Positions 1 to 64,000 of a stretch of DNA of 64,000 nt are shown piece by piece. Position 1 is the first letter of the stretch. The number at the start of each line of letters is the position of its first letter. The position numbers and the translations under genes were made by a program. This stretch comes from Candidatus Freyarchaeum deiterrae (GTDB lineage: Archaea; Asgardarchaeota; Jordiarchaeia; Jordiarchaeales; Jordiarchaeaceae), in contig CP147778.1 of assembly GCA_037305845.1 (NCBI GenBank), positions 1,248,001 to 1,312,000 on the forward strand, written 5' to 3'. A model generated the notes under the pieces. The model saw nothing but the letters and a program-made list of their open reading frames with translations, was not told the DNA's origin and did not search any database.

Positions 1-1
1 G

Positions 2-1426
2 TATCTCGTTGAAAGGAAACCCACCATAGGAGGCCTAGCAGCTCAGCTTGACAGAACCTTCGCTACCGACGATTGTGCTATCTGAATATTGGCCCCGAAA
101 ATGGTTGAAGCCTCTAAACACCCAAACATTAAACTTTACACCTACACCGAAATCAAAAAGGTAGCCGGAAGCCCAGGTGAGTTCGTGGTCACACTGCTTA
201 AGAAACCAAGGTACGTAGACGAAACCAAATGCACGGGCTGCGGATCATGCACTGAGAAATGCCCCGTTGAGGTGCCCGACGAGTTTAACTATGGACTCGG
301 AACCAGAAAAGCGATTTACATACCCTTCTCCCAAGCTGTGCCAAAAATTGCTCTAATATCAATGGAAGACTGCAGTCAGTGTAAATCCTGCCAACGCCAG
401 TGTCTCGCGGGTGCAATAAACTACGACCAGAAACCTGAGGAGATCGATATCAAAGTGGGAGCAATAGTGGTAGCATCAGGAACAGAGGTATATGATGCAG
501 CGAAGTATGGAGACTATGGCTACGGCATCTATGAGGATGTCATAACGCAAGCTGAGCTTGAGCGAATGCTGAACCCCACAGGTCCCACAAGCGGACGGAT
601 CCTCAGAGTGTCCGACAGAAAAACGCCTAAACGCATAGTCATGATCCAATGTGTTGGATCAAGGGACGTGAAAAAGAACGCCTACTGCTCAGAAGTTTGC
701 TGCATGGTAGCTTTAAAAAACGCCAAACTCATAAAACAGGAACACCCCGAAGCCGAGGTGACAATTTGGTACATAGATATACGAGCGGTAGATGAAGGCC
801 ACGAAGAGTACTATAGAAGAACCAGAGAATACGGAATAAATTTCATCAGGGGAATGCCCGAAGTCTCATTCAACGGTAAAAGCCTAGTGGTTGAAGGTGA
901 AAACACACTCACAAATGAATTCGTGAGCATGGAGGTCGACCTAATCGTTCTCTCCACGGCAATGGTCCCATCAAAAGCGGGAACAGAACTCGGTAAAATC
1001 TTAGGCCTTGATAAGGCTGCCAGCGGTTTCCTGAAACCGTTGCACACAGGACTCAGTCCTCAAGAGACAAAGACCCGCGCAATCTTTATCTGCGGTACGG
1101 CACAGGGCCCGAAAGACATATCCTACTCTGTCTCCTCAGCCAGAGCAGCAGCCTCAGCAGCAACAGCTTGGTGTCTAGCTGGCGAGGCCAGTCTTGAGCT
1201 AATAACCCCTGTGATCATAGAGGAACTATGCGTTGGTTGCAAGAGGTGCGAGAGAAGCTGTCCCTTTGGAGCCATAAAGGTTATCGACGGTGTCGCAAAA
1301 GTGGATGAAACGATGTGCAAGGGTTGTGGAATCTGTGTCGCTTCCTGCCCCGCACACGCATTGGATCTCAGATATTATCGCGATAAACAAATACGAGAAG
1401 AGGTAGCAGCTACTATAAAAACTTAA
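2..1426 (+). CDS. hdrA: Heterodisulfide reductase subunit A-like flavoprotein, selenocysteine-containing (5' partial)
   Basis: Frame is open from position 2: YLVERKPTIGGLAAQLDRTFATDDCAI-TGA(83-85)-ILAPKM, matching the HdrA motif DCxxCxLxPKM. Downstream CxxCxxCxxxCP clusters, QCVGSRD, YCSxVCC and GPKDI. Confidence 0.95.
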
Positions 1427-1427
1427 G

Positions 1428-1503
1428 CGTCCTTATGCCTAATGAGTCCATCAGCAAAAGCCCTGCCTGGTGGATGAAAGCTCTGGTAGCAACCAGAAGG
1501 ACG
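1428..1503 (+). promoter_or_regulatory. SECIS-like element 3' of hdrA (eukaryote-type core)
   Basis: ATGA 1442-1445; helix GTCCATCAG 1446-1454 / CTGGTGGAT 1467-1475; AAAA 1456-1459; GA 1476-1477; closing helix CGTCCTT/AAGGACG. Confidence 0.85.
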
Positions 1504-1545
1504 AAAAACAATTATTTAAAAAAAGTGTATGTTGGAGGAAAACAG

Positions 1546-1974
1546 TTGACCTATCAAGTTGTGATGTATGCGTGTTGGAAATGAGGTTATGGAGCAGCCG
1601 ATCTGACAGGTGTTTCCAGACTATCGTACGATACCGCTATTAGAATTGTCCGTTTAAGGTGCACCGGACGACTTGACAGCTCACTACTGCTTGAGCCAAT
1701 TTGCAATGGCGCAGATGGTGTAATGGTAGTCGGATGCCATATCGGCGAGTGTGACTTTGAAAAAGGAAACATTATGGCAGAAAAACACGTCAAATTTGTT
1801 AAAAGAATACTTGAGAGACGCGGACTCGGCGGAGATAGAGTAAACATATACTATTGTTCAGCAGCTGAAGTCGGCCGATTCAAAGAATCCATTGATGACA
1901 TGATGAAGAAACTTGAGAAGCTTGGACCCAACCCCATACGCGAGCAAAAAATAATTACGGTTACCCCTGAATGA
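1546..1974 (+). CDS. mvhD: Hydrogenase iron-sulfur subunit MvhD/VhuD, selenocysteine-containing
   Basis: GGAGGA at 1534-1539, TTG start 1546: MTYQVVMYACWK-TGA(1582-1584)-GYGAADLTGVSRLSY...RLRCTGRLD...GADGVMVVGCHIGEC. In frame with track ORF 1723..1974. Confidence 0.93.
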
Positions 1975-2041
1975 TTCCGAATCAGTAAATCTCGAAAGGT
2001 TCGGAGGACAATCCTCGTAAGCGGAGGATTAGGTAACTGTA
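1956..2041 (+). promoter_or_regulatory. SECIS-like element at the 3' end of mvhD
   Basis: ATGA 1971-1974; helix TTCCGAATC 1975-1983 / GGTTCGGAG 1998-2006; AAA 1987-1989; GA 2007-2008; closing helix TACGGTTACC/GGTAACTGTA. Confidence 0.85.
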
Positions 2042-2071
2042 CTGCAAGTTATTTGAACGGAGGATAAACAA

Positions 2072-3520
2072 TTGGTAAAAAATTTGAAGGACGAACTGGA
2101 TGCAACATTAGAAGCCGTAAACAGTTTCAGGGTACGCGCATGGTTAGAAGGAGAAAAAGAAATTCTTGAGTGCGGCAAATTAACACATGAGGAATGGGAA
2201 AAACTCCTAGATTATTTTGTAGACGATGAAACAGAGCGAAGAAAAGTTTTGATAACTCTAAAAAAGTTAGGGAATGCGACTTTACCCCAACTAGAACAAG
2301 AATTAGGAATACCTAATTTTAATATTAGAAAGCACCTCCGACTTTTGGAATACGAAAAGTTAGTTGAAAGAAGTGATGAAAGTAAGGGTGATTCTGAAAC
2401 AGTCTATAAACCCGCTTTAAAGTCGGAACTGTCAAAAACCCCTTATGAAAAAATCAAGTTTATTGTGGATGAAAAGCTCTGCGCAGACTGTGGAGCTTGC
2501 GTAAGCTTTTGTCCGGTTAATGCAATAACAATTGTGGATGAAGCCCCCGTAATTGATGAGAACAAATGTATTGGATGTGGAATTTGCAACTATGTAGCCT
2601 GCCCCAGAACTTTCCTTTTTCTGGACCTTATGAGAGATTATATAAAGGGGGCGTCCTGCAATCTGGAGCAGGAACCTATAGCATCTTATAAAAACGCGTT
2701 CTCAGCCCAAACTAAAAGGGAAGAAATAAGAAAGGTTTGCCAAGATGGAGGCATAGTCACATCTCTCCTAACCTACCTTTTTGATCATAAATTGATAGAT
2801 GGTGTTTTAGCAGTTAAAAAGACGGGAGAAAACTGGGTATCGGAACCCGTCGTCATAACAAACAAAGAGGAACTGCTTCAAACAGCAGGTACAAAGTACG
2901 AGGTTACCCCCACGCTTGTTGGACTTGAAAAAGCCAAAAAAATGGGGCTTAAAAAAATTGCTGTAGCGGGAACCCCCTGCCAAATTCAAGCGGTTAGAAA
3001 GTCCCAAGTCTTTTCAGACAGGTTACAAGAACTCATGGGTGACATCGCATTTATAATAGGAATATTCTGTATGGAAAACTTTGCGTATCAGACTATGAAG
3101 AAAATTTCTGAGGAGTACTGCAAGGTTAGCCTAGAAAACGCCCGTAAGATGGACATAAACAAGGGGCAATTCTCAGTACATTCCAAAACAGGCGAAAAGA
3201 CATCGGTACCAGTTAAAGAGGTAACAAGCCTAGCGAGAGAAGCTTGCCACATATGCCCAGACCTTACAAACGAGCTCGCAGACATATCAGTGGGCTCCAT
3301 TGGATCGCCACCCGGCTGGTCAACTGTCCTCATTAGAACAGAAAGAGGAAAGGAAGTTTTTCAAAAGGCTCAGGATGAGGGATACCTGACCTCAAAGCCA
3401 TTGGAGGAAGCGGAAACAGGATTACCCATGGTGATAAAACTAGCAAAAGGGAAAAGAAAAAGAAACCTGGAAAAACTAGAATCTAAAAGAGCAGAGGGAA
3501 AATATGCCACCTGCTTTTAA
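2072..3520 (+). CDS. FrhB/FdhB-family F420-binding subunit with N-terminal helical and winged-HTH region and 2x[4Fe-4S] domain
   Basis: QDGGIVTSLL, AGTKY, GTPCQI, GIFCME, CHICPD, ADISVGSIGS. HTH-like ATLPQLEQELGIPNFNIRKHLRLLEYEKLVE. SD GGAGGA before TTG. Confidence 0.85.
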   Translation: MVKNLKDELDATLEAVNSFRVRAWLEGEKEILECGKLTHEEWEKLLDYFVDDETERRKVLITLKKLGNATLPQLEQELGIPNFNIRKHLRLLEYEKLVERSDESKGDSETVYKPALKSELSKTPYEKIKFIVDEKLCADCGACVSFCPVNAITIVDEAPVIDENKCIGCGICNYVACPRTFLFLDLMRDYIKGASCNLEQEPIASYKNAFSAQTKREEIRKVCQDGGIVTSLLTYLFDHKLIDGVLAVKKTGENWVSEPVVITNKEELLQTAGTKYEVTPTLVGLEKAKKMGLKKIAVAGTPCQIQAVRKSQVFSDRLQELMGDIAFIIGIFCMENFAYQTMKKISEEYCKVSLENARKMDINKGQFSVHSKTGEKTSVPVKEVTSLAREACHICPDLTNELADISVGSIGSPPGWSTVLIRTERGKEVFQKAQDEGYLTSKPLEEAETGLPMVIKLAKGKRKRNLEKLESKRAEGKYATCF

Positions 3521-3567
3521 TTCTATCTTTCAATAATAAGATATGCCTCGGAGGGCACTCTCGTCGT

Positions 3568-4839
3568 TTATTTTAGTTCTACTTCAAATTCGCAGTATTC
3601 GTCTCCCTTTGCTATGCACTTTGTTTCTCTGCACTTCCACTCCTTCTTTGTGGCTACCTGAAGAGTTCCGGCAAGAGCCCCCTCAATAAAAGTGCATACC
3701 GGATAATCCGAGTGACCGTATGATAAAGCGATCGTAGAAATAAAGGTTAATTTTAGTTTGCCCTCGTCAATACTTCCTTCCATTGAAAACGGTCTACCCC
3801 ATCCTGTGACCGTGATATATTTTATAACTTCTTCTAAGAGTTTTTTGTTGTTTATCTGGCGTTCAGATTCAATAAAACTGGATACGCTTATTCCCACACG
3901 TAAACCCGAATCGAAAATTATTCGTCGATACTCTTCATAGATGAGTAAACTTTTCATGGTTTCAAGAGGTAATGTGAAAACCTGTATTGGAGCGATGACA
4001 TGATTCCAACCGAACAACGAAACTTGTCCTAATTCGTTAAACGACATACCTTCTTTCAACTCATCAAAAGAGTCGTACAATGGGAATAGTGTGATGAAGT
4101 TGTCATGGGTGAATAAATACGCAAGTCTCTGATTCAGAATTTTATGAGCTTCACTCACTAAAGGAGTTCTTGAAACATGTACGTATGATTGCTTTTTATC
4201 ACCGATTGTTTCAAATCCAAGGTTTATTGCATAATCAACAAGGTGATTTAATGTGTTAATTACCTGTGGTTCATGAACATCACGATTTGCTATTCCTAAA
4301 AGTATACCGCCTTCTCTTTTAGTATCCATGGTTAGTTTTCGAATCATCTTTAAAACAGTTTTCGAATCGAAGTCAATAATTGAAGAACTTATATTTGCAT
4401 AAATAACAAGTATTGTTAGGTCTGGAAACAGCTGTTTGATTTGGTTTTTTGCGCCGTTTATTTCATAAATAATGCTATTTAGGTCATTCGCTATCCCTCT
4501 AATATTTTTAATACTACTATAGGTAGCGTTGGTTTTATTTTCGCCTGAAACCAAATCCAAGTAATAGAACCTGCCATCGTTTATAGAATTTTGAAATGCT
4601 GCATTCTTCTCATCGGAATAATTCTTCTTAAACTGCCTCTGAACTATATTGAAGGGCAAATTTGTATTAATAGTTATAACCGCCCCACCCTTCTCCACAA
4701 AATTCAAAGCAAGTAAGCCCGCAAGCCTATTTGCATCGTTTAGTGAAAAGGAATCAGAAGCCAACAAAATTGACAAACCATCATACAGGCGCCCTAAAGT
4801 TTTATCAATGTAATCAATTCCCGTTTTACGAATCTTCAA
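3568..4839 (-). CDS. KaiC/RecA-like (degenerate P-loop) plus V4R domain protein, paralog 1
   Basis: N-terminal KTGIDYIDKTLG; C-terminal GWG...YPVC..IEG..G...CRETKCIAKGDEYCEFE. TTG start chosen after GAGGG (track start 4872). Confidence 0.75.
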   Translation of the reverse strand: MKIRKTGIDYIDKTLGRLYDGLSILLASDSFSLNDANRLAGLLALNFVEKGGAVITINTNLPFNIVQRQFKKNYSDEKNAAFQNSINDGRFYYLDLVSGENKTNATYSSIKNIRGIANDLNSIIYEINGAKNQIKQLFPDLTILVIYANISSSIIDFDSKTVLKMIRKLTMDTKREGGILLGIANRDVHEPQVINTLNHLVDYAINLGFETIGDKKQSYVHVSRTPLVSEAHKILNQRLAYLFTHDNFITLFPLYDSFDELKEGMSFNELGQVSLFGWNHVIAPIQVFTLPLETMKSLLIYEEYRRIIFDSGLRVGISVSSFIESERQINNKKLLEEVIKYITVTGWGRPFSMEGSIDEGKLKLTFISTIALSYGHSDYPVCTFIEGALAGTLQVATKKEWKCRETKCIAKGDEYCEFEVELK

Positions 4840-4937
4840 AACTAATCCCTCTCTCAATCCATTAAAAAACAAGTAATATAAATATTATCTTTTTTCCATT
4901 GGTAGATAAATAGATAGAACACCAAATTCGCGAATAC

Positions 4938-6209
4938 TTATTTTTCAACTTCTGCTTCAAATTCACATAACTCATCACCAGTCGCTATACAGTTTGTTTC
5001 TCTGCAAAACCACTTGTTTCCTGTAACGCCTTCTAAAATACCTGCCATAATGCTCTCAAATATCAGACTAACTTTATGATCAGATTTTCCGTAGTAAAGT
5101 GCAAATGTTTCAAAATAAGATATTTTGAGTCTACCAGACTCTAGACTTCCCTCCTTTTTGATTAGTCTTCCCCACCCTCGAATTAGTATATGGTTTATTG
5201 CTGCGTCTAGCAATTCATTTCCCTCTAGGCCATATTCTGATCTAAATAATTTTGTAATTTCCAGACCCACCGCTTTACCGAAATTTTTTATGAATTCTCC
5301 GCATTCATTTATTTCCAAATTTTTCTCAAGCTCTTTATACAATAATAAGAAAGTGTTTAGAGGTATAATCAAATATTCTATATTATGGATTGAAAGTGCT
5401 CCGCTCTCCCGATAAGAAATACTTCTTTTCAACTCATCAAAAACTGGAGCCAGAGAGGGAATTGTTGAGAAATTATTTTCAGAAATGGTATAAGCATATC
5501 TTTGTTGTAAATTTGTTATATTTGACTCTAAAATTGGGGATTTCAACACTTGAATATATGGTTGTTTTACTCCTCCATTTTCTACCGAACTGAGTTCTAC
5601 TACAAAGTCCGCAAAGTGCATTAATGTGTTTATTACGCGGTAATCATGCAAGTCGCGATTAACGAAGCCAGTGATAAGATATCCTTTTTGCTTTGCATTT
5701 GTTGTCAGCTTTCTAAACATTTTTAAAACGGGTCCTGGGCCAAAATCAATGATGGAGGAACTAAAATTCTGGTACGAAACCAAAACGGGGGTTTCTGGAA
5801 AACTTTTTTTGATCTGATCCCTTAAAAAAAGAATTTCGTACATGATTTTATTCTGATCGTTATTTATTCTGATTATACCTTTAAGATTATTCAAATCCTC
5901 CTTGGAAGCTTCCTCCGAAGCGATATCTACATAGTAAAACCTACCTTCATCCAAACTTTTTTCTAAAAAAGGAAGTTCTTCCGCCGCAAACCTACTTTTA
6001 GTATCATCAAAAAGCATGGAAAATGGTAGGCTTGTACTTACAAAGATACAACCTGCTCCTTGTTTAATGTGGTTTAGATTAATTAAATCGCAGAGAGTTA
6101 TCGTATCGTTGAGAGTCAAAGAATCGCATATGAACAATATTGAAGTACATTCATCTAGATTGCCCAGAGCCTCGTCTATAAAATTTATTAAAGTTTTTTC
6201 TATCTTCAA
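4938..6209 (-). CDS. KaiC-like pseudo-ATPase plus V4R domain protein, paralog 2
   Basis: Same motifs (GRFYYVD, NFSSSIIDF, VLKMFRKL, GWG, CRETNCIATGDELCEFE). Confidence 0.75.
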   Translation of the reverse strand: MKIEKTLINFIDEALGNLDECTSILFICDSLTLNDTITLCDLINLNHIKQGAGCIFVSTSLPFSMLFDDTKSRFAAEELPFLEKSLDEGRFYYVDIASEEASKEDLNNLKGIIRINNDQNKIMYEILFLRDQIKKSFPETPVLVSYQNFSSSIIDFGPGPVLKMFRKLTTNAKQKGYLITGFVNRDLHDYRVINTLMHFADFVVELSSVENGGVKQPYIQVLKSPILESNITNLQQRYAYTISENNFSTIPSLAPVFDELKRSISYRESGALSIHNIEYLIIPLNTFLLLYKELEKNLEINECGEFIKNFGKAVGLEITKLFRSEYGLEGNELLDAAINHILIRGWGRLIKKEGSLESGRLKISYFETFALYYGKSDHKVSLIFESIMAGILEGVTGNKWFCRETNCIATGDELCEFEAEVEK

Positions 6210-6244
6210 ACATATACCTCATTAAGTTTCAATTCATGAATAGT

Positions 6245-7531
6245 TCACTGATTTTCAATAAGCTTCAATTCAAATTTGCATTTTTTGTTTCCCATGGCGA
6301 TACATTCCTTTTCCGTACAACTCCAACTGAGTGAAGTAATTTCTTTCAAGATTCCTTGAAGAATTCCTCCTTCCAACACGCAAACAGGATAATCGGATTC
6401 TCCATAATTAGCCGCAAATATAGAAAAGGCTTCTAAAGTTATCCTTTTGGATTTAATATTTCCCTCCAAAATGTTGAACTTACCCCAACCGGTAATTGAG
6501 AGGTGATTTAATGCAGCTTTAAAAAGTTCTTCGGCGTTTAGATCAAATTGGGGGGATAATGCTTTTATGATAAGTGTTCCTATCGAACCACCTACCCTTC
6601 CAATTATTTTAGTGTATTCGCTTTTTCCAAGTTTTTTTTCAGACTCTTTTAAGAGATGTAGTAAACTCCATATTTCGATAATAACATAATTTGTACCGTA
6701 AGCGGTGACCTCTCCTCTTTCAAGATAGGAAATATTTTCCTTTAACTCTTCGAAGGTTGTAGGAAGAGAGGGGATTGTATAAAAGTTATCTTCCGAAATT
6801 TCATAAGCGATTTTTTTGTAAAGGCTTTTTTCGGTGTCCTTCAACAGGGGAGTTCTATTTACTGACACGTAGGGTTGCTTTTTACCGCCGAGTATATCTA
6901 TTCCAAATTCAAGTATATAATCGGTAAAGTGAGTGATGGAATTGGTTACATTCTGCTCTTGCATTTCTCGATTCAAGATACCAAGAAATAAATCACTCCC
7001 TTGCTTAACATTCAAAATCAGTTTTCTTATCATGTTTAATACGACTTGAGGCTCAAAATCCACAATCAGGGAACTGATATTTGTGTGTAAAATTAGAACG
7101 GGGGCGTCTGAAAAGATTTTTTTGATTTGATTCTTTGCATTTAAAATTTCATACACTATTCGAGGAGGATCATTTACAACTTCCGTTATAAACTCTGAAT
7201 AATTGAACTTCTGGGTACTAACGGTTTCCTCTACAACAATATTAAGAAAATGCAATCTCCCTTCATTCATAGCCTTCTGAAGAATAAGCCTTTTCGCGGG
7301 CGATTGAAAATATAATGTTTCATTTACCGCCAAAGAGAAGGGAAGATTTTCATAAATAAGAACGCACCCCCCACCCTTTTCCAAAATGTTCAACGCTATT
7401 AAACTTCCAAGCTTCTGAGCATCATCTGCCGTAGCTGAGTCCGTGGAAAACATTATGGGTAAACCATCATAAAGAACACCGAGGGTTTGATCCACAAATT
7501 CTATTCCAATGTTTTGAATTTTCAATTCCAC
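6245..7531 (-). CDS. KaiC-like pseudo-ATPase plus V4R domain protein, paralog 3
   Basis: NISSLIVDF, VLNMIRKL, TGWG, YPVC, CTEKECIAMGNKKCKFE; SD GAGGAG. Confidence 0.75.
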   Translation of the reverse strand: MELKIQNIGIEFVDQTLGVLYDGLPIMFSTDSATADDAQKLGSLIALNILEKGGGCVLIYENLPFSLAVNETLYFQSPAKRLILQKAMNEGRLHFLNIVVEETVSTQKFNYSEFITEVVNDPPRIVYEILNAKNQIKKIFSDAPVLILHTNISSLIVDFEPQVVLNMIRKLILNVKQGSDLFLGILNREMQEQNVTNSITHFTDYILEFGIDILGGKKQPYVSVNRTPLLKDTEKSLYKKIAYEISEDNFYTIPSLPTTFEELKENISYLERGEVTAYGTNYVIIEIWSLLHLLKESEKKLGKSEYTKIIGRVGGSIGTLIIKALSPQFDLNAEELFKAALNHLSITGWGKFNILEGNIKSKRITLEAFSIFAANYGESDYPVCVLEGGILQGILKEITSLSWSCTEKECIAMGNKKCKFELKLIENQ

Positions 7532-7591
7532 ATCTCCTCAGAATAGGCAATAAAAGATAATCTGAAGTTGTTAAAAAAAATTAATGTTTGT

Positions 7592-8863
7592 TCAGGATTC
7601 TATCTGAGCCAATTCAAACTCGCAGTAATCATCGCCCATAGCTATGCACTTTGTTTCCTTACAAACCCATTTTTTCCCCGTGATTTCTTCAACAAGTCCC
7701 AGCAGGCTGCCCTCTATCAATACATCCACGGGCTTGTTTGATTTATCCCATTTTTCAGCTAGTGACGAATGGACCCGAATTTTTATTTTACCAGATTCAA
7801 GAGTTCCCTCAATACTTAATAGCCTACCATAGCCTCTAGCACCGCCGTACTTAATAGTTAACAGCAGTAAGCGATCATCTTTTATTTTGAATTCAGATTC
7901 AACCGCTCTAACGTTTTTGACCACAAATTCTCTACCTAGTTCTAAAATCGTTTTTCTATATAGTTCGTAATCAATATTTTTTTCCATGGCTTTTAGAAGT
8001 TCCGTTGTAAATTGGACTGGAAGTACAAGGTTTTGGGTTCCTAGTATTGAAACCTCTCCTTTTTGATAAAAAACCTGCCCATCTTCTAATTCATCTAGGT
8101 AGAAAGATATGGGTGAAAAGGTTTCAAACTTGTTCCCAGAAATGTAATATGTAAGTTTTTTAAACAGAATTCTTTTAGAAAATCCCACTATTGGTGTTTT
8201 AGTGACTTGAAAATAAGGACGCGGTGAATCGCCCTTTAATTCTAATCCAAACTCACCAGTATAGCTCGAAAATTGTTTCAGGATATTTGTTATTTCCGAT
8301 TCATGAACATCTCTGTTTACCAGCCCGATAAAGATGTCACTGTCCTGTTTTATTTTCGCAATCAGTTTTCGTAACATCTTTAAAACAGCTTTTGAATCAA
8401 AATCAATTATGGAAGAGCTTATATTATGATACAAGACAATAATTTTAGAATCAGGAAACTTCTCCTTAGTTCTATCCATTGCTTGGCTAGCTTCGTACAA
8501 TATCATATCCAAATCGTTTTTAACCAGTTTAACGCCACTAACTTCAGTTTTACCGGATTGCCCTTTATTAGATGTTAAATCTAGATAAGTGAAACGCCCT
8601 TCATTCATTGCTTTTACTAAAGCAGGAAATTTCTCAGGCAGAAAAAGTTGTTTAAATTTTTGACGACCTAAAAAATAGGGTTCATCTGTTTGAACTGCCA
8701 CGCAGGACATCCCCTGATCTATCAAATTAAGGGTAACTGACAGACTAAGCATCATCGCGTCGTTTAGCGTAGAAGAGTCTGCAGTAAAAAGCAGCACCTG
8801 CCCTCCGGAAATTTTACCCAAAGAAAAGTCTATAACGGGTATCTTAGTATCAATTACCTCCAA
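7592..8863 (-). CDS. KaiC-like pseudo-ATPase plus V4R domain protein, paralog 4
   Basis: GRFTYLD, NISSSIIDF, VLKMLRKL, RGYG, CKETKCIAMGDDYCEFE. Confidence 0.75.
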   Translation of the reverse strand: MEVIDTKIPVIDFSLGKISGGQVLLFTADSSTLNDAMMLSLSVTLNLIDQGMSCVAVQTDEPYFLGRQKFKQLFLPEKFPALVKAMNEGRFTYLDLTSNKGQSGKTEVSGVKLVKNDLDMILYEASQAMDRTKEKFPDSKIIVLYHNISSSIIDFDSKAVLKMLRKLIAKIKQDSDIFIGLVNRDVHESEITNILKQFSSYTGEFGLELKGDSPRPYFQVTKTPIVGFSKRILFKKLTYYISGNKFETFSPISFYLDELEDGQVFYQKGEVSILGTQNLVLPVQFTTELLKAMEKNIDYELYRKTILELGREFVVKNVRAVESEFKIKDDRLLLLTIKYGGARGYGRLLSIEGTLESGKIKIRVHSSLAEKWDKSNKPVDVLIEGSLLGLVEEITGKKWVCKETKCIAMGDDYCEFELAQIES

Positions 8864-9068
8864 AATGCCACCATCTCAGACATTTTAATTATATATATTA
8901 TGTGAAATTATATATGTACTATTATCATTTTCATTATAAAAAATTTGAGTATAGCGCATAATAATTTGAGGAGATGTATTATTATGAGTTGATAGAGTGA
9001 TTTTTAAAATATCTTATTAAAAATAAAGCACGGAGAGGTAAAGATAAAACTATTTGGGAATTGTTGAC

Positions 9069-10241
9069 TTAGCTAGATTTTTTATAAGCAGTTTGACTCA
9101 TCTTGATTCTCTTATTTATGGTATTTCCTTCGTTATCTTCGAAGACCAATTGGAAACTTTGAACATTTTTTTCACGTAATTCATAGTTTAATTCTACTTC
9201 TTTTCCTTCAGGCACCTTTTTGATTCCCAGCATGAAAGGAGCGGTTTCGAATAGTTCCTCTTTTATTCCCACTACTTTTATGGTGACTCCTTTGAGTTCT
9301 TGTTTTGCGTTATTAGTCACAGACATACTTAAGTTGTCTTTATCTTTTTGTTCTACTGAAACCTCTAATGATTGTGGTAATATCTTCCCTTTCAAGATAC
9401 CCTGAGCTTTTGATTCCTCAAACAATCCTTCTTCTTTGACTGGCGGTAATATTATGTTTATGGGTATCTGGAATTTAATACTTTCACCAGTAATCTTTGT
9501 ACATGTGATGTCAAGGTACCAGTAGGAGTAAGCTCCGAATGTTTGGGACCATTGAGTTCTTTCGGTGGGCTCCCACAAATAGTTGTAGCTATGCTCGGCG
9601 TACTGCGGTACCCTAATAGATAGATAGCCCTGTGTGGGGTTCTTTTCCTCAACGGTAGTTAAAGTCTCCGGAGGGTTCTTTTTAATATGAACACAAACGT
9701 TTGCGTATTTTGGGCAAGAACAATTAATGTTCGAGTCGTTAACCAGATCTACTGTTAATAGCTTTAGTCCCTCGGTTTTATAATTCAGTTTAATTACCTC
9801 ACCGGGTAGAACTGCATCCTTTTCGATGCTGAAGCCCATACCCTTTATAGTGATAGAAACAGGATTAGGTTCAAATTTTTGTTCCGATCTTATCTTTATT
9901 GGTTCTTCTGTGACAATTTTGAATGCTTCACCGTGTTTATCTGGGTGTCCCACTGATAGAGTTGCTCTGATAAGGTAGTGCACATTTTTTCGAATAAGTG
10001 TGGGGACAGCTCTTCTGCTTATGGTGAGTTCACGTTCTCGAAGGTAAGTTCCGTTTTCAAAAAGGCCTTCACAGAATATTTCACTTGTGGATAAGGGAAG
10101 TTCATTTCCACAAGGTAGGTTAGTGAGGAGTGTCACCCCACCCCACCAAACCTTTGTATCCTCTGCGAAGTCAAACTTTGCTATGGTCCTTATGTTGGAA
10201 CCAGCCGCTGCAGACTCTTTTGCGCGCACCTCTATTGACAT
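9069..10241 (-). CDS. Arrestin/Vps26-fold-like protein with C-terminal shared beta-sandwich domain
   Basis: Two arrestin-type halves (LTISRRAVPTL...VHYLIRATL; VLPGEVIKL...IRVPQYAEHS...WYLDI...QIPINI). C-terminal NN...EELFET domain. Confidence 0.55.
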   Translation of the reverse strand: MSIEVRAKESAAAGSNIRTIAKFDFAEDTKVWWGGVTLLTNLPCGNELPLSTSEIFCEGLFENGTYLRERELTISRRAVPTLIRKNVHYLIRATLSVGHPDKHGEAFKIVTEEPIKIRSEQKFEPNPVSITIKGMGFSIEKDAVLPGEVIKLNYKTEGLKLLTVDLVNDSNINCSCPKYANVCVHIKKNPPETLTTVEEKNPTQGYLSIRVPQYAEHSYNYLWEPTERTQWSQTFGAYSYWYLDITCTKITGESIKFQIPINIILPPVKEEGLFEESKAQGILKGKILPQSLEVSVEQKDKDNLSMSVTNNAKQELKGVTIKVVGIKEELFETAPFMLGIKKVPEGKEVELNYELREKNVQSFQLVFEDNEGNTINKRIKMSQTAYKKSS

Positions 10242-10277
10242 TAATAACTACCCTAAAGATTGAATTATTAATATTTT

Positions 10278-11195
10278 TTATCCACCCTCGGAGTGGGCTC
10301 TAACTACAAGGTCAGCAAACATAGACATGTCAGATAGCAGTGAGTCGATTTTCTCCTGCGCGCTCTTGTCCAGCTCTTGAGTTTTCATTATTAGTACAGC
10401 TATTATGAATTTGAATACGTGTAAGGAAATCTCTTTATCTCCTTCTAATCCGTGCCCAGAAAATTCAGCGGATTCGGACATGAAGAAGTTTTCCCTAAGA
10501 TTATTACACGCGCTTATGAAATCTCTCAAGTCACCTCTCAGCTGCAATCCTGTGCTAATTCCCTGAACGTTGTGTACAATCACGTTACCCGAAGTATCGC
10601 TGATGATAATTCTGGCAGGAATTTCACTCAACTGTTTCTGAGCAGTCTCAACATGCTTTTCCAGAGACTTGTAACTAGATACCATTATGTCACGAAAGAT
10701 TTCGGCGAGCCTTTCCTGCTCATAAATGGAGGTAACATGATAAACAGGATTCCATTCGGCGAACAAATCTAGGAATACGCCCTTAGCCATTTCGAGATTG
10801 GTATCAAGAAGTTCTTTCTCGTAGTCTTGTATGTCATACTTGTGGAAGAAAATATGTACTGCTGGTTTAATCTTATTCTTCTTAAAGAGGTTCATTATAT
10901 CGGTAAAGTATTTCTTTGCCTCATCGAAACTCTCAGGCTCATGAAGATCTATAATGGGAATTAGAATATCAGTTCCTGAAAATACCTTTGGATCATTCAT
11001 GTAAGATTCTCGGTACTGTTCCTGACCTCCGAAATCAAATATCGAAACTTCCAAACCTAGGAAGGGGTGTCTTCTTATCTCATACATTATAGTCGGCGCT
11101 GCACCTTTGGTTTGTTCTGGTTTTCTGCCAGCAAATGTAGCCATGTATATGCTTGTTTTCCCACATCCTGATAAACCAACTAATGAGATTTTCAA
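10278..11195 (-). CDS. Rag/Gtr-like small GTPase with C-terminal roadblock-like domain
   Basis: G1 GLSGCGKTS, G2 APT, G3 DFGGQ, G4 HKYD, G5 TSIY. C-terminal IIISDTSGNVIVHN. TTG start after GGAGGT (track start 11231). Confidence 0.85.
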   Translation of the reverse strand: MKISLVGLSGCGKTSIYMATFAGRKPEQTKGAAPTIMYEIRRHPFLGLEVSIFDFGGQEQYRESYMNDPKVFSGTDILIPIIDLHEPESFDEAKKYFTDIMNLFKKNKIKPAVHIFFHKYDIQDYEKELLDTNLEMAKGVFLDLFAEWNPVYHVTSIYEQERLAEIFRDIMVSSYKSLEKHVETAQKQLSEIPARIIISDTSGNVIVHNVQGISTGLQLRGDLRDFISACNNLRENFFMSESAEFSGHGLEGDKEISLHVFKFIIAVLIMKTQELDKSAQEKIDSLLSDMSMFADLVVRAHSEGG

Positions 11196-11240
11196 TGCTT
11201 CTACCTCCGCACACATTAGATTCAAATTCATATTTAACGT

Positions 11241-12743
11241 TTATTCTTCCGATTTTTTACCTTCAATTTCTTTTACACTAAGCTTTTGCGACAGAATAGT
11301 TCCCTGCCTGTCAGAAATAACTAACAGGTATTCCTTATCATCCTTAGCCCTTGGATAAGTAAATTCGAGCTCTTCAAACGGATACCATGTTTCAATATCC
11401 GTTTCCCAAGCGTTGGTCTCAAATAAATCTTCCAAGTGAGTAATCCTCACTTTCACATTACTTATCGTCTTTCCCGAATTATTCGCTAAAGTTAATTGAA
11501 GCATAGTATTGCCATCGACAAACTGAGCCTCTGAAACCTTTAGCAGCTTTTTAAGAGCACGCTCAACTACATTTTCCTTTTCTGGAGGCGTATCCTCAGC
11601 TAAAGGTATAGCTCCCTTTCGTTCCACAGGTTCTGGAACCCCTGCTGTTGTTTGAACATACTTCAGAACATAGGTGTGACGCCGTTTCTCAGTATACATT
11701 TGTACCTTTTTTAACCTCGCAAGGTTCAGAACCTTTTGAAGACCTTCCCTGTCTAAAGGCTTTAGAGTCAAGTAGCCGTTTTCCACAGCGTCCTCCAGAA
11801 GCTCATTAGCCACGCCTGTCCGAACTAGTATCGTTGAGTACCCCTCAGAAGAGCCCACGCTACCAACTGATATATCCGCCATTTCTGAAGTAAGATCTCG
11901 ACAGTAGTGACAACTCGTCGAACGAAACTTATCAAGCTCCTTAACAGGCCAACCACTAGTCTTATCAGAATCATAAAATATGTTAAACTTCCCAGAAGCG
12001 ATACTCATCTTATGAATAGAACTCAGAGGAATCCCCTGTTCTCCCTCAAAAAAGTCCTTAATCCCCTCATAAGTGAAGGAGTCCATACAAAACAGCCCAA
12101 CTTTAAGAATCTTAGACTTCATGAACAATTGAAGCAAGCCAAAGGGTTGGGACTGCATCTTAGCAACAGCATCAATATTACAAGGAGTACCGACAAATGC
12201 TATGGAACGATATCCCTTGTTTATCGCATCTACCATGGCTTCAACCGTCTGACTGTGAGAATAAACACTACCCGAAGACTTTAGAAGCTCCTCAGAACTG
12301 GTAACAATCCTCGCAACAGGCTTCCAAGGCTCCTCCTCACTCTTCATAGTAACAATCGCCGCATCTATTAAACCTTTATCCAGAGCGTACGACAAAAGAG
12401 AAGTAACAACACCACCATCTTGACCCTTCACCTTATCCAAAGCAGACTTGCCAACAAAAGCCGCAACATAGTCACCAACCAAAGACTTAATCGAAGTAAT
12501 CGTACGAGGGCAGTGTCTGTAGCATATGCCACAAGCCGTGCATTTTCCGACTAGCTTTGGCGTCTCATCCTCCATTACGAGGGCATGTTCCGGGCAAATG
12601 CTGATGCAGGTTCCGCAGCATGTGCAAACGCCGCTTCTTATTACTTCTTGGCTTAAGCGTCCGAAGTTTTCGAGTTTTTTTACTTTTAAAAGCCTTTCAG
12701 GAAATGTGTAGCTTATGTACCCTTTTTCCTCCTCATTTATCAT
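11241..12743 (-). CDS. FrhB-family Fe-S/F420-binding protein with C-terminal shared beta-sandwich domain
   Basis: CTCCGTCISICP, CTACGICYRHCP, QDGGVVTSLL, GTPCNI, GLFCMD, CHYCRD, ADISVGSVGS; about 130-aa C-terminal extension. ATG 12743 after GGAG (track start 12785). Confidence 0.85.
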   Translation of the reverse strand: MINEEEKGYISYTFPERLLKVKKLENFGRLSQEVIRSGVCTCCGTCISICPEHALVMEDETPKLVGKCTACGICYRHCPRTITSIKSLVGDYVAAFVGKSALDKVKGQDGGVVTSLLSYALDKGLIDAAIVTMKSEEEPWKPVARIVTSSEELLKSSGSVYSHSQTVEAMVDAINKGYRSIAFVGTPCNIDAVAKMQSQPFGLLQLFMKSKILKVGLFCMDSFTYEGIKDFFEGEQGIPLSSIHKMSIASGKFNIFYDSDKTSGWPVKELDKFRSTSCHYCRDLTSEMADISVGSVGSSEGYSTILVRTGVANELLEDAVENGYLTLKPLDREGLQKVLNLARLKKVQMYTEKRRHTYVLKYVQTTAGVPEPVERKGAIPLAEDTPPEKENVVERALKKLLKVSEAQFVDGNTMLQLTLANNSGKTISNVKVRITHLEDLFETNAWETDIETWYPFEELEFTYPRAKDDKEYLLVISDRQGTILSQKLSVKEIEGKKSEE

Positions 12744-13057
12744 ATTTTTCTCTCTCCTTTCACTAGTTTTCTCCGCTTTTTTCAAACGTAAATCCAGTCT
12801 TGCGATAACAATCTGTTGAGATTTGAGTATAGTTTTAATTCATTCCCACTATAGTTTGAATTGTATTATCGTCCAGTATATAAATTTTTTAGAAGACCCT
12901 TAGATTTACGTCGAAGAAGTTTGTAAATTTCAATATTACACATTTTTTCGTACTTAATACCTTTTCGATTGCCCAAAAAGGCTTAAAAAATGGTTTGTTT
13001 AGGGCGGAATTCGTCTATTTTTAGAACAAATTCATGTTTTAGAATGGAATTAGAAGG

Positions 13058-15079
13058 CTACTGTTCTTTAGATGGCCAAATAAAAACAGCCACAACCGCG
13101 CAGATGAGGAAAGGAGTTAATAAAAGCATAGTTCCCAGAGAAAAGAGGGAATTCTCCGTAGGAATCATTGTTATAGCCAAGATTATGGGAGTTACGGCTG
13201 GTGTTTGAACGCTTACGCTTTGGGCGTCTGAGAAGGTTTGATAGCCCTGTGAATCTGTTGCGCTGGCATAGAATACCATACTATTATTATTGAAGTAGGA
13301 GGAATCAATAACGAAGCTATAAGAGCCGTTAAGCAGGGGTATCGAATCAACGATTACTTTGTGATAATCGGTTACGACGAGTTCTAAGCTAATTACCCCT
13401 TGAGGATTACTGCAACATACATTGATGGTGAATTGATCTCCGGGGTTAATTTTACTGGGAGCATTTATGATGAAAGTTGTAGGTTGGTCTGTTGTCGTGC
13501 CCACGGTCAGAACAGTTGTGTTATACAGAAAATTGGGCTTTGTCACTATAATGCTATAATTCCCAGTCTGGGGTGCAGGGATTCTTATATTACCATTCGA
13601 GTCGGTAAGGTATGTGTGGTAATAACCCGTTCCCTGAATGCTAACCAAAGCTCCATTTACTGGGCTTCCCCCGTTACTCTGAATACTGATTTGCATTAAC
13701 TTTCCGGGGATTGGTGTAGATTCGGATATAATGCTCATATTTTGGGGGGTGCTGGTCCAGATTGGAAGTTCTGGGTCTCCCAGGAGATTGTAATCTAGGA
13801 ACTCTTGTCGGTACTCATAGTTTTGAGCCAGATTTGTTAAACCAACATCCTGATAGTATTGATACTTGCTCTGGTACAATGTATATCCTGGACGCTGGGA
13901 AAATAAGCCGTCGTTAGTTTTGAGAAGTGTTCCAAAGAATAACGCGTCTAAAAGAGAATCCGACAGGTCATTAATGTTATCCCCGCCAAAGCTTGTTCTC
14001 GCGGCCCCAATGTACGATACCGCTCCACCATTTGGATTTTTTAGCATGGCGCTTCCTATACTGTTCCCTGCATCCAGCTGTGCAGTTTCACAAGCTGAAG
14101 CAAAAACCATAGGCAATTCATAACCATTACTTGAACTCGCAGCATCCGTAGATGTATAGTAACTAGTGCCATATTCATCCCTTGAAACTGCTGTGGCTGA
14201 ACCGTGGGAGCAGAAGTTAACTATCGCGCTCCCATCATTTATTGCAGTAATAAAGTTGGCCTCAGTTAAATTATTATAATAATAAGGTGGATTATTGTCC
14301 CAAAATAGACTAGTAAAGGTCATGTTTAGTTCGGGAGGGATGACATAGTCACGGATATAACTTTCGATTCTCCACCCCTGGATATCACTACTTATTTCTC
14401 CTCCCGCAAAAACTGCTGTTTGCATCCAGTTCCCTGTGATATTTCCTAGGTCCTCTTCGTAGGTGAGCGTCTTGTTTATCATGGTTCCAAGTTCATTCGT
14501 GTTTGAGGCGGGCAGTCTTCCAACATATAGTTCCGGAATCCAATCCATACTACCGAACGCCCCATAGTTCCCGTCTCCATTATTGTCAAAGGTTCCATTC
14601 AAAGCCGCATAGTAATAATCGCTGGGAATAAGACCGTCTGGCGATCCGATATTGAAATATCTTGTTGGGATTAAAGTTGTATCTCCTGCTAATAGAACCC
14701 ATTGAATATTCCAATGGTTATATGCGTCTATCAGAAAGTTACGTATTTTTTCGGGTAGGTCTCTTCCAGTGTAGTTGTTGTTGATATAGGTTGTGTTAAA
14801 TATGGCGGTAGGTATGCCTTTCTGGGTTTTCCATTCCGCGAACTGTAAGAGATTAGTGTTGTTATCCCAGCCCGGCGGAGTTATTATTACGTATTGTGTG
14901 GTGTTTGTTTTCAGAATGATTGGCGTGGGAATGTTTTGTATTTGCTTATTTTGTTGATTTTGTGAAGTAGCCAGCGGAACCCAAGAATTAGGAGTAGGAA
15001 GGAATAGCAGGGGAACTGCTATAGTTATCAGAACTAATATGAAAGCTAGTTTTACGTAGGAAAATTTCAAGCCAATCAC
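13058..15079 (-). CDS. Membrane-anchored C25 (gingipain-family) cysteine peptidase
   Basis: WKTQKG, VLLAGD, SDYYY, ELYVGRLP, catalytic SHG and SAC, LLGDPEL. N- and C-terminal hydrophobic segments; many N-x-S/T sequons. Confidence 0.88.
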   Translation of the reverse strand: MIGLKFSYVKLAFILVLITIAVPLLFLPTPNSWVPLATSQNQQNKQIQNIPTPIILKTNTTQYVIITPPGWDNNTNLLQFAEWKTQKGIPTAIFNTTYINNNYTGRDLPEKIRNFLIDAYNHWNIQWVLLAGDTTLIPTRYFNIGSPDGLIPSDYYYAALNGTFDNNGDGNYGAFGSMDWIPELYVGRLPASNTNELGTMINKTLTYEEDLGNITGNWMQTAVFAGGEISSDIQGWRIESYIRDYVIPPELNMTFTSLFWDNNPPYYYNNLTEANFITAINDGSAIVNFCSHGSATAVSRDEYGTSYYTSTDAASSSNGYELPMVFASACETAQLDAGNSIGSAMLKNPNGGAVSYIGAARTSFGGDNINDLSDSLLDALFFGTLLKTNDGLFSQRPGYTLYQSKYQYYQDVGLTNLAQNYEYRQEFLDYNLLGDPELPIWTSTPQNMSIISESTPIPGKLMQISIQSNGGSPVNGALVSIQGTGYYHTYLTDSNGNIRIPAPQTGNYSIIVTKPNFLYNTTVLTVGTTTDQPTTFIINAPSKINPGDQFTINVCCSNPQGVISLELVVTDYHKVIVDSIPLLNGSYSFVIDSSYFNNNSMVFYASATDSQGYQTFSDAQSVSVQTPAVTPIILAITMIPTENSLFSLGTMLLLTPFLICAVVAVFIWPSKEQ

Positions 15080-15207
15080 TCTTGTTTTTATAAAAAAAAC
15101 AACGCATCAGGGGTAATTTAATTTTGTGTTGTAAGCATTTGATGAATTTTCATGAAGTTTTACGAGATTATTATGTTTTTGGTTTTTTGATAATTTTTGG
15201 TGGCTTT

Positions 15208-16257
15208 TTATTTCATTTCTTTTATTGAGATTCTTTTTACTAGTAGTTTTTGGGCTCCTTCTTCGATTTTTAGAATGTATTCGCCGTCATTGTCAACGCG
15301 AGGGTACTGGAAAACTAGTTCTTCGTAGGGGAACCAGATTTCGACCATTGTGTCCCAGGAGTATGTTTCGAAGAATTCTTCGATATGTGCTATGGATATT
15401 TTAATGCTATCTAAGCTTTTTTCGGAGTTGTTTTTGACAGTTATTTTCAGTTTTTTCTTGTTGTCAGCGAATTCAACACCTACCAGTTCTACGGGGCTTT
15501 CAGGAATGTGTTCAACGGCTCTCGTCTCTATTGCGCTTTTTCCGGATAATTCAACAGACCTTGCCTGTGGGCCGGTGACGCCGTACATATTGTTAAGAAG
15601 GAAGTATACTAGATTTTTCTGTTTCTCTACATCACTCTGTAGAGCATCCATTAATTCGGTGGATATTACGGGTATGGAAATGTCACATAGGTTTGAGAGA
15701 GTGTTTTCTACTTCTTCCCCGTCTTTGATATTTTTATGGTCTTCTTCGTTTTTTATGGGTTTGGTGCAGGCTAGGTCTTTCTCTATGAGTAAGTAGAGTT
15801 TGTCCTTCACATTTTCTTTGATTTTTTTGAGCAAAACGCTGAGTAGCATATCTCCTAATGGTTTGGCTACGCCAACTGGTACACTAACTATGAGGACGAA
15901 GACCTCTTCTGTTTCTGGGGACATGCCCGCTCTTTGTTTTTCTCTAGCTGATTTCGCCTTGAACTTTGTGGCGGCGTACACCTTCCCCCCAAATTCTAGG
16001 TCAACTCGATTCAGTCCCTCTTCTTTGAAGTCCTCTGCGCCAAGCCACCACACAGGATGCTTTTGGATTATCCTCAGTGTTTCTGTGTCATTCTTCAGGT
16101 TCTCTGGGCATGTAAACAAAGCGAGGTGCCCTTTGGCCTCATGGAAGTAGCATAGGTAAATTCCTATCAAACCCTCAAAAGTGTTGGTAGGAGGCTCTTC
16201 CCTCTTGCGCTCTAGTTCAAGGTCGTCGATTTCATTACTATTCGGATTTTTAGACAT
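15208..16257 (-). CDS. uDENN/longin-like protein (folliculin/NPRL2-type N-terminus) with C-terminal shared beta-sandwich domain
   Basis: GIYLCYFHEAKGHLALFTCP fits the longin/uDENN F-x(4)-G-x(6)-P hairpin. C-terminus aligns without gaps to that of 11241..12743. Confidence 0.6.
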   Translation of the reverse strand: MSKNPNSNEIDDLELERKREEPPTNTFEGLIGIYLCYFHEAKGHLALFTCPENLKNDTETLRIIQKHPVWWLGAEDFKEEGLNRVDLEFGGKVYAATKFKAKSAREKQRAGMSPETEEVFVLIVSVPVGVAKPLGDMLLSVLLKKIKENVKDKLYLLIEKDLACTKPIKNEEDHKNIKDGEEVENTLSNLCDISIPVISTELMDALQSDVEKQKNLVYFLLNNMYGVTGPQARSVELSGKSAIETRAVEHIPESPVELVGVEFADNKKKLKITVKNNSEKSLDSIKISIAHIEEFFETYSWDTMVEIWFPYEELVFQYPRVDNDGEYILKIEEGAQKLLVKRISIKEMK

Positions 16258-16368
16258 TTTAATGCACCAGAGGTAAATAGTGAATTAATGATAGCGGATT
16301 CATTTCTTGTATTATACGCTTCCCCATTTCTTAATTCTCGAGTTATGGAGTTTAGATTGTTTTTTATT

Positions 16369-16836
16369 TTAGGTGTCTGTTTCGGGGGTTTGTTTTTCCG
16401 TTGAATCCTTTGGTTGTAACTCGATTTCGTAATATCTTGTGTATTTCTTAAATTTGTCGACCCATCTTTTACTGATGACTCCTATGATTTTGCCTTCATT
16501 GTCTACCACTCCAACACGCTTCACCTTTGTTTTTTCAAATAGAGTTCTTAACTCCTCAATCGAAGCGTTGGGGCCCACTGTTATAATGTCCTTAACCATT
16601 ACATCTCCTGCTTTATAACGCCTAGGATCTTTTTCTTTAGCCACCAGTCGGAATACAATGCCGTCCGTGATTAAGCCGACAACCCTTTCTTCATCATCTT
16701 TTACGAATACCGAGCTGATCCAGTTATCCACCATCAGCTGCGCCACTTTGGGAAGGGAGTCGGAAACATGGCAGGTTACCACTTCACGGCTCATGGCATT
16801 GACTATTGAAAACTTGTCTTTATCATCAGTCGACAA
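16369..16836 (-). CDS. Stand-alone CBS-pair protein
   Basis: AMSREVVT...VVGLITDG and VMVKDIITV...VVDNEGKIIGVIS. TTG start after GGTGG (track start 16875). Confidence 0.88.
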   Translation of the reverse strand: MSTDDKDKFSIVNAMSREVVTCHVSDSLPKVAQLMVDNWISSVFVKDDEERVVGLITDGIVFRLVAKEKDPRRYKAGDVMVKDIITVGPNASIEELRTLFEKTKVKRVGVVDNEGKIIGVISKRWVDKFKKYTRYYEIELQPKDSTEKQTPETDT

Positions 16837-17071
16837 TCTAAGACCACCAAGACCTTTGTGAATACATGAATACAACTATAAATTTAGCTTTTTATACCTT
16901 TTTAAGGCGACAGCATAAACTACTCTGTGCCTCGCACATGTTTTTGCAAATAGGGGGAATATAAATGTTTATCAATTCGTATTCTTCCTTTAGGTTGAAA
17001 AATTGAGGATAGAGTTAAAATCTGATTAGGTTTGTTAAATTAATTAAAATCCTGTTTTGGAGGGCGAAGTA

Positions 17072-18451
17072 ATGGTATTTAAACACCAGTACATACCAGC
17101 AACCGAAGATGACAAAAAGACAATGTTAGATGAGCTTGGAATCAAAAGTGTGGATGAGTTATACAGGGATATTCCGCATAAAATAAGGTTGAATAAGCGA
17201 CTTGATCTCCCTGAACCACTTGTAGAAGTTGATTTGAAGCGAAGTATTGAAAGTTTAGTGAACAGGAATGTTACTCATAAGGATATTCCTGTTTTTCTGG
17301 GTTCGGGTGTATGGCTCCATTATGTACCAGCGGTTGTGAAGACGCTTACGTTTCTTCCCGAGTTTCAAACTTCTTACACTCCTTATCAGTCGGAGGTGTC
17401 TCAGGGGATTCTTCAGGCACTCTTTGAGTATCAGAGCATGATATGCGAGATAACGGGTATGGACATAGCGAATGCTTCAATGTACGATTGGGCGTCTGCA
17501 CTCGGTGAGGCTGCACTGATGGCGGGAAGAGTGACAAAGAGGGAGGAGTTTCTAGTTCCGAGAATAATCCATCCTGAAAGAAAAGCCGCTCTCGAAACAT
17601 ACACCTATAAAATAATGAATGTTAGAGAGGTTCCCTATGTAAGCGAGACTGGAGTTATCGATATCAACGCCTTGGAAAGCATGGTTTCTAAAAAAACTGC
17701 GGGAATATACATAGAGAACCCCAATTATCTCGGAGTAATAGAGTTTGAAGTTGCCGAAATAGGCAGAATAGCTCGTGAAAACGACACACTGTTCGTTGTG
17801 GGGGTCGATCCAACATCTTTGGGTGTTCTAGCTCCTCCGGGAGAGTATGGAGCGGACATTGTGATAGGCGAGGGACAACCGCTTGGTATTGATCCGTCTT
17901 TTGGGGGGCCCCTAATCGGCTTATTCGCGTGCCGAGAGGACAAGACGTTGATGAGGAATATGCCAGGGAGGCTTATCGGTATGACCGAGGATGCGGAGGG
18001 AAATCGCTGTTATACAATAACGCTGCAAACCAGAGAGCAGCACATCCGTAGGGAAAGAGCTACGAGTAACATTTGCTCCAATGAGGCACTCTGTGCGGTT
18101 CAGGTGGCAATATATCTTGCTTGTGTAGGCCCTTGTGGATTGACTCAGCTGGGGGAAACTTGTATGGCAAATTCGAGATACGTAATGCGAAGGATAAATG
18201 AAATCGATGGATTTAAAGCGCCCCTTTTTGATTCAACTCATTTTAAGGAGTTCACAGTTAGCTCTCAGAAACCCGTTGATGAGGTTCATAAAAAGCTGTT
18301 GGAAATGGGAGTCCACGGGGGTAAAATTATTAAAGGTGAATTTCCGGAGCTCGGTGAAACAAGTCTATACTGCGTAACAGAGATTCACACCGTTGAAGAG
18401 ATGGACAAATTAGTTGAAGCGCTGACAGAAATTTCTCGCAACCCGGGATAG
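17072..18451 (+). CDS. gcvPA: Glycine dehydrogenase (decarboxylating) subunit 1
   Basis: TSYTPYQSEVSQG, NASMYD, TREQHIRRERATSNICSN. ATG 17072 after GGAGG. Confidence 0.96.
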   Translation: MVFKHQYIPATEDDKKTMLDELGIKSVDELYRDIPHKIRLNKRLDLPEPLVEVDLKRSIESLVNRNVTHKDIPVFLGSGVWLHYVPAVVKTLTFLPEFQTSYTPYQSEVSQGILQALFEYQSMICEITGMDIANASMYDWASALGEAALMAGRVTKREEFLVPRIIHPERKAALETYTYKIMNVREVPYVSETGVIDINALESMVSKKTAGIYIENPNYLGVIEFEVAEIGRIARENDTLFVVGVDPTSLGVLAPPGEYGADIVIGEGQPLGIDPSFGGPLIGLFACREDKTLMRNMPGRLIGMTEDAEGNRCYTITLQTREQHIRRERATSNICSNEALCAVQVAIYLACVGPCGLTQLGETCMANSRYVMRRINEIDGFKAPLFDSTHFKEFTVSSQKPVDEVHKKLLEMGVHGGKIIKGEFPELGETSLYCVTEIHTVEEMDKLVEALTEISRNPG

Positions 18452-18495
18452 GCAGCTAAAATTAGTAACTGCCAAAAGTTAGAGGAGATTAAAAA

Positions 18496-20043
18496 ATGGT
18501 TGATGCATTTAATCAGGCTACTTGGAAAGAAAAAGAAAAAGTTTTGGAACCGCTTGTCTTTGAAATAAGCGTGCAGGGTAGAGTAGGACATATCTTACCG
18601 AAACCATGCGAGAAAGTTACGGTAGAAGTTGGAGACGTGTTAAAGGATATACCTGAAAAAATCAGGAGAAAAAACCCTATCGGTCTACCGGAAGTCTCGG
18701 AACCTCAACTGATGAGGCACTATCTCCATCTCGCCCAGATGAATTACGCTGTAGACTTGGGATTTTATCCTCTAGGTTCGTGTACAATGAAATACAATCC
18801 AAAAATAAACGAAGAGATAGCTAAAATGGATAAAATTTCTAGACTTCACCCGTACCAAGATGTATCCACAATTCAGGGTGCTTTGGAGCTACTCTACAAT
18901 TTTGAAAAAATGCTCGCAGAGATTTCGGGAATGGGGCGAGTCACCTTACAGCCGTCAGCAGGAGCTCACGGTGAATTTACCGGTCTCTGTATTATAAGAA
19001 AATACCACGAGGAAAAAGGAGAATTAGAGAATAGAAGAGAGATAATTGTGCCTGATTCAGCTCATGGAACGAACCCAGCAAGCGTGAGTATGGCGGGCTT
19101 CAACGTTGTAACCATCCCCTCATCCACAGATGGGTGTGTTGACCTAGAAGCGTTAAGAAGCGCGACCGGAGAACAAACGGCTGGCCTAATGCTCACCAAC
19201 CCAAACACACTCGGCATATTCGAAGAAGACATACTAGAAATTTCCAACATTATTCATAATAGCGGCGGTCTCCTGTATTATGATGGAGCCAATCTGAATG
19301 GAGTCCTCAATAAGGTTCGACCGGGAGACATGGGATTTGACATTGTTCACTTTAACCTACACAAAACCTTTTCCACACCACACGGAGGAGGAGGGCCCGG
19401 CGCAGGCCCTGTGGGAGTAAAAAATGAACTAGTCTCATACCTACCAGTACCAACAGTTGAGTATGACGAAGAAAAGGGTGCCTATTATTTGGATTATAAC
19501 AGGCCTAAGTCGGTGGGGAAGGTAAAAGGATTCTACGGGAACTTCGGAGTCATTGTTAAAGCCTACTCATATATTCTTTCTCTTGGAACCGAGGGGTTGA
19601 ATGAGGTTGCTGAGGTTGCGGTTCTCAATGCCAATTATTTGGCAGAAAAAATCAAAGAAATACCGGGATTCAGCCTTCCCTATGCCACAAATAAACCCCG
19701 CAAACACGAGTGTGTAATAAGCGCGGCGCAGTTAAAGGCCGAAACAGGTGTCACCGCCTTAGATGTAGCAAAGAGAATACTGGATTTTGGAATACATGCA
19801 CCAGTTGTTTATTTTCCACAGATAGTTGAGGAGGCGCTGATGATAGAACCAACAGAAAGCGAAACCAAAGAAACACTTGACAGATTCATATCAATAATGA
19901 AGAAAATATCCGACGAGGCCTACAATACACCAGAAAAGATTTTGAGCGCCCCACATCACACCTCAGTGAGGAGAGTAAATGAAGTTATGGCGGCAAGAAA
20001 ACCAATCCTGAGTTGGAGAATGTATCAAAAATATAAGGAGTAA
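18496..20043 (+). CDS. gcvPB: Glycine dehydrogenase (decarboxylating) subunit 2
   Basis: PLGSCTMKYN, SAHGTNPAS, NLHKTFSTPHGGGGPG, IEPTESE. Confidence 0.96.
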   Translation: MVDAFNQATWKEKEKVLEPLVFEISVQGRVGHILPKPCEKVTVEVGDVLKDIPEKIRRKNPIGLPEVSEPQLMRHYLHLAQMNYAVDLGFYPLGSCTMKYNPKINEEIAKMDKISRLHPYQDVSTIQGALELLYNFEKMLAEISGMGRVTLQPSAGAHGEFTGLCIIRKYHEEKGELENRREIIVPDSAHGTNPASVSMAGFNVVTIPSSTDGCVDLEALRSATGEQTAGLMLTNPNTLGIFEEDILEISNIIHNSGGLLYYDGANLNGVLNKVRPGDMGFDIVHFNLHKTFSTPHGGGGPGAGPVGVKNELVSYLPVPTVEYDEEKGAYYLDYNRPKSVGKVKGFYGNFGVIVKAYSYILSLGTEGLNEVAEVAVLNANYLAEKIKEIPGFSLPYATNKPRKHECVISAAQLKAETGVTALDVAKRILDFGIHAPVVYFPQIVEEALMIEPTESETKETLDRFISIMKKISDEAYNTPEKILSAPHHTSVRRVNEVMAARKPILSWRMYQKYKE

Positions 20044-20088
20044 TTGTATCGCTACTATAAACAGCTAGGCATACAGTTATCCAAGACT

Positions 20089-21234
20089 CTAGATGCTCTT
20101 GCTTTTTAACTCTTGGAGTAACTTCATCAGATCCACTGCTCTAGCCAGTCTAGCTTTTTCTTTTATCACTACCTCCAACCTTGTGCCAGGCTCGGAGAAC
20201 TCTGGATTCACATATCCCATTCCTATGCCCATTTTTCCGTGAGTTATTGTTATGCCACCACTCGTGACTACACCTATTTCCTTGCCTTCGTGGAGAATCT
20301 TGTAGTGAGGCCGAGGAATACCCTTCTCGTCCATAGCTATTCCAATCCTTATTCGGGGGAGTGGTAGATCTTTAAGCTTCATCAATTTTCTTTTTCCAAC
20401 AAAATTTTCTTTTTCAAGATTTACGAACTGTCCTAGTTTTGCTTCAAAGGGATTTGTTTTCTCGTCCATGTCGTTTCCGTAGAGAGGCAAACCAGCCTCC
20501 AGCCTCAAGCTGTCTCTAGCTCCCAATCCGCAGGGTAAAATTTCAAACTCTTTCCCCGCCTCCAGAATACTATTCCAGAGATCAAAAGCTTTCCGAGGAT
20601 TGTTTAGGGGTACATTGTACTGAATAATTTCAAAACCATCTTCACCAGTGTATCCAGTTCTTGAAACCATACATGCTTGATTTGAAACCTCAGTATTAAT
20701 GAAATTAAAACGCTTCAATGTGGAAATGTCTGAGTGAAACAGTTTCTGTAAGGTTTTTTGTGCTGAGGGACCCTGAACAGCGAACATGGGTGTTAGTTCA
20801 GAAGTATCATTTATTTTTACCTTAAAGCCCTCAGATTTTTTAAGGAGCCAATTAAAATCCTTCTCTCTATTTCCAGCGTTCACCACTAGAAGGCTTTTCT
20901 CATCATCAAAATAGTTTGTTATAATGTCGTCAATTATCCCCCCATTCTCGTTAAGCAGAAGACTATACTTGCAAGTGCCCCTATTTAGCCCCTTCAAATT
21001 TCTCGATGTAACATACTCAAGAAAATTCACAGAATCAGATCCCAAAACCTCGAATCTACCCATATGGGTCACGTCAAAAACACCAACACTGTTCCTAACC
21101 GCCAAGTGCTCCTTTATGATACCGTATTGCTTGTACTCAACAGGCATTTCGAAGCCAGAAAAGCTGGTCATATACGCCCTTTCAATATGCCAACCATACA
21201 GATGGGTTCTTCTAAGATTTCCTTCCTCACTCAT
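20089..21234 (-). CDS. gcvT: Glycine cleavage system aminomethyltransferase T
   Basis: FDVTHMG, GGIIDD, AVQGP, SRTGYTGEDGFE, GLGARDSLRLEAG. ATG 21234 after GGTGG (track start 21270). Confidence 0.95.
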   Translation of the reverse strand: MSEEGNLRRTHLYGWHIERAYMTSFSGFEMPVEYKQYGIIKEHLAVRNSVGVFDVTHMGRFEVLGSDSVNFLEYVTSRNLKGLNRGTCKYSLLLNENGGIIDDIITNYFDDEKSLLVVNAGNREKDFNWLLKKSEGFKVKINDTSELTPMFAVQGPSAQKTLQKLFHSDISTLKRFNFINTEVSNQACMVSRTGYTGEDGFEIIQYNVPLNNPRKAFDLWNSILEAGKEFEILPCGLGARDSLRLEAGLPLYGNDMDEKTNPFEAKLGQFVNLEKENFVGKRKLMKLKDLPLPRIRIGIAMDEKGIPRPHYKILHEGKEIGVVTSGGITITHGKMGIGMGYVNPEFSEPGTRLEVVIKEKARLARAVDLMKLLQELKSKSI

Positions 21235-21426
21235 AAAACCACCTTTAGAAAAATTTAGCCATTTTTTCACTATTTTGATGTAATTTTACAAGATAAGTAA
21301 CATATTCTATAATAGAATAAGTTATTCCAAGATATAAGACTTAAAAATCATGAAATACATAGTTGGACTGTAAAATATTCGTCGAGTAATATTCTTATCT
21401 CGTCTAATCTAAAAGAGGTAGTCAAA

Positions 21427-22419
21427 TTGAACTTTTTGGAAATGGCAGAGTTCTACGAAAAACTTGCAAAGAAGAGCGTATCGTTCCGGAAAAAAGATTT
21501 CATGAACGCGGGCTATTGGTACAGTAGCGCGGCTGATTGTTACCAAGTTGAGGGAGACGACGAAAAACTTCGTGCATTAAAGGATTTAGCGCTAAAATGT
21601 TTCTTGAGCTATTTAGAGGAATCCAGAAAAAGTAACATAAGAACCGAGACCGGTCAAGTTTACTTATGGATTTCCGGTATTTACAGATCATTGGAACAAC
21701 CAGATAAGTTTCACAACTATGCAACCAAAGCGGCGGAAGCTTTTTCTCTAACAGCTGATATTCTGGCAAAAAATAACAAAACGGCTCTCCAAGCCATCGT
21801 ATGCTATTATGATTCCGCCAACTGCTATTGGCTAGCCGGAGACAAGAAAACTTTCGTAAAAAAGTATGGAAAAGCGTTAAACGTTTACCGTCAGAAAAGC
21901 AGAAGCAGCAAAATTGGATTCTCCCCCGTACTGCTAGCCTGCTGTTATTATAGAATGGGTGAGTACAAAAAGGCTATTGACATCTTGGAAAAGGAGCTTG
22001 AAAACGAGAACCTTTCCTGCCTGGTATTCTCAAACATTCACTTAATTTTGGGGTGTTATTATCTGGAAAATATGGATAAAAAAAAGGCTAAAGAACACTT
22101 TGAGGGAGCAAAAATTTCTCCTGATGCTGAAAAATTATCGGCTATAGAACTGGTTACACAAGCCCTCTGCCAATTGATGTTGAATAATAGTGAAAACGCC
22201 ACGGAACTAGCGGAATTATCGGTGAAAATCACGTCCAAAATGCGGGATTACAATATGAAACAGTTGATACAAGAAATAGGGGGAATCGTAGTATACCTAG
22301 CAGGAAAAAAGCACTCCACAGTTGAAAAAATTATGGCCAGCTTGGAGTGGCAACACCTCGACCTTCCGCTCTACGATGCTCTAAGAATAATAACTGAAAA
22401 TAGAATAGGAAAGCGTTAA
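21427..22419 (+). CDS. TPR/alpha-SNAP-like helical repeat protein
   Basis: Repeated A-x-x-Y-x-x-(A/S)-A-x-C-Y helices; TPR-like LACCYYRMGEYKKAIDILEK. Confidence 0.6.
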   Translation: MNFLEMAEFYEKLAKKSVSFRKKDFMNAGYWYSSAADCYQVEGDDEKLRALKDLALKCFLSYLEESRKSNIRTETGQVYLWISGIYRSLEQPDKFHNYATKAAEAFSLTADILAKNNKTALQAIVCYYDSANCYWLAGDKKTFVKKYGKALNVYRQKSRSSKIGFSPVLLACCYYRMGEYKKAIDILEKELENENLSCLVFSNIHLILGCYYLENMDKKKAKEHFEGAKISPDAEKLSAIELVTQALCQLMLNNSENATELAELSVKITSKMRDYNMKQLIQEIGGIVVYLAGKKHSTVEKIMASLEWQHLDLPLYDALRIITENRIGKR

Positions 22420-22446
22420 CAGAATCCTAGCATTTCTAGTTTTGCA

Positions 22447-22953
22447 TTAAGCGTAGTATCTTGTGGTTTCTTGGCTGAAATTTTTAACTATTTCAATTTT
22501 CATATCGGAAGCATCAATCTCCGGTGTCGGGTAAGTTATGTACGGGAAGAAGTAGCTGATGCCTTTATCTCCCATCTGTGTTGCGGGATGATCCTCTCCT
22601 AGGAGTTCCCTGCTTATCTCAATAGTTAGGTAACGAACGGTGTTCTCGTCAAGCACACCCAAACTGTGAAGATACTCATGAAGCAATAGATGAAAAACGT
22701 AAGCATTGTAATATTCGGGTGATTGTTCTTTTACCCGTCTTAGAGGAGTTTTATTTAAAACAATTAATTCGGAACCCACTGGATGGAAGGCGCCCACAAG
22801 ATAGCTTCCCTGAGCCCCCAAGTCGCTTAGTCCTAACATTACGGCTCTGCGTGACTTGTACTTGCTCATAACGGCGGCCTCAACCAAGCTGAAGATTTCG
22901 GTAAAGGATTTAGAATTATTTAACCTATTAACAAATTCTTCTTGTTTGACCAA
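22447..22953 (-). CDS. Small zincin-like HExxH protein
   Basis: LLHEYLHSLG. Confidence 0.65.
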   Translation of the reverse strand: MVKQEEFVNRLNNSKSFTEIFSLVEAAVMSKYKSRRAVMLGLSDLGAQGSYLVGAFHPVGSELIVLNKTPLRRVKEQSPEYYNAYVFHLLLHEYLHSLGVLDENTVRYLTIEISRELLGEDHPATQMGDKGISYFFPYITYPTPEIDASDMKIEIVKNFSQETTRYYA

Positions 22954-23234
22954 AAGAAAGCATCTCCTCTTTTAATGTTTATTAAAAATTAATCACTCGA
23001 CCTAATTATATATTCCAAATTTTTGCTTATATTGACTAAGTTTCCTATTACATAAAAAAACAACCTAAAATCTCAAAAATTACAAATTTATACTTGATGT
23101 GAAGAACTGCTCCTTAACAGATGAAGATAAGTTTCAAAAAGAGTAATAAGCTACTTTATTTAAAAGATTAAACTCAAATATTCTGACAAGATTAATTTTC
23201 AACTCTTACTTAGCAGAATTTGGAGCGTGAAGAT

Positions 23235-24017
23235 ATGAAGAAAGACCAGAAGCTTGAAGAATTTAAAAAAAGATACGAAAGTAAAGGCGCCCCCAAACTA
23301 TTGCTACGTTTAGTAGCGTACCTTTCTGTAGCCTCGATAATTGCCATGATCCCTATTGTAGGGATATCATACCTGCTTTTAGAAATTGTACCTCTAATTA
23401 TTAAAATGGATATTCCTTGGTACCTCTTAATCTCTCTAGCCCCGGTTTACGTAGTTCTAGCGAGATGGGTTTTTAACTGGGTTCTCATTGCCATCGGGCG
23501 ATTAACGTTAAAACCAGTGGAAGAAGGAGAATACGAGATGGACGTAAGCAATAAAAACGTTAAAAACTGGTTAATTAACGGTTTAGGAACCACACTCGCC
23601 CTACACTATGTTGGATTCCAACCTTTCGGCATGCCCGCCTTTAGCAAATATGTACTTGGATTTCTGGGAGCAAAGATGGGCTATGCAACACAGGCGGACT
23701 TTTTTGCAGATCCTTACCTAGCGGAATTCGGAGACACAACCATGATCGGCGGAGGAGCAATTTCATCAGGACACGCCTTTACTAGTGGCCGACTGCTTAT
23801 AGGAAAAATAAAACTCGGAAGAAATGTGACAATCGGCGCGAATTCAGTAGTATTTCCAGGCGTAGAAATTGGGGATAACAGCATCGTAGCTACGGTATCG
23901 AGTGTAGCATACAAAACAAAAATTCCACCAAATCAGCTGTGGGCTGGAAATCCTGCGCATCAGATAGGGACAATAACCAAAGACGGAAAAATAAAGATGC
24001 TAGAAAAAGAAAAATAA
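23235..24017 (+). CDS. Membrane-bound hexapeptide-repeat acyltransferase
   Basis: N-terminal transmembrane helices; IKLGRNVTIGANSVVFPGVEIGDNSIV; WAGNPA. Confidence 0.8.
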   Translation: MKKDQKLEEFKKRYESKGAPKLLLRLVAYLSVASIIAMIPIVGISYLLLEIVPLIIKMDIPWYLLISLAPVYVVLARWVFNWVLIAIGRLTLKPVEEGEYEMDVSNKNVKNWLINGLGTTLALHYVGFQPFGMPAFSKYVLGFLGAKMGYATQADFFADPYLAEFGDTTMIGGGAISSGHAFTSGRLLIGKIKLGRNVTIGANSVVFPGVEIGDNSIVATVSSVAYKTKIPPNQLWAGNPAHQIGTITKDGKIKMLEKEK

Positions 24018-24212
24018 CATCTTCCCATATTTAACCTTCTACACAGAACTAGTAAAAAACGCTGTTTTTTTTAGCGGTTATTCTTTCTTTTATTCATTTG
24101 TAATGGGTGAGATTAGACGATTGTTTTTAATTTTAGTTGAAAGCTAGTCAATTTTTCACCATAAAGAATTTAACCTCTTTTGTAAATAGTCCATAGCATT
24201 GGTGTATGGTTA

Positions 24213-25646
24213 ATGCCAGATTCGAAGGTTATAATCTTAGACTCAACTCTACGTGAGGGAGAACAAACTCCCGGCGTTTCTTTTAAAATAGACGAGAAAT
24301 TGGATATTGCTAGGAAGTTAGATGAGATAGGCGTTGGAATGATAGAGGCAGGCTCCCCTATAGTATCAGAGGGAGTGAAAGAAGCCGTAAAAAGAATAGG
24401 GAAAGAAGATCTAAAGGCTGAGGTAATAAGTCACATAAGACCTGTGCTGAGCGACATAGACTTGTCTCTAGAGTGTGACGTAGACAGAGTCGCCATTTTC
24501 ATTGGTACATCACAGAGCCATCGTGAAGCCAAGTTAAAAATGAGCAAGGAGCAGATCGTGGATAAGGTTTTGGAAGCAATCGTCTATGCTAGAGATCACG
24601 GCTTAAAGGTACGCTTCACCCCAGAAGACGCTACACGAACAGAGTTCGATTACCTTCTGCGTATCTGCAGGAAAGCCGCTGAGGCCGGAGCCGACCGGAT
24701 AAGTGTAGCGGACACTGTAGGCATCATGACACCCACTCAGATGTACGACCTAGTCTCAAAGATTCATGGAAAAATAAAGGCAGAATTAGACGTACACTGC
24801 CATAATGACTTGGGGTTGGCTGTGGCGAATTGTTTAGCAGGAGTACAGGCTGGAGCTACCGCGGTGCATACAACGGTAAATGGGCTGGGGGAGAGAACTG
24901 GAATCGCTTCTCTTTCGGAAGTTCCCGTCGCACTGAAGGTGCTCTTGGGTATTGATACTGGAATCAAATTCGAACTTCTCTCTGAGTTATCCACTATGGT
25001 TGAGAGGTACAGCGGTGTTTACATTTCCCCGACTACTCCCATCATAGGTTCAAACGCCTTTTCACACAAGGCAGGAATCCACACCTCTGCGGTGCTTGTA
25101 AACCCGCAGACCTACGAAGCGTTCGACCCAGCTTTGATAGGTAGAGGAAGAAAAATAATTGTGGATAAGTATGCGGGTAGACACGCTGTGAAAGCTATGC
25201 TAGACGAAATGGGGATAATAGTTAATGATGACCAGCTCAATCAAGTAACCAAGGAAATAAAAAATGTAGCGGACAAAAAGAAGCGCATAGAAGACTCAGA
25301 CATCATAGCAATAGCAGAAAAAATTCTGGGACACAAAGTAAGTGGAGAAGCTCCGGAACAGCTTACCGGAATAGTCTCCATCAAAACAGAACCCCACATC
25401 TACACCACAAATATTATCAGAAGAATAGTCGGTATCAACGGAGTTTTTGAAGCCTTTGAAACCAGTGGAGATTACGACATAATCACATACGTTCAAGCGA
25501 AAGACGTGGCAGCACTAAACGAATGCCTAGAAGCTATTAGAAACACAAAAGGAGTGGAAGCCACAACCACAAGGGTAGTACTAAAACGATTCCAAGGAAA
25601 CGGAAAACAAAAAGATGAAAACAAAAAACCATGGAAAATCTTCTAA
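24213..25646 (+). CDS. Homocitrate synthase / LeuA-family DRE-TIM enzyme with C-terminal Lrp/AsnC-type (RAM) domain
   Basis: DSTLREGEQ, EDATR, ADTVG, HCHNDLG, GLGERTG, HKAGIH; C-terminal ETSGDYDII. Confidence 0.85.
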   Translation: MPDSKVIILDSTLREGEQTPGVSFKIDEKLDIARKLDEIGVGMIEAGSPIVSEGVKEAVKRIGKEDLKAEVISHIRPVLSDIDLSLECDVDRVAIFIGTSQSHREAKLKMSKEQIVDKVLEAIVYARDHGLKVRFTPEDATRTEFDYLLRICRKAAEAGADRISVADTVGIMTPTQMYDLVSKIHGKIKAELDVHCHNDLGLAVANCLAGVQAGATAVHTTVNGLGERTGIASLSEVPVALKVLLGIDTGIKFELLSELSTMVERYSGVYISPTTPIIGSNAFSHKAGIHTSAVLVNPQTYEAFDPALIGRGRKIIVDKYAGRHAVKAMLDEMGIIVNDDQLNQVTKEIKNVADKKKRIEDSDIIAIAEKILGHKVSGEAPEQLTGIVSIKTEPHIYTTNIIRRIVGINGVFEAFETSGDYDIITYVQAKDVAALNECLEAIRNTKGVEATTTRVVLKRFQGNGKQKDENKKPWKIF

Positions 25647-25945
25647 AAACATAACATCGAAAAACCCAACTCAAAAACATCAAGAGAGAACACGCCCCAA
25701 TATTAAAAGAGAGACAGCAACCAAAGATCAAAATAGTACTAGAGCTGAACTTTTTGTGTCTGGAAAAACAAAAAGAAATAAATATCCCTCTGTGTCACTT
25801 TTCTTTACCTATTGGAGGTATATTAACGATGGGGTATTACCTTCCGAATAAATCAGGAAAATGATTCTAAATCCGAAAAGACTTTTGAGTTGACATACCT
25901 TTACCCCATGACATACCTACTAATTTTTCATCGAGGCAATAAACA

Positions 25946-26194
25946 TTGCAGAAACGAATAGGTATCAATGCATCTAAGTGTAGTACATGTAGAATATGCG
26001 AAATTTTCTGCGCTGTGTGGAATACAGGAACTGCGAATCCAAAGAAGGCTCACATAAGAGTGGTAAACATGTTTCCCACACCCAAAATCGAGTTTCTTGA
26101 AAGCTGTGATCTGTGTGAATCATTAGACGTTGAAACTCCGATTTGTGTAAGGTATTGCAATAGAAAAGCACTAGTGTTAAAGGAGGAAGACTGA
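25946..26194 (+). CDS. 4Fe-4S ferredoxin partner of AOR
   Basis: CSTCRICEIFC, CDLC...PICVRYC; abuts the aor start; SD GAGG. Confidence 0.85.
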   Translation: MQKRIGINASKCSTCRICEIFCAVWNTGTANPKKAHIRVVNMFPTPKIEFLESCDLCESLDVETPICVRYCNRKALVLKEED

Positions 26195-28015
26195 ATGCAA
26201 CTCGGAGGATATACTGGTACAAACTTACTAATAGACATAACAAACAAGAGCTTCAAAACAATCGATTGGCTTGAGCAGAAAAACGACTGGCTAAAGCTCG
26301 TTGGAGGAAGAGGATTCGGTGCAAAAATAATAGGGGAAAGCACAAACGCTGACACCAACCCTCTCAGTCCAGATAGCATAATAACACTTAACACCGGTCC
26401 ACTCACAGGTCTACCCATCCCCGGAGCTGGCAGAATATCAATGTGCGCAATTAGCCCTCTAACAGGAATTTGGGCTGACAGCAGTGTCGGAGGATCTGCG
26501 GGAGCAGAAATCAAACAAAGCGGATACGACTCGATTATCATAAAGGGAAGAAGCAAAAACCCAATTTATCTATACATTCATGATGAAGGCGTAGACTTCG
26601 AGAAGGCTAAACACCTGTGGGGTAAAGGAAGTTACGAAACAGAAACCATAATCAAAGATGAGTTAAACAACGACGCAAGAGTCCTAACCATAGGCCCCGC
26701 TGGAGAAAACCTTGTACTCTTTGCGTGTATCACAACAGACTACGGGCGTCAAGCGGGAAGAACAGGAATGGGAACAATCCTCGGATCAAAGAGAATCAAA
26801 GCCATTGCTATAAACGGAACAAAAGACGTACCGGTTTCGGATTTGAAAAAAGTTGTAGAAATCACTGACCAAGCCACAGAATTCATGAAAAAAGATGACC
26901 CCGAACGCTACAATATTTTCACCCGTCACGGCACAACCATGTCCCTAGAATGGGCCCAAGAGGTCGCTGTTTTACCAACCCGTAACTTTCAAGAGAACGT
27001 TTTTGAGCAATCGGAAAACATAAACGCGGAAAGCATAGAAGAAAAAATCAAAATAGCGGACAGAGGCTGCTACTGCTGCCCACTCGCCTGCGGAAAATTG
27101 ACAAGAACCCACGTCGACGGAGAACAGGTTTACGTTGAAGGACCTGAGTACGAGACCCTCGCTCTTCTCGGATCAAACTTAGGACTCGGAAACTTGGAAG
27201 CAATAGCAGCTGCGAACTATCTTTGCGACTACTATGGGATGGACACCATCTCAACAGGCGTAGTCATAGGATTCGCCATTGAATGCGCACAGCGTGGATT
27301 AATATCCCTAGACGGTTTAAAAGCCGAGTGGGGAAACACTGAAACCATACTAAACCTAATAGAAAAAATAGCGTATCGCAAGGGTTTGGGAAAAATATTG
27401 GCTCAGGGTGTAAAAAAGGCTGCGGAGAGCTTTGGTGGCGGCTGCCAATCCATAGCCATGCATGTAAAGGGGCTGGAACAATCAGGCTATGAAACAAGGT
27501 CCACACCGGGCATGTCCCTAGCGTACGGCACTTCAGATCTGGGAGCTCATCACAGCCGTTCCACAATTGTGGGATGGGAGACAAGAACTGATCGCTTTGG
27601 TATAACTAAGGAGAAAGTAGAAACACAGATACTGCTCCAGCATCAGCGCAGTCTATTTGATGCTTTGGGAACATGCCGATTTCAATGGTGTGAGTGCAAG
27701 CTCCCCTTCGAAGTCTATCCCAGATACTATGTTGCAGCCACAGGAATAGATGCGACTCAGGATGAATTGCTTCTTGGTTCAGAGCGAATATTTAATCTCA
27801 CCCGAATGATTAATGCCAGAAAGGGTATCTCAAGGAGGGACGATTATCCAGCAGCTAGGGTGTTCGAGGAATCACTGCCAAGTGGTCCATACAAGGGTAA
27901 AAAGATGGAGATGGAAGACTACGACAGACTATTAGATATGTACTATGAACTGCGAGGATGGGACAAGAACGGAATCCCCACCAAAGAAAAACTAGCAGCA
28001 CTAGGTCTTCTATAG
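26195..28015 (+). CDS. aor: Tungsten-type aldehyde:ferredoxin oxidoreductase family
   Basis: SPLTG, IGPAGENL, GRTGMG, CYCCPLAC, EGPEYET, GMDTISTG, YYELRGWD. Confidence 0.93.
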   Translation: MQLGGYTGTNLLIDITNKSFKTIDWLEQKNDWLKLVGGRGFGAKIIGESTNADTNPLSPDSIITLNTGPLTGLPIPGAGRISMCAISPLTGIWADSSVGGSAGAEIKQSGYDSIIIKGRSKNPIYLYIHDEGVDFEKAKHLWGKGSYETETIIKDELNNDARVLTIGPAGENLVLFACITTDYGRQAGRTGMGTILGSKRIKAIAINGTKDVPVSDLKKVVEITDQATEFMKKDDPERYNIFTRHGTTMSLEWAQEVAVLPTRNFQENVFEQSENINAESIEEKIKIADRGCYCCPLACGKLTRTHVDGEQVYVEGPEYETLALLGSNLGLGNLEAIAAANYLCDYYGMDTISTGVVIGFAIECAQRGLISLDGLKAEWGNTETILNLIEKIAYRKGLGKILAQGVKKAAESFGGGCQSIAMHVKGLEQSGYETRSTPGMSLAYGTSDLGAHHSRSTIVGWETRTDRFGITKEKVETQILLQHQRSLFDALGTCRFQWCECKLPFEVYPRYYVAATGIDATQDELLLGSERIFNLTRMINARKGISRRDDYPAARVFEESLPSGPYKGKKMEMEDYDRLLDMYYELRGWDKNGIPTKEKLAALGLL

Positions 28016-28119
28016 GATCCCCATTGATATAAGAATCCTGACAGCTGCTCTCTACTTATTTTTCATTTATGGATAAAAACAAGTTTGAAAACAAAAAAAG
28101 AATAGAGGAATTTTCAGTG

Positions 28120-29736
28120 TTATTCCAGTTTTCTCGCTCTCGCTAGGTTCTCCCGTAGGGGTCTTGAGAGTTCTTCTATATATCCTTCCATGGCGCTTAC
28201 AACAGCCACCGCTTGCTTAGCTTTTGGGGATATTGGGGCTAGGAGGATTTCTTCTCTGTCTCGTATCAGTCCGATTAGGTTTTCTGTCTCCGAAATTTTT
28301 ACCGTGATATTGGATCTTGAGGAGAGGTTTTTGAGGATGTTTAGGTTTCCTGTAGCGGATAGATCCACTTTAACTCTTGGATTTATGGAAAAGATTGCTT
28401 CCGCGTCTTTTTCGTCTAGGTTTGGTATAACAAGCAATATGTTTGTCTTGGTGTTCACCATGGATTTTCTAATAAACCCTTTAATGTTGTCCCATCCGGA
28501 GATAACTCCGGTACCCACAACCTCAGAGAAGGCTATGTCCCTAACCTGTTTCAAACTGGAGAGTGATTTTTGTTTGGCGTCTGAAATCTGACTCCCAACC
28601 TCTGTTTTTACAGGTTTAATAGTGTTGTCAACACTCCTAACGATTTCTACTGTTTGCTCCTTTATGGTGTTTGAAACACCTGAGAGAAAGTTCTCCACTC
28701 TTCCCTTAGTATTTGTAACGGTGGCTTTTCTCTTTCCACTTTCCTTAGTCACTTGGTCTTGTATAGTCTTTGAGGCGCTAAGTAAACCTTTAGACGCGTT
28801 ATTGCGTGTGGCATCCAGTGTGGAGCTTATATCGGACTTCGTCTTATCGAAATTATCATTAACATCGCTGGTTGTTCCATCTATAGAGGCGGTTATTTGT
28901 GACTCCAAACTTGTAGAAAAGCTACCAAGACCGGATTCGATGGATTCTCGAAGTTTTGTGATATCTTTATCTGTATTATCAGAGGATGAATCTATAACCT
29001 CATCGGCCTTCGTTTTTGCGTATTCAAACGATTGCGAAACGTTCGATTCTGTCTCACTCAAAGAACCTTCTAACTTTTCCTTCACGGATAACACATGTTT
29101 ATTCAGGGTCTCCAACTGATTAGCCACATCAGAAAGAACGCTATCGATACTATTTCTAGCACGTACAAGCGAATCCTGGGAGGATGAAGAGGAAGCATCA
29201 ATGCTTGAACCTATTTCGTTTTTCAATCCGCTTATACCTGTCTGGAAATTTCTTAAACTCTCATTTAGAGTAGACGAAACTCTTGTGTTTAAATCATTCA
29301 CTCTCTCACCGAGTAGCGTCTGCAAACCGCTTTTAAGCTTTAAATTTTTAGAAGCAAAATTAGTGTTAATGCCATCTAGGTCCTCACCGACTTTTTCATT
29401 TAGCTGCGAAATCGCCGTAGAAAAGTTTTTTTCCTCAGTAGAAAAGCCGCCAGAAATGCTTCCAATAATTGTTTTAAGTACAGATTCATCTGAGGCAAGT
29501 AAATCCTCCAAGTTTTTAATTAACTCTGTTCTATAATTGGAGAACATCCCTATCAAATCGGCAGTGTGCTGCTCAAGGTTCTCTCTGGTCTCTTGATCAA
29601 CCCCCGTTAGCTTATCACTGATAAAGCCTGTTAAATTATCGAGTTGCCCCGAAATTTCCGCAGCGTTCTTATCTAATTTTTTGCTCAATTCGTCTAAACT
29701 TTTTTTTAGAGTCTGCACAACAACAATATCTGACAT
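28120..29736 (-). CDS. Long amphipathic helical protein with C-terminal TrmB/PLD-like alpha-beta domain
   Basis: About 430 aa rich in S/D/N/L/K with almost no Pro. C-terminal GWDNIKGFIRKSM...ILLVIP...LIRDREEILLAP. Confidence 0.55.
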   Translation of the reverse strand: MSDIVVVQTLKKSLDELSKKLDKNAAEISGQLDNLTGFISDKLTGVDQETRENLEQHTADLIGMFSNYRTELIKNLEDLLASDESVLKTIIGSISGGFSTEEKNFSTAISQLNEKVGEDLDGINTNFASKNLKLKSGLQTLLGERVNDLNTRVSSTLNESLRNFQTGISGLKNEIGSSIDASSSSSQDSLVRARNSIDSVLSDVANQLETLNKHVLSVKEKLEGSLSETESNVSQSFEYAKTKADEVIDSSSDNTDKDITKLRESIESGLGSFSTSLESQITASIDGTTSDVNDNFDKTKSDISSTLDATRNNASKGLLSASKTIQDQVTKESGKRKATVTNTKGRVENFLSGVSNTIKEQTVEIVRSVDNTIKPVKTEVGSQISDAKQKSLSSLKQVRDIAFSEVVGTGVISGWDNIKGFIRKSMVNTKTNILLVIPNLDEKDAEAIFSINPRVKVDLSATGNLNILKNLSSRSNITVKISETENLIGLIRDREEILLAPISPKAKQAVAVVSAMEGYIEELSRPLRENLARARKLE

Positions 29737-29953
29737 CAAATCCCACCTAAAAAATCTGGGTCGCTTACCCCTTTAAAAAGCCATAATTCTCATCGAAAGA
29801 GAACTAAGCCTAATTATATATTTTGACATCAAAGGTAATAAGCTCATTGGAGTCCACACAGATGAAAGAAGTAATAAATGCTAAAAATAGTTTTAATTTT
29901 TTATACAATTTCTTCAAAAAAACAATTTAATTTTAGACAAATAAATAGTTGTA

Positions 29954-30820
29954 CTAGTTTTTTTTCTCCCAATGAACTAGGTCGATGAAATTCTCCAGTA
30001 GAAAATATCCCAGAACCACCTTCACGAAACCAGGGTTAAGCTTCAATCCTTGAGCAATCTCATTCACGGTTCTTTTTCCATCATTTGCAAAGAGAATCTC
30101 CACTCCCTGAACGCCGTATATCTTTTGGATTTTTTCGAGCTGATAAACCCCCTTCGTAAGAGCCTCCCAGGTCCTCGGAGAAATTTGGTACACATCATTC
30201 TCGCGAACCTTAACCTTGAAGCTGATTAGTCCCTGAATTACTAGGCTCCGAATCTCCTCCAAAATCTCGTTAATACTGTAACCGCTCCTATCAGCAATCT
30301 CCTGCAGGTTAGTCTCTGGATCTTCTTGCAAGACTTTTAAAATAGCCGACATTTTGGGGGTCAACTCAACACTTCTGCTGAGTCTTGTAATAAGCTCCGG
30401 AACATACTGGGGTAAAATGGATTGGGCGGGAAAGGCTCTAAAGACGTCATTTCTAAAATCTTCGAAAAGGCCAAGTTCACCCTTCCATTCTACAATCTTT
30501 GTTGAAAACTTTCCTTCGAACTCCGATACCAGATTCTTGAGCTTCGTCCTCACGTCAGGAGTTTCTGTCTCAGCAATAAGCAAACCGTAAACATTATTCC
30601 CCCGCTCTACCACTAATTTGAAACTGCCGCGATCAATAGTTTTTAGCCACTCATCACCCATCTTGGGTAGGAGCTCCTCAGAAAAAGAAACTATAGCAGA
30701 AATAAAACCAGACAGCCTATCCGGATCCACCTCAACGCCGCTAAACTTTTGGTAATACATGCACTTTCCAGAGTCTCTCTCTATGAGATAAAAAGCGAAA
30801 ATATTAGAATCGTAATTCAT
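29954..30820 (-). CDS. Longin-domain protein with two winged-helix domains
   Basis: FYLIERDSGKCMY...DRLSGFISAIVSFSEE (Asgard-type longin); two HTH-like segments (NLQEIADRSG, DGKRTVNEIAQGL). Confidence 0.7.
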   Translation of the reverse strand: MNYDSNIFAFYLIERDSGKCMYYQKFSGVEVDPDRLSGFISAIVSFSEELLPKMGDEWLKTIDRGSFKLVVERGNNVYGLLIAETETPDVRTKLKNLVSEFEGKFSTKIVEWKGELGLFEDFRNDVFRAFPAQSILPQYVPELITRLSRSVELTPKMSAILKVLQEDPETNLQEIADRSGYSINEILEEIRSLVIQGLISFKVKVRENDVYQISPRTWEALTKGVYQLEKIQKIYGVQGVEILFANDGKRTVNEIAQGLKLNPGFVKVVLGYFLLENFIDLVHWEKKN

Positions 30821-31143
30821 ATAAAAACCCCATTAAGAATAATTTTGTGAAATACGCCCCTCGAATCATTTTCCTCCCTGCTTTTTAATGCAGACCTCCT
30901 CAATTCACGGTCTAGTAAGTAAATTTGCAAATATCTATGCTCATAGAACATTTCTCTTGAAAGGGGATAATAAATTTATCGTAATAAACAAATACAGTTT
31001 ATAAATTATGTAAATCAAAAATCAAATCATTATCAATAGTTATAAAACGACCAAAAAGTATAGCTCAAACTGAAAATGTAGCAGAAAATTTGGAAACCAG
31101 ACAAATTGTTCTCCATTAAATTACAAAGGCAATCGGCATCCGC

Positions 31144-32586
31144 TCAGGATTTCGTTTTCTTCACCTGCACGGCCGATTTGTTTCTATTTCTTATCCGTGC
31201 AAGCCTCGCTGAAGGCAAAACCAGCAAAATAATCATACACGCCACCTGATCCAGTACGAAAGCCCAAGCAAAACCCACTGCTTGAAATGTTTTACCTAGC
31301 AACAATATACCCACAATATCAACCACGAGTGCCGAAATGTATGCAATCAAAACAATCCTCGGCCTCTCCTCACTAAGGAGCGTCGATGTCTTTATACTAG
31401 CAATGGTCGCGGGAATCACTGCAATAGCAAGCCATCGTGTTGCGTCAATACTATTAGTAAAGTTGGGGAAGAGCCAATTAATAACAGTGGGACTCAGAAG
31501 AATGCCCAAAACTGTAATCCCAACAGCCAAAAGTAGGCTAATAACTTCCACTTCGCGTCTCGGAGCACCACCCGACTTCTCCGGAAGCAGGTAAGAAAGC
31601 ACACTCGCAGGAATAATCAAAAAAATTAGGAGAAACTGATAAGCCAAATTATACAGCCCCAAAAATAGTAAACCAAAAAAGAAACCAATAACAACTTTAT
31701 CAAGTGAACTATGGGAGGCTTGAGCTAAACCTATTCCCCAAGTGTGAAGAGTAAAAGCCATCTTATCACGAATCTCAGAAAAATGAAAAGACGTCCTCTT
31801 GACACTAAAAAGATCCTTGAAGTAATCATAACTAACAAGGAAAAAGGGAGCGATGTAAGCCACTAACATCAACTTATTGAGACTATCGAATGGAAAGACC
31901 GAAATAGCAGAGAGAAAGTAGAAAATCACCACCAAACCAATCTCTAGAACCCGAACAAATGAATTAATAAGAGCATACTTTTTGTATTCTCTCCTACCCA
32001 AAGCTCTCGCCGTAACAAGGATAAAGAAAACAAGACCCAGAATCAAGGGAATCGCAAAAACGAAAGCGATATTCCCACCAGTTACCATCTGAATCCAAGA
32101 TTGCAGACTATCCAGAATCGTGGGAAATACCGAAATGAAATACGGATTCCCACTATACAGCAACTGTATAGAAATTTGCAGATTAGCTGTACTGTTCGAG
32201 CCCGTTTGAGCGGGGAAGAAAAGGATGTATAAAGTGGCCGCCACCCCCACAACTATCCCCAAAATAAACGTAAGAAGCGTGGATTCCGTGATTAAATCAT
32301 CTTTCTCCTCCTTAGGATAAAAAGCAGAAATAGTGGAACTCAAACCCAAAATAGGAATAGAAGACAAAAAGAAACCCAAAGAAAGATAATAGTTTAAATA
32401 ACCATAATCGGAAACGCCCAGCATTCTCGCAGCAAGCAGATAAAACACTCCGCCTAAAACAGCGTTAACCAAGTTACCAGCAGTGACATAAATGAAACCC
32501 CTGTTTTTCAGCCCCTTTTTAACCATGCCGAACAATGAACCCGAATTTGTCTTAGTAGGTGCACTCCGACTTTTCCGCTCAGACAT
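31144..32586 (-). CDS. Wzx/MATE-type oligosaccharide flippase
   Basis: Many transmembrane segments; ARMLGVSDYG; LDKVVIG...LGLYNLAYQ. Confidence 0.85.
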   Translation of the reverse strand: MSERKSRSAPTKTNSGSLFGMVKKGLKNRGFIYVTAGNLVNAVLGGVFYLLAARMLGVSDYGYLNYYLSLGFFLSSIPILGLSSTISAFYPKEEKDDLITESTLLTFILGIVVGVAATLYILFFPAQTGSNSTANLQISIQLLYSGNPYFISVFPTILDSLQSWIQMVTGGNIAFVFAIPLILGLVFFILVTARALGRREYKKYALINSFVRVLEIGLVVIFYFLSAISVFPFDSLNKLMLVAYIAPFFLVSYDYFKDLFSVKRTSFHFSEIRDKMAFTLHTWGIGLAQASHSSLDKVVIGFFFGLLFLGLYNLAYQFLLIFLIIPASVLSYLLPEKSGGAPRREVEVISLLLAVGITVLGILLSPTVINWLFPNFTNSIDATRWLAIAVIPATIASIKTSTLLSEERPRIVLIAYISALVVDIVGILLLGKTFQAVGFAWAFVLDQVACMIILLVLPSARLARIRNRNKSAVQVKKTKS

Positions 32587-33172
32587 GTGGATACCCCTTG
32601 TGTAGATAAAAGGAATAGTGAACAGACTACAGATGCAAAACTTTCCTTGTAACTGGTTTGATAAACTAAATGTGAATAGATAGTAAAGATAAAATGAAGT
32701 AGTAATAAATTCCTATAAACCTTTTGATTAAAAAAAGCGGATTAGATTAAACCTGAAGCGTCCACCCAAGAGGAAGGATTAGGAAATCCAAGTTACCTTG
32801 AGACTAGATTGGCTTCATCAGCCTTCATAGTATTTGAAAAAAAAGACTTATATAATTACTCAAATACTGAGAATAGTACCCAAATCAAATTATGTACGAA
32901 GCCAAACTTACCAAGAGGTCATAGAAGGAATATCCTGTTTGTTCAATTTTTTCCAATTCAAAAACAGGACTCAAAAAGGAAAGAAAAATAATCTCCGGAA
33001 TTCGCTAGAATAACTAAAAAGTGTATAATAAGAATACTGTTCCGATAAAAGTAATTACAAACACTCAATTAAAAAAATAGCCTACAAAAGAGAAAAGTAT
33101 CCGAAAACATAAGAAAACAATCCCCACATAAAGGAATTCTAAAAAACACCGAAATGAGGGAGCAAGAATAGA

Positions 33173-34042
33173 ATGAAGATCACAAAAAATGTGAAAGATG
33201 AAAACAATTCGAAGAAGTATTTATCATCCTCTCCCTCTAGCACACAAGAACCTGCAAAGGTTCAAAACAGTGACAAACAATACTTGGTCAACAACGCGTT
33301 TTCCACATTGGACTCCTTTAGCATAAACAATGTGGAAAAAACGGAAATAGAAGTCTCAGTCGTCATACCCTGTCTAAATGAAGAACCAACAATAGGAGAA
33401 TGCATCAAAAAGGTCAAAAACGTGTTCGGAAATCTAAATCTACGTGGTGAAATAATAGTTTCAGACAGTTCCACAGACAACTCCCCCGTAATCGCAAAAA
33501 AATTAGGAGCCAAAGTGGTTAACCCCACTCAAATGGGCTACGGCAGCGCGTATCAAACCGGATTTTCAGAAGCGAGAGGAAAATATATAATTATGGCTGA
33601 TGCTGATGGAACATACGACCTCCAAGAAATATCCAAATTCATAAAAATACTAAAAAATAATGATGTAGACATAGCAATAGGGACTAGGCTCAAAGGCAAA
33701 ATCTTTCCCGGAGCTATGCCAAGACTACACAGATATGTAGGAAACCCACTCCTAACCCTTACCACAAACATACTATTCGGAACCAGAATATCAGATACGA
33801 ACTGTGGAATGAGGGCGATCACTAAAAAAGCGTGGGAAAAAATAAAAGCCTTATCACCGGGAATGGAGTTCGCATCCGAAATATTAATCAAAGCTGCAAA
33901 AAATAAACTGAAAATTGTAGAAATACCCATAACATACTATCCAAGACAAGGTCGACCCTCCAAGCTAAATCCATTAAAAGACGGTTTCAGACACCTAAAA
34001 CTCCTAATAAAATTACGGTTTACAAACCCATTTCCAAAATAA
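33173..34042 (+). CDS. GT2 glycosyltransferase (dolichol-phosphate sugar synthase-like)
   Basis: VSVVIPCLNEE, MADADGTY, SDTNCGMRA, GMEFASE. Confidence 0.9.
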   Translation: MKITKNVKDENNSKKYLSSSPSSTQEPAKVQNSDKQYLVNNAFSTLDSFSINNVEKTEIEVSVVIPCLNEEPTIGECIKKVKNVFGNLNLRGEIIVSDSSTDNSPVIAKKLGAKVVNPTQMGYGSAYQTGFSEARGKYIIMADADGTYDLQEISKFIKILKNNDVDIAIGTRLKGKIFPGAMPRLHRYVGNPLLTLTTNILFGTRISDTNCGMRAITKKAWEKIKALSPGMEFASEILIKAAKNKLKIVEIPITYYPRQGRPSKLNPLKDGFRHLKLLIKLRFTNPFPK

Positions 34043-34130
34043 GTCTCCAAAGGTATAAACGACTAATTGGACGCCCAAACCACCTTCCCTTGATAGGGTA
34101 TACGAAAACCAGAAATGGGAGGTAGCAATC

Positions 34131-34571
34131 TTGATTTGGAGTGACAAAAACGTCTTAGTTGCCGGGGGTGCAGGATTTACCGGTTCCCACTTGGTAAAAA
34201 GATTGCTTGACCTAGGAAGTGTCATATCCGTCGCTGATGAATTCTCTAGAAGTAAAAGAAAGAACATGGAGCCTTTCCTAGACGAGATACACCTCCATAT
34301 ATTAGATTTAGCAAAGCTCGAGAACTGCTTAAAGGCTACGAAAGATATAGATTACGTTTTTCATCTAGCGGCACGCGTTAAGAAACCTAAATCTACGTGG
34401 CGGAATAATAGTCTCAGACCGCCCCACAGACAACTTCCCTCCTTAATTGCAGAAAATAAAGGAGCAAAAGTGGTCCACTCCAACGAAAAACGCTACTGCA
34501 ACGCGTACCTAACCGGATTATTTGAAACGAGAGGGAAATACATATTTATGGCCGACGCAGACGGCACATAA
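34131..34571 (+). pseudogene. Chimeric remnant: NAD-dependent epimerase N-terminus fused to a degenerate copy of the upstream GT2 gene
   Basis: VAGGAGFTGSHL...FHLAARV, then about 34383-34570 resembles 33430-33615 (ends GKYIFMADADGT). Confidence 0.8.
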
Positions 34572-34646
34572 ATTGTTTGTTTCTGGAAAGAAATAACATG
34601 ATTAATACTAAGTTATCAAAAATGGCCTTGAGGGAGAGATAATACA

Positions 34647-35690
34647 ATGAGAAAAGCATTGATAACGGGGATTACAGGACAAGACGGTTCTTACTTAGCT
34701 GAATTTTTGCTAAGTAAGGGTTATGAGATTCACGGTATTATCCGAAGGGCGTCTACGTTCAATACAAAGAGGATAGACCATATTTACGTTGATCCTCATG
34801 ATCCAGATGCTAGATTATTTCTCCACTATGGAGATCTCTCAGATTCTGAACAGATAACAAACATAATCTACAATTTAAAACCTGATGAAATCTATAATTT
34901 GGGTGCTCAAACCCATGTTCGTGTTAGTTTTGATACACCTGAATACACAGGCAACGTTACCGCACTCGGCACAACAAGACTGTTAGAAGCAATAAGAAGA
35001 AGTGGAAATAGGGTGAAATTTTACCAAGCTTCAAGTAGTGAGATGTTTGGCGAATCTCCGCCACCACAAAATGAAGAAACGCCTTTTAAACCGAACAGCC
35101 CTTACGCATGCGCTAAAGTCTATTCGTATTGGATGACGAAGATTTACCGGGATGGGTATAAAATATCCGCCTACAATGGAATATTGTTCAATCATGAATC
35201 CCCGAGGAGGGGTGAGATCTTCGTAACGAAAAAAATCACAAGGGGCATAGCGAGAATTCTTGCTAAAAAAGAGAAATATTTGTACTTAGGGAATTTAGAA
35301 ACGAAAAGGGACTGGGGATACGCGCCCGAATATGTTGAATGTATGTGGACGATGTTGCAAAATGGACAACCAGAAGATTTTGTCCTAGGAACAGGGGAAG
35401 CTCATTCAGTAAGGGAATTTTTGGAAGCAGCCTCCTCATACGCAATGTTCGATATAGAAGAACATGTAAAAATTGACCCGAGATATTTCAGACCAATAGA
35501 CGTTGATGTGTTAGTTGCGGATCCTACAAAAGCAAAGAAGAAGTTAAATTGGAATCCAAAGATCAAATTTGAAGATTTGGTTAAGATTATGGTGGATGCA
35601 GATATGAGGGCTGAGGGATTAGAGCCTATTGGGGAGGGCGATAAAATCATAAAAAAGAAGTTTCCGAATAGATGGTGGGATGTAGATTAA
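34647..35690 (+). CDS. gmd: GDP-mannose 4,6-dehydratase
   Basis: [48 protein letters not shown]. Confidence 0.96.
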
Positions 35691-35877
35691 TGTGGAGAGA
35701 CAATAAGAAGATCCCAAAATATTGTCAAGTTCATTCTAAAGAAATCTTTTTAGATGGTGATTAGGAAAACAAATTAAACTATTTGGAGAAAAATATAAAG
35801 CGTTTAACGATTCGAATAACAGATTCAAAAACAGTAGAATCCCCAAATAGTCGAGACAATAAAGAAGGTAGGTAACC

Positions 35878-36816
35878 ATAACATTTTGGAAAAATAAAAA
35901 AGTCTTAGTAACTGGCGGTGCAGGATTTTTAGGTTCTTTCGTAGTAGACAAACTAAAAGAAAAAGGAATGAAGGAAGAAAACATAAGAATACCAAGAAGT
36001 AAAAATAATGACCTAAAGCAGTGGAAAAACTGCGCTAAAGTAGTAAAAGATATTGATATAATTATCCATTTGGCTGCGAGGGTAGGAGGTATCGGATACA
36101 ACCAAAAATATCCCGCTACACTTTTTTACGATAACGCTATAATGGGAATTCAAATGATAGAAGCAGCGAGACAGGAAAATGTTGAAAAACTTGTAGCAAT
36201 GGGAACTATTTGTGCTTATCCAAAATTCACACCAGTTCCATTTAAAGAAGAAGATTTGTGGAAAGGGTATCCAGAAGAAACAAATGCACCCTATGGGTTG
36301 GCAAAGAAGATGATGCTTGTTCAGGCTCAGGCTTACAGGCAACAATATGGATTTAATTGCATTTATTTGCTCCCGGTGAACTTATACGGTCCGAGAGATA
36401 ATTTTGATCCCGAGCATTCGCACGTTATTCCTGCATTGATCAAGAGGATATTTGATGCAAAGGAATCCGGTGAAGAATATATAACTGTGTGGGGGACTGG
36501 GAAGGCAACAAGGGAGTTTTTGTACGTTGAGGACGCTGCCGAAGGAATAATATTAGCTACAGAAAAGTATAACAAACCAGAACCGATAAACCTAGGCGCT
36601 GGATTTGAAATTTCAATAAAAGCTCTTGTTGAGTTAATAGTAGATATTACTGGGTTCGATGGAGAGATAAGATGGGATAAAAGTAAGCCGGATGGACAGC
36701 CTAGAAGATGTTTAGATGTTAGTAAAGCAAAGGAAGAGTTTGGGTTCGAGGCGAAGGTGGGTTTCAAAGAGGGGCTTAAGAGGGCGGTTGAGTGGTATAC
36801 AAACAATATTAGATAA
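35878..36816 (+). CDS. fcl: GDP-L-fucose synthase (apparent ATA start)
   Basis: [47 protein letters not shown]. The Rossmann motif VTGGAGFLG lies in frame upstream of ATG 35968. Confidence 0.88.
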
Positions 36817-36838
36817 TATAATGGTTTGTTGGTGAAAA

Positions 36839-36980
36839 ATGACAAAAGCAAGCTTTATATTACCAACGAGAAACGCAGAAAAACATTGGGAATTTATTTG
36901 AAAGCATATTCTCTCAAGACTATAAGGAAGAAATCGAAGTATTAATTATGGACTCTTCCGAGGACAGAACTCCAGAAAGG
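36839..36980 (+). pseudogene. Frameshifted GT2 N-terminal fragment
   Basis: SD GGTGA and ATG: MTKASFILPTRNAEK, then in a shifted frame IGNLFESIFSQDYKEEIEVLIMDSSEDRTPE, then truncated. Confidence 0.7.
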
Positions 36981-37298
36981 ATTGGCTGGATAAGCTTTTT
37001 CTTCCTCAAATCTGTTGACGGCTAATGTTTTCTCTCAGTATACGCAGGCAGAACTGGTAAAAAGAAATCTTCCCACATAATTTATTTTAACGGATTCCAG
37101 CATATTAGTGTTCATTAAAAGACTGGGAGTGGATTCTCCAACGTTTTCTTTCTTTACATAGCGTATCCGCTTACCGATGCTGTTAGATAAAAACTTAGTT
37201 TATGTCCTCTGTAGCCTTTAAGCAGTTTTCGAGCTTTGTTAAATCTAATATATGAAGGTGTATCTCGTCTAGGAAAGGCTCTATGTTCTTTCTTTTAC
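36975..37298 (-). pseudogene. Inverted internal fragment of an NAD-dependent epimerase
   Basis: KRKNIEPFLDEIHLHILDLTKLENCLKAT (near copy of 34252-34367), then NTNMLE, TSSACVY, EEKAYPANP with stops and frameshifts. Confidence 0.8.
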
Positions 37299-37600
37299 CT
37301 CCCCCTCCACGAGAGCCATTACCCTCAAGAAAATCGTCGTGTTGGAGATGTTTAGTCGGGCACCCGCGAGTCCGAAGAGGGTTTGGGTGAAGACCTTGAG
37401 TTGCCGGTAAGGGGAGCTTGAGGCAGATCCGGAGCAAGGCGAGGATTCAGACGATGCTGTCTGTGTATTTGAAGGGTCGCCCCACCTTGTCCTCGTTCAT
37501 TCTCCTGAGCTCCTCTCTGGGGCTCTAACCCCGCTTTAAGAAGCAGGATCAGCTCCCCCCTCTTAACCAGCTTGTCATCAACCACTAATAGTAACCTCCA
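37299..37600 (-). mobile_element. IS5-family transposase remnant (5' part)
   Basis: GC-rich island. Across frameshifts it reads LVKRGELIL...ELRRMNEDKVGRPFKYTDSIV*ILALLRICLKLP, like the archaeal IS5-type N-terminus (LVxRGE...GRPFxY...LPYRQ). No terminal repeats identified. Confidence 0.7.
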
Positions 37601-37741
37601 GTAAGGGAAAGAAATACAGAAGGAGGAGGGAAAAATAAGTTTTATTCCCTTTGAGGGGGCAAGCAAAGGTGAACAGAGCTAATTTATCAAACAAGCAGAT
37701 AAAGCACAAAATTAATAAGATTCTATTACAAAAATCATTCC

Positions 37742-37960
37742 ATGAACTCGATACCCCCAGCCATCAGGAAACTCGTAGTTGACGGGTTCAAAGACAAAAT
37801 ATCTGTAAAAGTCGAAAATCATTACACCGACGCCTTAATAAACTCACTCAACCAAGGAAAGTGTACTTACCTCCAAGGAAGGTTTAACCACGCGAAAGGA
37901 AACATAATTATTACAATGGATGGTGACTCGCCTCACAAAGCTAAGGAGATGAGGGGTTGA
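37742..37960 (+). pseudogene. Degenerate GT2 fragment
   Basis: LVVDG, QGK and AKGNIIITMDGD in a 72-codon ORF. Confidence 0.6.
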
Positions 37961-37983
37961 ATAGTGAAGCCCAGGGAAGAGCG

Positions 37984-38748
37984 ATGAACAGTATAAGTCA
38001 AAACAAGTATAGCACATCGAAGTCAGTGATTGTTATAATACCCACTTTAAATGAAGAACACGGCATAGGCTTGACTATTGAAGAAGTTAAAAAAAACATT
38101 GATGCAGAAATCATAAATATTGACGCAAATAGTGTTGATAAGACACAGGAAATTGCCGCAAGCCTAGGTGCTAAGGTAATAAAGCAAAGAGGCTTTGGCA
38201 AGGGAGTGGCAATAGCCCAAGCTCTCCAATGTTTGAACCAAAATACAAAATACATAGTCATAATGGACGGCGATTATACCTATTCAGCCACCTACATTCC
38301 ACAAATGCTGAAAGTCTTGGAAAAGAATACAGATTTCGAAATGGTGACTGGGAAAAGGTTTAGTAATGATGATGCACTTCTCACTCATTTTAAGAGAATT
38401 GTAAAGAGCCCTTACTGGTTTGGCAATTACGCCATTGCATTCACTCACCGAATATTGAATAATGTTTCGATGAATGATCCCCTCACCGGCCTTCGTGTTA
38501 TAAGATTTGACTGCATAAAATATTTTCAACCTAAAGCAAAAAGCTTTGATATCGAAGTCGAACTTAATAATTATATCAAAAAACAAGGAGGCAAAATCTT
38601 CGAAATCCCTATCGAATATCGCCAGAGGCTAGGTGAGAAGAAGCTCAAAACAAGACACGCCTTCATCATATTTATGAGAATGGTGGTTATGGCAGTCGAG
38701 GATTTTTTACTACGAATAAAGTCAAGTTTGAGAAACAAAAATAAATGA
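37984..38748 (+). CDS. GT2 glycosyltransferase
   Basis: VIIPTLNEE, GKGVA, MDGDYTY, DPLTGLR, FDIEVE, RLGEKKL. Confidence 0.9.
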   Translation: MNSISQNKYSTSKSVIVIIPTLNEEHGIGLTIEEVKKNIDAEIINIDANSVDKTQEIAASLGAKVIKQRGFGKGVAIAQALQCLNQNTKYIVIMDGDYTYSATYIPQMLKVLEKNTDFEMVTGKRFSNDDALLTHFKRIVKSPYWFGNYAIAFTHRILNNVSMNDPLTGLRVIRFDCIKYFQPKAKSFDIEVELNNYIKKQGGKIFEIPIEYRQRLGEKKLKTRHAFIIFMRMVVMAVEDFLLRIKSSLRNKNK

Positions 38749-38881
38749 GAAAAATGCAGGGCAAGCTAACCCCCAAACCGTAAATAATTTAAATCTCTAC
38801 AAAATACCGTTAAAAAATATTTGACCTAAAACTCAGAGTATATCTAAAACAATTTGAACGCTTCAAAAAAACATATGACTC

Positions 38882-39097
38882 ATGAAGGTAACCACGATGC
38901 AAACTTTTTCGGAATATGAAGATAAAATTGTTTTAGTAACTGGCGGGGCAGGATTTATAGGTTCTCACTTAGTGAAGAAAATGTTGGATATTGAAAATCT
39001 TGTTCATGTTGCAGATAATTTCTCAATAGGGAGAATAGAGAACATCACGATAGAAAAAGTGAAAGCAAAATTGGAAACTCTTCTTATGGAACGCTAA
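38882..39097 (+). pseudogene. Truncated NAD-dependent epimerase N-terminus
   Basis: [15 protein letters not shown]...ADNFSIGRIEN, then stop. Confidence 0.75.
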
Positions 39098-39110
39098 GGA
39101 AGGTGTTAAA

Positions 39111-40286
39111 ATGAAGTTTTTAGTAGTAGCACAAGCTCTTGACCTAAAATATAGACTTGGGTGCGTTCCCTCGTGGTGGCAGTTATTAAAGGCTCTTCAT
39201 GAAGTAGGAAACGAAGTCATAGTTACTCCTTATCTTGGCAAACCAATAGAAAGTTTATGGTGGAGAATTTATGGAAACCCATGCACCAGAGAAAGCATAA
39301 TGTTTAACTCTTATTTGGAGAGGAAAAAGAGAAAAGGTGAAGCGCCAAATGGAAAAAGTTTGCTTTCACCCGTTTTTGACCTGCTTATAAAACGCTATAT
39401 AAGACCTAAATGGGAGAGGCATTTGATGAAAATAATAAAAAAAGAGAGGGATGTTGATGTTATACTGATGCTGGGCATTCCTATTAACCATATTAATGGT
39501 ATACCTTCTAAAATTAAGAAAACTTTCGACATCCCAATAGCCTATTATGAGGGAGATATGCCGACTATTTTGCCTAAATATGCAGTTGACAGGGAATTCA
39601 AATTTAACTACTACGAAGGCGCCGATTTATCCGAGTTTGACGCATTTTTCTCCAACTCTAAGGGAGTTGTGCCAGAGTTGGAAGAAGCAGGAGCGAAAAA
39701 TGTCCATGCTTTGTATTGGGCTATTGATCCGATGCTCTTTACGCCAGTAAATGTCAAGAAAGATATAGACATTTCATTTTACGGACACGGTAGTGAACTA
39801 CGTGAAGAGTGGATGGAAAAAATGATTACAAATCCGAGTAAAAAAATGCCTGACGTAAACTTTTCAATTGGAGGAGGAAATTTCAGAATAGATTTAGGTA
39901 ACGCTAAATTGGTTGGTCCTATTCCATTCAGTGCATTTAGAAATTTTTGTTGCAGAAGTAAAATCAATCTCAATATTACAAGATGGACGCATACAAATGT
40001 TTATGCTTCCGCAACAGCTAGGCCCTTCGAATTAGCTGCATATGGCGCTTGCATTGTTTCGCAGCCTTACAATGGAATCGAGGAGTGGTTTAAAGTAGGA
40101 AAAGAATTATTTGTGGCGAACAGCGAAGAAGAAGCAATGGAGTTGTATAAATGGTTGCTTGATGATGAAGAAGAAAGAGAAAAAGCGGGTAAAAAAGCTA
40201 GAGAGAGAATATTGAAGGAACATACTTTCCACCACAGAGCAAATGAAATGGTTAAAATTATAAAGAGCACTAATAGCGGGATATAA
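39111..40286 (+). CDS. GT-B glycosyltransferase, CgeB-like family
   Basis: DISFYG, SKINLNI, RPFELAAYG, HTFHHRA. Confidence 0.85.
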   Translation: MKFLVVAQALDLKYRLGCVPSWWQLLKALHEVGNEVIVTPYLGKPIESLWWRIYGNPCTRESIMFNSYLERKKRKGEAPNGKSLLSPVFDLLIKRYIRPKWERHLMKIIKKERDVDVILMLGIPINHINGIPSKIKKTFDIPIAYYEGDMPTILPKYAVDREFKFNYYEGADLSEFDAFFSNSKGVVPELEEAGAKNVHALYWAIDPMLFTPVNVKKDIDISFYGHGSELREEWMEKMITNPSKKMPDVNFSIGGGNFRIDLGNAKLVGPIPFSAFRNFCCRSKINLNITRWTHTNVYASATARPFELAAYGACIVSQPYNGIEEWFKVGKELFVANSEEEAMELYKWLLDDEEEREKAGKKARERILKEHTFHHRANEMVKIIKSTNSGI

Positions 40287-40798
40287 AATCGGGTATGACA
40301 GTGAAGAAATAGTCTACTATTCGTATAGTTATACGCTAAAAAATGTCTTCCAACAAGACCTTGATTCTGATGCCACAATGCACTATGTTTATGACCAAAG
40401 AGTTAAAGAATACTCCATGAAAAACTTCATGCTAGACGAGATAAGAATATACATTAAGAAAGTACAACTTTATGGCAAGAAATGGCCACGTCTCTTGGAT
40501 CCAGTATGCGACAATAACGATGTATTCAAACTTCCAGGTATGGTCCTAAGCTCAAGACAGAAACGTATGCCACTATGGCTAAAAAAGGCACTATCCAAAA
40601 AGAAAAATCCCTAAGACAAATACAATGATGTCATAAATCAAGAAGTAATTAGCAAATTTAAAACGCTTATGTAGGGGAAAGTATTACAATTTTTACCTCT
40701 AAATTTATATTAGGAAATTGAAAATGATTATTTTTGATAAATAAAAACACTCTTAAAGAATATTTAATTATGCATGTAAATGTAATGAGGTTATCTTA

Positions 40799-41470
40799 AT
40801 GTCTCAACTATTACGTCTCTATGAAAGAAACAAGTATTTCCGTGCCCTAGTTCAAAAAATGGGCGTACGCGGAGCAGGCTACACCGATATCTCCTCCGAA
40901 CGCTTTATCGAGTATTCTTGGTCCTTCATAAATCTTGAAGAAAAAACCGGGAGAATACTCGATGTAGGTTCTACTGGATCCTATTTTCCTCTCGCACTTG
41001 CTTGTTTAGGATACGAAGTATACACATCCGATGTAAGACCTTATGAATACAGTTTTCTCCTACCAAATCTTAAGAGCGTAACGGGAGATATTAGGCATAC
41101 GAAATTTCCAAATGATTTCTTTAAAATAGTTACATCAATATCAACGATTGAGCATATAGGCTTGGGAAGATATGGAGATCCCATAGACAAAGAAGGAGAT
41201 AAAAGGGCTATAAAAGAGATAGAGAGAATTTTATTGAGGAACGGGAAATTACTTCTAACAGTACCATATGGAAAATCGACAGTCACACAATTGCACAGAG
41301 TTTATAATGCTAGTCAACTCCAATTAATGCTTAAGAATTTCAAAATAGAAAGGGAGGATTACTTTTTGAAAAAAACAGGCTATTGGGTGCGTGTTTCAAA
41401 GGAAGATTTAACGGACGCCGACTCCCAGAAAAATGTTATTGGAATTGCCTGCATAAAGTGCATCAAATAA
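40799..41470 (+). CDS. Class I SAM-dependent methyltransferase
   Basis: ILDVGS, ISTIEHIGLGRYGD, LTVPYG. Confidence 0.85.
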   Translation: MSQLLRLYERNKYFRALVQKMGVRGAGYTDISSERFIEYSWSFINLEEKTGRILDVGSTGSYFPLALACLGYEVYTSDVRPYEYSFLLPNLKSVTGDIRHTKFPNDFFKIVTSISTIEHIGLGRYGDPIDKEGDKRAIKEIERILLRNGKLLLTVPYGKSTVTQLHRVYNASQLQLMLKNFKIEREDYFLKKTGYWVRVSKEDLTDADSQKNVIGIACIKCIK

Positions 41471-41516
41471 CTTTAAAGAAATCTTAAGTGGCTACCAAAC
41501 TTAGGAGGCATTAAAA

Positions 41517-42518
41517 ATAAGAGGTTTTAGAAAGAACGGGAAAAATTCGAGAGTATGCAACATTTCTGTGATTATTCCCGCATATAATGAAGAAAAAATG
41601 ATTGGAAAATCATTAGTAGAGATCTTAAAATTGGATTATAATAATTTGGAGATACTTGTCTGTTTAGATGGATGTACAGATGGTACAGAACGTGTTGTTA
41701 ATGATACCATTAACAAATACAAGACCACAGATAAAAGAGTATTAATTCTTAAAAATAAAGAAAGGTTAGGAAAAGCAGCCACAATAATGAAATTACTGAA
41801 AACGGCAACGGGTGAAATTATAGTATTAAATGATGCTGATTGGAAATTTCTGGCAAATAAAGAAGAATTTGATAAATTAATCAGATGTTTCGATGACCCT
41901 AAAGTCGGTGGAGTGCATATAGGAACTACATTAGGTTTTTTGGAAAATGCAGAAAACGCCTCGAAATTAAAGTCAACTCTCTACTTGGGAAACGCTTGGG
42001 CATGCATTTTTATAACAAAATATCAAATAGAAAGATTTACGAAACGCATTAACGGTAAATTGTATGTTGATAAAGATAAAATGGGATTTCCTTTCGAGAT
42101 AGATATTTTTAGGAAGGAACTTATAGGCGACATTCATACAACTTGTGATGATAGTGAATTCAGTTATCAAATTTTACGAAAAGGATATGAGGTGCAGGTC
42201 GTAATAGAGGAGGGCTATCCTAGATTTGAAGATATGAATAGGATACTTACATTTAAAGATGTCATTAAGACAAAAATTAGAGGGGAGGCCGGACGCAAAT
42301 TACTTACCAAAGAATTTAATGCAAATTTTGTTACATTTTATTTTAAAATCTCCATGTATATGTTGTTTAATATATTTAGAGTAAAAACTTCAAGGGCAAA
42401 GATTGGCTTATTGGCCTGGATATATTTAACGATAATTTCAGTGGTGGCATCAAAGCTGTTGATACGAAGAAGTCGTTCGACAAGAGTGATGTGGAGTATG
42501 AAAGTGAGAAGAGAATAG
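41517..42518 (+). CDS. GT2 glycosyltransferase (apparent ATA start)
   Basis: ISVIIPAYNEE, DGCTDGT, GKAA, LNDAD. AGGAGG at 41503-41508, then in-frame ATA at 41517 (track start is GTG 41568, inside the first motif). Confidence 0.8.
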   Translation: MRGFRKNGKNSRVCNISVIIPAYNEEKMIGKSLVEILKLDYNNLEILVCLDGCTDGTERVVNDTINKYKTTDKRVLILKNKERLGKAATIMKLLKTATGEIIVLNDADWKFLANKEEFDKLIRCFDDPKVGGVHIGTTLGFLENAENASKLKSTLYLGNAWACIFITKYQIERFTKRINGKLYVDKDKMGFPFEIDIFRKELIGDIHTTCDDSEFSYQILRKGYEVQVVIEEGYPRFEDMNRILTFKDVIKTKIRGEAGRKLLTKEFNANFVTFYFKISMYMLFNIFRVKTSRAKIGLLAWIYLTIISVVASKLLIRRSRSTRVMWSMKVRRE

Positions 42519-42546
42519 CTTCTTAAATTTGTTGAGGAGGTATGTA

Positions 42547-43204
42547 ATGGTTTGCAAGCAGAATTATGATTCTTTATATTATCAATATCGTGATCCCAAT
42601 AGTTTAATGTATAAAAAGTTGCGAGCTGTAGATGGATACATAAGTGCCGGGAGTTGCCTTTTAGATATTGGTATGGGCATAGGAGAATTGATTGAATTAG
42701 AAAAACAAAAATTCGAGAAGATGTATGGAATCGATGTGTGTGAAGAATCTGTTAAGATCTGTCGTAAACGATTTAAAAAAAAATGAAAAAATTTGTATTA
42801 TGCAAGCTGATATAAACGGACTGAAGCATCTATTTAAAGTCGAAAAATTCGATTATATCGCCTGTTTAGACGTATTAGAGCACATTAAGGTAGAGGATTG
42901 CAGAAAAACCTTGAACAGTATTTATAATATCCTTAAAAATAGCGGTAAACTTATCTTTACAGGCCTTTGTCTTTTTGAAAAATTTAGGATATTTTTGGGT
43001 CGATCCCCAACACATTTACATTCGCATTCGTCTTATGGCTGGAAAAAAATGATTGAAAAGGCGGGTTTTAATGTAATAAATGTTGAAACGGTTGAATTCC
43101 CACTACTCCATAGTACTTTTTTAAGGAAAAGGTTTCATCTTTTTGGTAAATGCTGCTTAATTGTAGCTGAAAAAAGAAATAATCCTTTGAGGGATTTTAG
43201 ATGA
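42547..43204 (+). pseudogene. Class I SAM methyltransferase split by a one-base frameshift in an A9 run
   Basis: LLDIGMGIG...GIDVCEE in the first frame; QADI...FDYIACLDVLEH in the second; A9 at 42775-42783. Confidence 0.85.
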
Positions 43205-44385
43205 AAATCCTCCAAGTAGTTTCAAGCTTCCCACCAGCATATGCATATGGGGGGGCTGCTAGAGCAGCTTATGATATTTCAAAAACTTTAATAAAAGCAG
43301 GTCATGAAGTTACTGTATATACCACGGATGTGTATGATGTACACTCGCGTTTTAAATACGATAAAGACCCAATTTGGATGAACGGCATTAAGGTTCATCA
43401 CTTTAAAAATTTGAATAATAAACTTGCTTATAAAAACTTGCCCATCGCTCCAACAATGGCATTTGCCTTAAATAAAAATATTAAAAATTTTGATATAGTT
43501 CATTTACACGAATATCGAACTTTCCAAGGAAACCTCGTCCACTATTATGCAAAAAAATATGATGTCCCTTATATTTTGCATGCTAACGGTTCAATACCTA
43601 AGGTTGAAAAGATGGTTAGAAAGTGGCTTTATGACACACTTTTTGGATATAAAATCTTGAAGAATGCATCGAAGTTGATAGCTCTGTCGAGAACCGAAGC
43701 TGAGCAGTTTAAGGAATTTGGTATACAAGAAGATAAAATAGCGATAATACCCCACGGCATAGATCTCTCACAATATAAAAAATTGACGCCTAAGGGAACC
43801 TTCAAGAAAAAGTATGGAATAGAAAATAGCGGTAAAAAAATAATACTTTACTTAGGTAGAATCCATAGGACAAAGGGAATAGACTTTCTGTTAAAGGCTT
43901 ACGCCTACCTGATTAAAAATATGAAATATAAAGATGCTTTATTAGTGATAGCTGGACCAGACGATGGATACTTGAACGATGCAAAGCAACTAGTAACCTC
44001 TCTAAAAGTTGCCGATGAAGTAGTGTTTACTAGAATGTTGTTGGGAGAGGAAAAAATCGGAGCTTATGTGGACTCAAGTGTGGTGGTTAATGTAGAGCCG
44101 AGCAATGTGTTCGGCTTGGTTCCTCTAGAAGCGGCGGCATGCTCAACACCTGTAATAGTCAGCAGAGATAACGCTATTAGTGGGGTGGTTCATCAAGGAG
44201 AGTTTGGTTTTTCAGTGAAACATGGTGACATCAATGAGCTTGCTGGGATTATAAGGGAAATGCTTAGAAATGACGATTTGTTGAGAGAGTTGGGTCAAAG
44301 AGGTCGTAAGTTTGTATTTGAAAACTACGGCTGGGCTAATATTGTAAACAAGTTGGAAAAGGTTTACGAGGAACTTGCCAGATAG
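43201..44385 (+). CDS. GT4 glycosyltransferase
   Basis: GHEVTVYT, LYLGRIHRTKG, FGLVPLEAAAC. Confidence 0.92.
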   Translation: MKILQVVSSFPPAYAYGGAARAAYDISKTLIKAGHEVTVYTTDVYDVHSRFKYDKDPIWMNGIKVHHFKNLNNKLAYKNLPIAPTMAFALNKNIKNFDIVHLHEYRTFQGNLVHYYAKKYDVPYILHANGSIPKVEKMVRKWLYDTLFGYKILKNASKLIALSRTEAEQFKEFGIQEDKIAIIPHGIDLSQYKKLTPKGTFKKKYGIENSGKKIILYLGRIHRTKGIDFLLKAYAYLIKNMKYKDALLVIAGPDDGYLNDAKQLVTSLKVADEVVFTRMLLGEEKIGAYVDSSVVVNVEPSNVFGLVPLEAAACSTPVIVSRDNAISGVVHQGEFGFSVKHGDINELAGIIREMLRNDDLLRELGQRGRKFVFENYGWANIVNKLEKVYEELAR

Positions 44386-44675
44386 GGTAGTCCAAAATCA
44401 ATTTCTGCTGATGATACCACAAAAGAAAATTTGCCATTTCCCAAAAAAAATTTCATAGTTTTATTAATTGATATACTTGAACTCTTCCACAATCCTTCTT
44501 TTACGCTGAAAGAAATTTCATGTGTTCTAAATAGCCCCAGGCTCCTAGTAATTAGAAACCCTAATTGCGCCAAAACGCTTTCGAAAAAGTTTTTCAGAGA
44601 AAATACAATTTAGAAAACGAGAAGATTATTATATCTTGTGAGAATCACTAATAGAAAAGAAAGTTTTTTTATTAT

Positions 44676-45740
44676 CTAAAGATTATTCTTGAAGAGTTCA
44701 ATGTTTGCTTTCAACCATTCAACCATTTTAGAGACCCCTTCCTTGGGACTTATTTTTACTTCCCAACCAAGTTTTTTTCTCACCTTTCTTATATCCGAAA
44801 CATACACCTTCTGATCGCTGGGTCTCCAGTCGGAATATTCTATCTTGGTTCTTTTTCCTGTTACTTCTTCCAATAACTCCAATAATTCCAAAAGTGATAG
44901 TGTATTTTTATGTCCGCCTCCTATGTTAAATACCTCCTGCTTTAAATTACTTTTTATGAAAAGTTCGTATGCTTTTATTAAATCATCAACATAGAGGATG
45001 TCTCTTACCTGACTTCCATCTCCATAAATCGTTATAGGTTTTCCTAATAATGTCGCAATAGCAAACCAGGCAACCCACCCTTGATCTTCCACACCAAACT
45101 GTCTAGTTCCATAAATACAACTCATTCTGAAAACTCCAGTTTTCAAATCATAAATGTGACTGTAATCTTGAACGTAAATGTCTCCAGCGAGTTTAGATGA
45201 ACCGTAGGGGGTGTGCTCGCAGAGATCAATTGAAAAATCTTCTGGAACTCCCTTCTCAAATTTCTCATCTTCAAATTCGTATCTTTTACCTTTTTTACCG
45301 ACTGGAATTTTATTTACGTTGCTTCCATACACCTTATTGGTTGAGCAATAAATTAGATGTGGATCATTGGCGCTTTGTCTTGCGGCTTCTAAAACATTAA
45401 AAGTTCCAAGAGCATTTATCTCAAAATCCTGATTCGGATCCTTCAGGGAAGTTGTGACAGCAACTTGAGCAGCAGTATGAATTATAATGTCCACATCTTT
45501 ACAAACAATTTTCAAAGCTTTTAAATCTCTTATATCCTTTTTAATGAATTCCAAATTATTCAAATTTTTGAGAAAGTTCAAGTTGTAACTTTGGTTAATT
45601 TCCTTCCCTAAAATTTTCCCTCTTTCCAAATTATCGAATGCAATAACTTTACAACCCATTTTCGTGAAATGTTCACATACATGCGAACCTATGAAACCAG
45701 CGCCCCCTGTAACTAAAATATTTTTATCACGAAGTTCCAT
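44676..45740 (-). CDS. NDP-sugar epimerase, CDP-paratose 2-epimerase-like
   Basis: TGGAGFIG, AAQVAVTTS, STNKVYG, TPYGSSK, FRMSCIYG, EDQGWVAW. Confidence 0.88.
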   Translation of the reverse strand: MELRDKNILVTGGAGFIGSHVCEHFTKMGCKVIAFDNLERGKILGKEINQSYNLNFLKNLNNLEFIKKDIRDLKALKIVCKDVDIIIHTAAQVAVTTSLKDPNQDFEINALGTFNVLEAARQSANDPHLIYCSTNKVYGSNVNKIPVGKKGKRYEFEDEKFEKGVPEDFSIDLCEHTPYGSSKLAGDIYVQDYSHIYDLKTGVFRMSCIYGTRQFGVEDQGWVAWFAIATLLGKPITIYGDGSQVRDILYVDDLIKAYELFIKSNLKQEVFNIGGGHKNTLSLLELLELLEEVTGKRTKIEYSDWRPSDQKVYVSDIRKVRKKLGWEVKISPKEGVSKMVEWLKANIELFKNNL

Positions 45741-46011
45741 GTTTCAAACCTCTTCAATTTCTTATATTATCTCACAAACTATTGCATGAAATAATCTTTT
45801 AAACGCATTAGTTTGTCACTTCCTTTCACACTCGCCTTTGAAAAGCTTTTTTCTTTTCATTAAAAATCGGATTATCAGACTTGTTCAAACCCTATTCACA
45901 GCATGTTATTTTTCAATAAATTAAGTGAATTCAAGCTTCGTCCTTTTTTATGGGAGACTGCTCTTTCGTAAGCTTGAAATTTGACGTGTTTTCATTCTCC
46001 ACTGGGACCTT

Positions 46012-47157
46012 TTATACCTCTTTCTGAACTACTTTTTCTATTAATTTGTTGTACTTTTGCCCGATTATCTTCCAATCAAATTTTTTAGCACGCTCTCTGG
46101 CGTTTTTACCCATTTCCTCCATTTTTTCTGGGTCAAGAAGCAGCTTGGTAATTTTTTCCCCTAATTCTCTGGAATTCATTGGTTCCACACGATACCCACT
46201 TACGCCATCCTCAATCGTGTCCCGCATCCCACCAACGTTGGTTCCGACCACGGGTTTCCTACACGCCATGGCTTCCAGCACAGCTATACCAAATGGTTCG
46301 GTAATACTTGGCTGAACGTAGATGTCGCATTGTGAGTAGAGCTCTGGCATCTGACGGTTTGGAATCGCCTTATCAATAAAGCTGACAACGCTACCCAACT
46401 GTAGCTTATTAACAAGTGTTCCAAGCTTTTCTCTTTCCGAACCCTTACCCAAAATATAGCATTTGACACCAGAAACCCTCTTGGAAACATACACCATTGC
46501 TTCAATTAGATATCTTAATCCCTTGACCGGGGTAGCACGAGCAACAGTTAGTATCTTAAACTTTCCCTCAAGTAGATTTAACTTTTCAACTTTTTTGGGC
46601 TGGAATAATTGTGTGTCAACCCCTACATGTATCACTTCAACACCCCTTCGAACCCCCAACTCATTGATCCAGAATTCCTTAGCGGCTGTGCAATGAGCAG
46701 TAATAGCGTTAACACCTTCTCGCAGTTTCTTGTTTGTAGCCAAATCATATACCTTGTAAATATTTCGAACAAAAAAATTTTTATTCCAAGTGATGTGTTC
46801 AGACGATACAGTAGTCGGAATCCCTTTCTTCTTGCACTCGTGAAAAGCCTTGTGGCAAATAAAGGGGTAGTCCTCTTGTAACAATACCACATCACTTTCT
46901 TTCACATATTCTGATATTCCGTAAACAAAAGGGTTTGTTTCCCAGAATATATCTATTAAATTTGGAACATAATTTACTTCAAAGTTTTGTGGAACGGATT
47001 CTTTAAATGTTTTCGTATCCATTAACTCACGTCCGGATTTTACACTCGTGGTAATAATGTTAACCCTATGACCCAAATCCACTAGGCTCTTAGCAAGCCC
47101 GAATTCGTTACTCCGAACAAACAATGGAAAGCTTGGAACCACAATGGAAATATTCAT
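46012..47157 (-). CDS. GT4 glycosyltransferase
   Basis: LTVAR...KG, EPFGIAVLEAMAC. Confidence 0.92.
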   Translation of the reverse strand: MNISIVVPSFPLFVRSNEFGLAKSLVDLGHRVNIITTSVKSGRELMDTKTFKESVPQNFEVNYVPNLIDIFWETNPFVYGISEYVKESDVVLLQEDYPFICHKAFHECKKKGIPTTVSSEHITWNKNFFVRNIYKVYDLATNKKLREGVNAITAHCTAAKEFWINELGVRRGVEVIHVGVDTQLFQPKKVEKLNLLEGKFKILTVARATPVKGLRYLIEAMVYVSKRVSGVKCYILGKGSEREKLGTLVNKLQLGSVVSFIDKAIPNRQMPELYSQCDIYVQPSITEPFGIAVLEAMACRKPVVGTNVGGMRDTIEDGVSGYRVEPMNSRELGEKITKLLLDPEKMEEMGKNARERAKKFDWKIIGQKYNKLIEKVVQKEV

Positions 47158-47271
47158 TCAAATCTCTCCGTGTAATGCTCAGTTTCTGATTTATCAATGA
47201 CCGTAATTATTGAGTTGTATATATTAGTTTTTAGGCACATATTTAGCCCTTTTTTGTCTTTGTTAGCCTTG

Positions 47272-47330
47272 GACCGAAAATTTAAGCACTATTTGCAATA
47301 TTATTGCAAGAGACCGAAAATTATTTAATT
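47272..47330 (+). promoter_or_regulatory. Tandem BRE/TATA-like repeats flanking an operator-like palindrome
   Basis: GACCGAAAATT at 47272 and 47312; TTGCAATA-T-TATTGCAA at 47293-47309. Confidence 0.5.
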
Positions 47331-47394
47331 CGAAAACAGCATACGTCTCCCGCAATCTTTCAAGTTAGATAAAAAAAGGCCATCGGAGATTCTT

Positions 47395-49083
47395 ATGGAA
47401 CGCAAATATCTTTTGTTATCTTTTCTGGTTCCTCTGTTTATCAGGGTTGTTCCAGAAGTCATTGCTTATCCATGGCTGATTGGCTACGATACTCTAGTCT
47501 TGTACGCGCCCTACCTATACTATTTTCAGATTTATGGCTTTTCTTTAGCTTTCTATTATACCTTTATTATGTATCACGTTACCCCTCTGCTTTATACTTT
47601 TGTTGGTGGTTTGGGTATTTTGACCGGGGCGAATCCGGTTCTGATATTGCAGGTTGTTGCTCCCATTCTCACCGGCTTTTTGGGGTTCTCGATTTATTAC
47701 TTTTTGACCGGTTATTTGGACTGGAGCGATAAGAGAAGCTTGTTCTGCGTGATTCTCAGCGTGTCATACTTTGTAGCCCTCAGGATATCCTGGGACCTGC
47801 TTAGAAACACGTTGGGACTTGCCTTCCTATTTCTCGCAGTTTCCCAGACTAAAAGTTTAGGTGAGAGAAGGAAAAGCCTTCTTTTCATAATCTTCTCCCT
47901 ACTCTGTACACTCACTCACGAAGGGGTGGCAATCATACTTTTCTTTGTAATTGCTTATCTTCTTCTTTTAGAGGTGTTTCCCTCTCTTAGCGTTTCTGGG
48001 ATTTTAAACAGTTTCAAGTCTCTGAGACGCTCCGATAAAGCCGCTGATTCCGAAACAGCGGAGACTAAGAGGGGGAAGAGTGGAAAATTAAGAACGTTAA
48101 AGCATCCCTCGGGAGACGGAGAACACAAATGGTATCAAAGGTTTTCTGGATCTGATTCTCATCCCTGGATTCTAGCCACGTACACCTTCACAGCGCTATT
48201 AATAGTGTTAATTGAGTTATATTATGCAGGACACTTCACAATTTATACTCCCAGCGACCCCTTTACCCCAAACACGTTTAGTTATTTTGTTGATTACGTC
48301 CCTCAGAATCTCTATTACAATATAAATTTTGGTTATAATGTGTATTCTTCTGTGAGTGCTTTGAGGGTTGATATCTTTTCTCTTTTTTTGGTCTGTTTTC
48401 TGCCTGTACTTCCCTTTGTGGTTTTGGGCTATTTCCGAAACCGCGTCTTGGACTTTATGGTTCTATTTCTTTTGGCGGCCTCTTTTATGCCCGTCGTGCT
48501 GCCCCACTTTGCACTTCTTCTTTGGGATCGTTGGATGCTGATGCTTACGTTTCCCTTCACCATCTACGCCTCTAACTTCCTGCTTCCCAATGAGCAAAAC
48601 TCGATTCTGATCAGGAGGCTGAAAATTTCCAGTAAAACCAGAAGGAAGGTGCTAGTCGTTATGATCCCTGTGCTGCTTTTACTATCGTTTGGGTATATGG
48701 CTTCCGGTGAGCGGGTTTTCCCCTACTTTTTGACTATAACCAATAGTTCATACATTCCACCGGGTATGCAGCGGAATACTATTCCGCTCTCCCAGAACCA
48801 GTATGCGGTGGCGGCCTGTGATTGGTTGGAGTGGAATATGCCTGCTAACTCCTGCCTCATCGTTCACCAAACCTTATATTACTGGGCCCTATCCACGCTC
48901 ACTCCTAGGCCGATGTATGAGTATGATTCTTTTGATTCGGGGTTGCAACTTGCGCTGCTCAATGCGGGTAGGTACAATAGCACCTATGTTCTGACATATT
49001 TCCCCTTTGACCAATACATTTGGAGTAACAATTTTACGCTGGTTTTCAATCTGGGGTTGGTTTATGTTTTTAAGAGTGCTTGA
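47395..49083 (+). CDS. Polytopic membrane protein, probable GT-C-fold glycosyltransferase, copy 1
   Basis: First loop YPWLIGYD, LRISWDLLRN, many transmembrane segments, soluble C-terminal domain; lies in a glycan cluster. Confidence 0.6.
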   Translation: MERKYLLLSFLVPLFIRVVPEVIAYPWLIGYDTLVLYAPYLYYFQIYGFSLAFYYTFIMYHVTPLLYTFVGGLGILTGANPVLILQVVAPILTGFLGFSIYYFLTGYLDWSDKRSLFCVILSVSYFVALRISWDLLRNTLGLAFLFLAVSQTKSLGERRKSLLFIIFSLLCTLTHEGVAIILFFVIAYLLLLEVFPSLSVSGILNSFKSLRRSDKAADSETAETKRGKSGKLRTLKHPSGDGEHKWYQRFSGSDSHPWILATYTFTALLIVLIELYYAGHFTIYTPSDPFTPNTFSYFVDYVPQNLYYNINFGYNVYSSVSALRVDIFSLFLVCFLPVLPFVVLGYFRNRVLDFMVLFLLAASFMPVVLPHFALLLWDRWMLMLTFPFTIYASNFLLPNEQNSILIRRLKISSKTRRKVLVVMIPVLLLLSFGYMASGERVFPYFLTITNSSYIPPGMQRNTIPLSQNQYAVAACDWLEWNMPANSCLIVHQTLYYWALSTLTPRPMYEYDSFDSGLQLALLNAGRYNSTYVLTYFPFDQYIWSNNFTLVFNLGLVYVFKSA

Positions 49084-49633
49084 TTGATACGCCTAAATTT
49101 TTTGGCTTGCTGACCCTTTCTACGAGACATCAAGCACTGTCCAGCCCTTAGAAGGCAAAAAGTCTTCTCTCTAAAAGTAATCTCCCCAAAATATATCATC
49201 AGGAAATATCCTATAATCTACAATTTTCATTCCAAACCTTTTTCCACCCATTTGCCGTAGAGAGAGAGTCATACTTATCTCTGCAGCGAATATATCTTAA
49301 GTATTTTAGGAAATAAAGCCTCTTCAGGTTTTAGGCAGGTACCCTTGTGAAGACTTTGAGCTTACGCAGTCTTATTCTCTTCCGTCAGGGGGCAGGGTGT
49401 GTGTATTGTAGGGGAAGCGGTTCTAAATATGATCAATTTATTCTTAAGAGTAACCACAGCTGGACAGTTTTCTATATGTGTTCGCACTTAACCTTTCACA
49501 TCAGAAAGCAAACGAAGAATTAGGGCTTAGCTCTTTCTAAAAGTTGAAGAGACAGAAAAATATTTAATTCGGCAACAGCATACGTCTCCCGCAATCTATC
49601 AAGTTCGATAAAAAAAGGCTATCGGAGATCCTT

Positions 49634-51325
49634 ATGGAGCGCAAATATCTTTTGTTATCTTTTCTGGTTCCTCTACTTATCAGGGTTATTCCAGAGGTTA
49701 TTGCATATCCCTGGCCGATTGGCTACGATACAATAGGCTGGTACGCTCCTTTAATATACTATTTTCAGGTTTACGGCTTTTCTTTAGCGTTCTATTATGC
49801 CTTTAATATGTATTACTATGCCCCTCTGTTTTTAGTTTTGGCTGGCGGTTTAGGTATTTTGACCCAGCTCAATCCGGTTCTGATATTGGAGGTTGCTGCT
49901 CCCATTCTCAGCGGTATTTTGGGGTTCTCGATTTATTACTTTTTAACCGATTACTTGGACTGGAGCGGCAAGAGGGGCTTGGCTTGTGTGATTATCAGCT
50001 TATCGTATTTTGTGGCCCTCAGGATATCGTGGGACCTGCTTAGAAATACACTGGGGCTTGCCCTCATATTTCTCGCAGTTTCCCAGACTAAAAATATAGG
50101 TGAGAGAAGGAGAAGCTTTCTTTTCATACTCTTCTCCCTGCTCTGTGCACTCACTCATGAGGTGATTTCAGTTTTACTTTTCTTTGTGATTGTTTATCTT
50201 CTTCTTTTAGAGTTGTTTCCCTCTCTCAGCGTTTCTGGGCTTTTAACCCGTTTCAAGTCTCTGAGACACTCCGACAAAGCCGCTACTTATTCCGAAACAG
50301 CAGAGACTAAGAACGAGAAGAGTAAAAAATTAAAAACGTCAAAGGATTCATCGAGAGACGGAGAATATAAATGGTATCAAAGGTTTTTTGGAAATGATTT
50401 TCATCCTTGGATCATAGCCATGTACACCTTCACAGCGATATTTACAGCGATACTTATGCTATATTACGCGGGATTCTTCCGAATTAATATTCCCAATTAT
50501 CTCTTTAATCAAACAACTGTTGGTCTTTTTGATGATTACGTCCCTCCGAATCTTGGTTATAACTTGGATTTTGGTTATACCGTGTATTCTTCCGTGGGTG
50601 CTTTGAGGGTTGATATCTTTTCTCTTTTTGTGATCTGTTTCCTGCCTGTACTTCCCTTTGCGGTTTTGGGGTATTTCCGAAACCGCGCCTTGGATTTTTT
50701 GACTCTGTTTCTTTTGGCGGCTTCTTTTATGCCCGTGGTATCCCCCCACTTCGCACTGCTTTTTTGGTATCGTTGGATGCTGTTACTTACGTTTCCCTTC
50801 ACCATCTACGCCTCCAACTTCCTGCTTCCCAACGGGCAGAACTCAATTTTAATCCGGAGGCTGAAAATTCCCAGAAAAACCAGAAGGAACATTCTCGTCG
50901 TTATGATCCCTGTGCTGTTTTTAGCATCGACAGTGTACATGGCTTCCGGTGAACAGATTTATCCCTACTTTGCGTTTTTAATTAATAGTCCGTATGTTCC
51001 GGCGGGTATGCAGCGGAATACTATTCCGCTCTCCCAGAACCAGTACGCGGTGGAAGCCTGCGAGTGGCTGGCGTGGAATATGCCTGCCAACTCCTGCCTC
51101 ATCGTTCACAGAAGCCTGTATTACTATGCCCTATCCACCCTCACTCCCAGGCCGATATACCAGTATGACGCTCTTAACTTGGAGTTGCAAACTGCGATGC
51201 TCAATGCGGCGAGGTACAATAGCACCTATGTTTTGACCATTTTCCCAGTTGACTACTACATTGGGAGTTACAATTTTACACTGGTTTTCAATCTGGGGTT
51301 GGTGATGGTTTATAAAAGTGCTTGA
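49634..51325 (+). CDS. Polytopic membrane protein, probable GT-C-fold glycosyltransferase, copy 2
   Basis: Close paralog of 47395..49083. Confidence 0.6.
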   Translation: MERKYLLLSFLVPLLIRVIPEVIAYPWPIGYDTIGWYAPLIYYFQVYGFSLAFYYAFNMYYYAPLFLVLAGGLGILTQLNPVLILEVAAPILSGILGFSIYYFLTDYLDWSGKRGLACVIISLSYFVALRISWDLLRNTLGLALIFLAVSQTKNIGERRRSFLFILFSLLCALTHEVISVLLFFVIVYLLLLELFPSLSVSGLLTRFKSLRHSDKAATYSETAETKNEKSKKLKTSKDSSRDGEYKWYQRFFGNDFHPWIIAMYTFTAIFTAILMLYYAGFFRINIPNYLFNQTTVGLFDDYVPPNLGYNLDFGYTVYSSVGALRVDIFSLFVICFLPVLPFAVLGYFRNRALDFLTLFLLAASFMPVVSPHFALLFWYRWMLLLTFPFTIYASNFLLPNGQNSILIRRLKIPRKTRRNILVVMIPVLFLASTVYMASGEQIYPYFAFLINSPYVPAGMQRNTIPLSQNQYAVEACEWLAWNMPANSCLIVHRSLYYYALSTLTPRPIYQYDALNLELQTAMLNAARYNSTYVLTIFPVDYYIGSYNFTLVFNLGLVMVYKSA

Positions 51326-51630
51326 TTAATACGCCCAAATTTTTAGGCGACCCCAGTTTTTTATTTTTTATAGTTTGAATGCTGTGTAATATTTTTAACA
51401 GTTCTTTCCACTAAAGTGCTATTTAACGATTTCAAACTAGTTTTTCAAGTCGCTAGACCTATCTTTTTATTTAAAAAGAAAATTGGATTGGTTATCTTCT
51501 TAGTGAATTCCAATTTCAAGTGGTTGTTTTCAAAGGTTTTTACGTAAAATACTTATTGCTATGTGTGAATAGGATTTCAATTCTTATGTTATTCGTTTAG
51601 AAACTTTGGATAGCTTTCCTTTTTTGATGT

Positions 51631-52377
51631 TTAGTGAAATAATGAACTTTTGAGAGCGGTTTCGTTTAGGAGCATTTTTATGAATGTTGAGAATTCCTTT
51701 TTTCCCAATTTGGATTTTCCGTGCGCTCTATCTTTGAAAATAATGGGTACTTCCTTGAGATTGAAACCGTTTTCTTTAGCTCTTTTGATCATTTCCACTT
51801 GGAAATCATAGCTGTTACATTTCACATGTGGAAGGATAGCTTCTAGAGTTTCTATACTGTAGGCTCGAAAACCAGAGGTGTTATCCTTTACTCCAAGCCT
51901 GAGTAAAATATCAACGAGCAGGTTTGCGACAAGGCTCACCATTCTCCTAGCGAAATCCCAGCCGATAATCCTTCCGCCGCCCACATACCGCGAGCCTATA
52001 ACCACATCAAAAGCACCATCACATTCTCGGAATATGCGAGGTATGTCTGATGGATTGTGAGAAAAATCAGCATCCATCTCCATAACAACTCTTCCACTAA
52101 CCGCCTTAAACCCTGCCTTATAAGCGTAGCCTAGACCATTCTTCGCCTTTCTTTCCAATATCCGAATATTATCAAATTTTCCCAAGTATTTTTTAACGAC
52201 GCCCGCTGTACCATCGGGACTATTATCATCTACCACAATTATCTCACCGTTTATTCGGTGATTCTGGAAAACACTTTCAATCTCTAGTATCAAAGATCCT
52301 ATGTTTTCAGCTTCGTTGTAAGTGGGAATAACAACGGAAAGTTCTCTCTGATTTTCTTTGTCCCCAGATTTTGGCAT
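51631..52377 (-). CDS. Polyprenol-phosphate mannose synthase (DPM1-like GT2)
   Basis: VIPTYNE, DDNSPDGT, MDADFSH, GSRY, DNTSGFRAY, FQVEM. Start chosen after GGGTGA (track start 52404). Confidence 0.9.
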   Translation of the reverse strand: MPKSGDKENQRELSVVIPTYNEAENIGSLILEIESVFQNHRINGEIIVVDDNSPDGTAGVVKKYLGKFDNIRILERKAKNGLGYAYKAGFKAVSGRVVMEMDADFSHNPSDIPRIFRECDGAFDVVIGSRYVGGGRIIGWDFARRMVSLVANLLVDILLRLGVKDNTSGFRAYSIETLEAILPHVKCNSYDFQVEMIKRAKENGFNLKEVPIIFKDRAHGKSKLGKKEFSTFIKMLLNETALKSSLFH

Positions 52378-52817
52378 ATACTCACCCCTGCGTATAACAC
52401 TCATAGTTAAACGGGCTCTCCGGAATATTCTCTCTAAAATTAATTGTAATTAAAGTAATTATAATTGGAGCAATTTAAATATTTGGGAAATAAGGAGCTT
52501 AACAAAATTCGAAGCGTATTCTAAAAAAGTCCATTAATTTGGTTGTTTAAAGGAAAATCAGATTTTTGTTAATGGTAGCTCGGTATATTCGTTCCTGAGC
52601 AGCATTATTCCGTTTATTGAAAAAACTATTACAAATCTCCGCTCGAAATAGGTCAGAGATGACTCTAATATAAAATATCGGTTTTGCGAGCACATCGGGG
52701 CGACTGTAAGGCTGGGCGTATTAGAAATCTAATAAATTTTATGTTTTGTTTAGTGAGCCTTTTTTAATTGGTTGGACCTTGTGAGGGGTTTAAGATTATT
52801 CGGCTTATAGGATTTGA

Positions 52818-53627
52818 TTATTTTTGGGGTTTGGTTTTTTCGATTATTTTTCCTTGGGATTTGATTATTTTTTCTTCTAGTTCCTTTTTAGCGTTTTTTA
52901 CGGTTGTGTCAGCGTTTTCTCCTCGTGTTGATAAGTATATCTCTATTGTGACTCTTTTGTCTCGTTGCGGTTGGCTTTTTATCCATACTTGAGGATATTT
53001 TTCTCTCACCTGATCTATTAAGGGTGAGAGATCTGATTCTATCAATTCCTCAATTATGAGGCGTTCTTCCGCATATTTATTTTTGACAGTTTCTTTGAGG
53101 AGTTGGATTAGGTGTTTTTCGAAGAGTGCTTTGACTTCTTGGGGGAATCCTGGTAGGCTTATTATTTTGGTTTCTTTGCATTGCACTAGTGTTGCTGGTG
53201 CTAGTCCGACTGGGTTTAGGAATATTTGGCTGCCTCTGGGCACGTATGCTAGTTTTTTCCTTTCTTCGGTCATTTCTTTGTGTTTTGCTCTTCCCATCTG
53301 ATATATTAGTTCGAATTTCTTTTCCAAGTCGTTTAAGAGTTCTTGGTTTATTTCTAGGGGTTGGTTTAGAGCTTTCGCAAAGGCTTTTAGTGTCATGTCA
53401 TCGTACGTTGAGCCCAAGCCTCCGGTAGTTATTATGAAGTCTGGTTTCCTGCTGATTGCTTCTCTCAGTGTTGACGTTATTGTTTCCAGGTTGTCTGGTA
53501 TTGTGGTTATGCGTGTTACTTCTACGCCCAGTGCGGTTGCTTGGTTGCAGATGTAGTGGCTGTTGGTGTCCTGAATCCTTCCTGCGAGTACCTCGCTTCC
53601 AATTACTATGATTTCTATGGTGGCCAT
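52818..53627 (-). CDS. CinA-N / molybdopterin-binding domain protein
   Basis: IGSEVLAGRIQDTN, TTGGLGSTYDDMT, NPVGLAP, LPGFPQE (track start 53705). Confidence 0.88.
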   Translation of the reverse strand: MATIEIIVIGSEVLAGRIQDTNSHYICNQATALGVEVTRITTIPDNLETITSTLREAISRKPDFIITTGGLGSTYDDMTLKAFAKALNQPLEINQELLNDLEKKFELIYQMGRAKHKEMTEERKKLAYVPRGSQIFLNPVGLAPATLVQCKETKIISLPGFPQEVKALFEKHLIQLLKETVKNKYAEERLIIEELIESDLSPLIDQVREKYPQVWIKSQPQRDKRVTIEIYLSTRGENADTTVKNAKKELEEKIIKSQGKIIEKTKPQK

Positions 53628-53808
53628 TTTTTTAACCCGTAATTGTTTTTTTATGAATTTTGCATTCCAAAATACTAAAACTTTTGTCCCAAACAATTTA
53701 TTCATTGCTCTTGCAGAAGGAGACTTCCTCCTATAGGGTGAAACTGTTGAAAGAGGAAGAAGAAGAATGGATTTTATTTTGAGGTTATTTGTTTTTGTGA
53801 TTGTGGAT

Positions 53809-54849
53809 TTATTTTATTTGTATTGTTGCGTTGTCTCCCACGTTTAGTTCTAGTAAGGTTCCTTTGACGATGGCCTCGTCTCCCACTAGGGTGTCGGTTA
53901 GGTTTGTGTTTTCGATTTGTGCGTGTGAGCCGATTATGGTGTTTTTTATTATTGAGTTTTTTATTTTTGTGCATTCTGCTACTGATACGTATGGTCCTAT
54001 TACAGAGTTTTCGATTTGACATTCCTCTGCTATAGCTATGGGTGGGATTATTACAGTGTTTGTTGGTTTGCTATGTGTAAGTTTTGTCTGGTTACCGTGT
54101 TTTTCTTGAAGTAAGACCTGGTTTGCTTCAAGCAAGGTGTCTTTCCTCCCGCAATCGTACCATTTTTCAACTTTGAAGGTTTTGAGGTGGGCTTTCCAGT
54201 CTATCATTTTTTGTAGGGCGTCTGTTAGTTGATACTCTTCTCCGGTTTTGGGTTCTTTTTCAATTATTTGTTCCAAAGCTTTGTAGAGTAAGGGGGAGTC
54301 GTTTATGACATAGACTCCAGATATCGCTAGGTTTGATAGGGGAGTGGTGGGTTTTTCGACAAGTTGGGTTATGTCTCCGTTTTTTATCTTTACGTTTCCG
54401 TAGTGTTGGGGTTGGTCCACTTCTTTTACTCCTATTGAGGCTGCGCATTCTCCGTTTTTCTGGTGTTTTTGAAGCATATCTTTGTAGGTCTGTAGGAATA
54501 CCATATCCCCTAAAAGGATTAAAAGTGGCTGGTCTATTGCCTGTTCTTTTGCTACATAGACCGCGTGTCCCAGTCCGAGTCGGGGTTCTTGTTCAACGAA
54601 TATAAATTCGAATTGGTTCGAGTAATTTTTTTGGAGGTATTCTGTGATTTGTTCCTTCATGTATCCTATGACTACTACTACTTCTCGGATTTGTGTTGTT
54701 TTTAGATTGTCTAGGATGTGTCCGATGAGGGGTTTCTCCGCTACTCGGAGCAGGGATTTGGGTTTCGTGTTAGTTTGTGGTCTGAGACGTGTTCCACGAC
54801 CAGCAGCAGGTATTAACGCTCTCAACTCTTTTTCTACTCCGTTTTTCAT
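53809..54849 (-). CDS. Sugar-1-phosphate nucleotidyltransferase (long form with left-handed beta-helix)
   Basis: PAAGRGTRLRP...KPK, LVEKP, QLTDAL, WYDCG. Confidence 0.92.
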   Translation of the reverse strand: MKNGVEKELRALIPAAGRGTRLRPQTNTKPKSLLRVAEKPLIGHILDNLKTTQIREVVVVIGYMKEQITEYLQKNYSNQFEFIFVEQEPRLGLGHAVYVAKEQAIDQPLLILLGDMVFLQTYKDMLQKHQKNGECAASIGVKEVDQPQHYGNVKIKNGDITQLVEKPTTPLSNLAISGVYVINDSPLLYKALEQIIEKEPKTGEEYQLTDALQKMIDWKAHLKTFKVEKWYDCGRKDTLLEANQVLLQEKHGNQTKLTHSKPTNTVIIPPIAIAEECQIENSVIGPYVSVAECTKIKNSIIKNTIIGSHAQIENTNLTDTLVGDEAIVKGTLLELNVGDNATIQIK

Positions 54850-55067
54850 TGATTAAAGCGCTCTTGTGTGAATTCTATTGGAACGTCTTAATAAAATATA
54901 CTTATAGTTTTATTTTCTATAATATAATCTTTGGGATATATCTTAATATCGTTGTTTTTCTGGAAAATAAAATAAAGTAGATAATGGGAATTATTTTCTA
55001 GGGCATGAAATTCTTTAAAAATCAACTTGACCAATTCTAAGCTCAATAATTAAAGAGGCGAATACTA

Positions 55068-56399
55068 ATGTTTGACTATGAAATTAAAACAATTTCTGTA
55101 GTGGGTCTGGGATACGTTGGCGTTGTAACAAGTGTGTGTTTTGCGGAGATGGGCTACAATGTAATTTGCGTTGATATCGATAAAGATAAAATTGAGTTAG
55201 TTAATGAAGGCAAATCTTCTATTTTTGAGCCCGAGGTTCCAGAGCTGTTAGCGAAGGCTTTGAACCAAAACAAACTTGTTGCAATAACAGATGTCCCGAA
55301 GGCGGTAACCAACTCGGAAGCGACATTTATCACTGTGGGAACCCCCACCGTTAAAGGAAAGATAGACCTAACAGCAATAAAATCCGCCTCAGAAATGGTT
55401 GGTAAAGGCTTGGCAGACAAAAATTCTTATCACATTGTAGTAGTCAAAAGCACAGTAATCCCCGGAACAATAGAAAGCGTTGTCATACCAACGATTGAGA
55501 AAACTTCAGGAAAATCTGAAGGAAAAGAGTTCGGCGTGTGTTCCAACCCCGAATTTCTCCGGGAGGGAGCTGCGGTTTATGACTTCAGAAAGCCTGATAA
55601 AATAGTAATCGGGAGCAACAATGAAAAGGCTGGAGACATTTTAGAAAGAATTTTTAGGGCTTTCAATTCAACAATCCTAAGAACCGATATTCGAACAGCG
55701 GAAATGATCAAGTATGCTAATAACGCTTTTCTTGCAACCAAAGTTTCATTCATAAACGAAATCGCCAACATCTGTAAAAAACTTGGGGTGGATGTTACTA
55801 AAGTAGCAGAAGGAATAGGTTTGGACTTCAGAATCAACCCCCATTTTCTGAGAGCGGGACCCGGCTTTGGCGGTTCCTGTTTTCCTAAAGATGTTCAAGC
55901 ATTAATTTCCGCCTCAAATAGCGTGGGCTATAACCCTATACTACTGACTTCGGTATTAGAAGTGAATCGAAAACAACCCTTAAAACTAATAGAACTTGCA
56001 AAAGAGCTTCTAGGAAATTTGAAGGGAAAGAACATTGCCGTACTAGGATTATCCTTTAAACCCAATACGGATGACATGAGGGAAGCGCCTTCATTGAAGA
56101 TAATTCCCGCCCTAATAGGGGAGAAAGCAGATGTGACCGTGTACGATCCTGAGGCAGTAATGAACGCAAAAAAAATTTTTGGGGAAAAGATAAAATACGC
56201 TTCAAATGCTCTGGATGCCTTGAAGGGAGCGGATTGTTTGATGATAGTTACCGAGTGGGATGAGTTCAAAAATCTACCTCTAGCAGAAGTTAAAGGTTTG
56301 ATGAGAACCCCCTTTATCGTGGATGGTAGAAGGATCCTGAATCCAGAAGCAGCCAAGAAAGAGGGTTTCAAGTACAAGGGAATAGGCTGGAAAGACTAA
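55068..56399 (+). CDS. ugd: UDP-glucose 6-dehydrogenase family
   Basis: GLGYVG, KSTV, NPEFLREG, GFGGSCFPKD, FKPNTDDMRE. Confidence 0.9.
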   Translation: MFDYEIKTISVVGLGYVGVVTSVCFAEMGYNVICVDIDKDKIELVNEGKSSIFEPEVPELLAKALNQNKLVAITDVPKAVTNSEATFITVGTPTVKGKIDLTAIKSASEMVGKGLADKNSYHIVVVKSTVIPGTIESVVIPTIEKTSGKSEGKEFGVCSNPEFLREGAAVYDFRKPDKIVIGSNNEKAGDILERIFRAFNSTILRTDIRTAEMIKYANNAFLATKVSFINEIANICKKLGVDVTKVAEGIGLDFRINPHFLRAGPGFGGSCFPKDVQALISASNSVGYNPILLTSVLEVNRKQPLKLIELAKELLGNLKGKNIAVLGLSFKPNTDDMREAPSLKIIPALIGEKADVTVYDPEAVMNAKKIFGEKIKYASNALDALKGADCLMIVTEWDEFKNLPLAEVKGLMRTPFIVDGRRILNPEAAKKEGFKYKGIGWKD

Positions 56400-56474
56400 G
56401 GGTGCTATGAAAAATGAGTGCCCAAATTCCATGTCATGATCTATCGGCCAGGATTGGTCAAATTAAGACCACAC

Positions 56475-57482
56475 TTATTTTAAAACTGTCGACTGCGGCA
56501 GATTGCACTTGTACCAATCAATTGTTTTCTTTAATCCTTCTTTTAGCGATATTTTGGGTTCATACCCCAATATGTTTCTTGCTTTTCTGATATCTGCTAC
56601 TCTTCTCAAAGTATCTTCGTAGTTATCTCCATAGAATTCAGTATAGGGTATATGTTTTGGTTTAATTTTATTTATGTTATCTGTTAGCTCTAATATGAGG
56701 TCGGCTAGTCGATTAATTGTTATCTCTTCTTCATGTCCAAGATTAAAAATTTCTCCGATACTTTGTTCCTTTTCAACTGCGAGAAGAGTACCTTCCACTA
56801 TGTCTGTTATATAAGTGAATCCTCTTGTCTGTTTTCCATCTCCATGTACTAAGGGGGGGTTACGCTCAAGAACTCTTTTTATAAAAATAGGTATTACCGC
56901 ACCGTAATCACTGGATTCCTGTCTTGGACCATAAGCATTAAAGTATCTTAATATTGTTACGGGGAGCCCTTTCTTGTGATGATATGCAAGAAGCATATGT
57001 TCATCTAAAGCTTTTGTTGTTGAATAACACCATCTAAAAATATTGGTAGGGCCAAGAATTCTATCCGAGTTTTCACTAAGTGGAACATTGACATTTTTAC
57101 CATATACCTCACTGGTGGAGGCAAACAAAAATAGTTCAACATGGTTTTTTAAGGCACCTTCTATTACGTTGTGGGTACCAAACGTATTTGTTAATATCAC
57201 TTTTAACGGATTGTCCATGTATTTTTTTACACCGACTACTGCAGCTTCATGAATAATAATATTAACATTCTTAGAGGCTTTTTCCACAACTTTTTTATCC
57301 AAAATACTGCCCTCAATAAATACAAAATTTTTCTTTTGCAAATGATTCTTAATGTATTGAATACGGCCACTACTTAAATCATCTAGCACTACAATTTCGT
57401 TATCTTCTATCAGGCTATCCACTAAATGCGAGCCGATGAATCCAGCACCGCCTGTAACCAATATTTTTTTACCAGAAATCAT
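56475..57482 (-). CDS. NAD-dependent epimerase/decarboxylase (UDP-glucuronate decarboxylase-like)
   Basis: TGGAGFIG, ASTSEVYG, RWCYSTTK, RYFNAYGP. Confidence 0.88.
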   Translation of the reverse strand: MISGKKILVTGGAGFIGSHLVDSLIEDNEIVVLDDLSSGRIQYIKNHLQKKNFVFIEGSILDKKVVEKASKNVNIIIHEAAVVGVKKYMDNPLKVILTNTFGTHNVIEGALKNHVELFLFASTSEVYGKNVNVPLSENSDRILGPTNIFRWCYSTTKALDEHMLLAYHHKKGLPVTILRYFNAYGPRQESSDYGAVIPIFIKRVLERNPPLVHGDGKQTRGFTYITDIVEGTLLAVEKEQSIGEIFNLGHEEEITINRLADLILELTDNINKIKPKHIPYTEFYGDNYEDTLRRVADIRKARNILGYEPKISLKEGLKKTIDWYKCNLPQSTVLK

Positions 57483-57815
57483 TGCTTCTCACCAGAGAGC
57501 TGCCTTGTTGCATAATTAGCTCTGTTTACTTTGTTTAGTACTCAAAAGGGCGTAAAACGTATTTTCTTTCCTTCTCCTATATTTCTTTCCTTTGTGATTT
57601 AAATCTTTAATTGGCTGTGCCTTCTAGAAGTATTATTTTATTTCTCTAGAGTAGGCTTTATGGCTAACGGATTCTTTATAGTAAAATTTATTACTTAATT
57701 CATTAGTAAATAATACGCTGTGAATGGAGTTTGAACAAGTCTAATTATCCACTTTTTGATGAAAAGAAGCGGACGGGTCTTTTCCAGGTCGCCTTTGGAA
57801 GGGAGTGACAAACTA

Positions 57816-58811
57816 ATGCCTTTAAAAGATTATTTCAAACACTACATTTTTAACCTGAATTTTTATTTTTGGATTGGTTGGGCCATTATTATATCAACGA
57901 AGAATCCTTGGGTTGTTCCTCCAGTAGTTTTTAAAATTAAAAAGGAGGCCGTTGTAAGAATAAAATCTGAGCCAGTGGAGTTGTCAATAAAAATAAATTC
58001 TCATAACTATAAGATTTTATATTACCTGTCATTTTTGAGAAATCAGGGTAACTTGCTTTTTGATGGAACTAAGGTCAAGTTCTTACCTTGTGGAGTTGAA
58101 TTACTGCCAGATCAAATGGTGGAAGAAGAAGTCGTAATCATCTACTTTGCCTGTATTCTTAATTTATCATTAGAGAGACATGAAGATTATTATCTGTTAC
58201 GATTAAAAGATGGAATGAAGTTTAAAGTAAAAAAAATCTCCCAAATCTCAAACTTGGCTGAAACGTTTATCAAGAATCAATATCAGAGATTTGGCCAAGA
58301 TTTAAAGGGAAAGGTGGTTTTAGACATAGGTACTTCCATAGGAGATACACCAATCTATTTTTCACGTGCTGGTGCTAAGATGGTGTATGCCTATGAACCC
58401 GACCCATACTCATTCAATCTAGCGATGGATAACTTAAAGCTGAATAGTATAAGTAATGTGAAGCTATTCGAAGTGGGAGTTGGTGCTTCTAAAGGGAAAA
58501 TTGCTACTAAATCTTTTTCAAGCTCTGAAAAAGTTATTATTAATGTGCTACCTTTTAGTGAAGTCATCAAACAAGTTGGAGAAGTTGACTTTTTAAAAAT
58601 GGATTGTGAAGGCTGCGAGTTTCCTGCACTGTTATCATTATCTAACAAAGAACTTTCTAACATTAAAGAGTTAGTCATTGAGTACCATAAAAATCCTTCT
58701 CAAATAGTTGAGAAATTAAAGAACGCAGGTTTTCTTGTTAATGTTGAGGAACCATGGATGTACGATCAAGGATACCCTGTAGGATTCTTACATGCAAGGA
58801 AGCAAAATTAA
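57816..58811 (+). CDS. FkbM-family methyltransferase
   Basis: VLDIG, YAYEP, LKMDCEGCE, IEYH (track start 57756). Confidence 0.85.
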   Translation: MPLKDYFKHYIFNLNFYFWIGWAIIISTKNPWVVPPVVFKIKKEAVVRIKSEPVELSIKINSHNYKILYYLSFLRNQGNLLFDGTKVKFLPCGVELLPDQMVEEEVVIIYFACILNLSLERHEDYYLLRLKDGMKFKVKKISQISNLAETFIKNQYQRFGQDLKGKVVLDIGTSIGDTPIYFSRAGAKMVYAYEPDPYSFNLAMDNLKLNSISNVKLFEVGVGASKGKIATKSFSSSEKVIINVLPFSEVIKQVGEVDFLKMDCEGCEFPALLSLSNKELSNIKELVIEYHKNPSQIVEKLKNAGFLVNVEEPWMYDQGYPVGFLHARKQN

Positions 58812-59175
58812 TACAGAGCGTACTAGTCCTTAGAACTTAAGATTGGTAAGAGTTTAAGCTCAAAAACGAAATTCTACAACAAGCATATTTTTCCGAGAAG
58901 ATTGAATAACACACAACTATTGCTTCAATTTTTATTCAAACTGCGATTTCTAATGAATTTTAGTTGAAACATAAAAAATTAAAAAACATGATTGATAATG
59001 AAAGTATTACAAAACATTATGAAAAACATGTGGAACACTGTTTAATTACTATACACATGAGAACTTTAATGAGTTATAAATTTAGGAACCTGATTATCAA
59101 AGAGCTTTGGCTAGGAGGGCTTATGGCTTGACTATGAAATGAGTTGTAGAAGAGGTTTTGGCAGGAGAGTTTTTT

Positions 59176-59730
59176 CTATGAGTTAGTTTTTATTGGTGGA
59201 ATGTATCCCAGATTCTCCAGTTTTTTGAGTATTTTGTTTACGCTCTCCTCTAAACTTTCCTGGGATGTGTCAACTGTGACCTCGGGGTTTAGTGGTTCTT
59301 CGTAGGGCTCTTGGATTCCGGTTAGGTCGTTTAGTTCTCCCTTAATCGCCTTTTGGTAGAGGCCTTTTGGGTCTCGTCTTATACATTCTTCTAGTGGGCA
59401 TTTTACCCAGACTTCAACAAAGTTTCCTATCTGGTTTCTGGCCTGTTCACGGAAGTCTCTGAAGGGTGAGATTAATCCTACTATTACAGCTACTCCGTTT
59501 CTTACCAAGAGTTTGGCTACGTAGGCTACTCTTTTGGCGTGAGTCTCGCGATCCTCTTTGGTGAACCCTAAGTCTGGGCTCAGATTTTTTCTAACCTCAT
59601 CCCCGTCTAGAACTTCTACATTTAAGCCCTTTTTCCTGAGAGCTTTTTCTAGGGCTCGTGCTATGGTGGTTTTTCCAGACGCGGGTAATCCGGTGAGCCA
59701 GACTCCGAAGCCTTCCCTCAAGTAAATCAC
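59176..59730 (-). CDS. cysC: Adenylyl-sulfate kinase
   Basis: WLTGLPASGKTT, LDGDEVR, RDPKGLY, PYEEP. Confidence 0.96.
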   Translation of the reverse strand: MIYLREGFGVWLTGLPASGKTTIARALEKALRKKGLNVEVLDGDEVRKNLSPDLGFTKEDRETHAKRVAYVAKLLVRNGVAVIVGLISPFRDFREQARNQIGNFVEVWVKCPLEECIRRDPKGLYQKAIKGELNDLTGIQEPYEEPLNPEVTVDTSQESLEESVNKILKKLENLGYIPPIKTNS

Positions 59731-61103
59731 CAGTTTATTGCTTTGCCTCGCATTTCTTTTGGAATTGGTACCTCTAGTATGCTTAGAACCGTGGGAGCTA
59801 CATCGAGAATATTAAGGTTTTTAATTTCTGAGCCTGATTTTTTTGTTGGATCGTAGAGTATGAATAGTCCGTACTCGGCGTGTACCGCGTCATCTGGTCC
59901 GGTGTCGTTTTCTGACAGGTATAGGGTGTCGTATCCGATTGTTCCCGCGGATCTCCAGTATAGGTCGTCGAGGTAGACTATTAAATCGGGGGAATCGCCG
60001 TTAAGCTCGTCGTAGATTTCTTCTGGTTTGTATATTTTATTGTTAAGCTTTTCCCCATTGGGTCCATGAATATTTTTTAGTTTTTCTGCCAATTCGTCTC
60101 GGATTTTTTCGTAGTCTTCTGGTGTCACGGTTCCTCGGGGTTCTCTTCCCTCGACGTTTATGAATATTCTGGCATAGTATCCGCCCCATCCCCAGGCTTT
60201 GGTTTTGCTCCAATCTATTTGGGACTCTTTTAACTCCGCACCTCTCGCTGGCTTGTCTTTTGTTTTTAGGTATCCTTCTCCTATCAGCCACTGGTTGATG
60301 CAGAAGGCTCCCTTCATTCCTTTGGCTCCGTGGTCTGAAACTACTATTACAATTGTATTTTCATCTATGATTTCCAGTAGGCTGCCTATCTCTTTGTCTA
60401 GGTATTTGTAGTATTCTTTGACTACGTTTTCGTATTTGTTATTGAGGACGTATTTTGGGTGTTCTTTGTCGAAAAACTTCCAGAAGGCGTGGTGTATTCT
60501 GTCTAAACCGATTTCTACGAAAGCGAAGAGGTTCCACTCTTTTTTTTGTATTAGATATTTTATCACTTTGAAGTGTTGTTTGGTCATCTCGTATATTTGT
60601 TCTAAGGTTTTGTCTCTTTCCTCTGTTCTGAACTCTACGTCGAATATGTACTCTTGGAACTGTTCTTCCAGTTCATTTTTTAGTTCTTTGGGATAGGTGT
60701 AATCCTTAGTGGCGTCTGGAGTTATGAAGCAGGAGATCATGCACCCATTAACCGGCTTGGGTGGGTAGCTTGGGGGTACGCCTACCGCACAGGTTTTGAG
60801 TCCCTTTTCCGATAGGACATCCCAGACAGTTTTGTATTTTACGGATTGGGAGTTTGCTATCCACGTTTCGTACGAGTAGCTCTTTTTGTGCCTGAATCCA
60901 TATAAGCCTAGTGTCCCAGGGTCTCTGCTTGTCATCATAACCATCCAGGCGGGAATAGTTATTGCAGGGATGCAGGACTTTAGTTTGCCATAAACACCGT
61001 GGTGGATCATTTTCTTAAGGTTGGGTAGCTCGTCCTGAAATTTTTCGAAAATCAGTTCTGGGGCTGCACAGTCCAATCCTATAATCAGTACTTTCTTTGA
61101 CAT
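59727..61103 (-). CDS. Alkaline phosphatase superfamily (NPP-type) protein
   Basis: IIGLDC, PAITIPAW, DRIHH, VSDHG, DDAVH, DVAPT. Confidence 0.9.
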   Translation of the reverse strand: MSKKVLIIGLDCAAPELIFEKFQDELPNLKKMIHHGVYGKLKSCIPAITIPAWMVMMTSRDPGTLGLYGFRHKKSYSYETWIANSQSVKYKTVWDVLSEKGLKTCAVGVPPSYPPKPVNGCMISCFITPDATKDYTYPKELKNELEEQFQEYIFDVEFRTEERDKTLEQIYEMTKQHFKVIKYLIQKKEWNLFAFVEIGLDRIHHAFWKFFDKEHPKYVLNNKYENVVKEYYKYLDKEIGSLLEIIDENTIVIVVSDHGAKGMKGAFCINQWLIGEGYLKTKDKPARGAELKESQIDWSKTKAWGWGGYYARIFINVEGREPRGTVTPEDYEKIRDELAEKLKNIHGPNGEKLNNKIYKPEEIYDELNGDSPDLIVYLDDLYWRSAGTIGYDTLYLSENDTGPDDAVHAEYGLFILYDPTKKSGSEIKNLNILDVAPTVLSILEVPIPKEMRGKAINW

Positions 61104-61105
61104 TT

Positions 61106-62155
61106 CTATGGATTCGCTCCTAACTTCGTTAATAACAGTTCTAGAAATTTTTTCGTTTCGTTCTTGGGAACTACTGCTGCAACTACCTCTTTTTTACCGC
61201 CGGCGCTGTAACCTAGACCTTTAGCGAAATTTATTATTTCGTAGGAATCAAAGAAGTTGTTCCCGGTTCTTATATATACTTGATCCCGATCCTTAAACCA
61301 GCCCTTATTCACGACTACCACTATGTTGTCTTTGTTCTTCCAAGCGAGTCTTCTTGTGATAGCCGAAGTGGTGTTGTACGGTGTATTTATTTCCCAAATT
61401 AGAATTTTACCTTCTGTGCGGGTTGGTGGTTTACTGGTTTGTTTCTCTACGTCATCTCTTAGTTTTTCAAGATTTTTGTTCCATTTCGGGTGTTCTAAGA
61501 TTGCCTCGGGATTGTTTTTTAATAACAGGAAAGGTGCTTCGAGAACACCGTTTCTGTCTCCCATTTTGTAATTCGAGTCTATTAGTTCAGTCATTCTGAG
61601 GAGATCGTCAAAAGAAATTTCTAGCTTTTCTATGAAGTCTTCTATCACGTTGTATACGTCTTTTTTGTTCTTGAGTTTGGTTTCGTGATCGCCTACCGCT
61701 CCTAGAATGGCGGTAATATTTACGGGGTTGCCTAGATAATCGTTTACAAACCAAGATGCCGAGGGGTACTTTTCATCATTTATTCCCTCAATTAAAGGGT
61801 TGAAGTGATGAATCTCTTCTATTTTTTCTTGGATGTGGTGGTCGAAGTAAAATACCTCTGCTTTTGAAGTATTTTTTAGTTTTAAGATGTTGTTCATTGG
61901 GAAGTTTATGTCAGCTATTATTATGAACTCGTAGTTTTGTGAACTTACTCTTTTTATTTCACGGTCTTCAAGGTAGTAGTTTCCAATGGTTGGTGTATAA
62001 TTTTTAATAATTAATTCTTTCTTCATTTTTCTGAGGTACTCTAGAAATAGAGCCGCTGAGGATATACCGTCCGTATCCCAGTGGTGAATTATTAATCCTT
62101 TTTTATAGTTTTTCACACGCTCAATCTCTAGCTCACCACGTTCGGAGGGACACAT
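61106..62155 (-). CDS. DHH-family phosphoesterase (possible PAP phosphatase)
   Basis: HHWDTDG, FDHH, SAGG. Confidence 0.82.
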   Translation of the reverse strand: MCPSERGELEIERVKNYKKGLIIHHWDTDGISSAALFLEYLRKMKKELIIKNYTPTIGNYYLEDREIKRVSSQNYEFIIIADINFPMNNILKLKNTSKAEVFYFDHHIQEKIEEIHHFNPLIEGINDEKYPSASWFVNDYLGNPVNITAILGAVGDHETKLKNKKDVYNVIEDFIEKLEISFDDLLRMTELIDSNYKMGDRNGVLEAPFLLLKNNPEAILEHPKWNKNLEKLRDDVEKQTSKPPTRTEGKILIWEINTPYNTTSAITRRLAWKNKDNIVVVVNKGWFKDRDQVYIRTGNNFFDSYEIINFAKGLGYSAGGKKEVVAAVVPKNETKKFLELLLTKLGANP

Positions 62156-62162
62156 CTAGTCT

Positions 62163-63302
62163 TCACTCCACGAAGGGGTTTCCCGATTTCAGAATTATGT
62201 CAGTTACCTCGGGGCGCATAATTTCCTCCGGAGGACGCTGACCTTTAACGAGCATTTCGCGTATCTTTGTTCCGCTAAATTTTATGCATTGTTCCCCCTC
62301 GTGGGGGCAGATTTTCTCATTAACCATGCCGCCGCACTTTTTGCAGTAGTAGAACTCCTTGAAGAACAGGGGTACAATTCCTAGGTCGGGAAATTCTTCG
62401 AATATGTCTTGTGCGGCGTAGGGTGGATAGAAGTCGCCTACTCCTGCGTGGTCCCTTCCCACTATGAAGTGGGTGCATCCGAAGTTTTTTCTTACGATAG
62501 CGTGGAATATTGCTTCTCGGGGACCTGCGTATCTCATTTCGAAGGGTAGGATGCTTATTACCGCTCGGTCTTTTAGGTAATAGTTTTTTATTAGGGCATT
62601 GTAGGCTTCCAGTATGACTTCGTCTCTGAAGTCACCCTTTTTCTTTTTTCCGATGACGGGGTTGATGAATACTCCGTCTACGAAAGTTAGAGCTACTTTT
62701 TGTACATATTCGTGTCCCAGATGGGGAGCATTTCTTGTTTGAAACCCCACTATGGTTCTCCAGCCTTTCTCCTTGAATAGTATCCTAGTTTCTACTGGTC
62801 TTAGATTGTATTTTGAGAAAGGGTTTTTCATCTCATTGATTAGGTCAATTTTTCCGCCTAACAATAGTTCTTCCATATCTTTTAGTTTTGCAACCCCGGG
62901 ATGTTTGGCGTCTAGGGTTCCGTAAACTTTCTGGGCGAATTCCCTTTTGTTATATTTGTACACTTCGTCTACACGCATTAGTGCTAGAGGCTTGTTTCCG
63001 TATGAGAGGGTGATGGTGTCTCCGTTTCTTGTTTCAAAATTATTCGGAGCGTCTAGGATTATGGGTAGTGTCCAGGGTAAGTCATTGGCTAATCTCTTCT
63101 CATTTAGAACGTTGGAATAGTCTTCTTCCAAGAGAAAGCCTTCCAAGGGGCTGAATACCCCCTTAGCGATGTTTTCAACGTCTTTGGCTAAACCCTCGTT
63201 GATGTTTAGGATTGGAAGTTCGCTGGCTAGTTCTTGGAATTTTTCTTTTTCATGTTCTCCTATTTCCCTGTTTACGAGTTTTCCACCATGAGGTTTCGGC
63301 AT
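62163..63302 (-). CDS. sat: Sulfate adenylyltransferase
   Basis: PHGGKL, FQTRNAPHLGH, MRYAGPREA, GRDHAG, SGTKIR. Confidence 0.97.
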   Translation of the reverse strand: MPKPHGGKLVNREIGEHEKEKFQELASELPILNINEGLAKDVENIAKGVFSPLEGFLLEEDYSNVLNEKRLANDLPWTLPIILDAPNNFETRNGDTITLSYGNKPLALMRVDEVYKYNKREFAQKVYGTLDAKHPGVAKLKDMEELLLGGKIDLINEMKNPFSKYNLRPVETRILFKEKGWRTIVGFQTRNAPHLGHEYVQKVALTFVDGVFINPVIGKKKKGDFRDEVILEAYNALIKNYYLKDRAVISILPFEMRYAGPREAIFHAIVRKNFGCTHFIVGRDHAGVGDFYPPYAAQDIFEEFPDLGIVPLFFKEFYYCKKCGGMVNEKICPHEGEQCIKFSGTKIREMLVKGQRPPEEIMRPEVTDIILKSGNPFVE

Positions 63303-63331
63303 TTATAAACCCCTTTAATAGTATATGCGGT

Positions 63332-63556
63332 TTAGCCGAGATATCCTAGGGCTCTTAGTCTTTCCTTTACTTTCTCCTCGTCCTCTTTGCTGAATGGCTC
63401 CCTTTCTTCCTCCCCTTCTGCTACAATCTCATGAAGCACATACGTTACATAGCTTGAAACCGAGGTAAAGTCGGTGTTTTTAATTCTCTCTTGTATCTTC
63501 TTAAACAGCGGAGTGGGTATAGAAACAGTTGTGAATTTCTTATCCTTTTCAGACAT
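63332..63556 (-). CDS. Ribbon-helix-helix (CopG-like) regulator with RLRALGYL tail
   Basis: TTVSIP...FTSVSSYVTYVL; EEKVKERLRALGYLG. Confidence 0.82.
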   Translation of the reverse strand: MSEKDKKFTTVSIPTPLFKKIQERIKNTDFTSVSSYVTYVLHEIVAEGEEEREPFSKEDEEKVKERLRALGYLG

Positions 63557-63571
63557 TTCAAGCGCACCATT

Positions 63572-63591
63572 TAATTAAATATATTTAATTA
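63572..63591. promoter_or_regulatory. 20-bp perfect palindrome upstream of the RHH-sat operon
   Basis: TAATTAAATATATTTAATTA, 15 nt upstream of the RHH start; all A/T, so weak evidence. Confidence 0.4.
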
Positions 63592-63702
63592 TAATCCCTA
63601 GCATATTAAAGATTTTCATGTCTATAAACACCTAAAAAAGATGCCTGTGGAAGAGTTATAAAAGCCCATTTAAAGAGAATTTAGAGAGGTTACTAGTATT
63701 GT

Positions 63703-63999
63703 TTATATCTTTTTCAGTTCCTTTAATTTTTTGATTTTTCCCCTTAAGAGGATTTTTTCTGTTTCCATGTCTTGGCTTATAATCTCCTTTTTGCTTAGCT
63801 CTGAACTCTCCTGGAATATTTCGGTTAGGACTCTGCCATCCATATCACGTGGGATCGGTACTTGAAACATGTGGAGTACTGTGGGAGCGAGGTCGTAGAT
63901 TTTCGCGTTTTCTATCCTGTATCCCTCTTTGATGTCTGGACCATAAGCTATGAATACGCCTTGAAGTCTGTGATACGCTGACCAAACCTTATTTTCAAG
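63703..63999 (-). CDS. Alkaline phosphatase superfamily protein, C-terminal part (runs off the window)
   Basis: Not in the ORF track. Reads WSAYHRLQGVFIAYGPDI...IYDLAPTVLH...PRDMDGRVL, stop at 63703-63705. Confidence 0.85.
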   Translation of the reverse strand, partial: LENKVWSAYHRLQGVFIAYGPDIKEGYRIENAKIYDLAPTVLHMFQVPIPRDMDGRVLTEIFQESSELSKKEIISQDMETEKILLRGKIKKLKELKKI

Positions 64000-64000
64000 G

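Follow-up and report, generated by a model that had tools for sequence, protein, structure and literature searches.

SECIS elements of Asgard archaea serve as a bridge in models of the origin of the eukaryotic Sec system. Their eukaryote-like character has been described; the subject here is a branch in the fold, shared across Asgard SECIS elements. The closest described elements are the eSECIS-like type I elements of Asgard archaea, reported as lokiSECIS (Mariotti et al. 2016, PMC4989117) and since generalised (Huang et al. 2024, PMC11227280). As described there, they sit in the 3' UTR of hdrA- and vhuD-type selenoprotein genes, either at the stop codon or overlapping it, and consist of an AUGA and a 3' GA around a 9-bp upper stem that is capped by an A-rich apical loop; search tools designed for the SECIS elements of eukaryotes or methanogens do not match them. 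The published models comprise a core, an upper stem, an apical loop and an 'internal loop and lower stem', and their text, figures and supplements aside, mentions neither a side hairpin nor a junction; the descriptors now in use, as worded in the text of PMC11227280, specify core, upper stem and loop alone. The available portions of the literature searched (Mariotti 2016, Sun 2021, Huang 2024, Peiter 2025 and a 2026 review) do not describe the branched fold.

The vhuD SECIS elements of Methanococcales and Methanopyrus are a second point of comparison, and in the text accompanying Fig. 4B of Mariotti et al. 2016 (PMC4989117) they are given an AUGA 5' and a GAC or AAC 3' of the main stem, together with a 'short extra stem'; that account names the extra stem, but not a branched fold. 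At Methanococcales vhuD loci we find a basal helix and a 3' side hairpin like those described below (for example GCCCCU-AUGUG-AGGGGU, closed by GCCGGAGA/UCUCCGGC), although the main stem there has a GAA/A bulge and G-C clamps of the methanogen type, features absent from the continuous 9-bp helices of our elements. Eukaryotic SECIS elements (Rfam RF00031, forms 1 and 2) share the AUGA...GA tandem sheared G.A core of k-turn type, the unpaired A's in the apical loop and action from the 3' UTR, but they are unbranched (helix I, internal loop, helix II) and bound by SBP2, whereas here helix I is replaced by a helix of 2–4 bp opening into a three-way junction. A topological parallel is the k-junction of TPP riboswitches (Wang, Daldrop, Huang and Lilley 2014, PMC4005666), where the k-turn becomes a three-way junction through insertion of a third helix on the C-helix side of its non-bulged strand, with tandem G.A/A.G pairs after a short loop. 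The third helix of the riboswitch enters directly at the k-turn, whereas in the SECIS elements 2–4 canonical pairs (P2) lie between; the functions are unrelated, and the likeness, to a SECIS fold that is itself predicted, is one of topology alone.

The window analysed here is a stretch of 64,000 nucleotides from a Jordarchaeia/Freyarchaeia Asgard archaeon of wetland origin, and near its start lies the gene cluster hdrA - vhuD - frhB-like gene with the two SECIS elements (Table 1). The hdrA frame extends beyond the window start, is open from base 2 given readthrough of its TGA, and encodes Fer4 domains (Pfam); the UGA corresponds to the Cys/Sec site that the text of PMC4989117 reports in the HdrA of methanococci and of Lokiarchaeota. 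RNA-library contigs give partial matches to hdrA, within positions 1–868, and hdrA C-termini adjoining vhuD are 82–92% identical among five genomes of the same genus. The vhuD product matches Pfam PF02662 (5.9e-36); of 41 related genomes 36 have an orthologue, which in most cases contains an in-frame TGA. In hdrA and vhuD alike the UGA falls at a Cys-homologous site. The frhB-like gene (PF04432, 6.3e-48; PF04422, 1.5e-24) follows a GGAGG and starts 31 nt 3' of the vhuD SECIS.

Table 1. Coordinates of genes, in-frame UGA codons and SECIS features in the window.
Feature	Positions	Strand	Remarks	Basis
hdrA (heterodisulfide reductase A), 3' two thirds	1..1426	+	stop TAA 1424-1426	
hdrA in-frame UGA (Sec)	83..85	+	context DDCAI-U-ILAP	read from sequence
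hdrA SECIS, full three-way-junction unit	1428..1503	+	begins 2 nt past hdrA stop	
hdrA P1 basal helix, 5' strand	1428..1434	+	CGUCCUU; pairs with 1497-1503	
hdrA P2 (k-turn C helix), 5' strand	1437..1438	+	GC; pairs with GC 1480-1481	RNAfold
hdrA AUGA core	1442..1445	+	5' half of tandem G.A quartet	sequence
hdrA P3, 9-bp helix	1446..1475	+	1446-1454 / 1467-1475; no mismatch	sequence, RNAfold
hdrA apical loop, 12 nt	1455..1466	+	CAAAAGCCCUGC; begins CAAAAG	sequence
hdrA 3' GA of core	1476..1477	+		sequence
hdrA P4 side hairpin	1482..1497	+	UCUGGU-AGCA-ACCAGA	RNAfold
hdrA P1 basal helix, 3' strand	1497..1503	+	AAGGACG; pairs with 1428-1434	RNAfold
vhuD/mvhD-type gene (FlpD family)	1546..1974	+	TTG start after GGAGG; stop UGA 1972-1974	
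vhuD in-frame UGA (Sec)	1582..1584	+	context CWK-U-GYGAAD	read from sequence
vhuD SECIS, full three-way-junction unit	1956..2041	+	AUGA 1971-1974 includes vhuD stop codon	
vhuD P1 basal helix (10 bp), 5' strand	1956..1965	+	UACGGUUACC; pairs with 2032-2041	
vhuD k-turn 5' strand	1968..1974	+	U1968-G1969 (P2, pairs with C2009-A2010), bulge A1970-A1971-U1972, G1973-A1974	
vhuD P3, 9-bp helix	1975..2006	+	1975-1983 / 1998-2006; no mismatch	sequence, RNAfold
vhuD apical loop, 14 nt	1984..1997	+	AGUAAAUCUCGAAA	sequence
vhuD 3' GA of core and conserved C (GAC)	2007..2009	+	GA 2007-2008	sequence
vhuD P4 side hairpin	2010..2030	+	AAUCCUC-GUAAGCG-GAGGAUU	RNAfold
vhuD P1 basal helix, 3' strand	2032..2041	+	GGUAACUGUA; pairs with 1956-1965	RNAfold
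FrhB/FdhB-type F420-dependent oxidoreductase beta subunit	2072..3520	+	two Fer4 motifs	Pfam

Our main reading, to which we assign a probability of roughly three in four, is that the two are functional SECIS elements of the Asgard (eukaryote-like) type, located directly behind hdrA and vhuD, and that they would direct Sec readout of the upstream UGAs by way of a four-helix branched fold. The anatomy, conservation, covariation, gene context and complete Sec machinery are those observed in the sequences; from them we infer Sec insertion, the stacking of helices and any binding. The original prediction placed an AUGA, a 9-bp helix, a GA, a side hairpin and a basal helix in each element, and these positions agree with the sequence base for base; its assignment of both to the eukaryote-like (AUGA/GA) type is likewise borne out. 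The three-way junction with a 3' side hairpin that it proposed is the minimum free energy (MFE) structure of both elements in unconstrained RNAfold predictions, at -27.8 kcal/mol for hdrA (z -3.57, with one of 200 shuffles equally good) and -30.0 kcal/mol for vhuD (z -3.24, none of 200). The MFE structures make up just 5–12% of the ensemble, P2 and P4 vie for one or two nucleotides, and the vhuD P4 has an alternative reading as a 5-bp outer stem, a bulged A and then UCG-UAAG-CGG. To this anatomy we add P2, a short helix of 2–4 bp that separates the GA core from the junction; in the hdrA elements of genus relatives it is 4 bp long (GCUU/AGGC). The vhuD element carries the k-turn signature at G1969, A1970-U1972, G1973-A1974, G2007-A2008 and C2009, and the arm lies in the non-bulged strand, starting 1–4 nt or pairs past the -1n position.

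Both elements have the traits of Asgard type I: each lies within a few dozen nt 3' of a UGA-bearing gene and has the AUGA...[G/A]A core with an upper stem in the range of 7–15 bp (9 bp in Loki), and the loops fall within 8–20 nt with adenines near the 5' end. They depart from the lokiSECIS as described in that the Loki loop has 11 nt ending A-G, whereas of the window loops one has 12 nt ending in GC and the other 14 nt ending in AA, the 11-nt A-G loop defining a Lokiarchaeia subset and not the general Asgard model (PMC11227280); moreover, a single SECIS is reported to serve both hdrA and vhuD in Lokiarchaeota, whereas here hdrA has its own. Rfam gave no match in the window at gathering score, and no SECIS family at E<=10 on 1400–2080. 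R2, a covariance model made from Asgard vhuD SECIS elements, matches the vhuD SECIS of the window with 44.2 bits (E 3.8e-7 in a whole-genome search).

Comparison of related elements shows that the helices have been maintained while their sequences changed. In a model-fitted alignment of 55 vhuD SECIS elements the core helix P3 is 93.3% paired and all nine of its pairs covary, and the basal helix P1 is 89.9% paired with six of six pairs changed on both sides (one position, for example, has CG 23, AU 18, UA 4 and GC 2), as against 41–50% paired in slid registers; on an unfitted MAFFT alignment P1 is still 84% paired, and five of the six pairs covary. At P2 a G-C pair is present in 53 of the 55, and the next pair is A-U in 20 and U-A in 13. 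For P4 this broad alignment, which leans to the model, gives merely 71% paired, because P4 varies in length and register; within 11 Jordarchaeia 96.6% of P4 cells are paired, with three compensated pairs (A-U/G-C, G-C/A-U and C-G/U-A) between two Jordarchaeia families, which amount to essentially one split. The hdrA SECIS is conserved in 11 orthologous loci, whose P1 helices keep their pairing with differing sequences (AAUCCUU/GAGGAUU, UUAAUCC/GGAUUAA, AUGGGUC/GACCCAU, UUGAGGG/CCCUCAA and GCACCC/GGGUGC). The hdrA-type AUGA column is [AG]UG[AG] in 11 of 12 aligned elements, and over 12 orthologues P4 has 96.7% of cells paired and two compensated pairs; its closing pair is U-A in five, C-G in five and U-G in one, and slid registers give 2–58%. 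RNAalifold on plain MAFFT alignments recovers the core helix alone, since such alignments put neither the arm nor the basal helix in register. The covariation of P1 and the compensation in P4 support the selection on structure that had been suggested from the two window elements.

More than 100 elements, belonging to three gene families, show the branch. A strict parse finds the junction in 57 of 71 vhuD SECIS elements from many Asgard classes and Methanococcales, as against 17% of flank shuffles, and constrained MFE folding finds it in 48 of 71 as against 26% of shuffles; such shuffle statistics overstate the support, because the sequences are related. Among 30 Asgard selD loci the core was located in 22, most of them with the same P1/P2/P3/P4 plan, while hdrA-type elements have the side hairpin in 12 of 12 and the junction fold in 11 of 12. 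In vhuD, selD and hdrA elements alike, and across many classes, the arm follows GA-C immediately and with constant spacing. R2, though trained on Asgard elements only, matches Methanococcales vhuD SECIS elements at full length with 25–34 bits; neither it nor model R1 matched hdrA-type or selD-type elements. In the SECIS of the hdrA-mvhD fusion gene there is an alternative, unbranched closing helix (GUAG/CUAC), and in the vhuD element of the second Jordarchaeia family P1 is not clear-cut. Two further SECIS elements of the host genome are also branched, so that the side hairpin, whose absence from other elements of the lineage would have told against the original prediction, is present in them too. 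The branched SECIS subtype which it envisaged stands as a fold, but not as something special to two elements: judged by sequence comparison, the branched plan is the general architecture of Asgard vhuD, selD and hdrA and of Methanococcales vhuD SECIS elements.

We envisage the four helices as a basal P1, a P2 of 2–4 bp, a 9-bp non-canonical P3 bearing the A-rich apical loop, and the side hairpin P4. In this architecture a k-turn of the form 5' G-AAU-GA / 3' GA-C would have P2 as its canonical (C) helix, and P4 would be inserted in the non-bulged strand in the interval between P2 and P1, such that P1, P2 and P4 form the three-way junction. P2 alone seems too short for a k-turn, and coaxial stacking on P4 or P1, in the manner of a k-junction, would fix the kink. 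P1 would insulate the whole domain from neighbouring coding sequence, and the P4 loop, in which GCA or GCG is frequent, may offer an additional contact to a putative archaeal SECIS-binding factor or to SelB. The SECIS would then direct the Sec-specific elongation factor with Sec-tRNA(Sec) to the upstream in-frame UGA.

The branch could be an artefact of the folding program, or a chance effect of G+C-richer sequence beside a real SECIS; hairpins of 4–7 bp are common, 39% of shuffled 3' flanks yield some hairpin and, under lenient criteria, 17–26% yield a junction. We disfavour this reading and regard it as very improbable: the 24 nt past the 3' GA have a mean of -6.6 kcal/mol, compared with -3.2 for shuffles and -0.8 for a segment 45 nt further (n=90), the compensatory changes extend to P1, P2 and P4, and the recurrence of the topology at orthologous and paralogous SECIS elements with such changes is more than chance. 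Somewhat less remote, but still improbable, is that the SECIS proper is an unbranched AUGA-helix-GA hairpin, the 3' hairpin being a separate element concerned with transcript end or stability and the basal helix incidental. At Loki-type loci the 3' strand of P1 does enter a U tract (GGGGUUUUU), a possible archaeal terminator, the published models as worded in PMC11227280 require nothing beyond core, upper stem and loop, and the fusion-gene element is able to close without the arm. However, the covarying P1 encloses both core and arm, the arm keeps its place after GA-C across gene families, and the two window elements are intergenic and are followed by ribosome-binding sites, not U tracts.

A further reading, less likely than not, concerns what the arm does, and sharpens the branched-fold explanation without replacing it: P4 may be mainly a sequence-specific docking site, its GCA/GCG loop (here AGCA and GUAAGCG) being the part that either the archaeal Sec elongation factor or a putative SBP2 equivalent reads, with the junction merely presenting the loop. 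GC[AG] occurs in 45 of 90 P4 loops, five-fold more than the 10% expected, and is common to non-homologous SECIS elements of the host genome (AGCA, GUAAGCG, GCA, AAAAGCG and AAAAGCA); over two Jordarchaeia families the loop GUAAGCG is near-invariant (10 of 11, with one AUAAGCG) while the stem changes, and the texts of PMC4989117 and PMC9723677 know of no archaeal SBP2 homologue. Against this, about half of the RNAfold-called loops lack the motif, most of the arms in Methanococcales (AUGUG, AAAGUA) lack it too, and section 5 of PMC4989117 reports that methanococcal SelB does not bind SECIS. No consistent loop-loop complementarity between the P4 and apical loops was seen on inspection by eye. A similarly tentative proposal is that all archaeal AUGA-type SECIS elements (Asgard vhuD, selD and hdrA; methanococcal vhuD) share an ancestral four-helix k-junction-like fold, in which the arm with its GCR loop would be the docking site of an archaeal SECIS-binding factor or of an archaeal SelB surface, and that eukaryotic SECIS elements lost the arm once SBP2 took over. 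If that is true, the arm is a ready bait for the archaeal SECIS-binding factor.

The branched fold bears on how archaea couple a SECIS in the 3' UTR to the ribosome, and the extra arm, the junction and the k-turn signature alter the structural model that lies behind searches and evolutionary comparisons. It can be put to use in mutants for the existing Methanococcus reporter system, whose own vhuD SECIS has the same branch, in pull-downs with arm-bearing RNA as bait, and in a better covariance model for finding Asgard selenoprotein genes.

Pattern scans of the genome, one strict and one looser but tied to UGA-containing frames, gave 36 matches of which four are credible, the rest being mostly noise, and a weak model match at window positions 57421–57502 (-) is spurious, corresponding to the start of an epimerase gene. 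Downstream of a Prx-like gene (genome about 583120, -) we note an element with a 9-bp outer helix and the AUGA absent from its usual place. The genome encodes SepSecS (2.9e-131), SelB (1.1e-87) and a SelD with an in-frame TGA, i.e. one that contains Sec. Aragorn reported 9–17 tRNAs in the unmodified genome, tRNA-Sec not among them, and Rfam found no tRNA-Sec in the genome or in 803000–822000; the gene was missed by these tools because it carries two introns. A low-threshold Aragorn 'tRNA-SeC' at L118 1860–1954 was rejected, as it has no tRNA-Sec likeness. The gene itself lies at genome positions 810384–810536 (-) and is recognised by Aragorn as tRNA-SeC(tca) after removal of the two inserts, such that tRNA-Sec, SelB, SepSecS and SelD, the lack of which had been named as an argument against the original prediction, are all present.

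The two elements that follow hdrA and vhuD in the window had been proposed to be eukaryote-type SECIS elements that share a three-way-junction fold, with an extra 3′ side hairpin (the arm) beside a basal helix and a 9-bp core helix, and to form a branched subtype. All coordinates of this anatomy are correct on the sequence, and unconstrained RNAfold gives the junction as the minimum free energy (MFE) fold of both, at -27.8 kcal/mol (z -3.57; 1424-1507) for hdrA and -30.0 kcal/mol (z -3.24; 1952-2045) for vhuD. Both genes contain an in-frame TGA, in the context DDCAI-U-ILAP in hdrA, whose product has Fer4 domains in its C-terminal part (Pfam), and CWK-U-GYGAAD in vhuD (1582-1584). RNA-library contigs from three runs in two studies are identical to parts of hdrA within 1-868, including the UGA at 83-85. 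Comparison of the elements supports the proposal in part: the branch truly exists and selection maintains it, but it is the general plan of Asgard SECIS and not a subtype formed by these two elements.

Coordinates of the features discussed (window positions unless marked genome)
Feature	Position	Strand	Evidence or remark
hdrA, 3′ part	frame open from base 2 on reading through TGA 83-85; ends TAA 1424-1426	+	reading frame
hdrA SECIS	1428-1503	+	
hdrA SECIS short helix	G1437-C1438 with G1480-C1481	+	RNAfold; 4 bp in genus relatives
vhuD	TTG 1546 (GGAGG upstream) to TGA 1972-1974	+	FlpD/MvhD/VhuD family, PF02662, 5.9e-36
vhuD SECIS	1956-2041	+	
vhuD SECIS k-turn	G1969; A1970-U1972; G1973-A1974; G2007-A2008; C2009	+	sequence signature
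FrhB/FdhB-type subunit gene	2072-3520	+	Pfam
hdrA-mvhD fusion gene SECIS	genome 5926-6020	-	junction plan; 34.6 bits with R2, a covariance model built from Asgard vhuD SECIS
Small UGA-containing gene, 122 codons	genome 775968-776336; gene and SECIS region 775968-776440	+	in-frame TGA, ERIHA-U-GGSRVE; outside window
tRNA-Sec	genome 810384-810536 (= 7385-7537 of fetched stretch L118)	-	9-bp acceptor stem, 4-bp T stem, anticodon UCA, discriminator G

The hdrA-vhuD loci compared come from five genomes of the same genus, five of another family in the order, and Asgard genomes further away. Each of the ten Jordarchaeia relatives has the hdrA-type element, as does one further Asgard genome (L019); among these sequences, which are related to each other, the arm keeps CUGG/CCAG with a closing pair that is U-A in five, C-G in five and U-G in one, and 96.7% of its cells are paired, versus 2–58% in slid registers. 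The basal helix is kept across divergent sequences, including CGUCCUU/AAGGACG, AAUCCUU/GAGGAUU, UUAAUCC/GGAUUAA, AUGGGUC/GACCCAU, UUGAGGG/CCCUCAA and GCACCC/GGGUGC. The vhuD-type arm is 96.6% paired in Jordarchaeia, with compensatory switches from one family to the other at three pairs (A-U/G-C, G-C/A-U and C-G/U-A), and its loop is GUAAGCG in 10 of 11 (AUAAGCG in L041). We also note a second in-frame TGA inside vhuD in four of the five genus relatives (L009-L012), at a position where the window encodes Cys (VVGCHIGEC), and thus the Sec count in VhuD differs within one genus.

A scan of vhuD with one genome per species gave 80 loci, from Lokiarchaeia (now Promethearchaeota), Hel-, Thor-, Hod-, Hermod-, Borr- and Jordarchaeia, and Methanococcales, and almost all follow a single plan, in which a 5′ strand and a short run of nucleotides lead to G-A-AUGA; next come a 9-bp helix capped by an 11-nt loop, GA-C and a hairpin of 4–7 bp, and a 3′ strand complementary to the opening one ends the unit. 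Under a strict parse, 57 of 71 non-identical elements contain the complete junction (17% of flank shuffles), and constrained MFE folding finds a junction in 48 of the 71 (versus 26%), a count that is too low for the Methanococcales because of their extra 2-bp helix. With 25 Loki-type elements aligned by MAFFT alone, pairing over the named structure is 82.8%, a level reached by none of 500 shuffles, and the basal helix is 84% paired with five of six pairs compensated. When 55 vhuD elements are aligned to the covariance model, and are thus fitted to the model itself, the basal helix is 89.9% paired with all six pairs changed on both sides, the core helix 93.3%, and the arm 71%, the last because arm length and register vary between elements; slid registers all give 41–50%. 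In 45 of the 55, the segment joining the 3′ GA to the 3′ strand of the basal helix folds into a hairpin of at least 4 bp. The Methanococcales elements are matched over their full length, at 25–34 bits, by a model trained on Asgard sequences alone. A weak SECIS-model match at 57421-57502 (-) in the window (13–16 bits) is not a SECIS and corresponds to the start-codon region of an NAD-dependent epimerase gene.

Among selD 3′ UTRs fetched from 30 Asgard genomes the core was located in 22, and most have the same arrangement of basal helix, core helix and arm around a type II core, with unrelated sequences: GCGGCA/UGCCGC with arm CCAUCCU-GCA-AGGGUGG in the present genome, and elsewhere GAAGCAGC/GCUGCUUC with AGCC-AAAAGCA-GGCU, UGGCG/CGCCA with CCGUU-GCUC-AACGG, and, in the Thor type, ACCG/CGGU with GCUGC-CGCAA-GCAGC. 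The small 122-codon gene is likewise followed by a clear junction-type element (AUGA...AA core, GGGGGUU/AAUCCCC, arm GACGG-AAAAGCG-CCGUU). Across 90 vhuD and selD elements the 24 nt 3′ of the core GA fold with a mean of -6.6 kcal/mol, versus -3.2 for their own shuffles and -0.8 for a stretch 45 nt further downstream, and GC[AG] occurs in 45 of the 90 arm loops, versus 10% expected from composition. The arm is present in vhuD, hdrA and selD elements of relatives. A Prx-like selenoprotein gene outside the window (GIN-U-PYC; genome 582950-583200, -) has a 3′ domain that does not match this plan; it is closed by a 9-bp helix (AGAUUUGGU/ACCAAAUCU) and contains an internal 11-bp helix followed by GAAA, with no AUGA 5′ of the 11-bp helix.

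The G four positions before the core GA pairs with the C after the 3′ GA, as G-C in 53 of 55 vhuD elements, and the next pair beyond is A-U in 20 and U-A in 13. To judge from sequence, 5′ G-AAU-GA with 3′ GA-C corresponds to a textbook k-turn, in which a 3-nt bulge separates a canonical helix end from tandem G.A pairs; in Thor-type selD the short helix is UCC/GGA and the bulge C-G-U. This signature, together with the short pairing, indicates that the C helix of the SECIS k-turn is just 2–4 bp and gives way directly to the junction where it meets arm and basal helix. Like the third helix of the TPP riboswitch k-junction, the arm is part of the non-bulged strand; the TPP helix, though, enters directly at the k-turn (PMC4005666), whereas in the SECIS the 2–4 bp C helix intervenes.

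The element of Mariotti et al. 2016 (PMC4989117) consists of AUGA and GA around a 9-bp stem with an 11-nt loop; for methanococcal vhuD these authors mention, besides AUGA and GAC/AAC, a 'short extra stem'. In Huang et al. 2024 (PMC11227280) an 'internal loop and lower stem' accompanies the modelled core, upper stem and loop. The texts of Sun et al. 2021, Peiter and Rother 2025 and a 2026 review add no branch; a figure in any of these five papers may draw an arm that its text does not discuss. Searches of full-text literature for SECIS with three-way junction, or with Asgard and kink-turn, returned no relevant report. In Lokiarchaeota one element behind vhuD is reported to serve both hdrA and vhuD (PMC4989117), and no SECIS is found in the short hdrA-vhuD spacer of another Asgard locus (L020); unlike in Lokiarchaeota, hdrA in the present genome has its own. 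The spacer at 1504-1545, between the hdrA element and vhuD, is rich in A and T (AAAAACAAUUAUUUAAAAAAAG), as it is in every genus relative. Judged by composition, it could contain a TATA-like promoter, an archaeal terminator or both, and the separate SECIS of hdrA would then be explained; that the spacer separates the hdrA and vhuD transcripts is a guess.

Beyond the observed anatomy, conservation, covariation, gene context and Sec machinery, we propose that both elements would bring SelB, loaded with Sec-tRNA(Sec), to the UGA codons upstream. Coaxial stacking at the junction may stabilise the kink of the k-turn, whose own C helix would be too short; the basal helix may shield the SECIS domain between tightly packed genes, and the GCR arm loop may offer a second contact for a putative factor.

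The genome is a single 3.58-Mb contig of 40.7% G+C, with the window at bases 1248001-1312000; the nearest vhuD loci (83–87% identity) are in MAGs named Candidatus Jordarchaeia, Jordarchaeum madagascariense and Freyarchaeota, and the window DNA is present in wetland and freshwater-sediment metagenomes. The Sec machinery on which the original prediction depended is present: the genome encodes SepSecS (2.9e-131), an adjoining SelB (1.1e-87), SelD, itself with an in-frame TGA, and tRNA-Sec. Neither Rfam nor aragorn calls a tRNA-Sec on the uncut genome sequence; the gene carries one insert of about 28 nt in its D-loop and another of 32 nt in its T-loop, and with both taken out aragorn calls tRNA-SeC(tca). 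Across the full 3.58 Mb, aragorn calls only 9–17 tRNAs, a sign that tRNA genes with several introns are widespread here.

The selD gene contains a 30-nt in-frame insert with a TAA (1078-1107 of fetched stretch L119; genome 2458220-2458249, outside the window), NDVY[S-VNLLDLHA-stop]AIGATDV, without which SelD and insert-free Asgard SelD align residue for residue. A hairpin, GUAAAUC-N5-GAUUUAC, lies within the insert; its stem is invariant and its loop differs in all six genus genomes. The insert could be a BHB-type intron in mRNA or a site of bypass. The shortened open frame is the same in all ten Jordarchaeia genomes (251 aa versus 329 aa).

Follow-up and report, generated by a model that had tools for sequence, protein, structure and literature searches.

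An Ig-like C-terminal domain shared by three proteins encoded with a Rag-like GTPase in Asgard archaea

Introduction

In eukaryotes, Rag/Gtr GTPases are accompanied by the longin-containing GAP complexes FLCN-FNIP and, in GATOR1/SEACIT, NPRL2-NPRL3; the Asgard locus described here likewise encodes a Rag-family GTPase, with an HKxD-type G4 motif, together with a longin protein. Asgard archaea possess very many small GTPases as well as longin and roadblock proteins. How regulators pair with GTPases is largely unknown, as most of these genes lie outside operons; in MK-D1, GTPase genes generally do not share an operon with longin or roadblock genes (Tran et al. 2024, PMC10933270). Operons that combine a LAMTOR1-like protein, a Rab-like GTPase and a DENN protein have nevertheless been described in Asgard archaea, in addition to NPRL2-like longin proteins (Liu et al., bioRxiv 10.1101/2020.10.19.343400). 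The module examined here resembles those operons in its conserved pairing of a small GTPase with Roadblock/longin-type regulators. It differs in that its GTPase is Rag-like instead of Rab-like, and the text of Liu et al. contains no FrhB protein, arrestin-like member or shared C-terminal domain.

The locus lies within a 64,000-nucleotide stretch of archaeal DNA (the window), to which all coordinates refer. An initial annotation, made from the letters alone, had proposed that three unrelated neighbours in it end in one unnamed domain of ~95 residues, which we refer to as the tag.

Results

One homologous domain on three proteins

The three minus-strand open reading frames reported to carry the tag were confirmed (Table 1). 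BLASTP aligned the C-termini of the FrhB-type and longin proteins without gaps, with 36/88 positions identical (41%, E 2e-29) compared to 36/93 in an earlier hand count. The more diverged tail of the arrestin-like protein matched that of the FrhB protein with 26% identity over 86 residues (E 4e-9) and that of the longin protein with an E of 5e-5. Separate profiles built for each architecture class (ARR-tag, LON-tag and FRH-tag) were compared with one another. ARR-tag matched LON-tag at 98.6% (E 4.9e-16) and FRH-tag at 98.9% (E 2.6e-17), while LON-tag matched FRH-tag at 99.9% (E 2.6e-31). Both the pairwise and the profile comparisons therefore identify the third copy as the same domain, and bear out that three proteins unrelated in their other parts share one homologous domain. 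The tag profile did not match the body of the arrestin-like, longin or FrhB protein, or the GTPase. Descent of the tag from a duplicated arrestin lobe was considered and rejected, since hhalign of the tag profile with either half of the arrestin-like body (N- or C-terminal) returned probabilities of 0.1-17%.

Table 1. Features of the locus (window coordinates).
Feature	Position	Strand	Basis or remark
Arrestin-like protein + tag, P0001, 390 aa	9069..10241	-	Arrestin_C weak; language-model features
Tag copy 3, most diverged, P0001 residues 290-390	9072..9374	-	BLASTP, six-frame search, profiles
Rag/Gtr-like GTPase, P0004	10278..11231	-	Pfam Gtr1_RagA; likely true start 11195
FrhB-type iron-sulfur flavoprotein + tag, P0002, 500 aa	11241..12743	-	Pfam FrhB_FdhB_N, FrhB_FdhB_C
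Tag copy 1, P0002 residues 400-500	11244..11546	-	BLASTP, six-frame search, model
Folliculin/NPRL2-like longin protein + tag, P0003, 349 aa	15208..16257	-	AlphaFold2 pLDDT 80.7
Tag copy 2, P0003 residues 255-349	15211..15495	-	BLASTP, six-frame search, model
Disordered linker, P0003 residues 225-252	15502..15585	-	pLDDT <50
Longin domain, P0003 residues 26-204	15646..16182	-	Structural matches Z 10.6-9.4
CBS-pair protein	16369..16875	-	Pfam CBS 4.6e-23; recurrent neighbour of longin+tag gene

Searched in all six frames, the complete 3.58 Mb genome contains exactly three tag copies, at window positions 11247-11543, 15202-15492 and 9072-9374. Although overall identity among tags is only 25-40%, they share N, FE, W and E positions, which are kept in all three classes (N421 98%, F441 91%, E442 87%, W453 84%, E457 86%). 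In a tree of the tags, the longin copies fall on one side of a branch (96/89) and the arrestin-like copies form a clade (100/99). Because the copies group by host, each fusion is old and retained, not recently shuffled.

The tag adopts a predicted Ig-like fold without a specific relative

An AlphaFold2 model of P0002:396-500 (pLDDT 92, pTM 0.83) predicts a seven-stranded Ig-like beta-sandwich (strands 6-14, 19-26, 32-43, 46-58, 63-69, 76-83 and 86-94, followed by a short helix), in agreement with the fold that had been suggested from the sequence pattern. The linker-like segment proposed to precede the tag was confirmed for the longin protein, in which it separates two confidently modelled domains (Table 1).

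The tag was also said to belong to no described family, and Pfam and PDB sequence searches returned no significant match. No Pfam family reached its cut-off for the three window copies. Among 85 tag members there was only scattered noise at E>=0.01, CBM49 being the most frequent (6 members, best E 0.032), apart from one match to GAE_BBS1 (1/85, E 0.0027); CARDB matched neither the window copies nor the 85 members. A search of PDB sequences with the 85-sequence profile gave a single match, at E 1.1. Searches of the literature outside subscription journals found the tag and the module described nowhere.

Structural comparisons using Foldseek on the PDB, VIA-align (48,161 representatives) with a second look, and the ESM Atlas yielded only generic Ig-like matches and no specific relative beyond the tag's own families. 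Matches at Z 8-10 comprised glycosidase Ig domains, transglutaminase barrels, PDE-delta and the BBS1 GAE domain; an Atlas cluster labelled CARDB, a label that applies to 18% of its members, reached a TM of 0.62, and large bacterial Ig-repeat proteins matched weakly per repeat (i-E 0.004-0.24). The resemblance to adaptin appendage domains that had been suggested did not prove specific: the BBS1 GAE domain aligned at Z 8.3 (rmsd 3.1, 89 residues), yet dozens of unrelated Ig-like domains scored Z 8-10, the generic best being 9.7-10.3. The fold is common and by itself implies no function.

Among the leading Foldseek matches of both the FrhB tag and the longin-protein model are RhoGDI, UNC119 and PDE-delta (E 2e-4 to 3e-3), which are Ig-like beta-sandwiches of a size similar to the tag, and PDE-delta from its Arl2 complex aligned by VIA-align at Z 9.3 (rmsd 3.5, 90 residues). 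In eukaryotes, proteins of this kind bind Rho-type or Arf-like small GTPases. The tag might accordingly be a GDI-like lipid or membrane binder that co-localises its hosts at a membrane without their binding one another. We consider this unlikely, as the TM values are only 0.45-0.53, the Z score is tied with those of unrelated Ig-like domains (Z 9-10.3), and Pfam and PDB searches show no sequence similarity between the tag and these factors. Moreover, the GTPase of the locus ends in AHSEGG and lacks a C-terminal lipidation cysteine; such cysteines were likewise not found in the small GTPases of MK-D1 (Tran et al. 2024, PMC10933270).

The tagged proteins and their GTPase neighbour

Pfam places P0002 among FrhB-type proteins, as annotated (FrhB_FdhB_C 1.4e-43, FrhB_FdhB_N 5e-23). 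It consists of a 2x[4Fe-4S] ferredoxin segment, FrhB_N, FrhB_C, a linker and the tag. Twelve cysteines are invariant in 28 orthologs, eight of them of the ferredoxin type (C40, 43, 46, 50, 68, 71, 74 and 78) and the others being C188, C219, C278 and C281; a QDGG motif is also invariant (n=28). P0002 carries three Fe-S cluster motifs in all.

The longin assignment of P0003 was upheld by VIA-align, with Z scores of 10.6 for folliculin (143 residues, rmsd 3.2), 10.3 for Sec22, 10.2 for a Lokiarchaeota longin and 10.1 for a GATOR1 chain; VAMP7, DENND1A and FNIP2 matched the same region. The model follows the beta-beta-alpha-beta-beta-beta-alpha order of the longin fold (strands 32-39, 43-50, 85-89, 92-101 and 118-127, with helices between and after them). 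Between the last two strands lies a conserved loop, S103-x-R105-x-K107-x-R109-A-G111 (R105 31/36, K107 32/36, R109 31/36, G111 32/36). R105 and R109 are candidates for a catalytic arginine finger and may correspond to FLCN R164 or NPRL2 R78. Beyond the longin domain P0003 comprises helices, the disordered linker and the tag; no DENN domain, as in FLCN, or NPRL2 C-terminal domain was found, Pfam DENN/NPR2 giving no match.

For P0001, the tag was substantiated as above, while the arrestin fold attributed to its body received weak support. Arrestin_C was detected below threshold in 17/29 members (best 3.4e-5), and Atlas language-model features were similar to arrestin clusters (0.86-0.88) and to Vps26 clusters (0.84). 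A PDB profile search with the family returned only an arrestin-domain protein, at E 0.3. C44, C174, C176 and C183 are invariant in 29/29 members (a Cys4 site).

Members of the Rag/Gtr family bear an HKxD G4 motif instead of NKxD. In P0004 G4 reads HKYD, with H130, K131 and D133 invariant in 17 orthologs. Gtr1_RagA was the leading Pfam family (E 4.8e-18; 65.9 bits, cut-off 22), followed by Arf (1.1e-11), and in the PDB Gtr1 (4.6e-11) and RagA (3.1e-9) ranked ahead of Arf/Arl (2e-7). The likely start given in Table 1 reflects orthologs that begin MKISL. Residues 190-317 resemble C-terminal fragments of eukaryotic Gtr1/RagA in language-model features (0.85), a similarity that we treat as a lead towards a C-terminal roadblock dimerisation domain. 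Nearly all of 156 genomes have a single ortholog (E 1e-68 to 1e-165), and the inspected clusters contain no second Rag gene. Judging by gene content, P0004 does not appear to belong to an obligate heterodimer of two Rag paralogs (A/B-type with C/D-type); a homodimer is possible. Four-chain predictions that combined the full GTPase with the three tags, using individual alignments and the longin tag as partner, gave an ipSAE of 0.00 in both runs (no controls), and this result counts neither for nor against binding.

Distribution of the tag

Searching 1.84 billion representative proteins with a tag HMM retrieved 87 matches, or 80 once long repeat proteins are set aside. Among these 80, almost every full-length protein carries an FrhB, longin or arrestin-like body, giving three architectures (FrhB+tag, longin+tag and arrestin-like+tag), while P0057, P0102 and short fragments match the tag only. 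The exhaustive HMM search was needed for this result, as a word-indexed search with the FrhB tail recovered close FrhB+tag orthologs only.

The tag is present in 180/400 Asgard genomes, mostly in three copies, and its presence is all-or-none by family: 5/5 genomes in each of f1 and f2, 22/22 in f11 and 130/135 in f20, compared to 0/31 in f8, 0/12 in f10, 0/12 in f13, 0/19 in f14 and 0/14 in f19. The Rag ortholog (E<=1e-60) follows the same families (f1 5/5, f2 5/5, f11 19/22, f15-f18 all, f20 113/135, f21 4/4) and was found in none of the tag-free ones. Since related genomes are not independent samples, this phyletic match counts as ~10 families with the module and ~20 without it, not as 400 observations. 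Source labels of module-bearing genomes include Jordarchaeia/Freyarchaeia, Helarchaeota, Hodarchaeales and Loki's Castle sediment.

One family, f4, keeps FrhB+tag alone; separate searches for a Rag ortholog and for an arrestin-type body found neither in it. In the f4 tags the (L/F)FE motif is replaced by EAPSN or EAPKD, while the N and W remain. The otherwise conserved motif is lost in the lineage in which no partners were found, an argument that rests on one lineage and hence on one evolutionary event.

These observations bear on whether the tag is instead a passive appendage, serving solubility, spacing or stability, that spread by local duplication and has no shared partner, so that co-inheritance would reflect only the functions of its hosts. 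Ig-like domains are frequent passive spacers, the structural matches are all generic, and FrhB+tag persists alone in f4, all as such an appendage would predict. However, many Asgard families have kept the three fusions, the copies clustering by host, and the N, FE, W and E positions are conserved in every class despite the low overall identity. The FE motif was lost in the one lineage lacking detected partners, and no other type of protein among the 1.84 billion representatives was found to bear the tag. We accordingly regard a passive role as improbable, slightly more so than the GDI-like one.

Gene neighbourhood

The genome survey and gene order tie the tag tightly to the Rag/longin locus. 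FrhB+tag directly adjoins the GTPase gene in every inspected locus that has both genes, and arrestin-like+tag comes next in most. In the window these three genes run in the same direction, separated by 9 and 36 bases; in f1, f2, f15, f17 and f21 they are flanked by longin+tag together with a CBS gene. The CBS gene adjoins longin+tag in 12 inspected loci (L034-L041, L050, L051, L054 and the window), and the two are fused as longin-tag-CBS in L040, L041 and P0024. Clustering is not universal, as longin+tag in f20 often lies 13-50 kb or more from the other module genes; nor is composition fixed, as f11 has a second, divergent longin+tag in place of arrestin-like+tag.

A Nanopore metatranscriptome from the same wetland study contains three small contigs (depth 2) at 16061-16260, 16322-16633 and 16670-16887. 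They cover the 5' end of the longin gene and the CBS gene, and may represent DNA carry-over; the rest of the locus is without cover and hence uninformative.

A domain on a flexible C-terminal linker is also the usual arrangement of a recognition handle. If the tag were one, read by a modifier or turnover machine common to its hosts (a protease, ubiquitin-like system or chaperone), it would mark them for co-regulation and not assembly. A C25 peptidase gene does lie within the f1 and f2 clusters. It is limited to those loci, its product looks extracytoplasmic owing to hydrophobic segments at its start and end, and the inspected neighbourhoods have no further conserved modifier gene. We therefore consider a recognition handle highly improbable.

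Taken together, these findings indicate that the tag is very probably a private, previously unnamed family of Ig-like domains tied to a Rag-GTPase module.

Discussion

On balance, the evidence leans towards the tag being a common docking tag that brings three proteins to one place. Suspended by a flexible linker from an FrhB flavoprotein, a folliculin/NPRL2-like longin protein and an arrestin-like protein, it would gather them through tag-tag association or through a receptor site that they share. The assembly would most likely centre on the mostly single-copy Rag/Gtr-like GTPase encoded between the tagged proteins. In such an assembly the inputs may be redox state, by way of the FrhB protein, and adenylate state, by way of the CBS protein; the longin protein would be a GAP-like regulator, the GTPase the switch and the arrestin-like protein the output adaptor. 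We infer physical binding from genomic association, and the sensor, GAP and effector roles and the direction of signalling are likewise conjectural. More tentatively, and with distinctly less confidence than in docking as such, we suggest that the tag physically links the Fe-S flavoprotein and the CBS-associated longin GAP to a Rag switch with an arrestin-like output, that the (L/F)FE hairpin is the binding site, and that the whole represents an archaeal forerunner, lacking TOR, of nutrient sensing through Rag in eukaryotes. Were this physical link real, the module would be the first cognate sensor/GAP/effector set for any Asgard small GTPase.

As a docking platform the tag would have counterparts in the adaptin and GGA ears and the BBS1 GAE domain, which like the tag are small beta-sandwiches that follow a flexible linker at the C-terminus and could dock other proteins. 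In contrast to these, the tag sits on three proteins of one module whereas ears sit on one adaptor. It bears no significant sequence relation to them, and its structural match to them scores no better than those to dozens of unrelated Ig-like domains.

The comparison with the eukaryotic Rag system is closer in some respects than in others. The Asgard longin has folliculin and a GATOR1 chain among its best structural matches, and its last two strands flank a conserved loop that contains arginines, but unlike FLCN and NPRL2 it has no DENN or NPRL2 C-terminal domain. Most genomes with the GTPase have one ortholog of it, in contrast to the eukaryotic A/C-type pair, and the Asgard cluster showed no Ragulator- or TOR-like genes. 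The FrhB flavoprotein and arrestin-like protein are fixed members of the Asgard module, unlike in eukaryotes, and its three accessory proteins have in common a private tag that the eukaryotic components lack. A nutrient- and energy-sensing context is probably common to both, represented in the Asgard module by the CBS protein and the redox enzyme. The locus offers a well-delimited group of four or five proteins that is co-inherited across many Asgard families: the Rag-like GTPase, the CBS protein and the three tagged proteins, namely the FrhB redox enzyme, the folliculin-like longin and the arrestin-like protein. Such a set makes two questions testable with recombinant proteins, namely whether Rag-type signalling with a longin GAP preceded eukaryotes, and whether it was originally coupled to redox and energy state and not to TOR.

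Three neighboring proteins end in copies of one domain

An initial annotation held that an FrhB-type protein (FRH), a longin protein (LON) and an arrestin-fold protein (ARR), encoded close together in the window, share one C-terminal domain of ~95 aa, hereafter the tag. Pairwise BLASTP and comparisons of class profiles confirmed this view. The FRH and LON tails aligned without gaps (36/88 identities, E 2e-29), and the ARR tail matched those of FRH (26% over 86 residues, E 4e-9) and LON (E 5e-5). Tag profiles built separately for each host class from copies in other genomes likewise recognized one another, with values of 99.9% probability and E 2.6e-31 for LON-FRH, 98.9% and E 2.6e-17 for ARR-FRH, and 98.6% and E 4.9e-16 for ARR-LON; the third, ARR copy thus survived profile alignment, a check set beforehand. 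The tag profile failed to match the bodies of ARR, LON, FRH or RAG, the GTPase encoded among them. A six-frame search of the 3.58 Mb single-contig genome found exactly three tag copies, those of the window.

Features of the window locus and of related loci in other genomes (L numbers, inspected loci; P0024, protein from searches; f numbers, families within the set of 400 Asgard genomes)
Feature	Coordinates	Strand	Source or match
ARR, 390-aa protein	9069..10241	minus	window ORF
RAG, 317-aa GTPase	10278..11231	minus	window ORF
FRH, 500-aa FrhB-type protein	11241..12743	minus	window ORF
LON, 349-aa protein	15208..16257	minus	window ORF
CBS protein	16369..16875	minus	window ORF
Four tandem paralogs, 423-434 aa, each with a V4R domain at the end	3568-8863	minus	Pfam 1e-13 to 8e-16
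Peptidase_C25 (gingipain-type) gene	13058-15079	minus	Pfam 1.8e-64
Polyferredoxin-like gene and second FrhB paralog without tag	89-1426 and 2072-3520	plus	upstream
Glycine cleavage P-protein subunit genes, divergent, adjoining the CBS gene	17057-20043	plus	GDC-P 9.2e-114 (first gene)
Longin-tag-CBS fusions, 631-641 aa	L040:10777-12672, L041:10696-12615, P0024		Helarchaeota by source label
Tandem longin+tag gene pairs, f11	L038:11839-14033, L039:11811-13906, L050:6445-8557		Hodarchaeales by source label
Lone FRH+tag, f4	L056:8444-10030 and L057:8259-9692

Among 1.84 billion representative proteins, an exhaustive HMM search returned 87 tag matches. We classed 80 of these by comparing their non-tag sequence with the three window proteins, and nearly all that were full-length consisted of an FRH, LON or ARR body plus the tag; P0057, P0102 and short fragments matched the tag alone. 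Source labels given by the submitters were Jordarchaeota/Freyarchaeota, Helarchaeota, Hodarchaeales and Loki's Castle sediment metagenome. The other 7 matches (P0036, P0027, P0046, P0048, P0068, P0078 and P0089) were long repeat proteins, some with signal-like N-terminal sequences, whose single repeats were weak (i-E 0.004-0.24); only the sum of many such repeats brought these proteins to E<1e-3 against the three-sequence tag profile. The P0036 repeats contain an I-T-N-N-T-G strand resembling the N-N-S strand of the tag. These sequences hint at a very distant relation between the tag and such Ig repeats.

In an unrooted maximum-likelihood tree of 93 tags, the LON tags fell on one side of a branch (96/89), the ARR tags formed a clade (100/99) and the FRH tags lay between. 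Since the tags group by host, each fusion occurred once, early, and was kept; because the tree is unrooted, no donor can be named.

The tag is inherited together with a Rag-type GTPase

RAG matched Pfam Gtr1_RagA at 65.9 bits (cut-off 22), and its best named PDB relatives were Gtr1 (4.6e-11) and RagA (3.1e-9), with Arf-like proteins behind. Its G4 motif, HKYD, was invariant across 17 orthologs; HKxD is the Rag-family version of NKxD. Although the listed ORF begins at ATG 11231, all orthologs, and likewise the Atlas record, begin at residue 13 (MKISL...), indicating that the true start is probably TTG at 11195.

The tag occurred in 180 of the 400 Asgard genomes, mostly as three copies per genome, and its presence was all-or-none by family: f1 (5/5), f2 (5/5), f11 (22/22), f15-f18 (all), f20 (130/135) and f21 (4/4) carried it, while f8 (0/31), f10 (0/12), f13 (0/12), f14 (0/19) and f19 (0/14) did not. 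Orthologs of RAG, called in the same genomes with a profile of orthologs at E<=1e-60, were present in 156/400, mostly as a single gene, and were confined to tag-bearing families, with none in the tag-free families. FRH, RAG, LON and ARR were all present together in roughly 150 genomes.

Gene order was derived from 30 stretches of 27 other genomes, in which ORFs were called and then classified. FRH+tag directly adjoined RAG wherever a stretch held both (f1, f2, f11, f15, f17, f18, f20, f21 and f32), and ARR+tag followed RAG in most stretches with this arrangement. LON+tag, usually with a CBS gene, flanked the cluster in f1, f2, f15, f17 and f21. The largest family, f20, often had it 13-50 kb off or further. 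Fusion of LON, the tag and a CBS pair into one protein of ~640 aa occurred in two families labelled Helarchaeota, a rare case of an internal rather than a C-terminal tag. Taken together, co-inheritance and gene order uphold the proposed tie of the tag to Rag/longin loci and do not fit an unlinked, widespread known family.

Other neighbors were less constant. The V4R paralogs, whose domain is classed in the superfamily of TRAPPC3/Bet3 (Tran et al. 2024, PMC10933270), directly adjoin the module on its downstream side; they were not conserved neighbors in the other genomes inspected, apart from one weak match in L059. The Peptidase_C25 gene, which lies between FRH+tag and LON+tag and encodes hydrophobic segments at both termini, held that position only in f1 and f2 (L036, L037 and L051) among the loci inspected, so that it appears to have entered the cluster as a lineage-specific insertion. 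In the f2 loci L036, L037 and L051 a tag-less FrhB paralog, encoded on the other strand, adjoined the ARR gene, and further such paralogs lay no more than a few kb away in L035, L040, L058 and L059. Across the other loci we saw no conserved link of the glycine cleavage P-protein genes to the module.

From these observed genomic facts we infer binding and host roles, and we adopted a docking-tag model, in which a single private beta-sandwich, carried on a flexible linker, would gather three hosts, namely a redox sensor (FRH), a GAP-like longin (LON) and an arrestin-like adaptor (ARR), around one Rag-type switch, either via tag-tag association or via a shared receptor site. Were the tag instead a handle for a shared modifier, less of the pattern would be accounted for than under the docking-tag model.

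Host proteins

Strong Pfam matches to FrhB_N and FrhB_C bore out the FrhB-type assignment of FRH. The protein has an invariant QDGG motif and 12 invariant cysteines, a number that suffices for the FrhB cluster and two of ferredoxin type; judged by sequence, FRH appears to be a functional redox protein. The longin assignment of LON was also borne out: its N-terminal domain (residues 26-204) had longin topology in the predicted model. The structural matches of this domain were led by the folliculin chain of the lysosomal folliculin complex (Z 10.6 over 143 residues, rmsd 3.2) and also included Sec22 (10.3), a Lokiarchaeota longin of solved structure (10.2), a GATOR1 chain (10.1), VAMP7, DENND1A and FNIP2. 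Its last two strands are joined by a loop with the sequence S-x-R-x-K-x-R-A-G, in which R105, K107, R109 and G111 are conserved in 31-32 of 36 sequences. This loop is a candidate arginine finger, any residue-level correspondence to the FLCN or NPRL2 arginine being tentative.

Below-threshold Arrestin_C matches in 17/29 ARR members (best 3.4e-5), together with language-model features at 0.86-0.88 to arrestin clusters, tentatively favor the arrestin fold assigned to ARR. Four of its cysteines (C44, C174, C176 and C183; C...CxC...C pattern) were invariant in 29/29 sequences, and the region weakly matched a SWIM zinc finger (E 0.048). These cysteines suggest a Zn or Fe-S metal site, which would be unusual in an arrestin-like protein.

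Fold and conserved positions of the tag

An AlphaFold2 model of the tag from an 85-sequence alignment was confident (pLDDT 92, pTM 0.83) and comprised seven strands in a sandwich plus a short terminal helix; the tag took the same fold within the full-length LON model. The linker-like segment expected before the tag was evident in LON, where pLDDT fell below 50 at residues 225-252, between the N-terminal domain and the tag, suggesting that it behaves as a flexible tether.

In agreement with the initial annotation, no described family was found: no Pfam family matched the three window tags or recurred among the 85 members, and a PDB sequence search with the tag profile gave no significant match. 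The best VIA-align matches (Z 9.7-10.3) were glycoside-hydrolase Ig domains, a Fanconi core subunit and transglutaminase barrels. ESM Atlas returned the tag's own Asgard families first (TM 0.84-0.86), followed by GH2 Ig domains. Model and structural searches thus agree with the proposed Ig-like beta-sandwich, whereas the suggested likeness to adaptin appendages gained no specific support, the BBS1 GAE domain scoring 8.3 against 9.7-10.3 for the best generic matches. PDE-delta (9.3 in VIA-align) and RhoGDI, FlaF/FlaG, UNC119 and GH3 domains (Foldseek, TM 0.45-0.55) also appeared. A GDI-like sandwich that binds lipid or membrane would explain less of the pattern than the docking-tag model. By these searches the tag is a generic Ig-like sandwich, with no structural match above the tools' own stated background.

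Residues N421, F441, E442, W453 and E457 (FRH numbering) were conserved across the three tag classes, and the (L/F)FE motif sits at the hairpin that connects strands 3 and 4. Two families departed from the usual set of hosts. In f11 the place of ARR+tag was taken by a second longin+tag protein, divergent and without the S-x-R-x-K-x-R-A-G loop; an ARR-profile search found no ARR body, and RAG lay on the opposite strand beside FRH+tag. Each of the two f4 genomes had a single tag copy, on FRH, and profile searches found neither a RAG ortholog nor an ARR body. In these f4 tags the N and W were kept and the (L/F)FE motif was replaced by unrelated residues (EAPSN / EAPKD), the pattern expected if the FE hairpin contacts partners apparently lost there, albeit as a single evolutionary event. 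A passive appendage, too, would account for less of the pattern than the docking-tag model.

Comparison with known systems

The tag is genuine and conserved. It constitutes a private domain family, common in fold, and marks a module with a Rag GTPase. We found no description of tag or module in the searched literature. Other Asgard GTPase neighborhoods and NPRL2-like longins have been described (Liu et al., 10.1101/2020.10.19.343400), but this gene set is absent from that description, and assigning GTPase-regulator pairs in Asgard genomes is hard (Tran et al., PMC10933270). The module is predicted to operate like a Rag-longin GAP pair. It is not a member of FLCN-FNIP / GATOR1: it is without a DENN or NPRL2 C-terminal domain, its cluster showed no gene resembling Ragulator or TOR components and, in contrast to the A/C pair of those systems, it has a single GTPase in most genomes.
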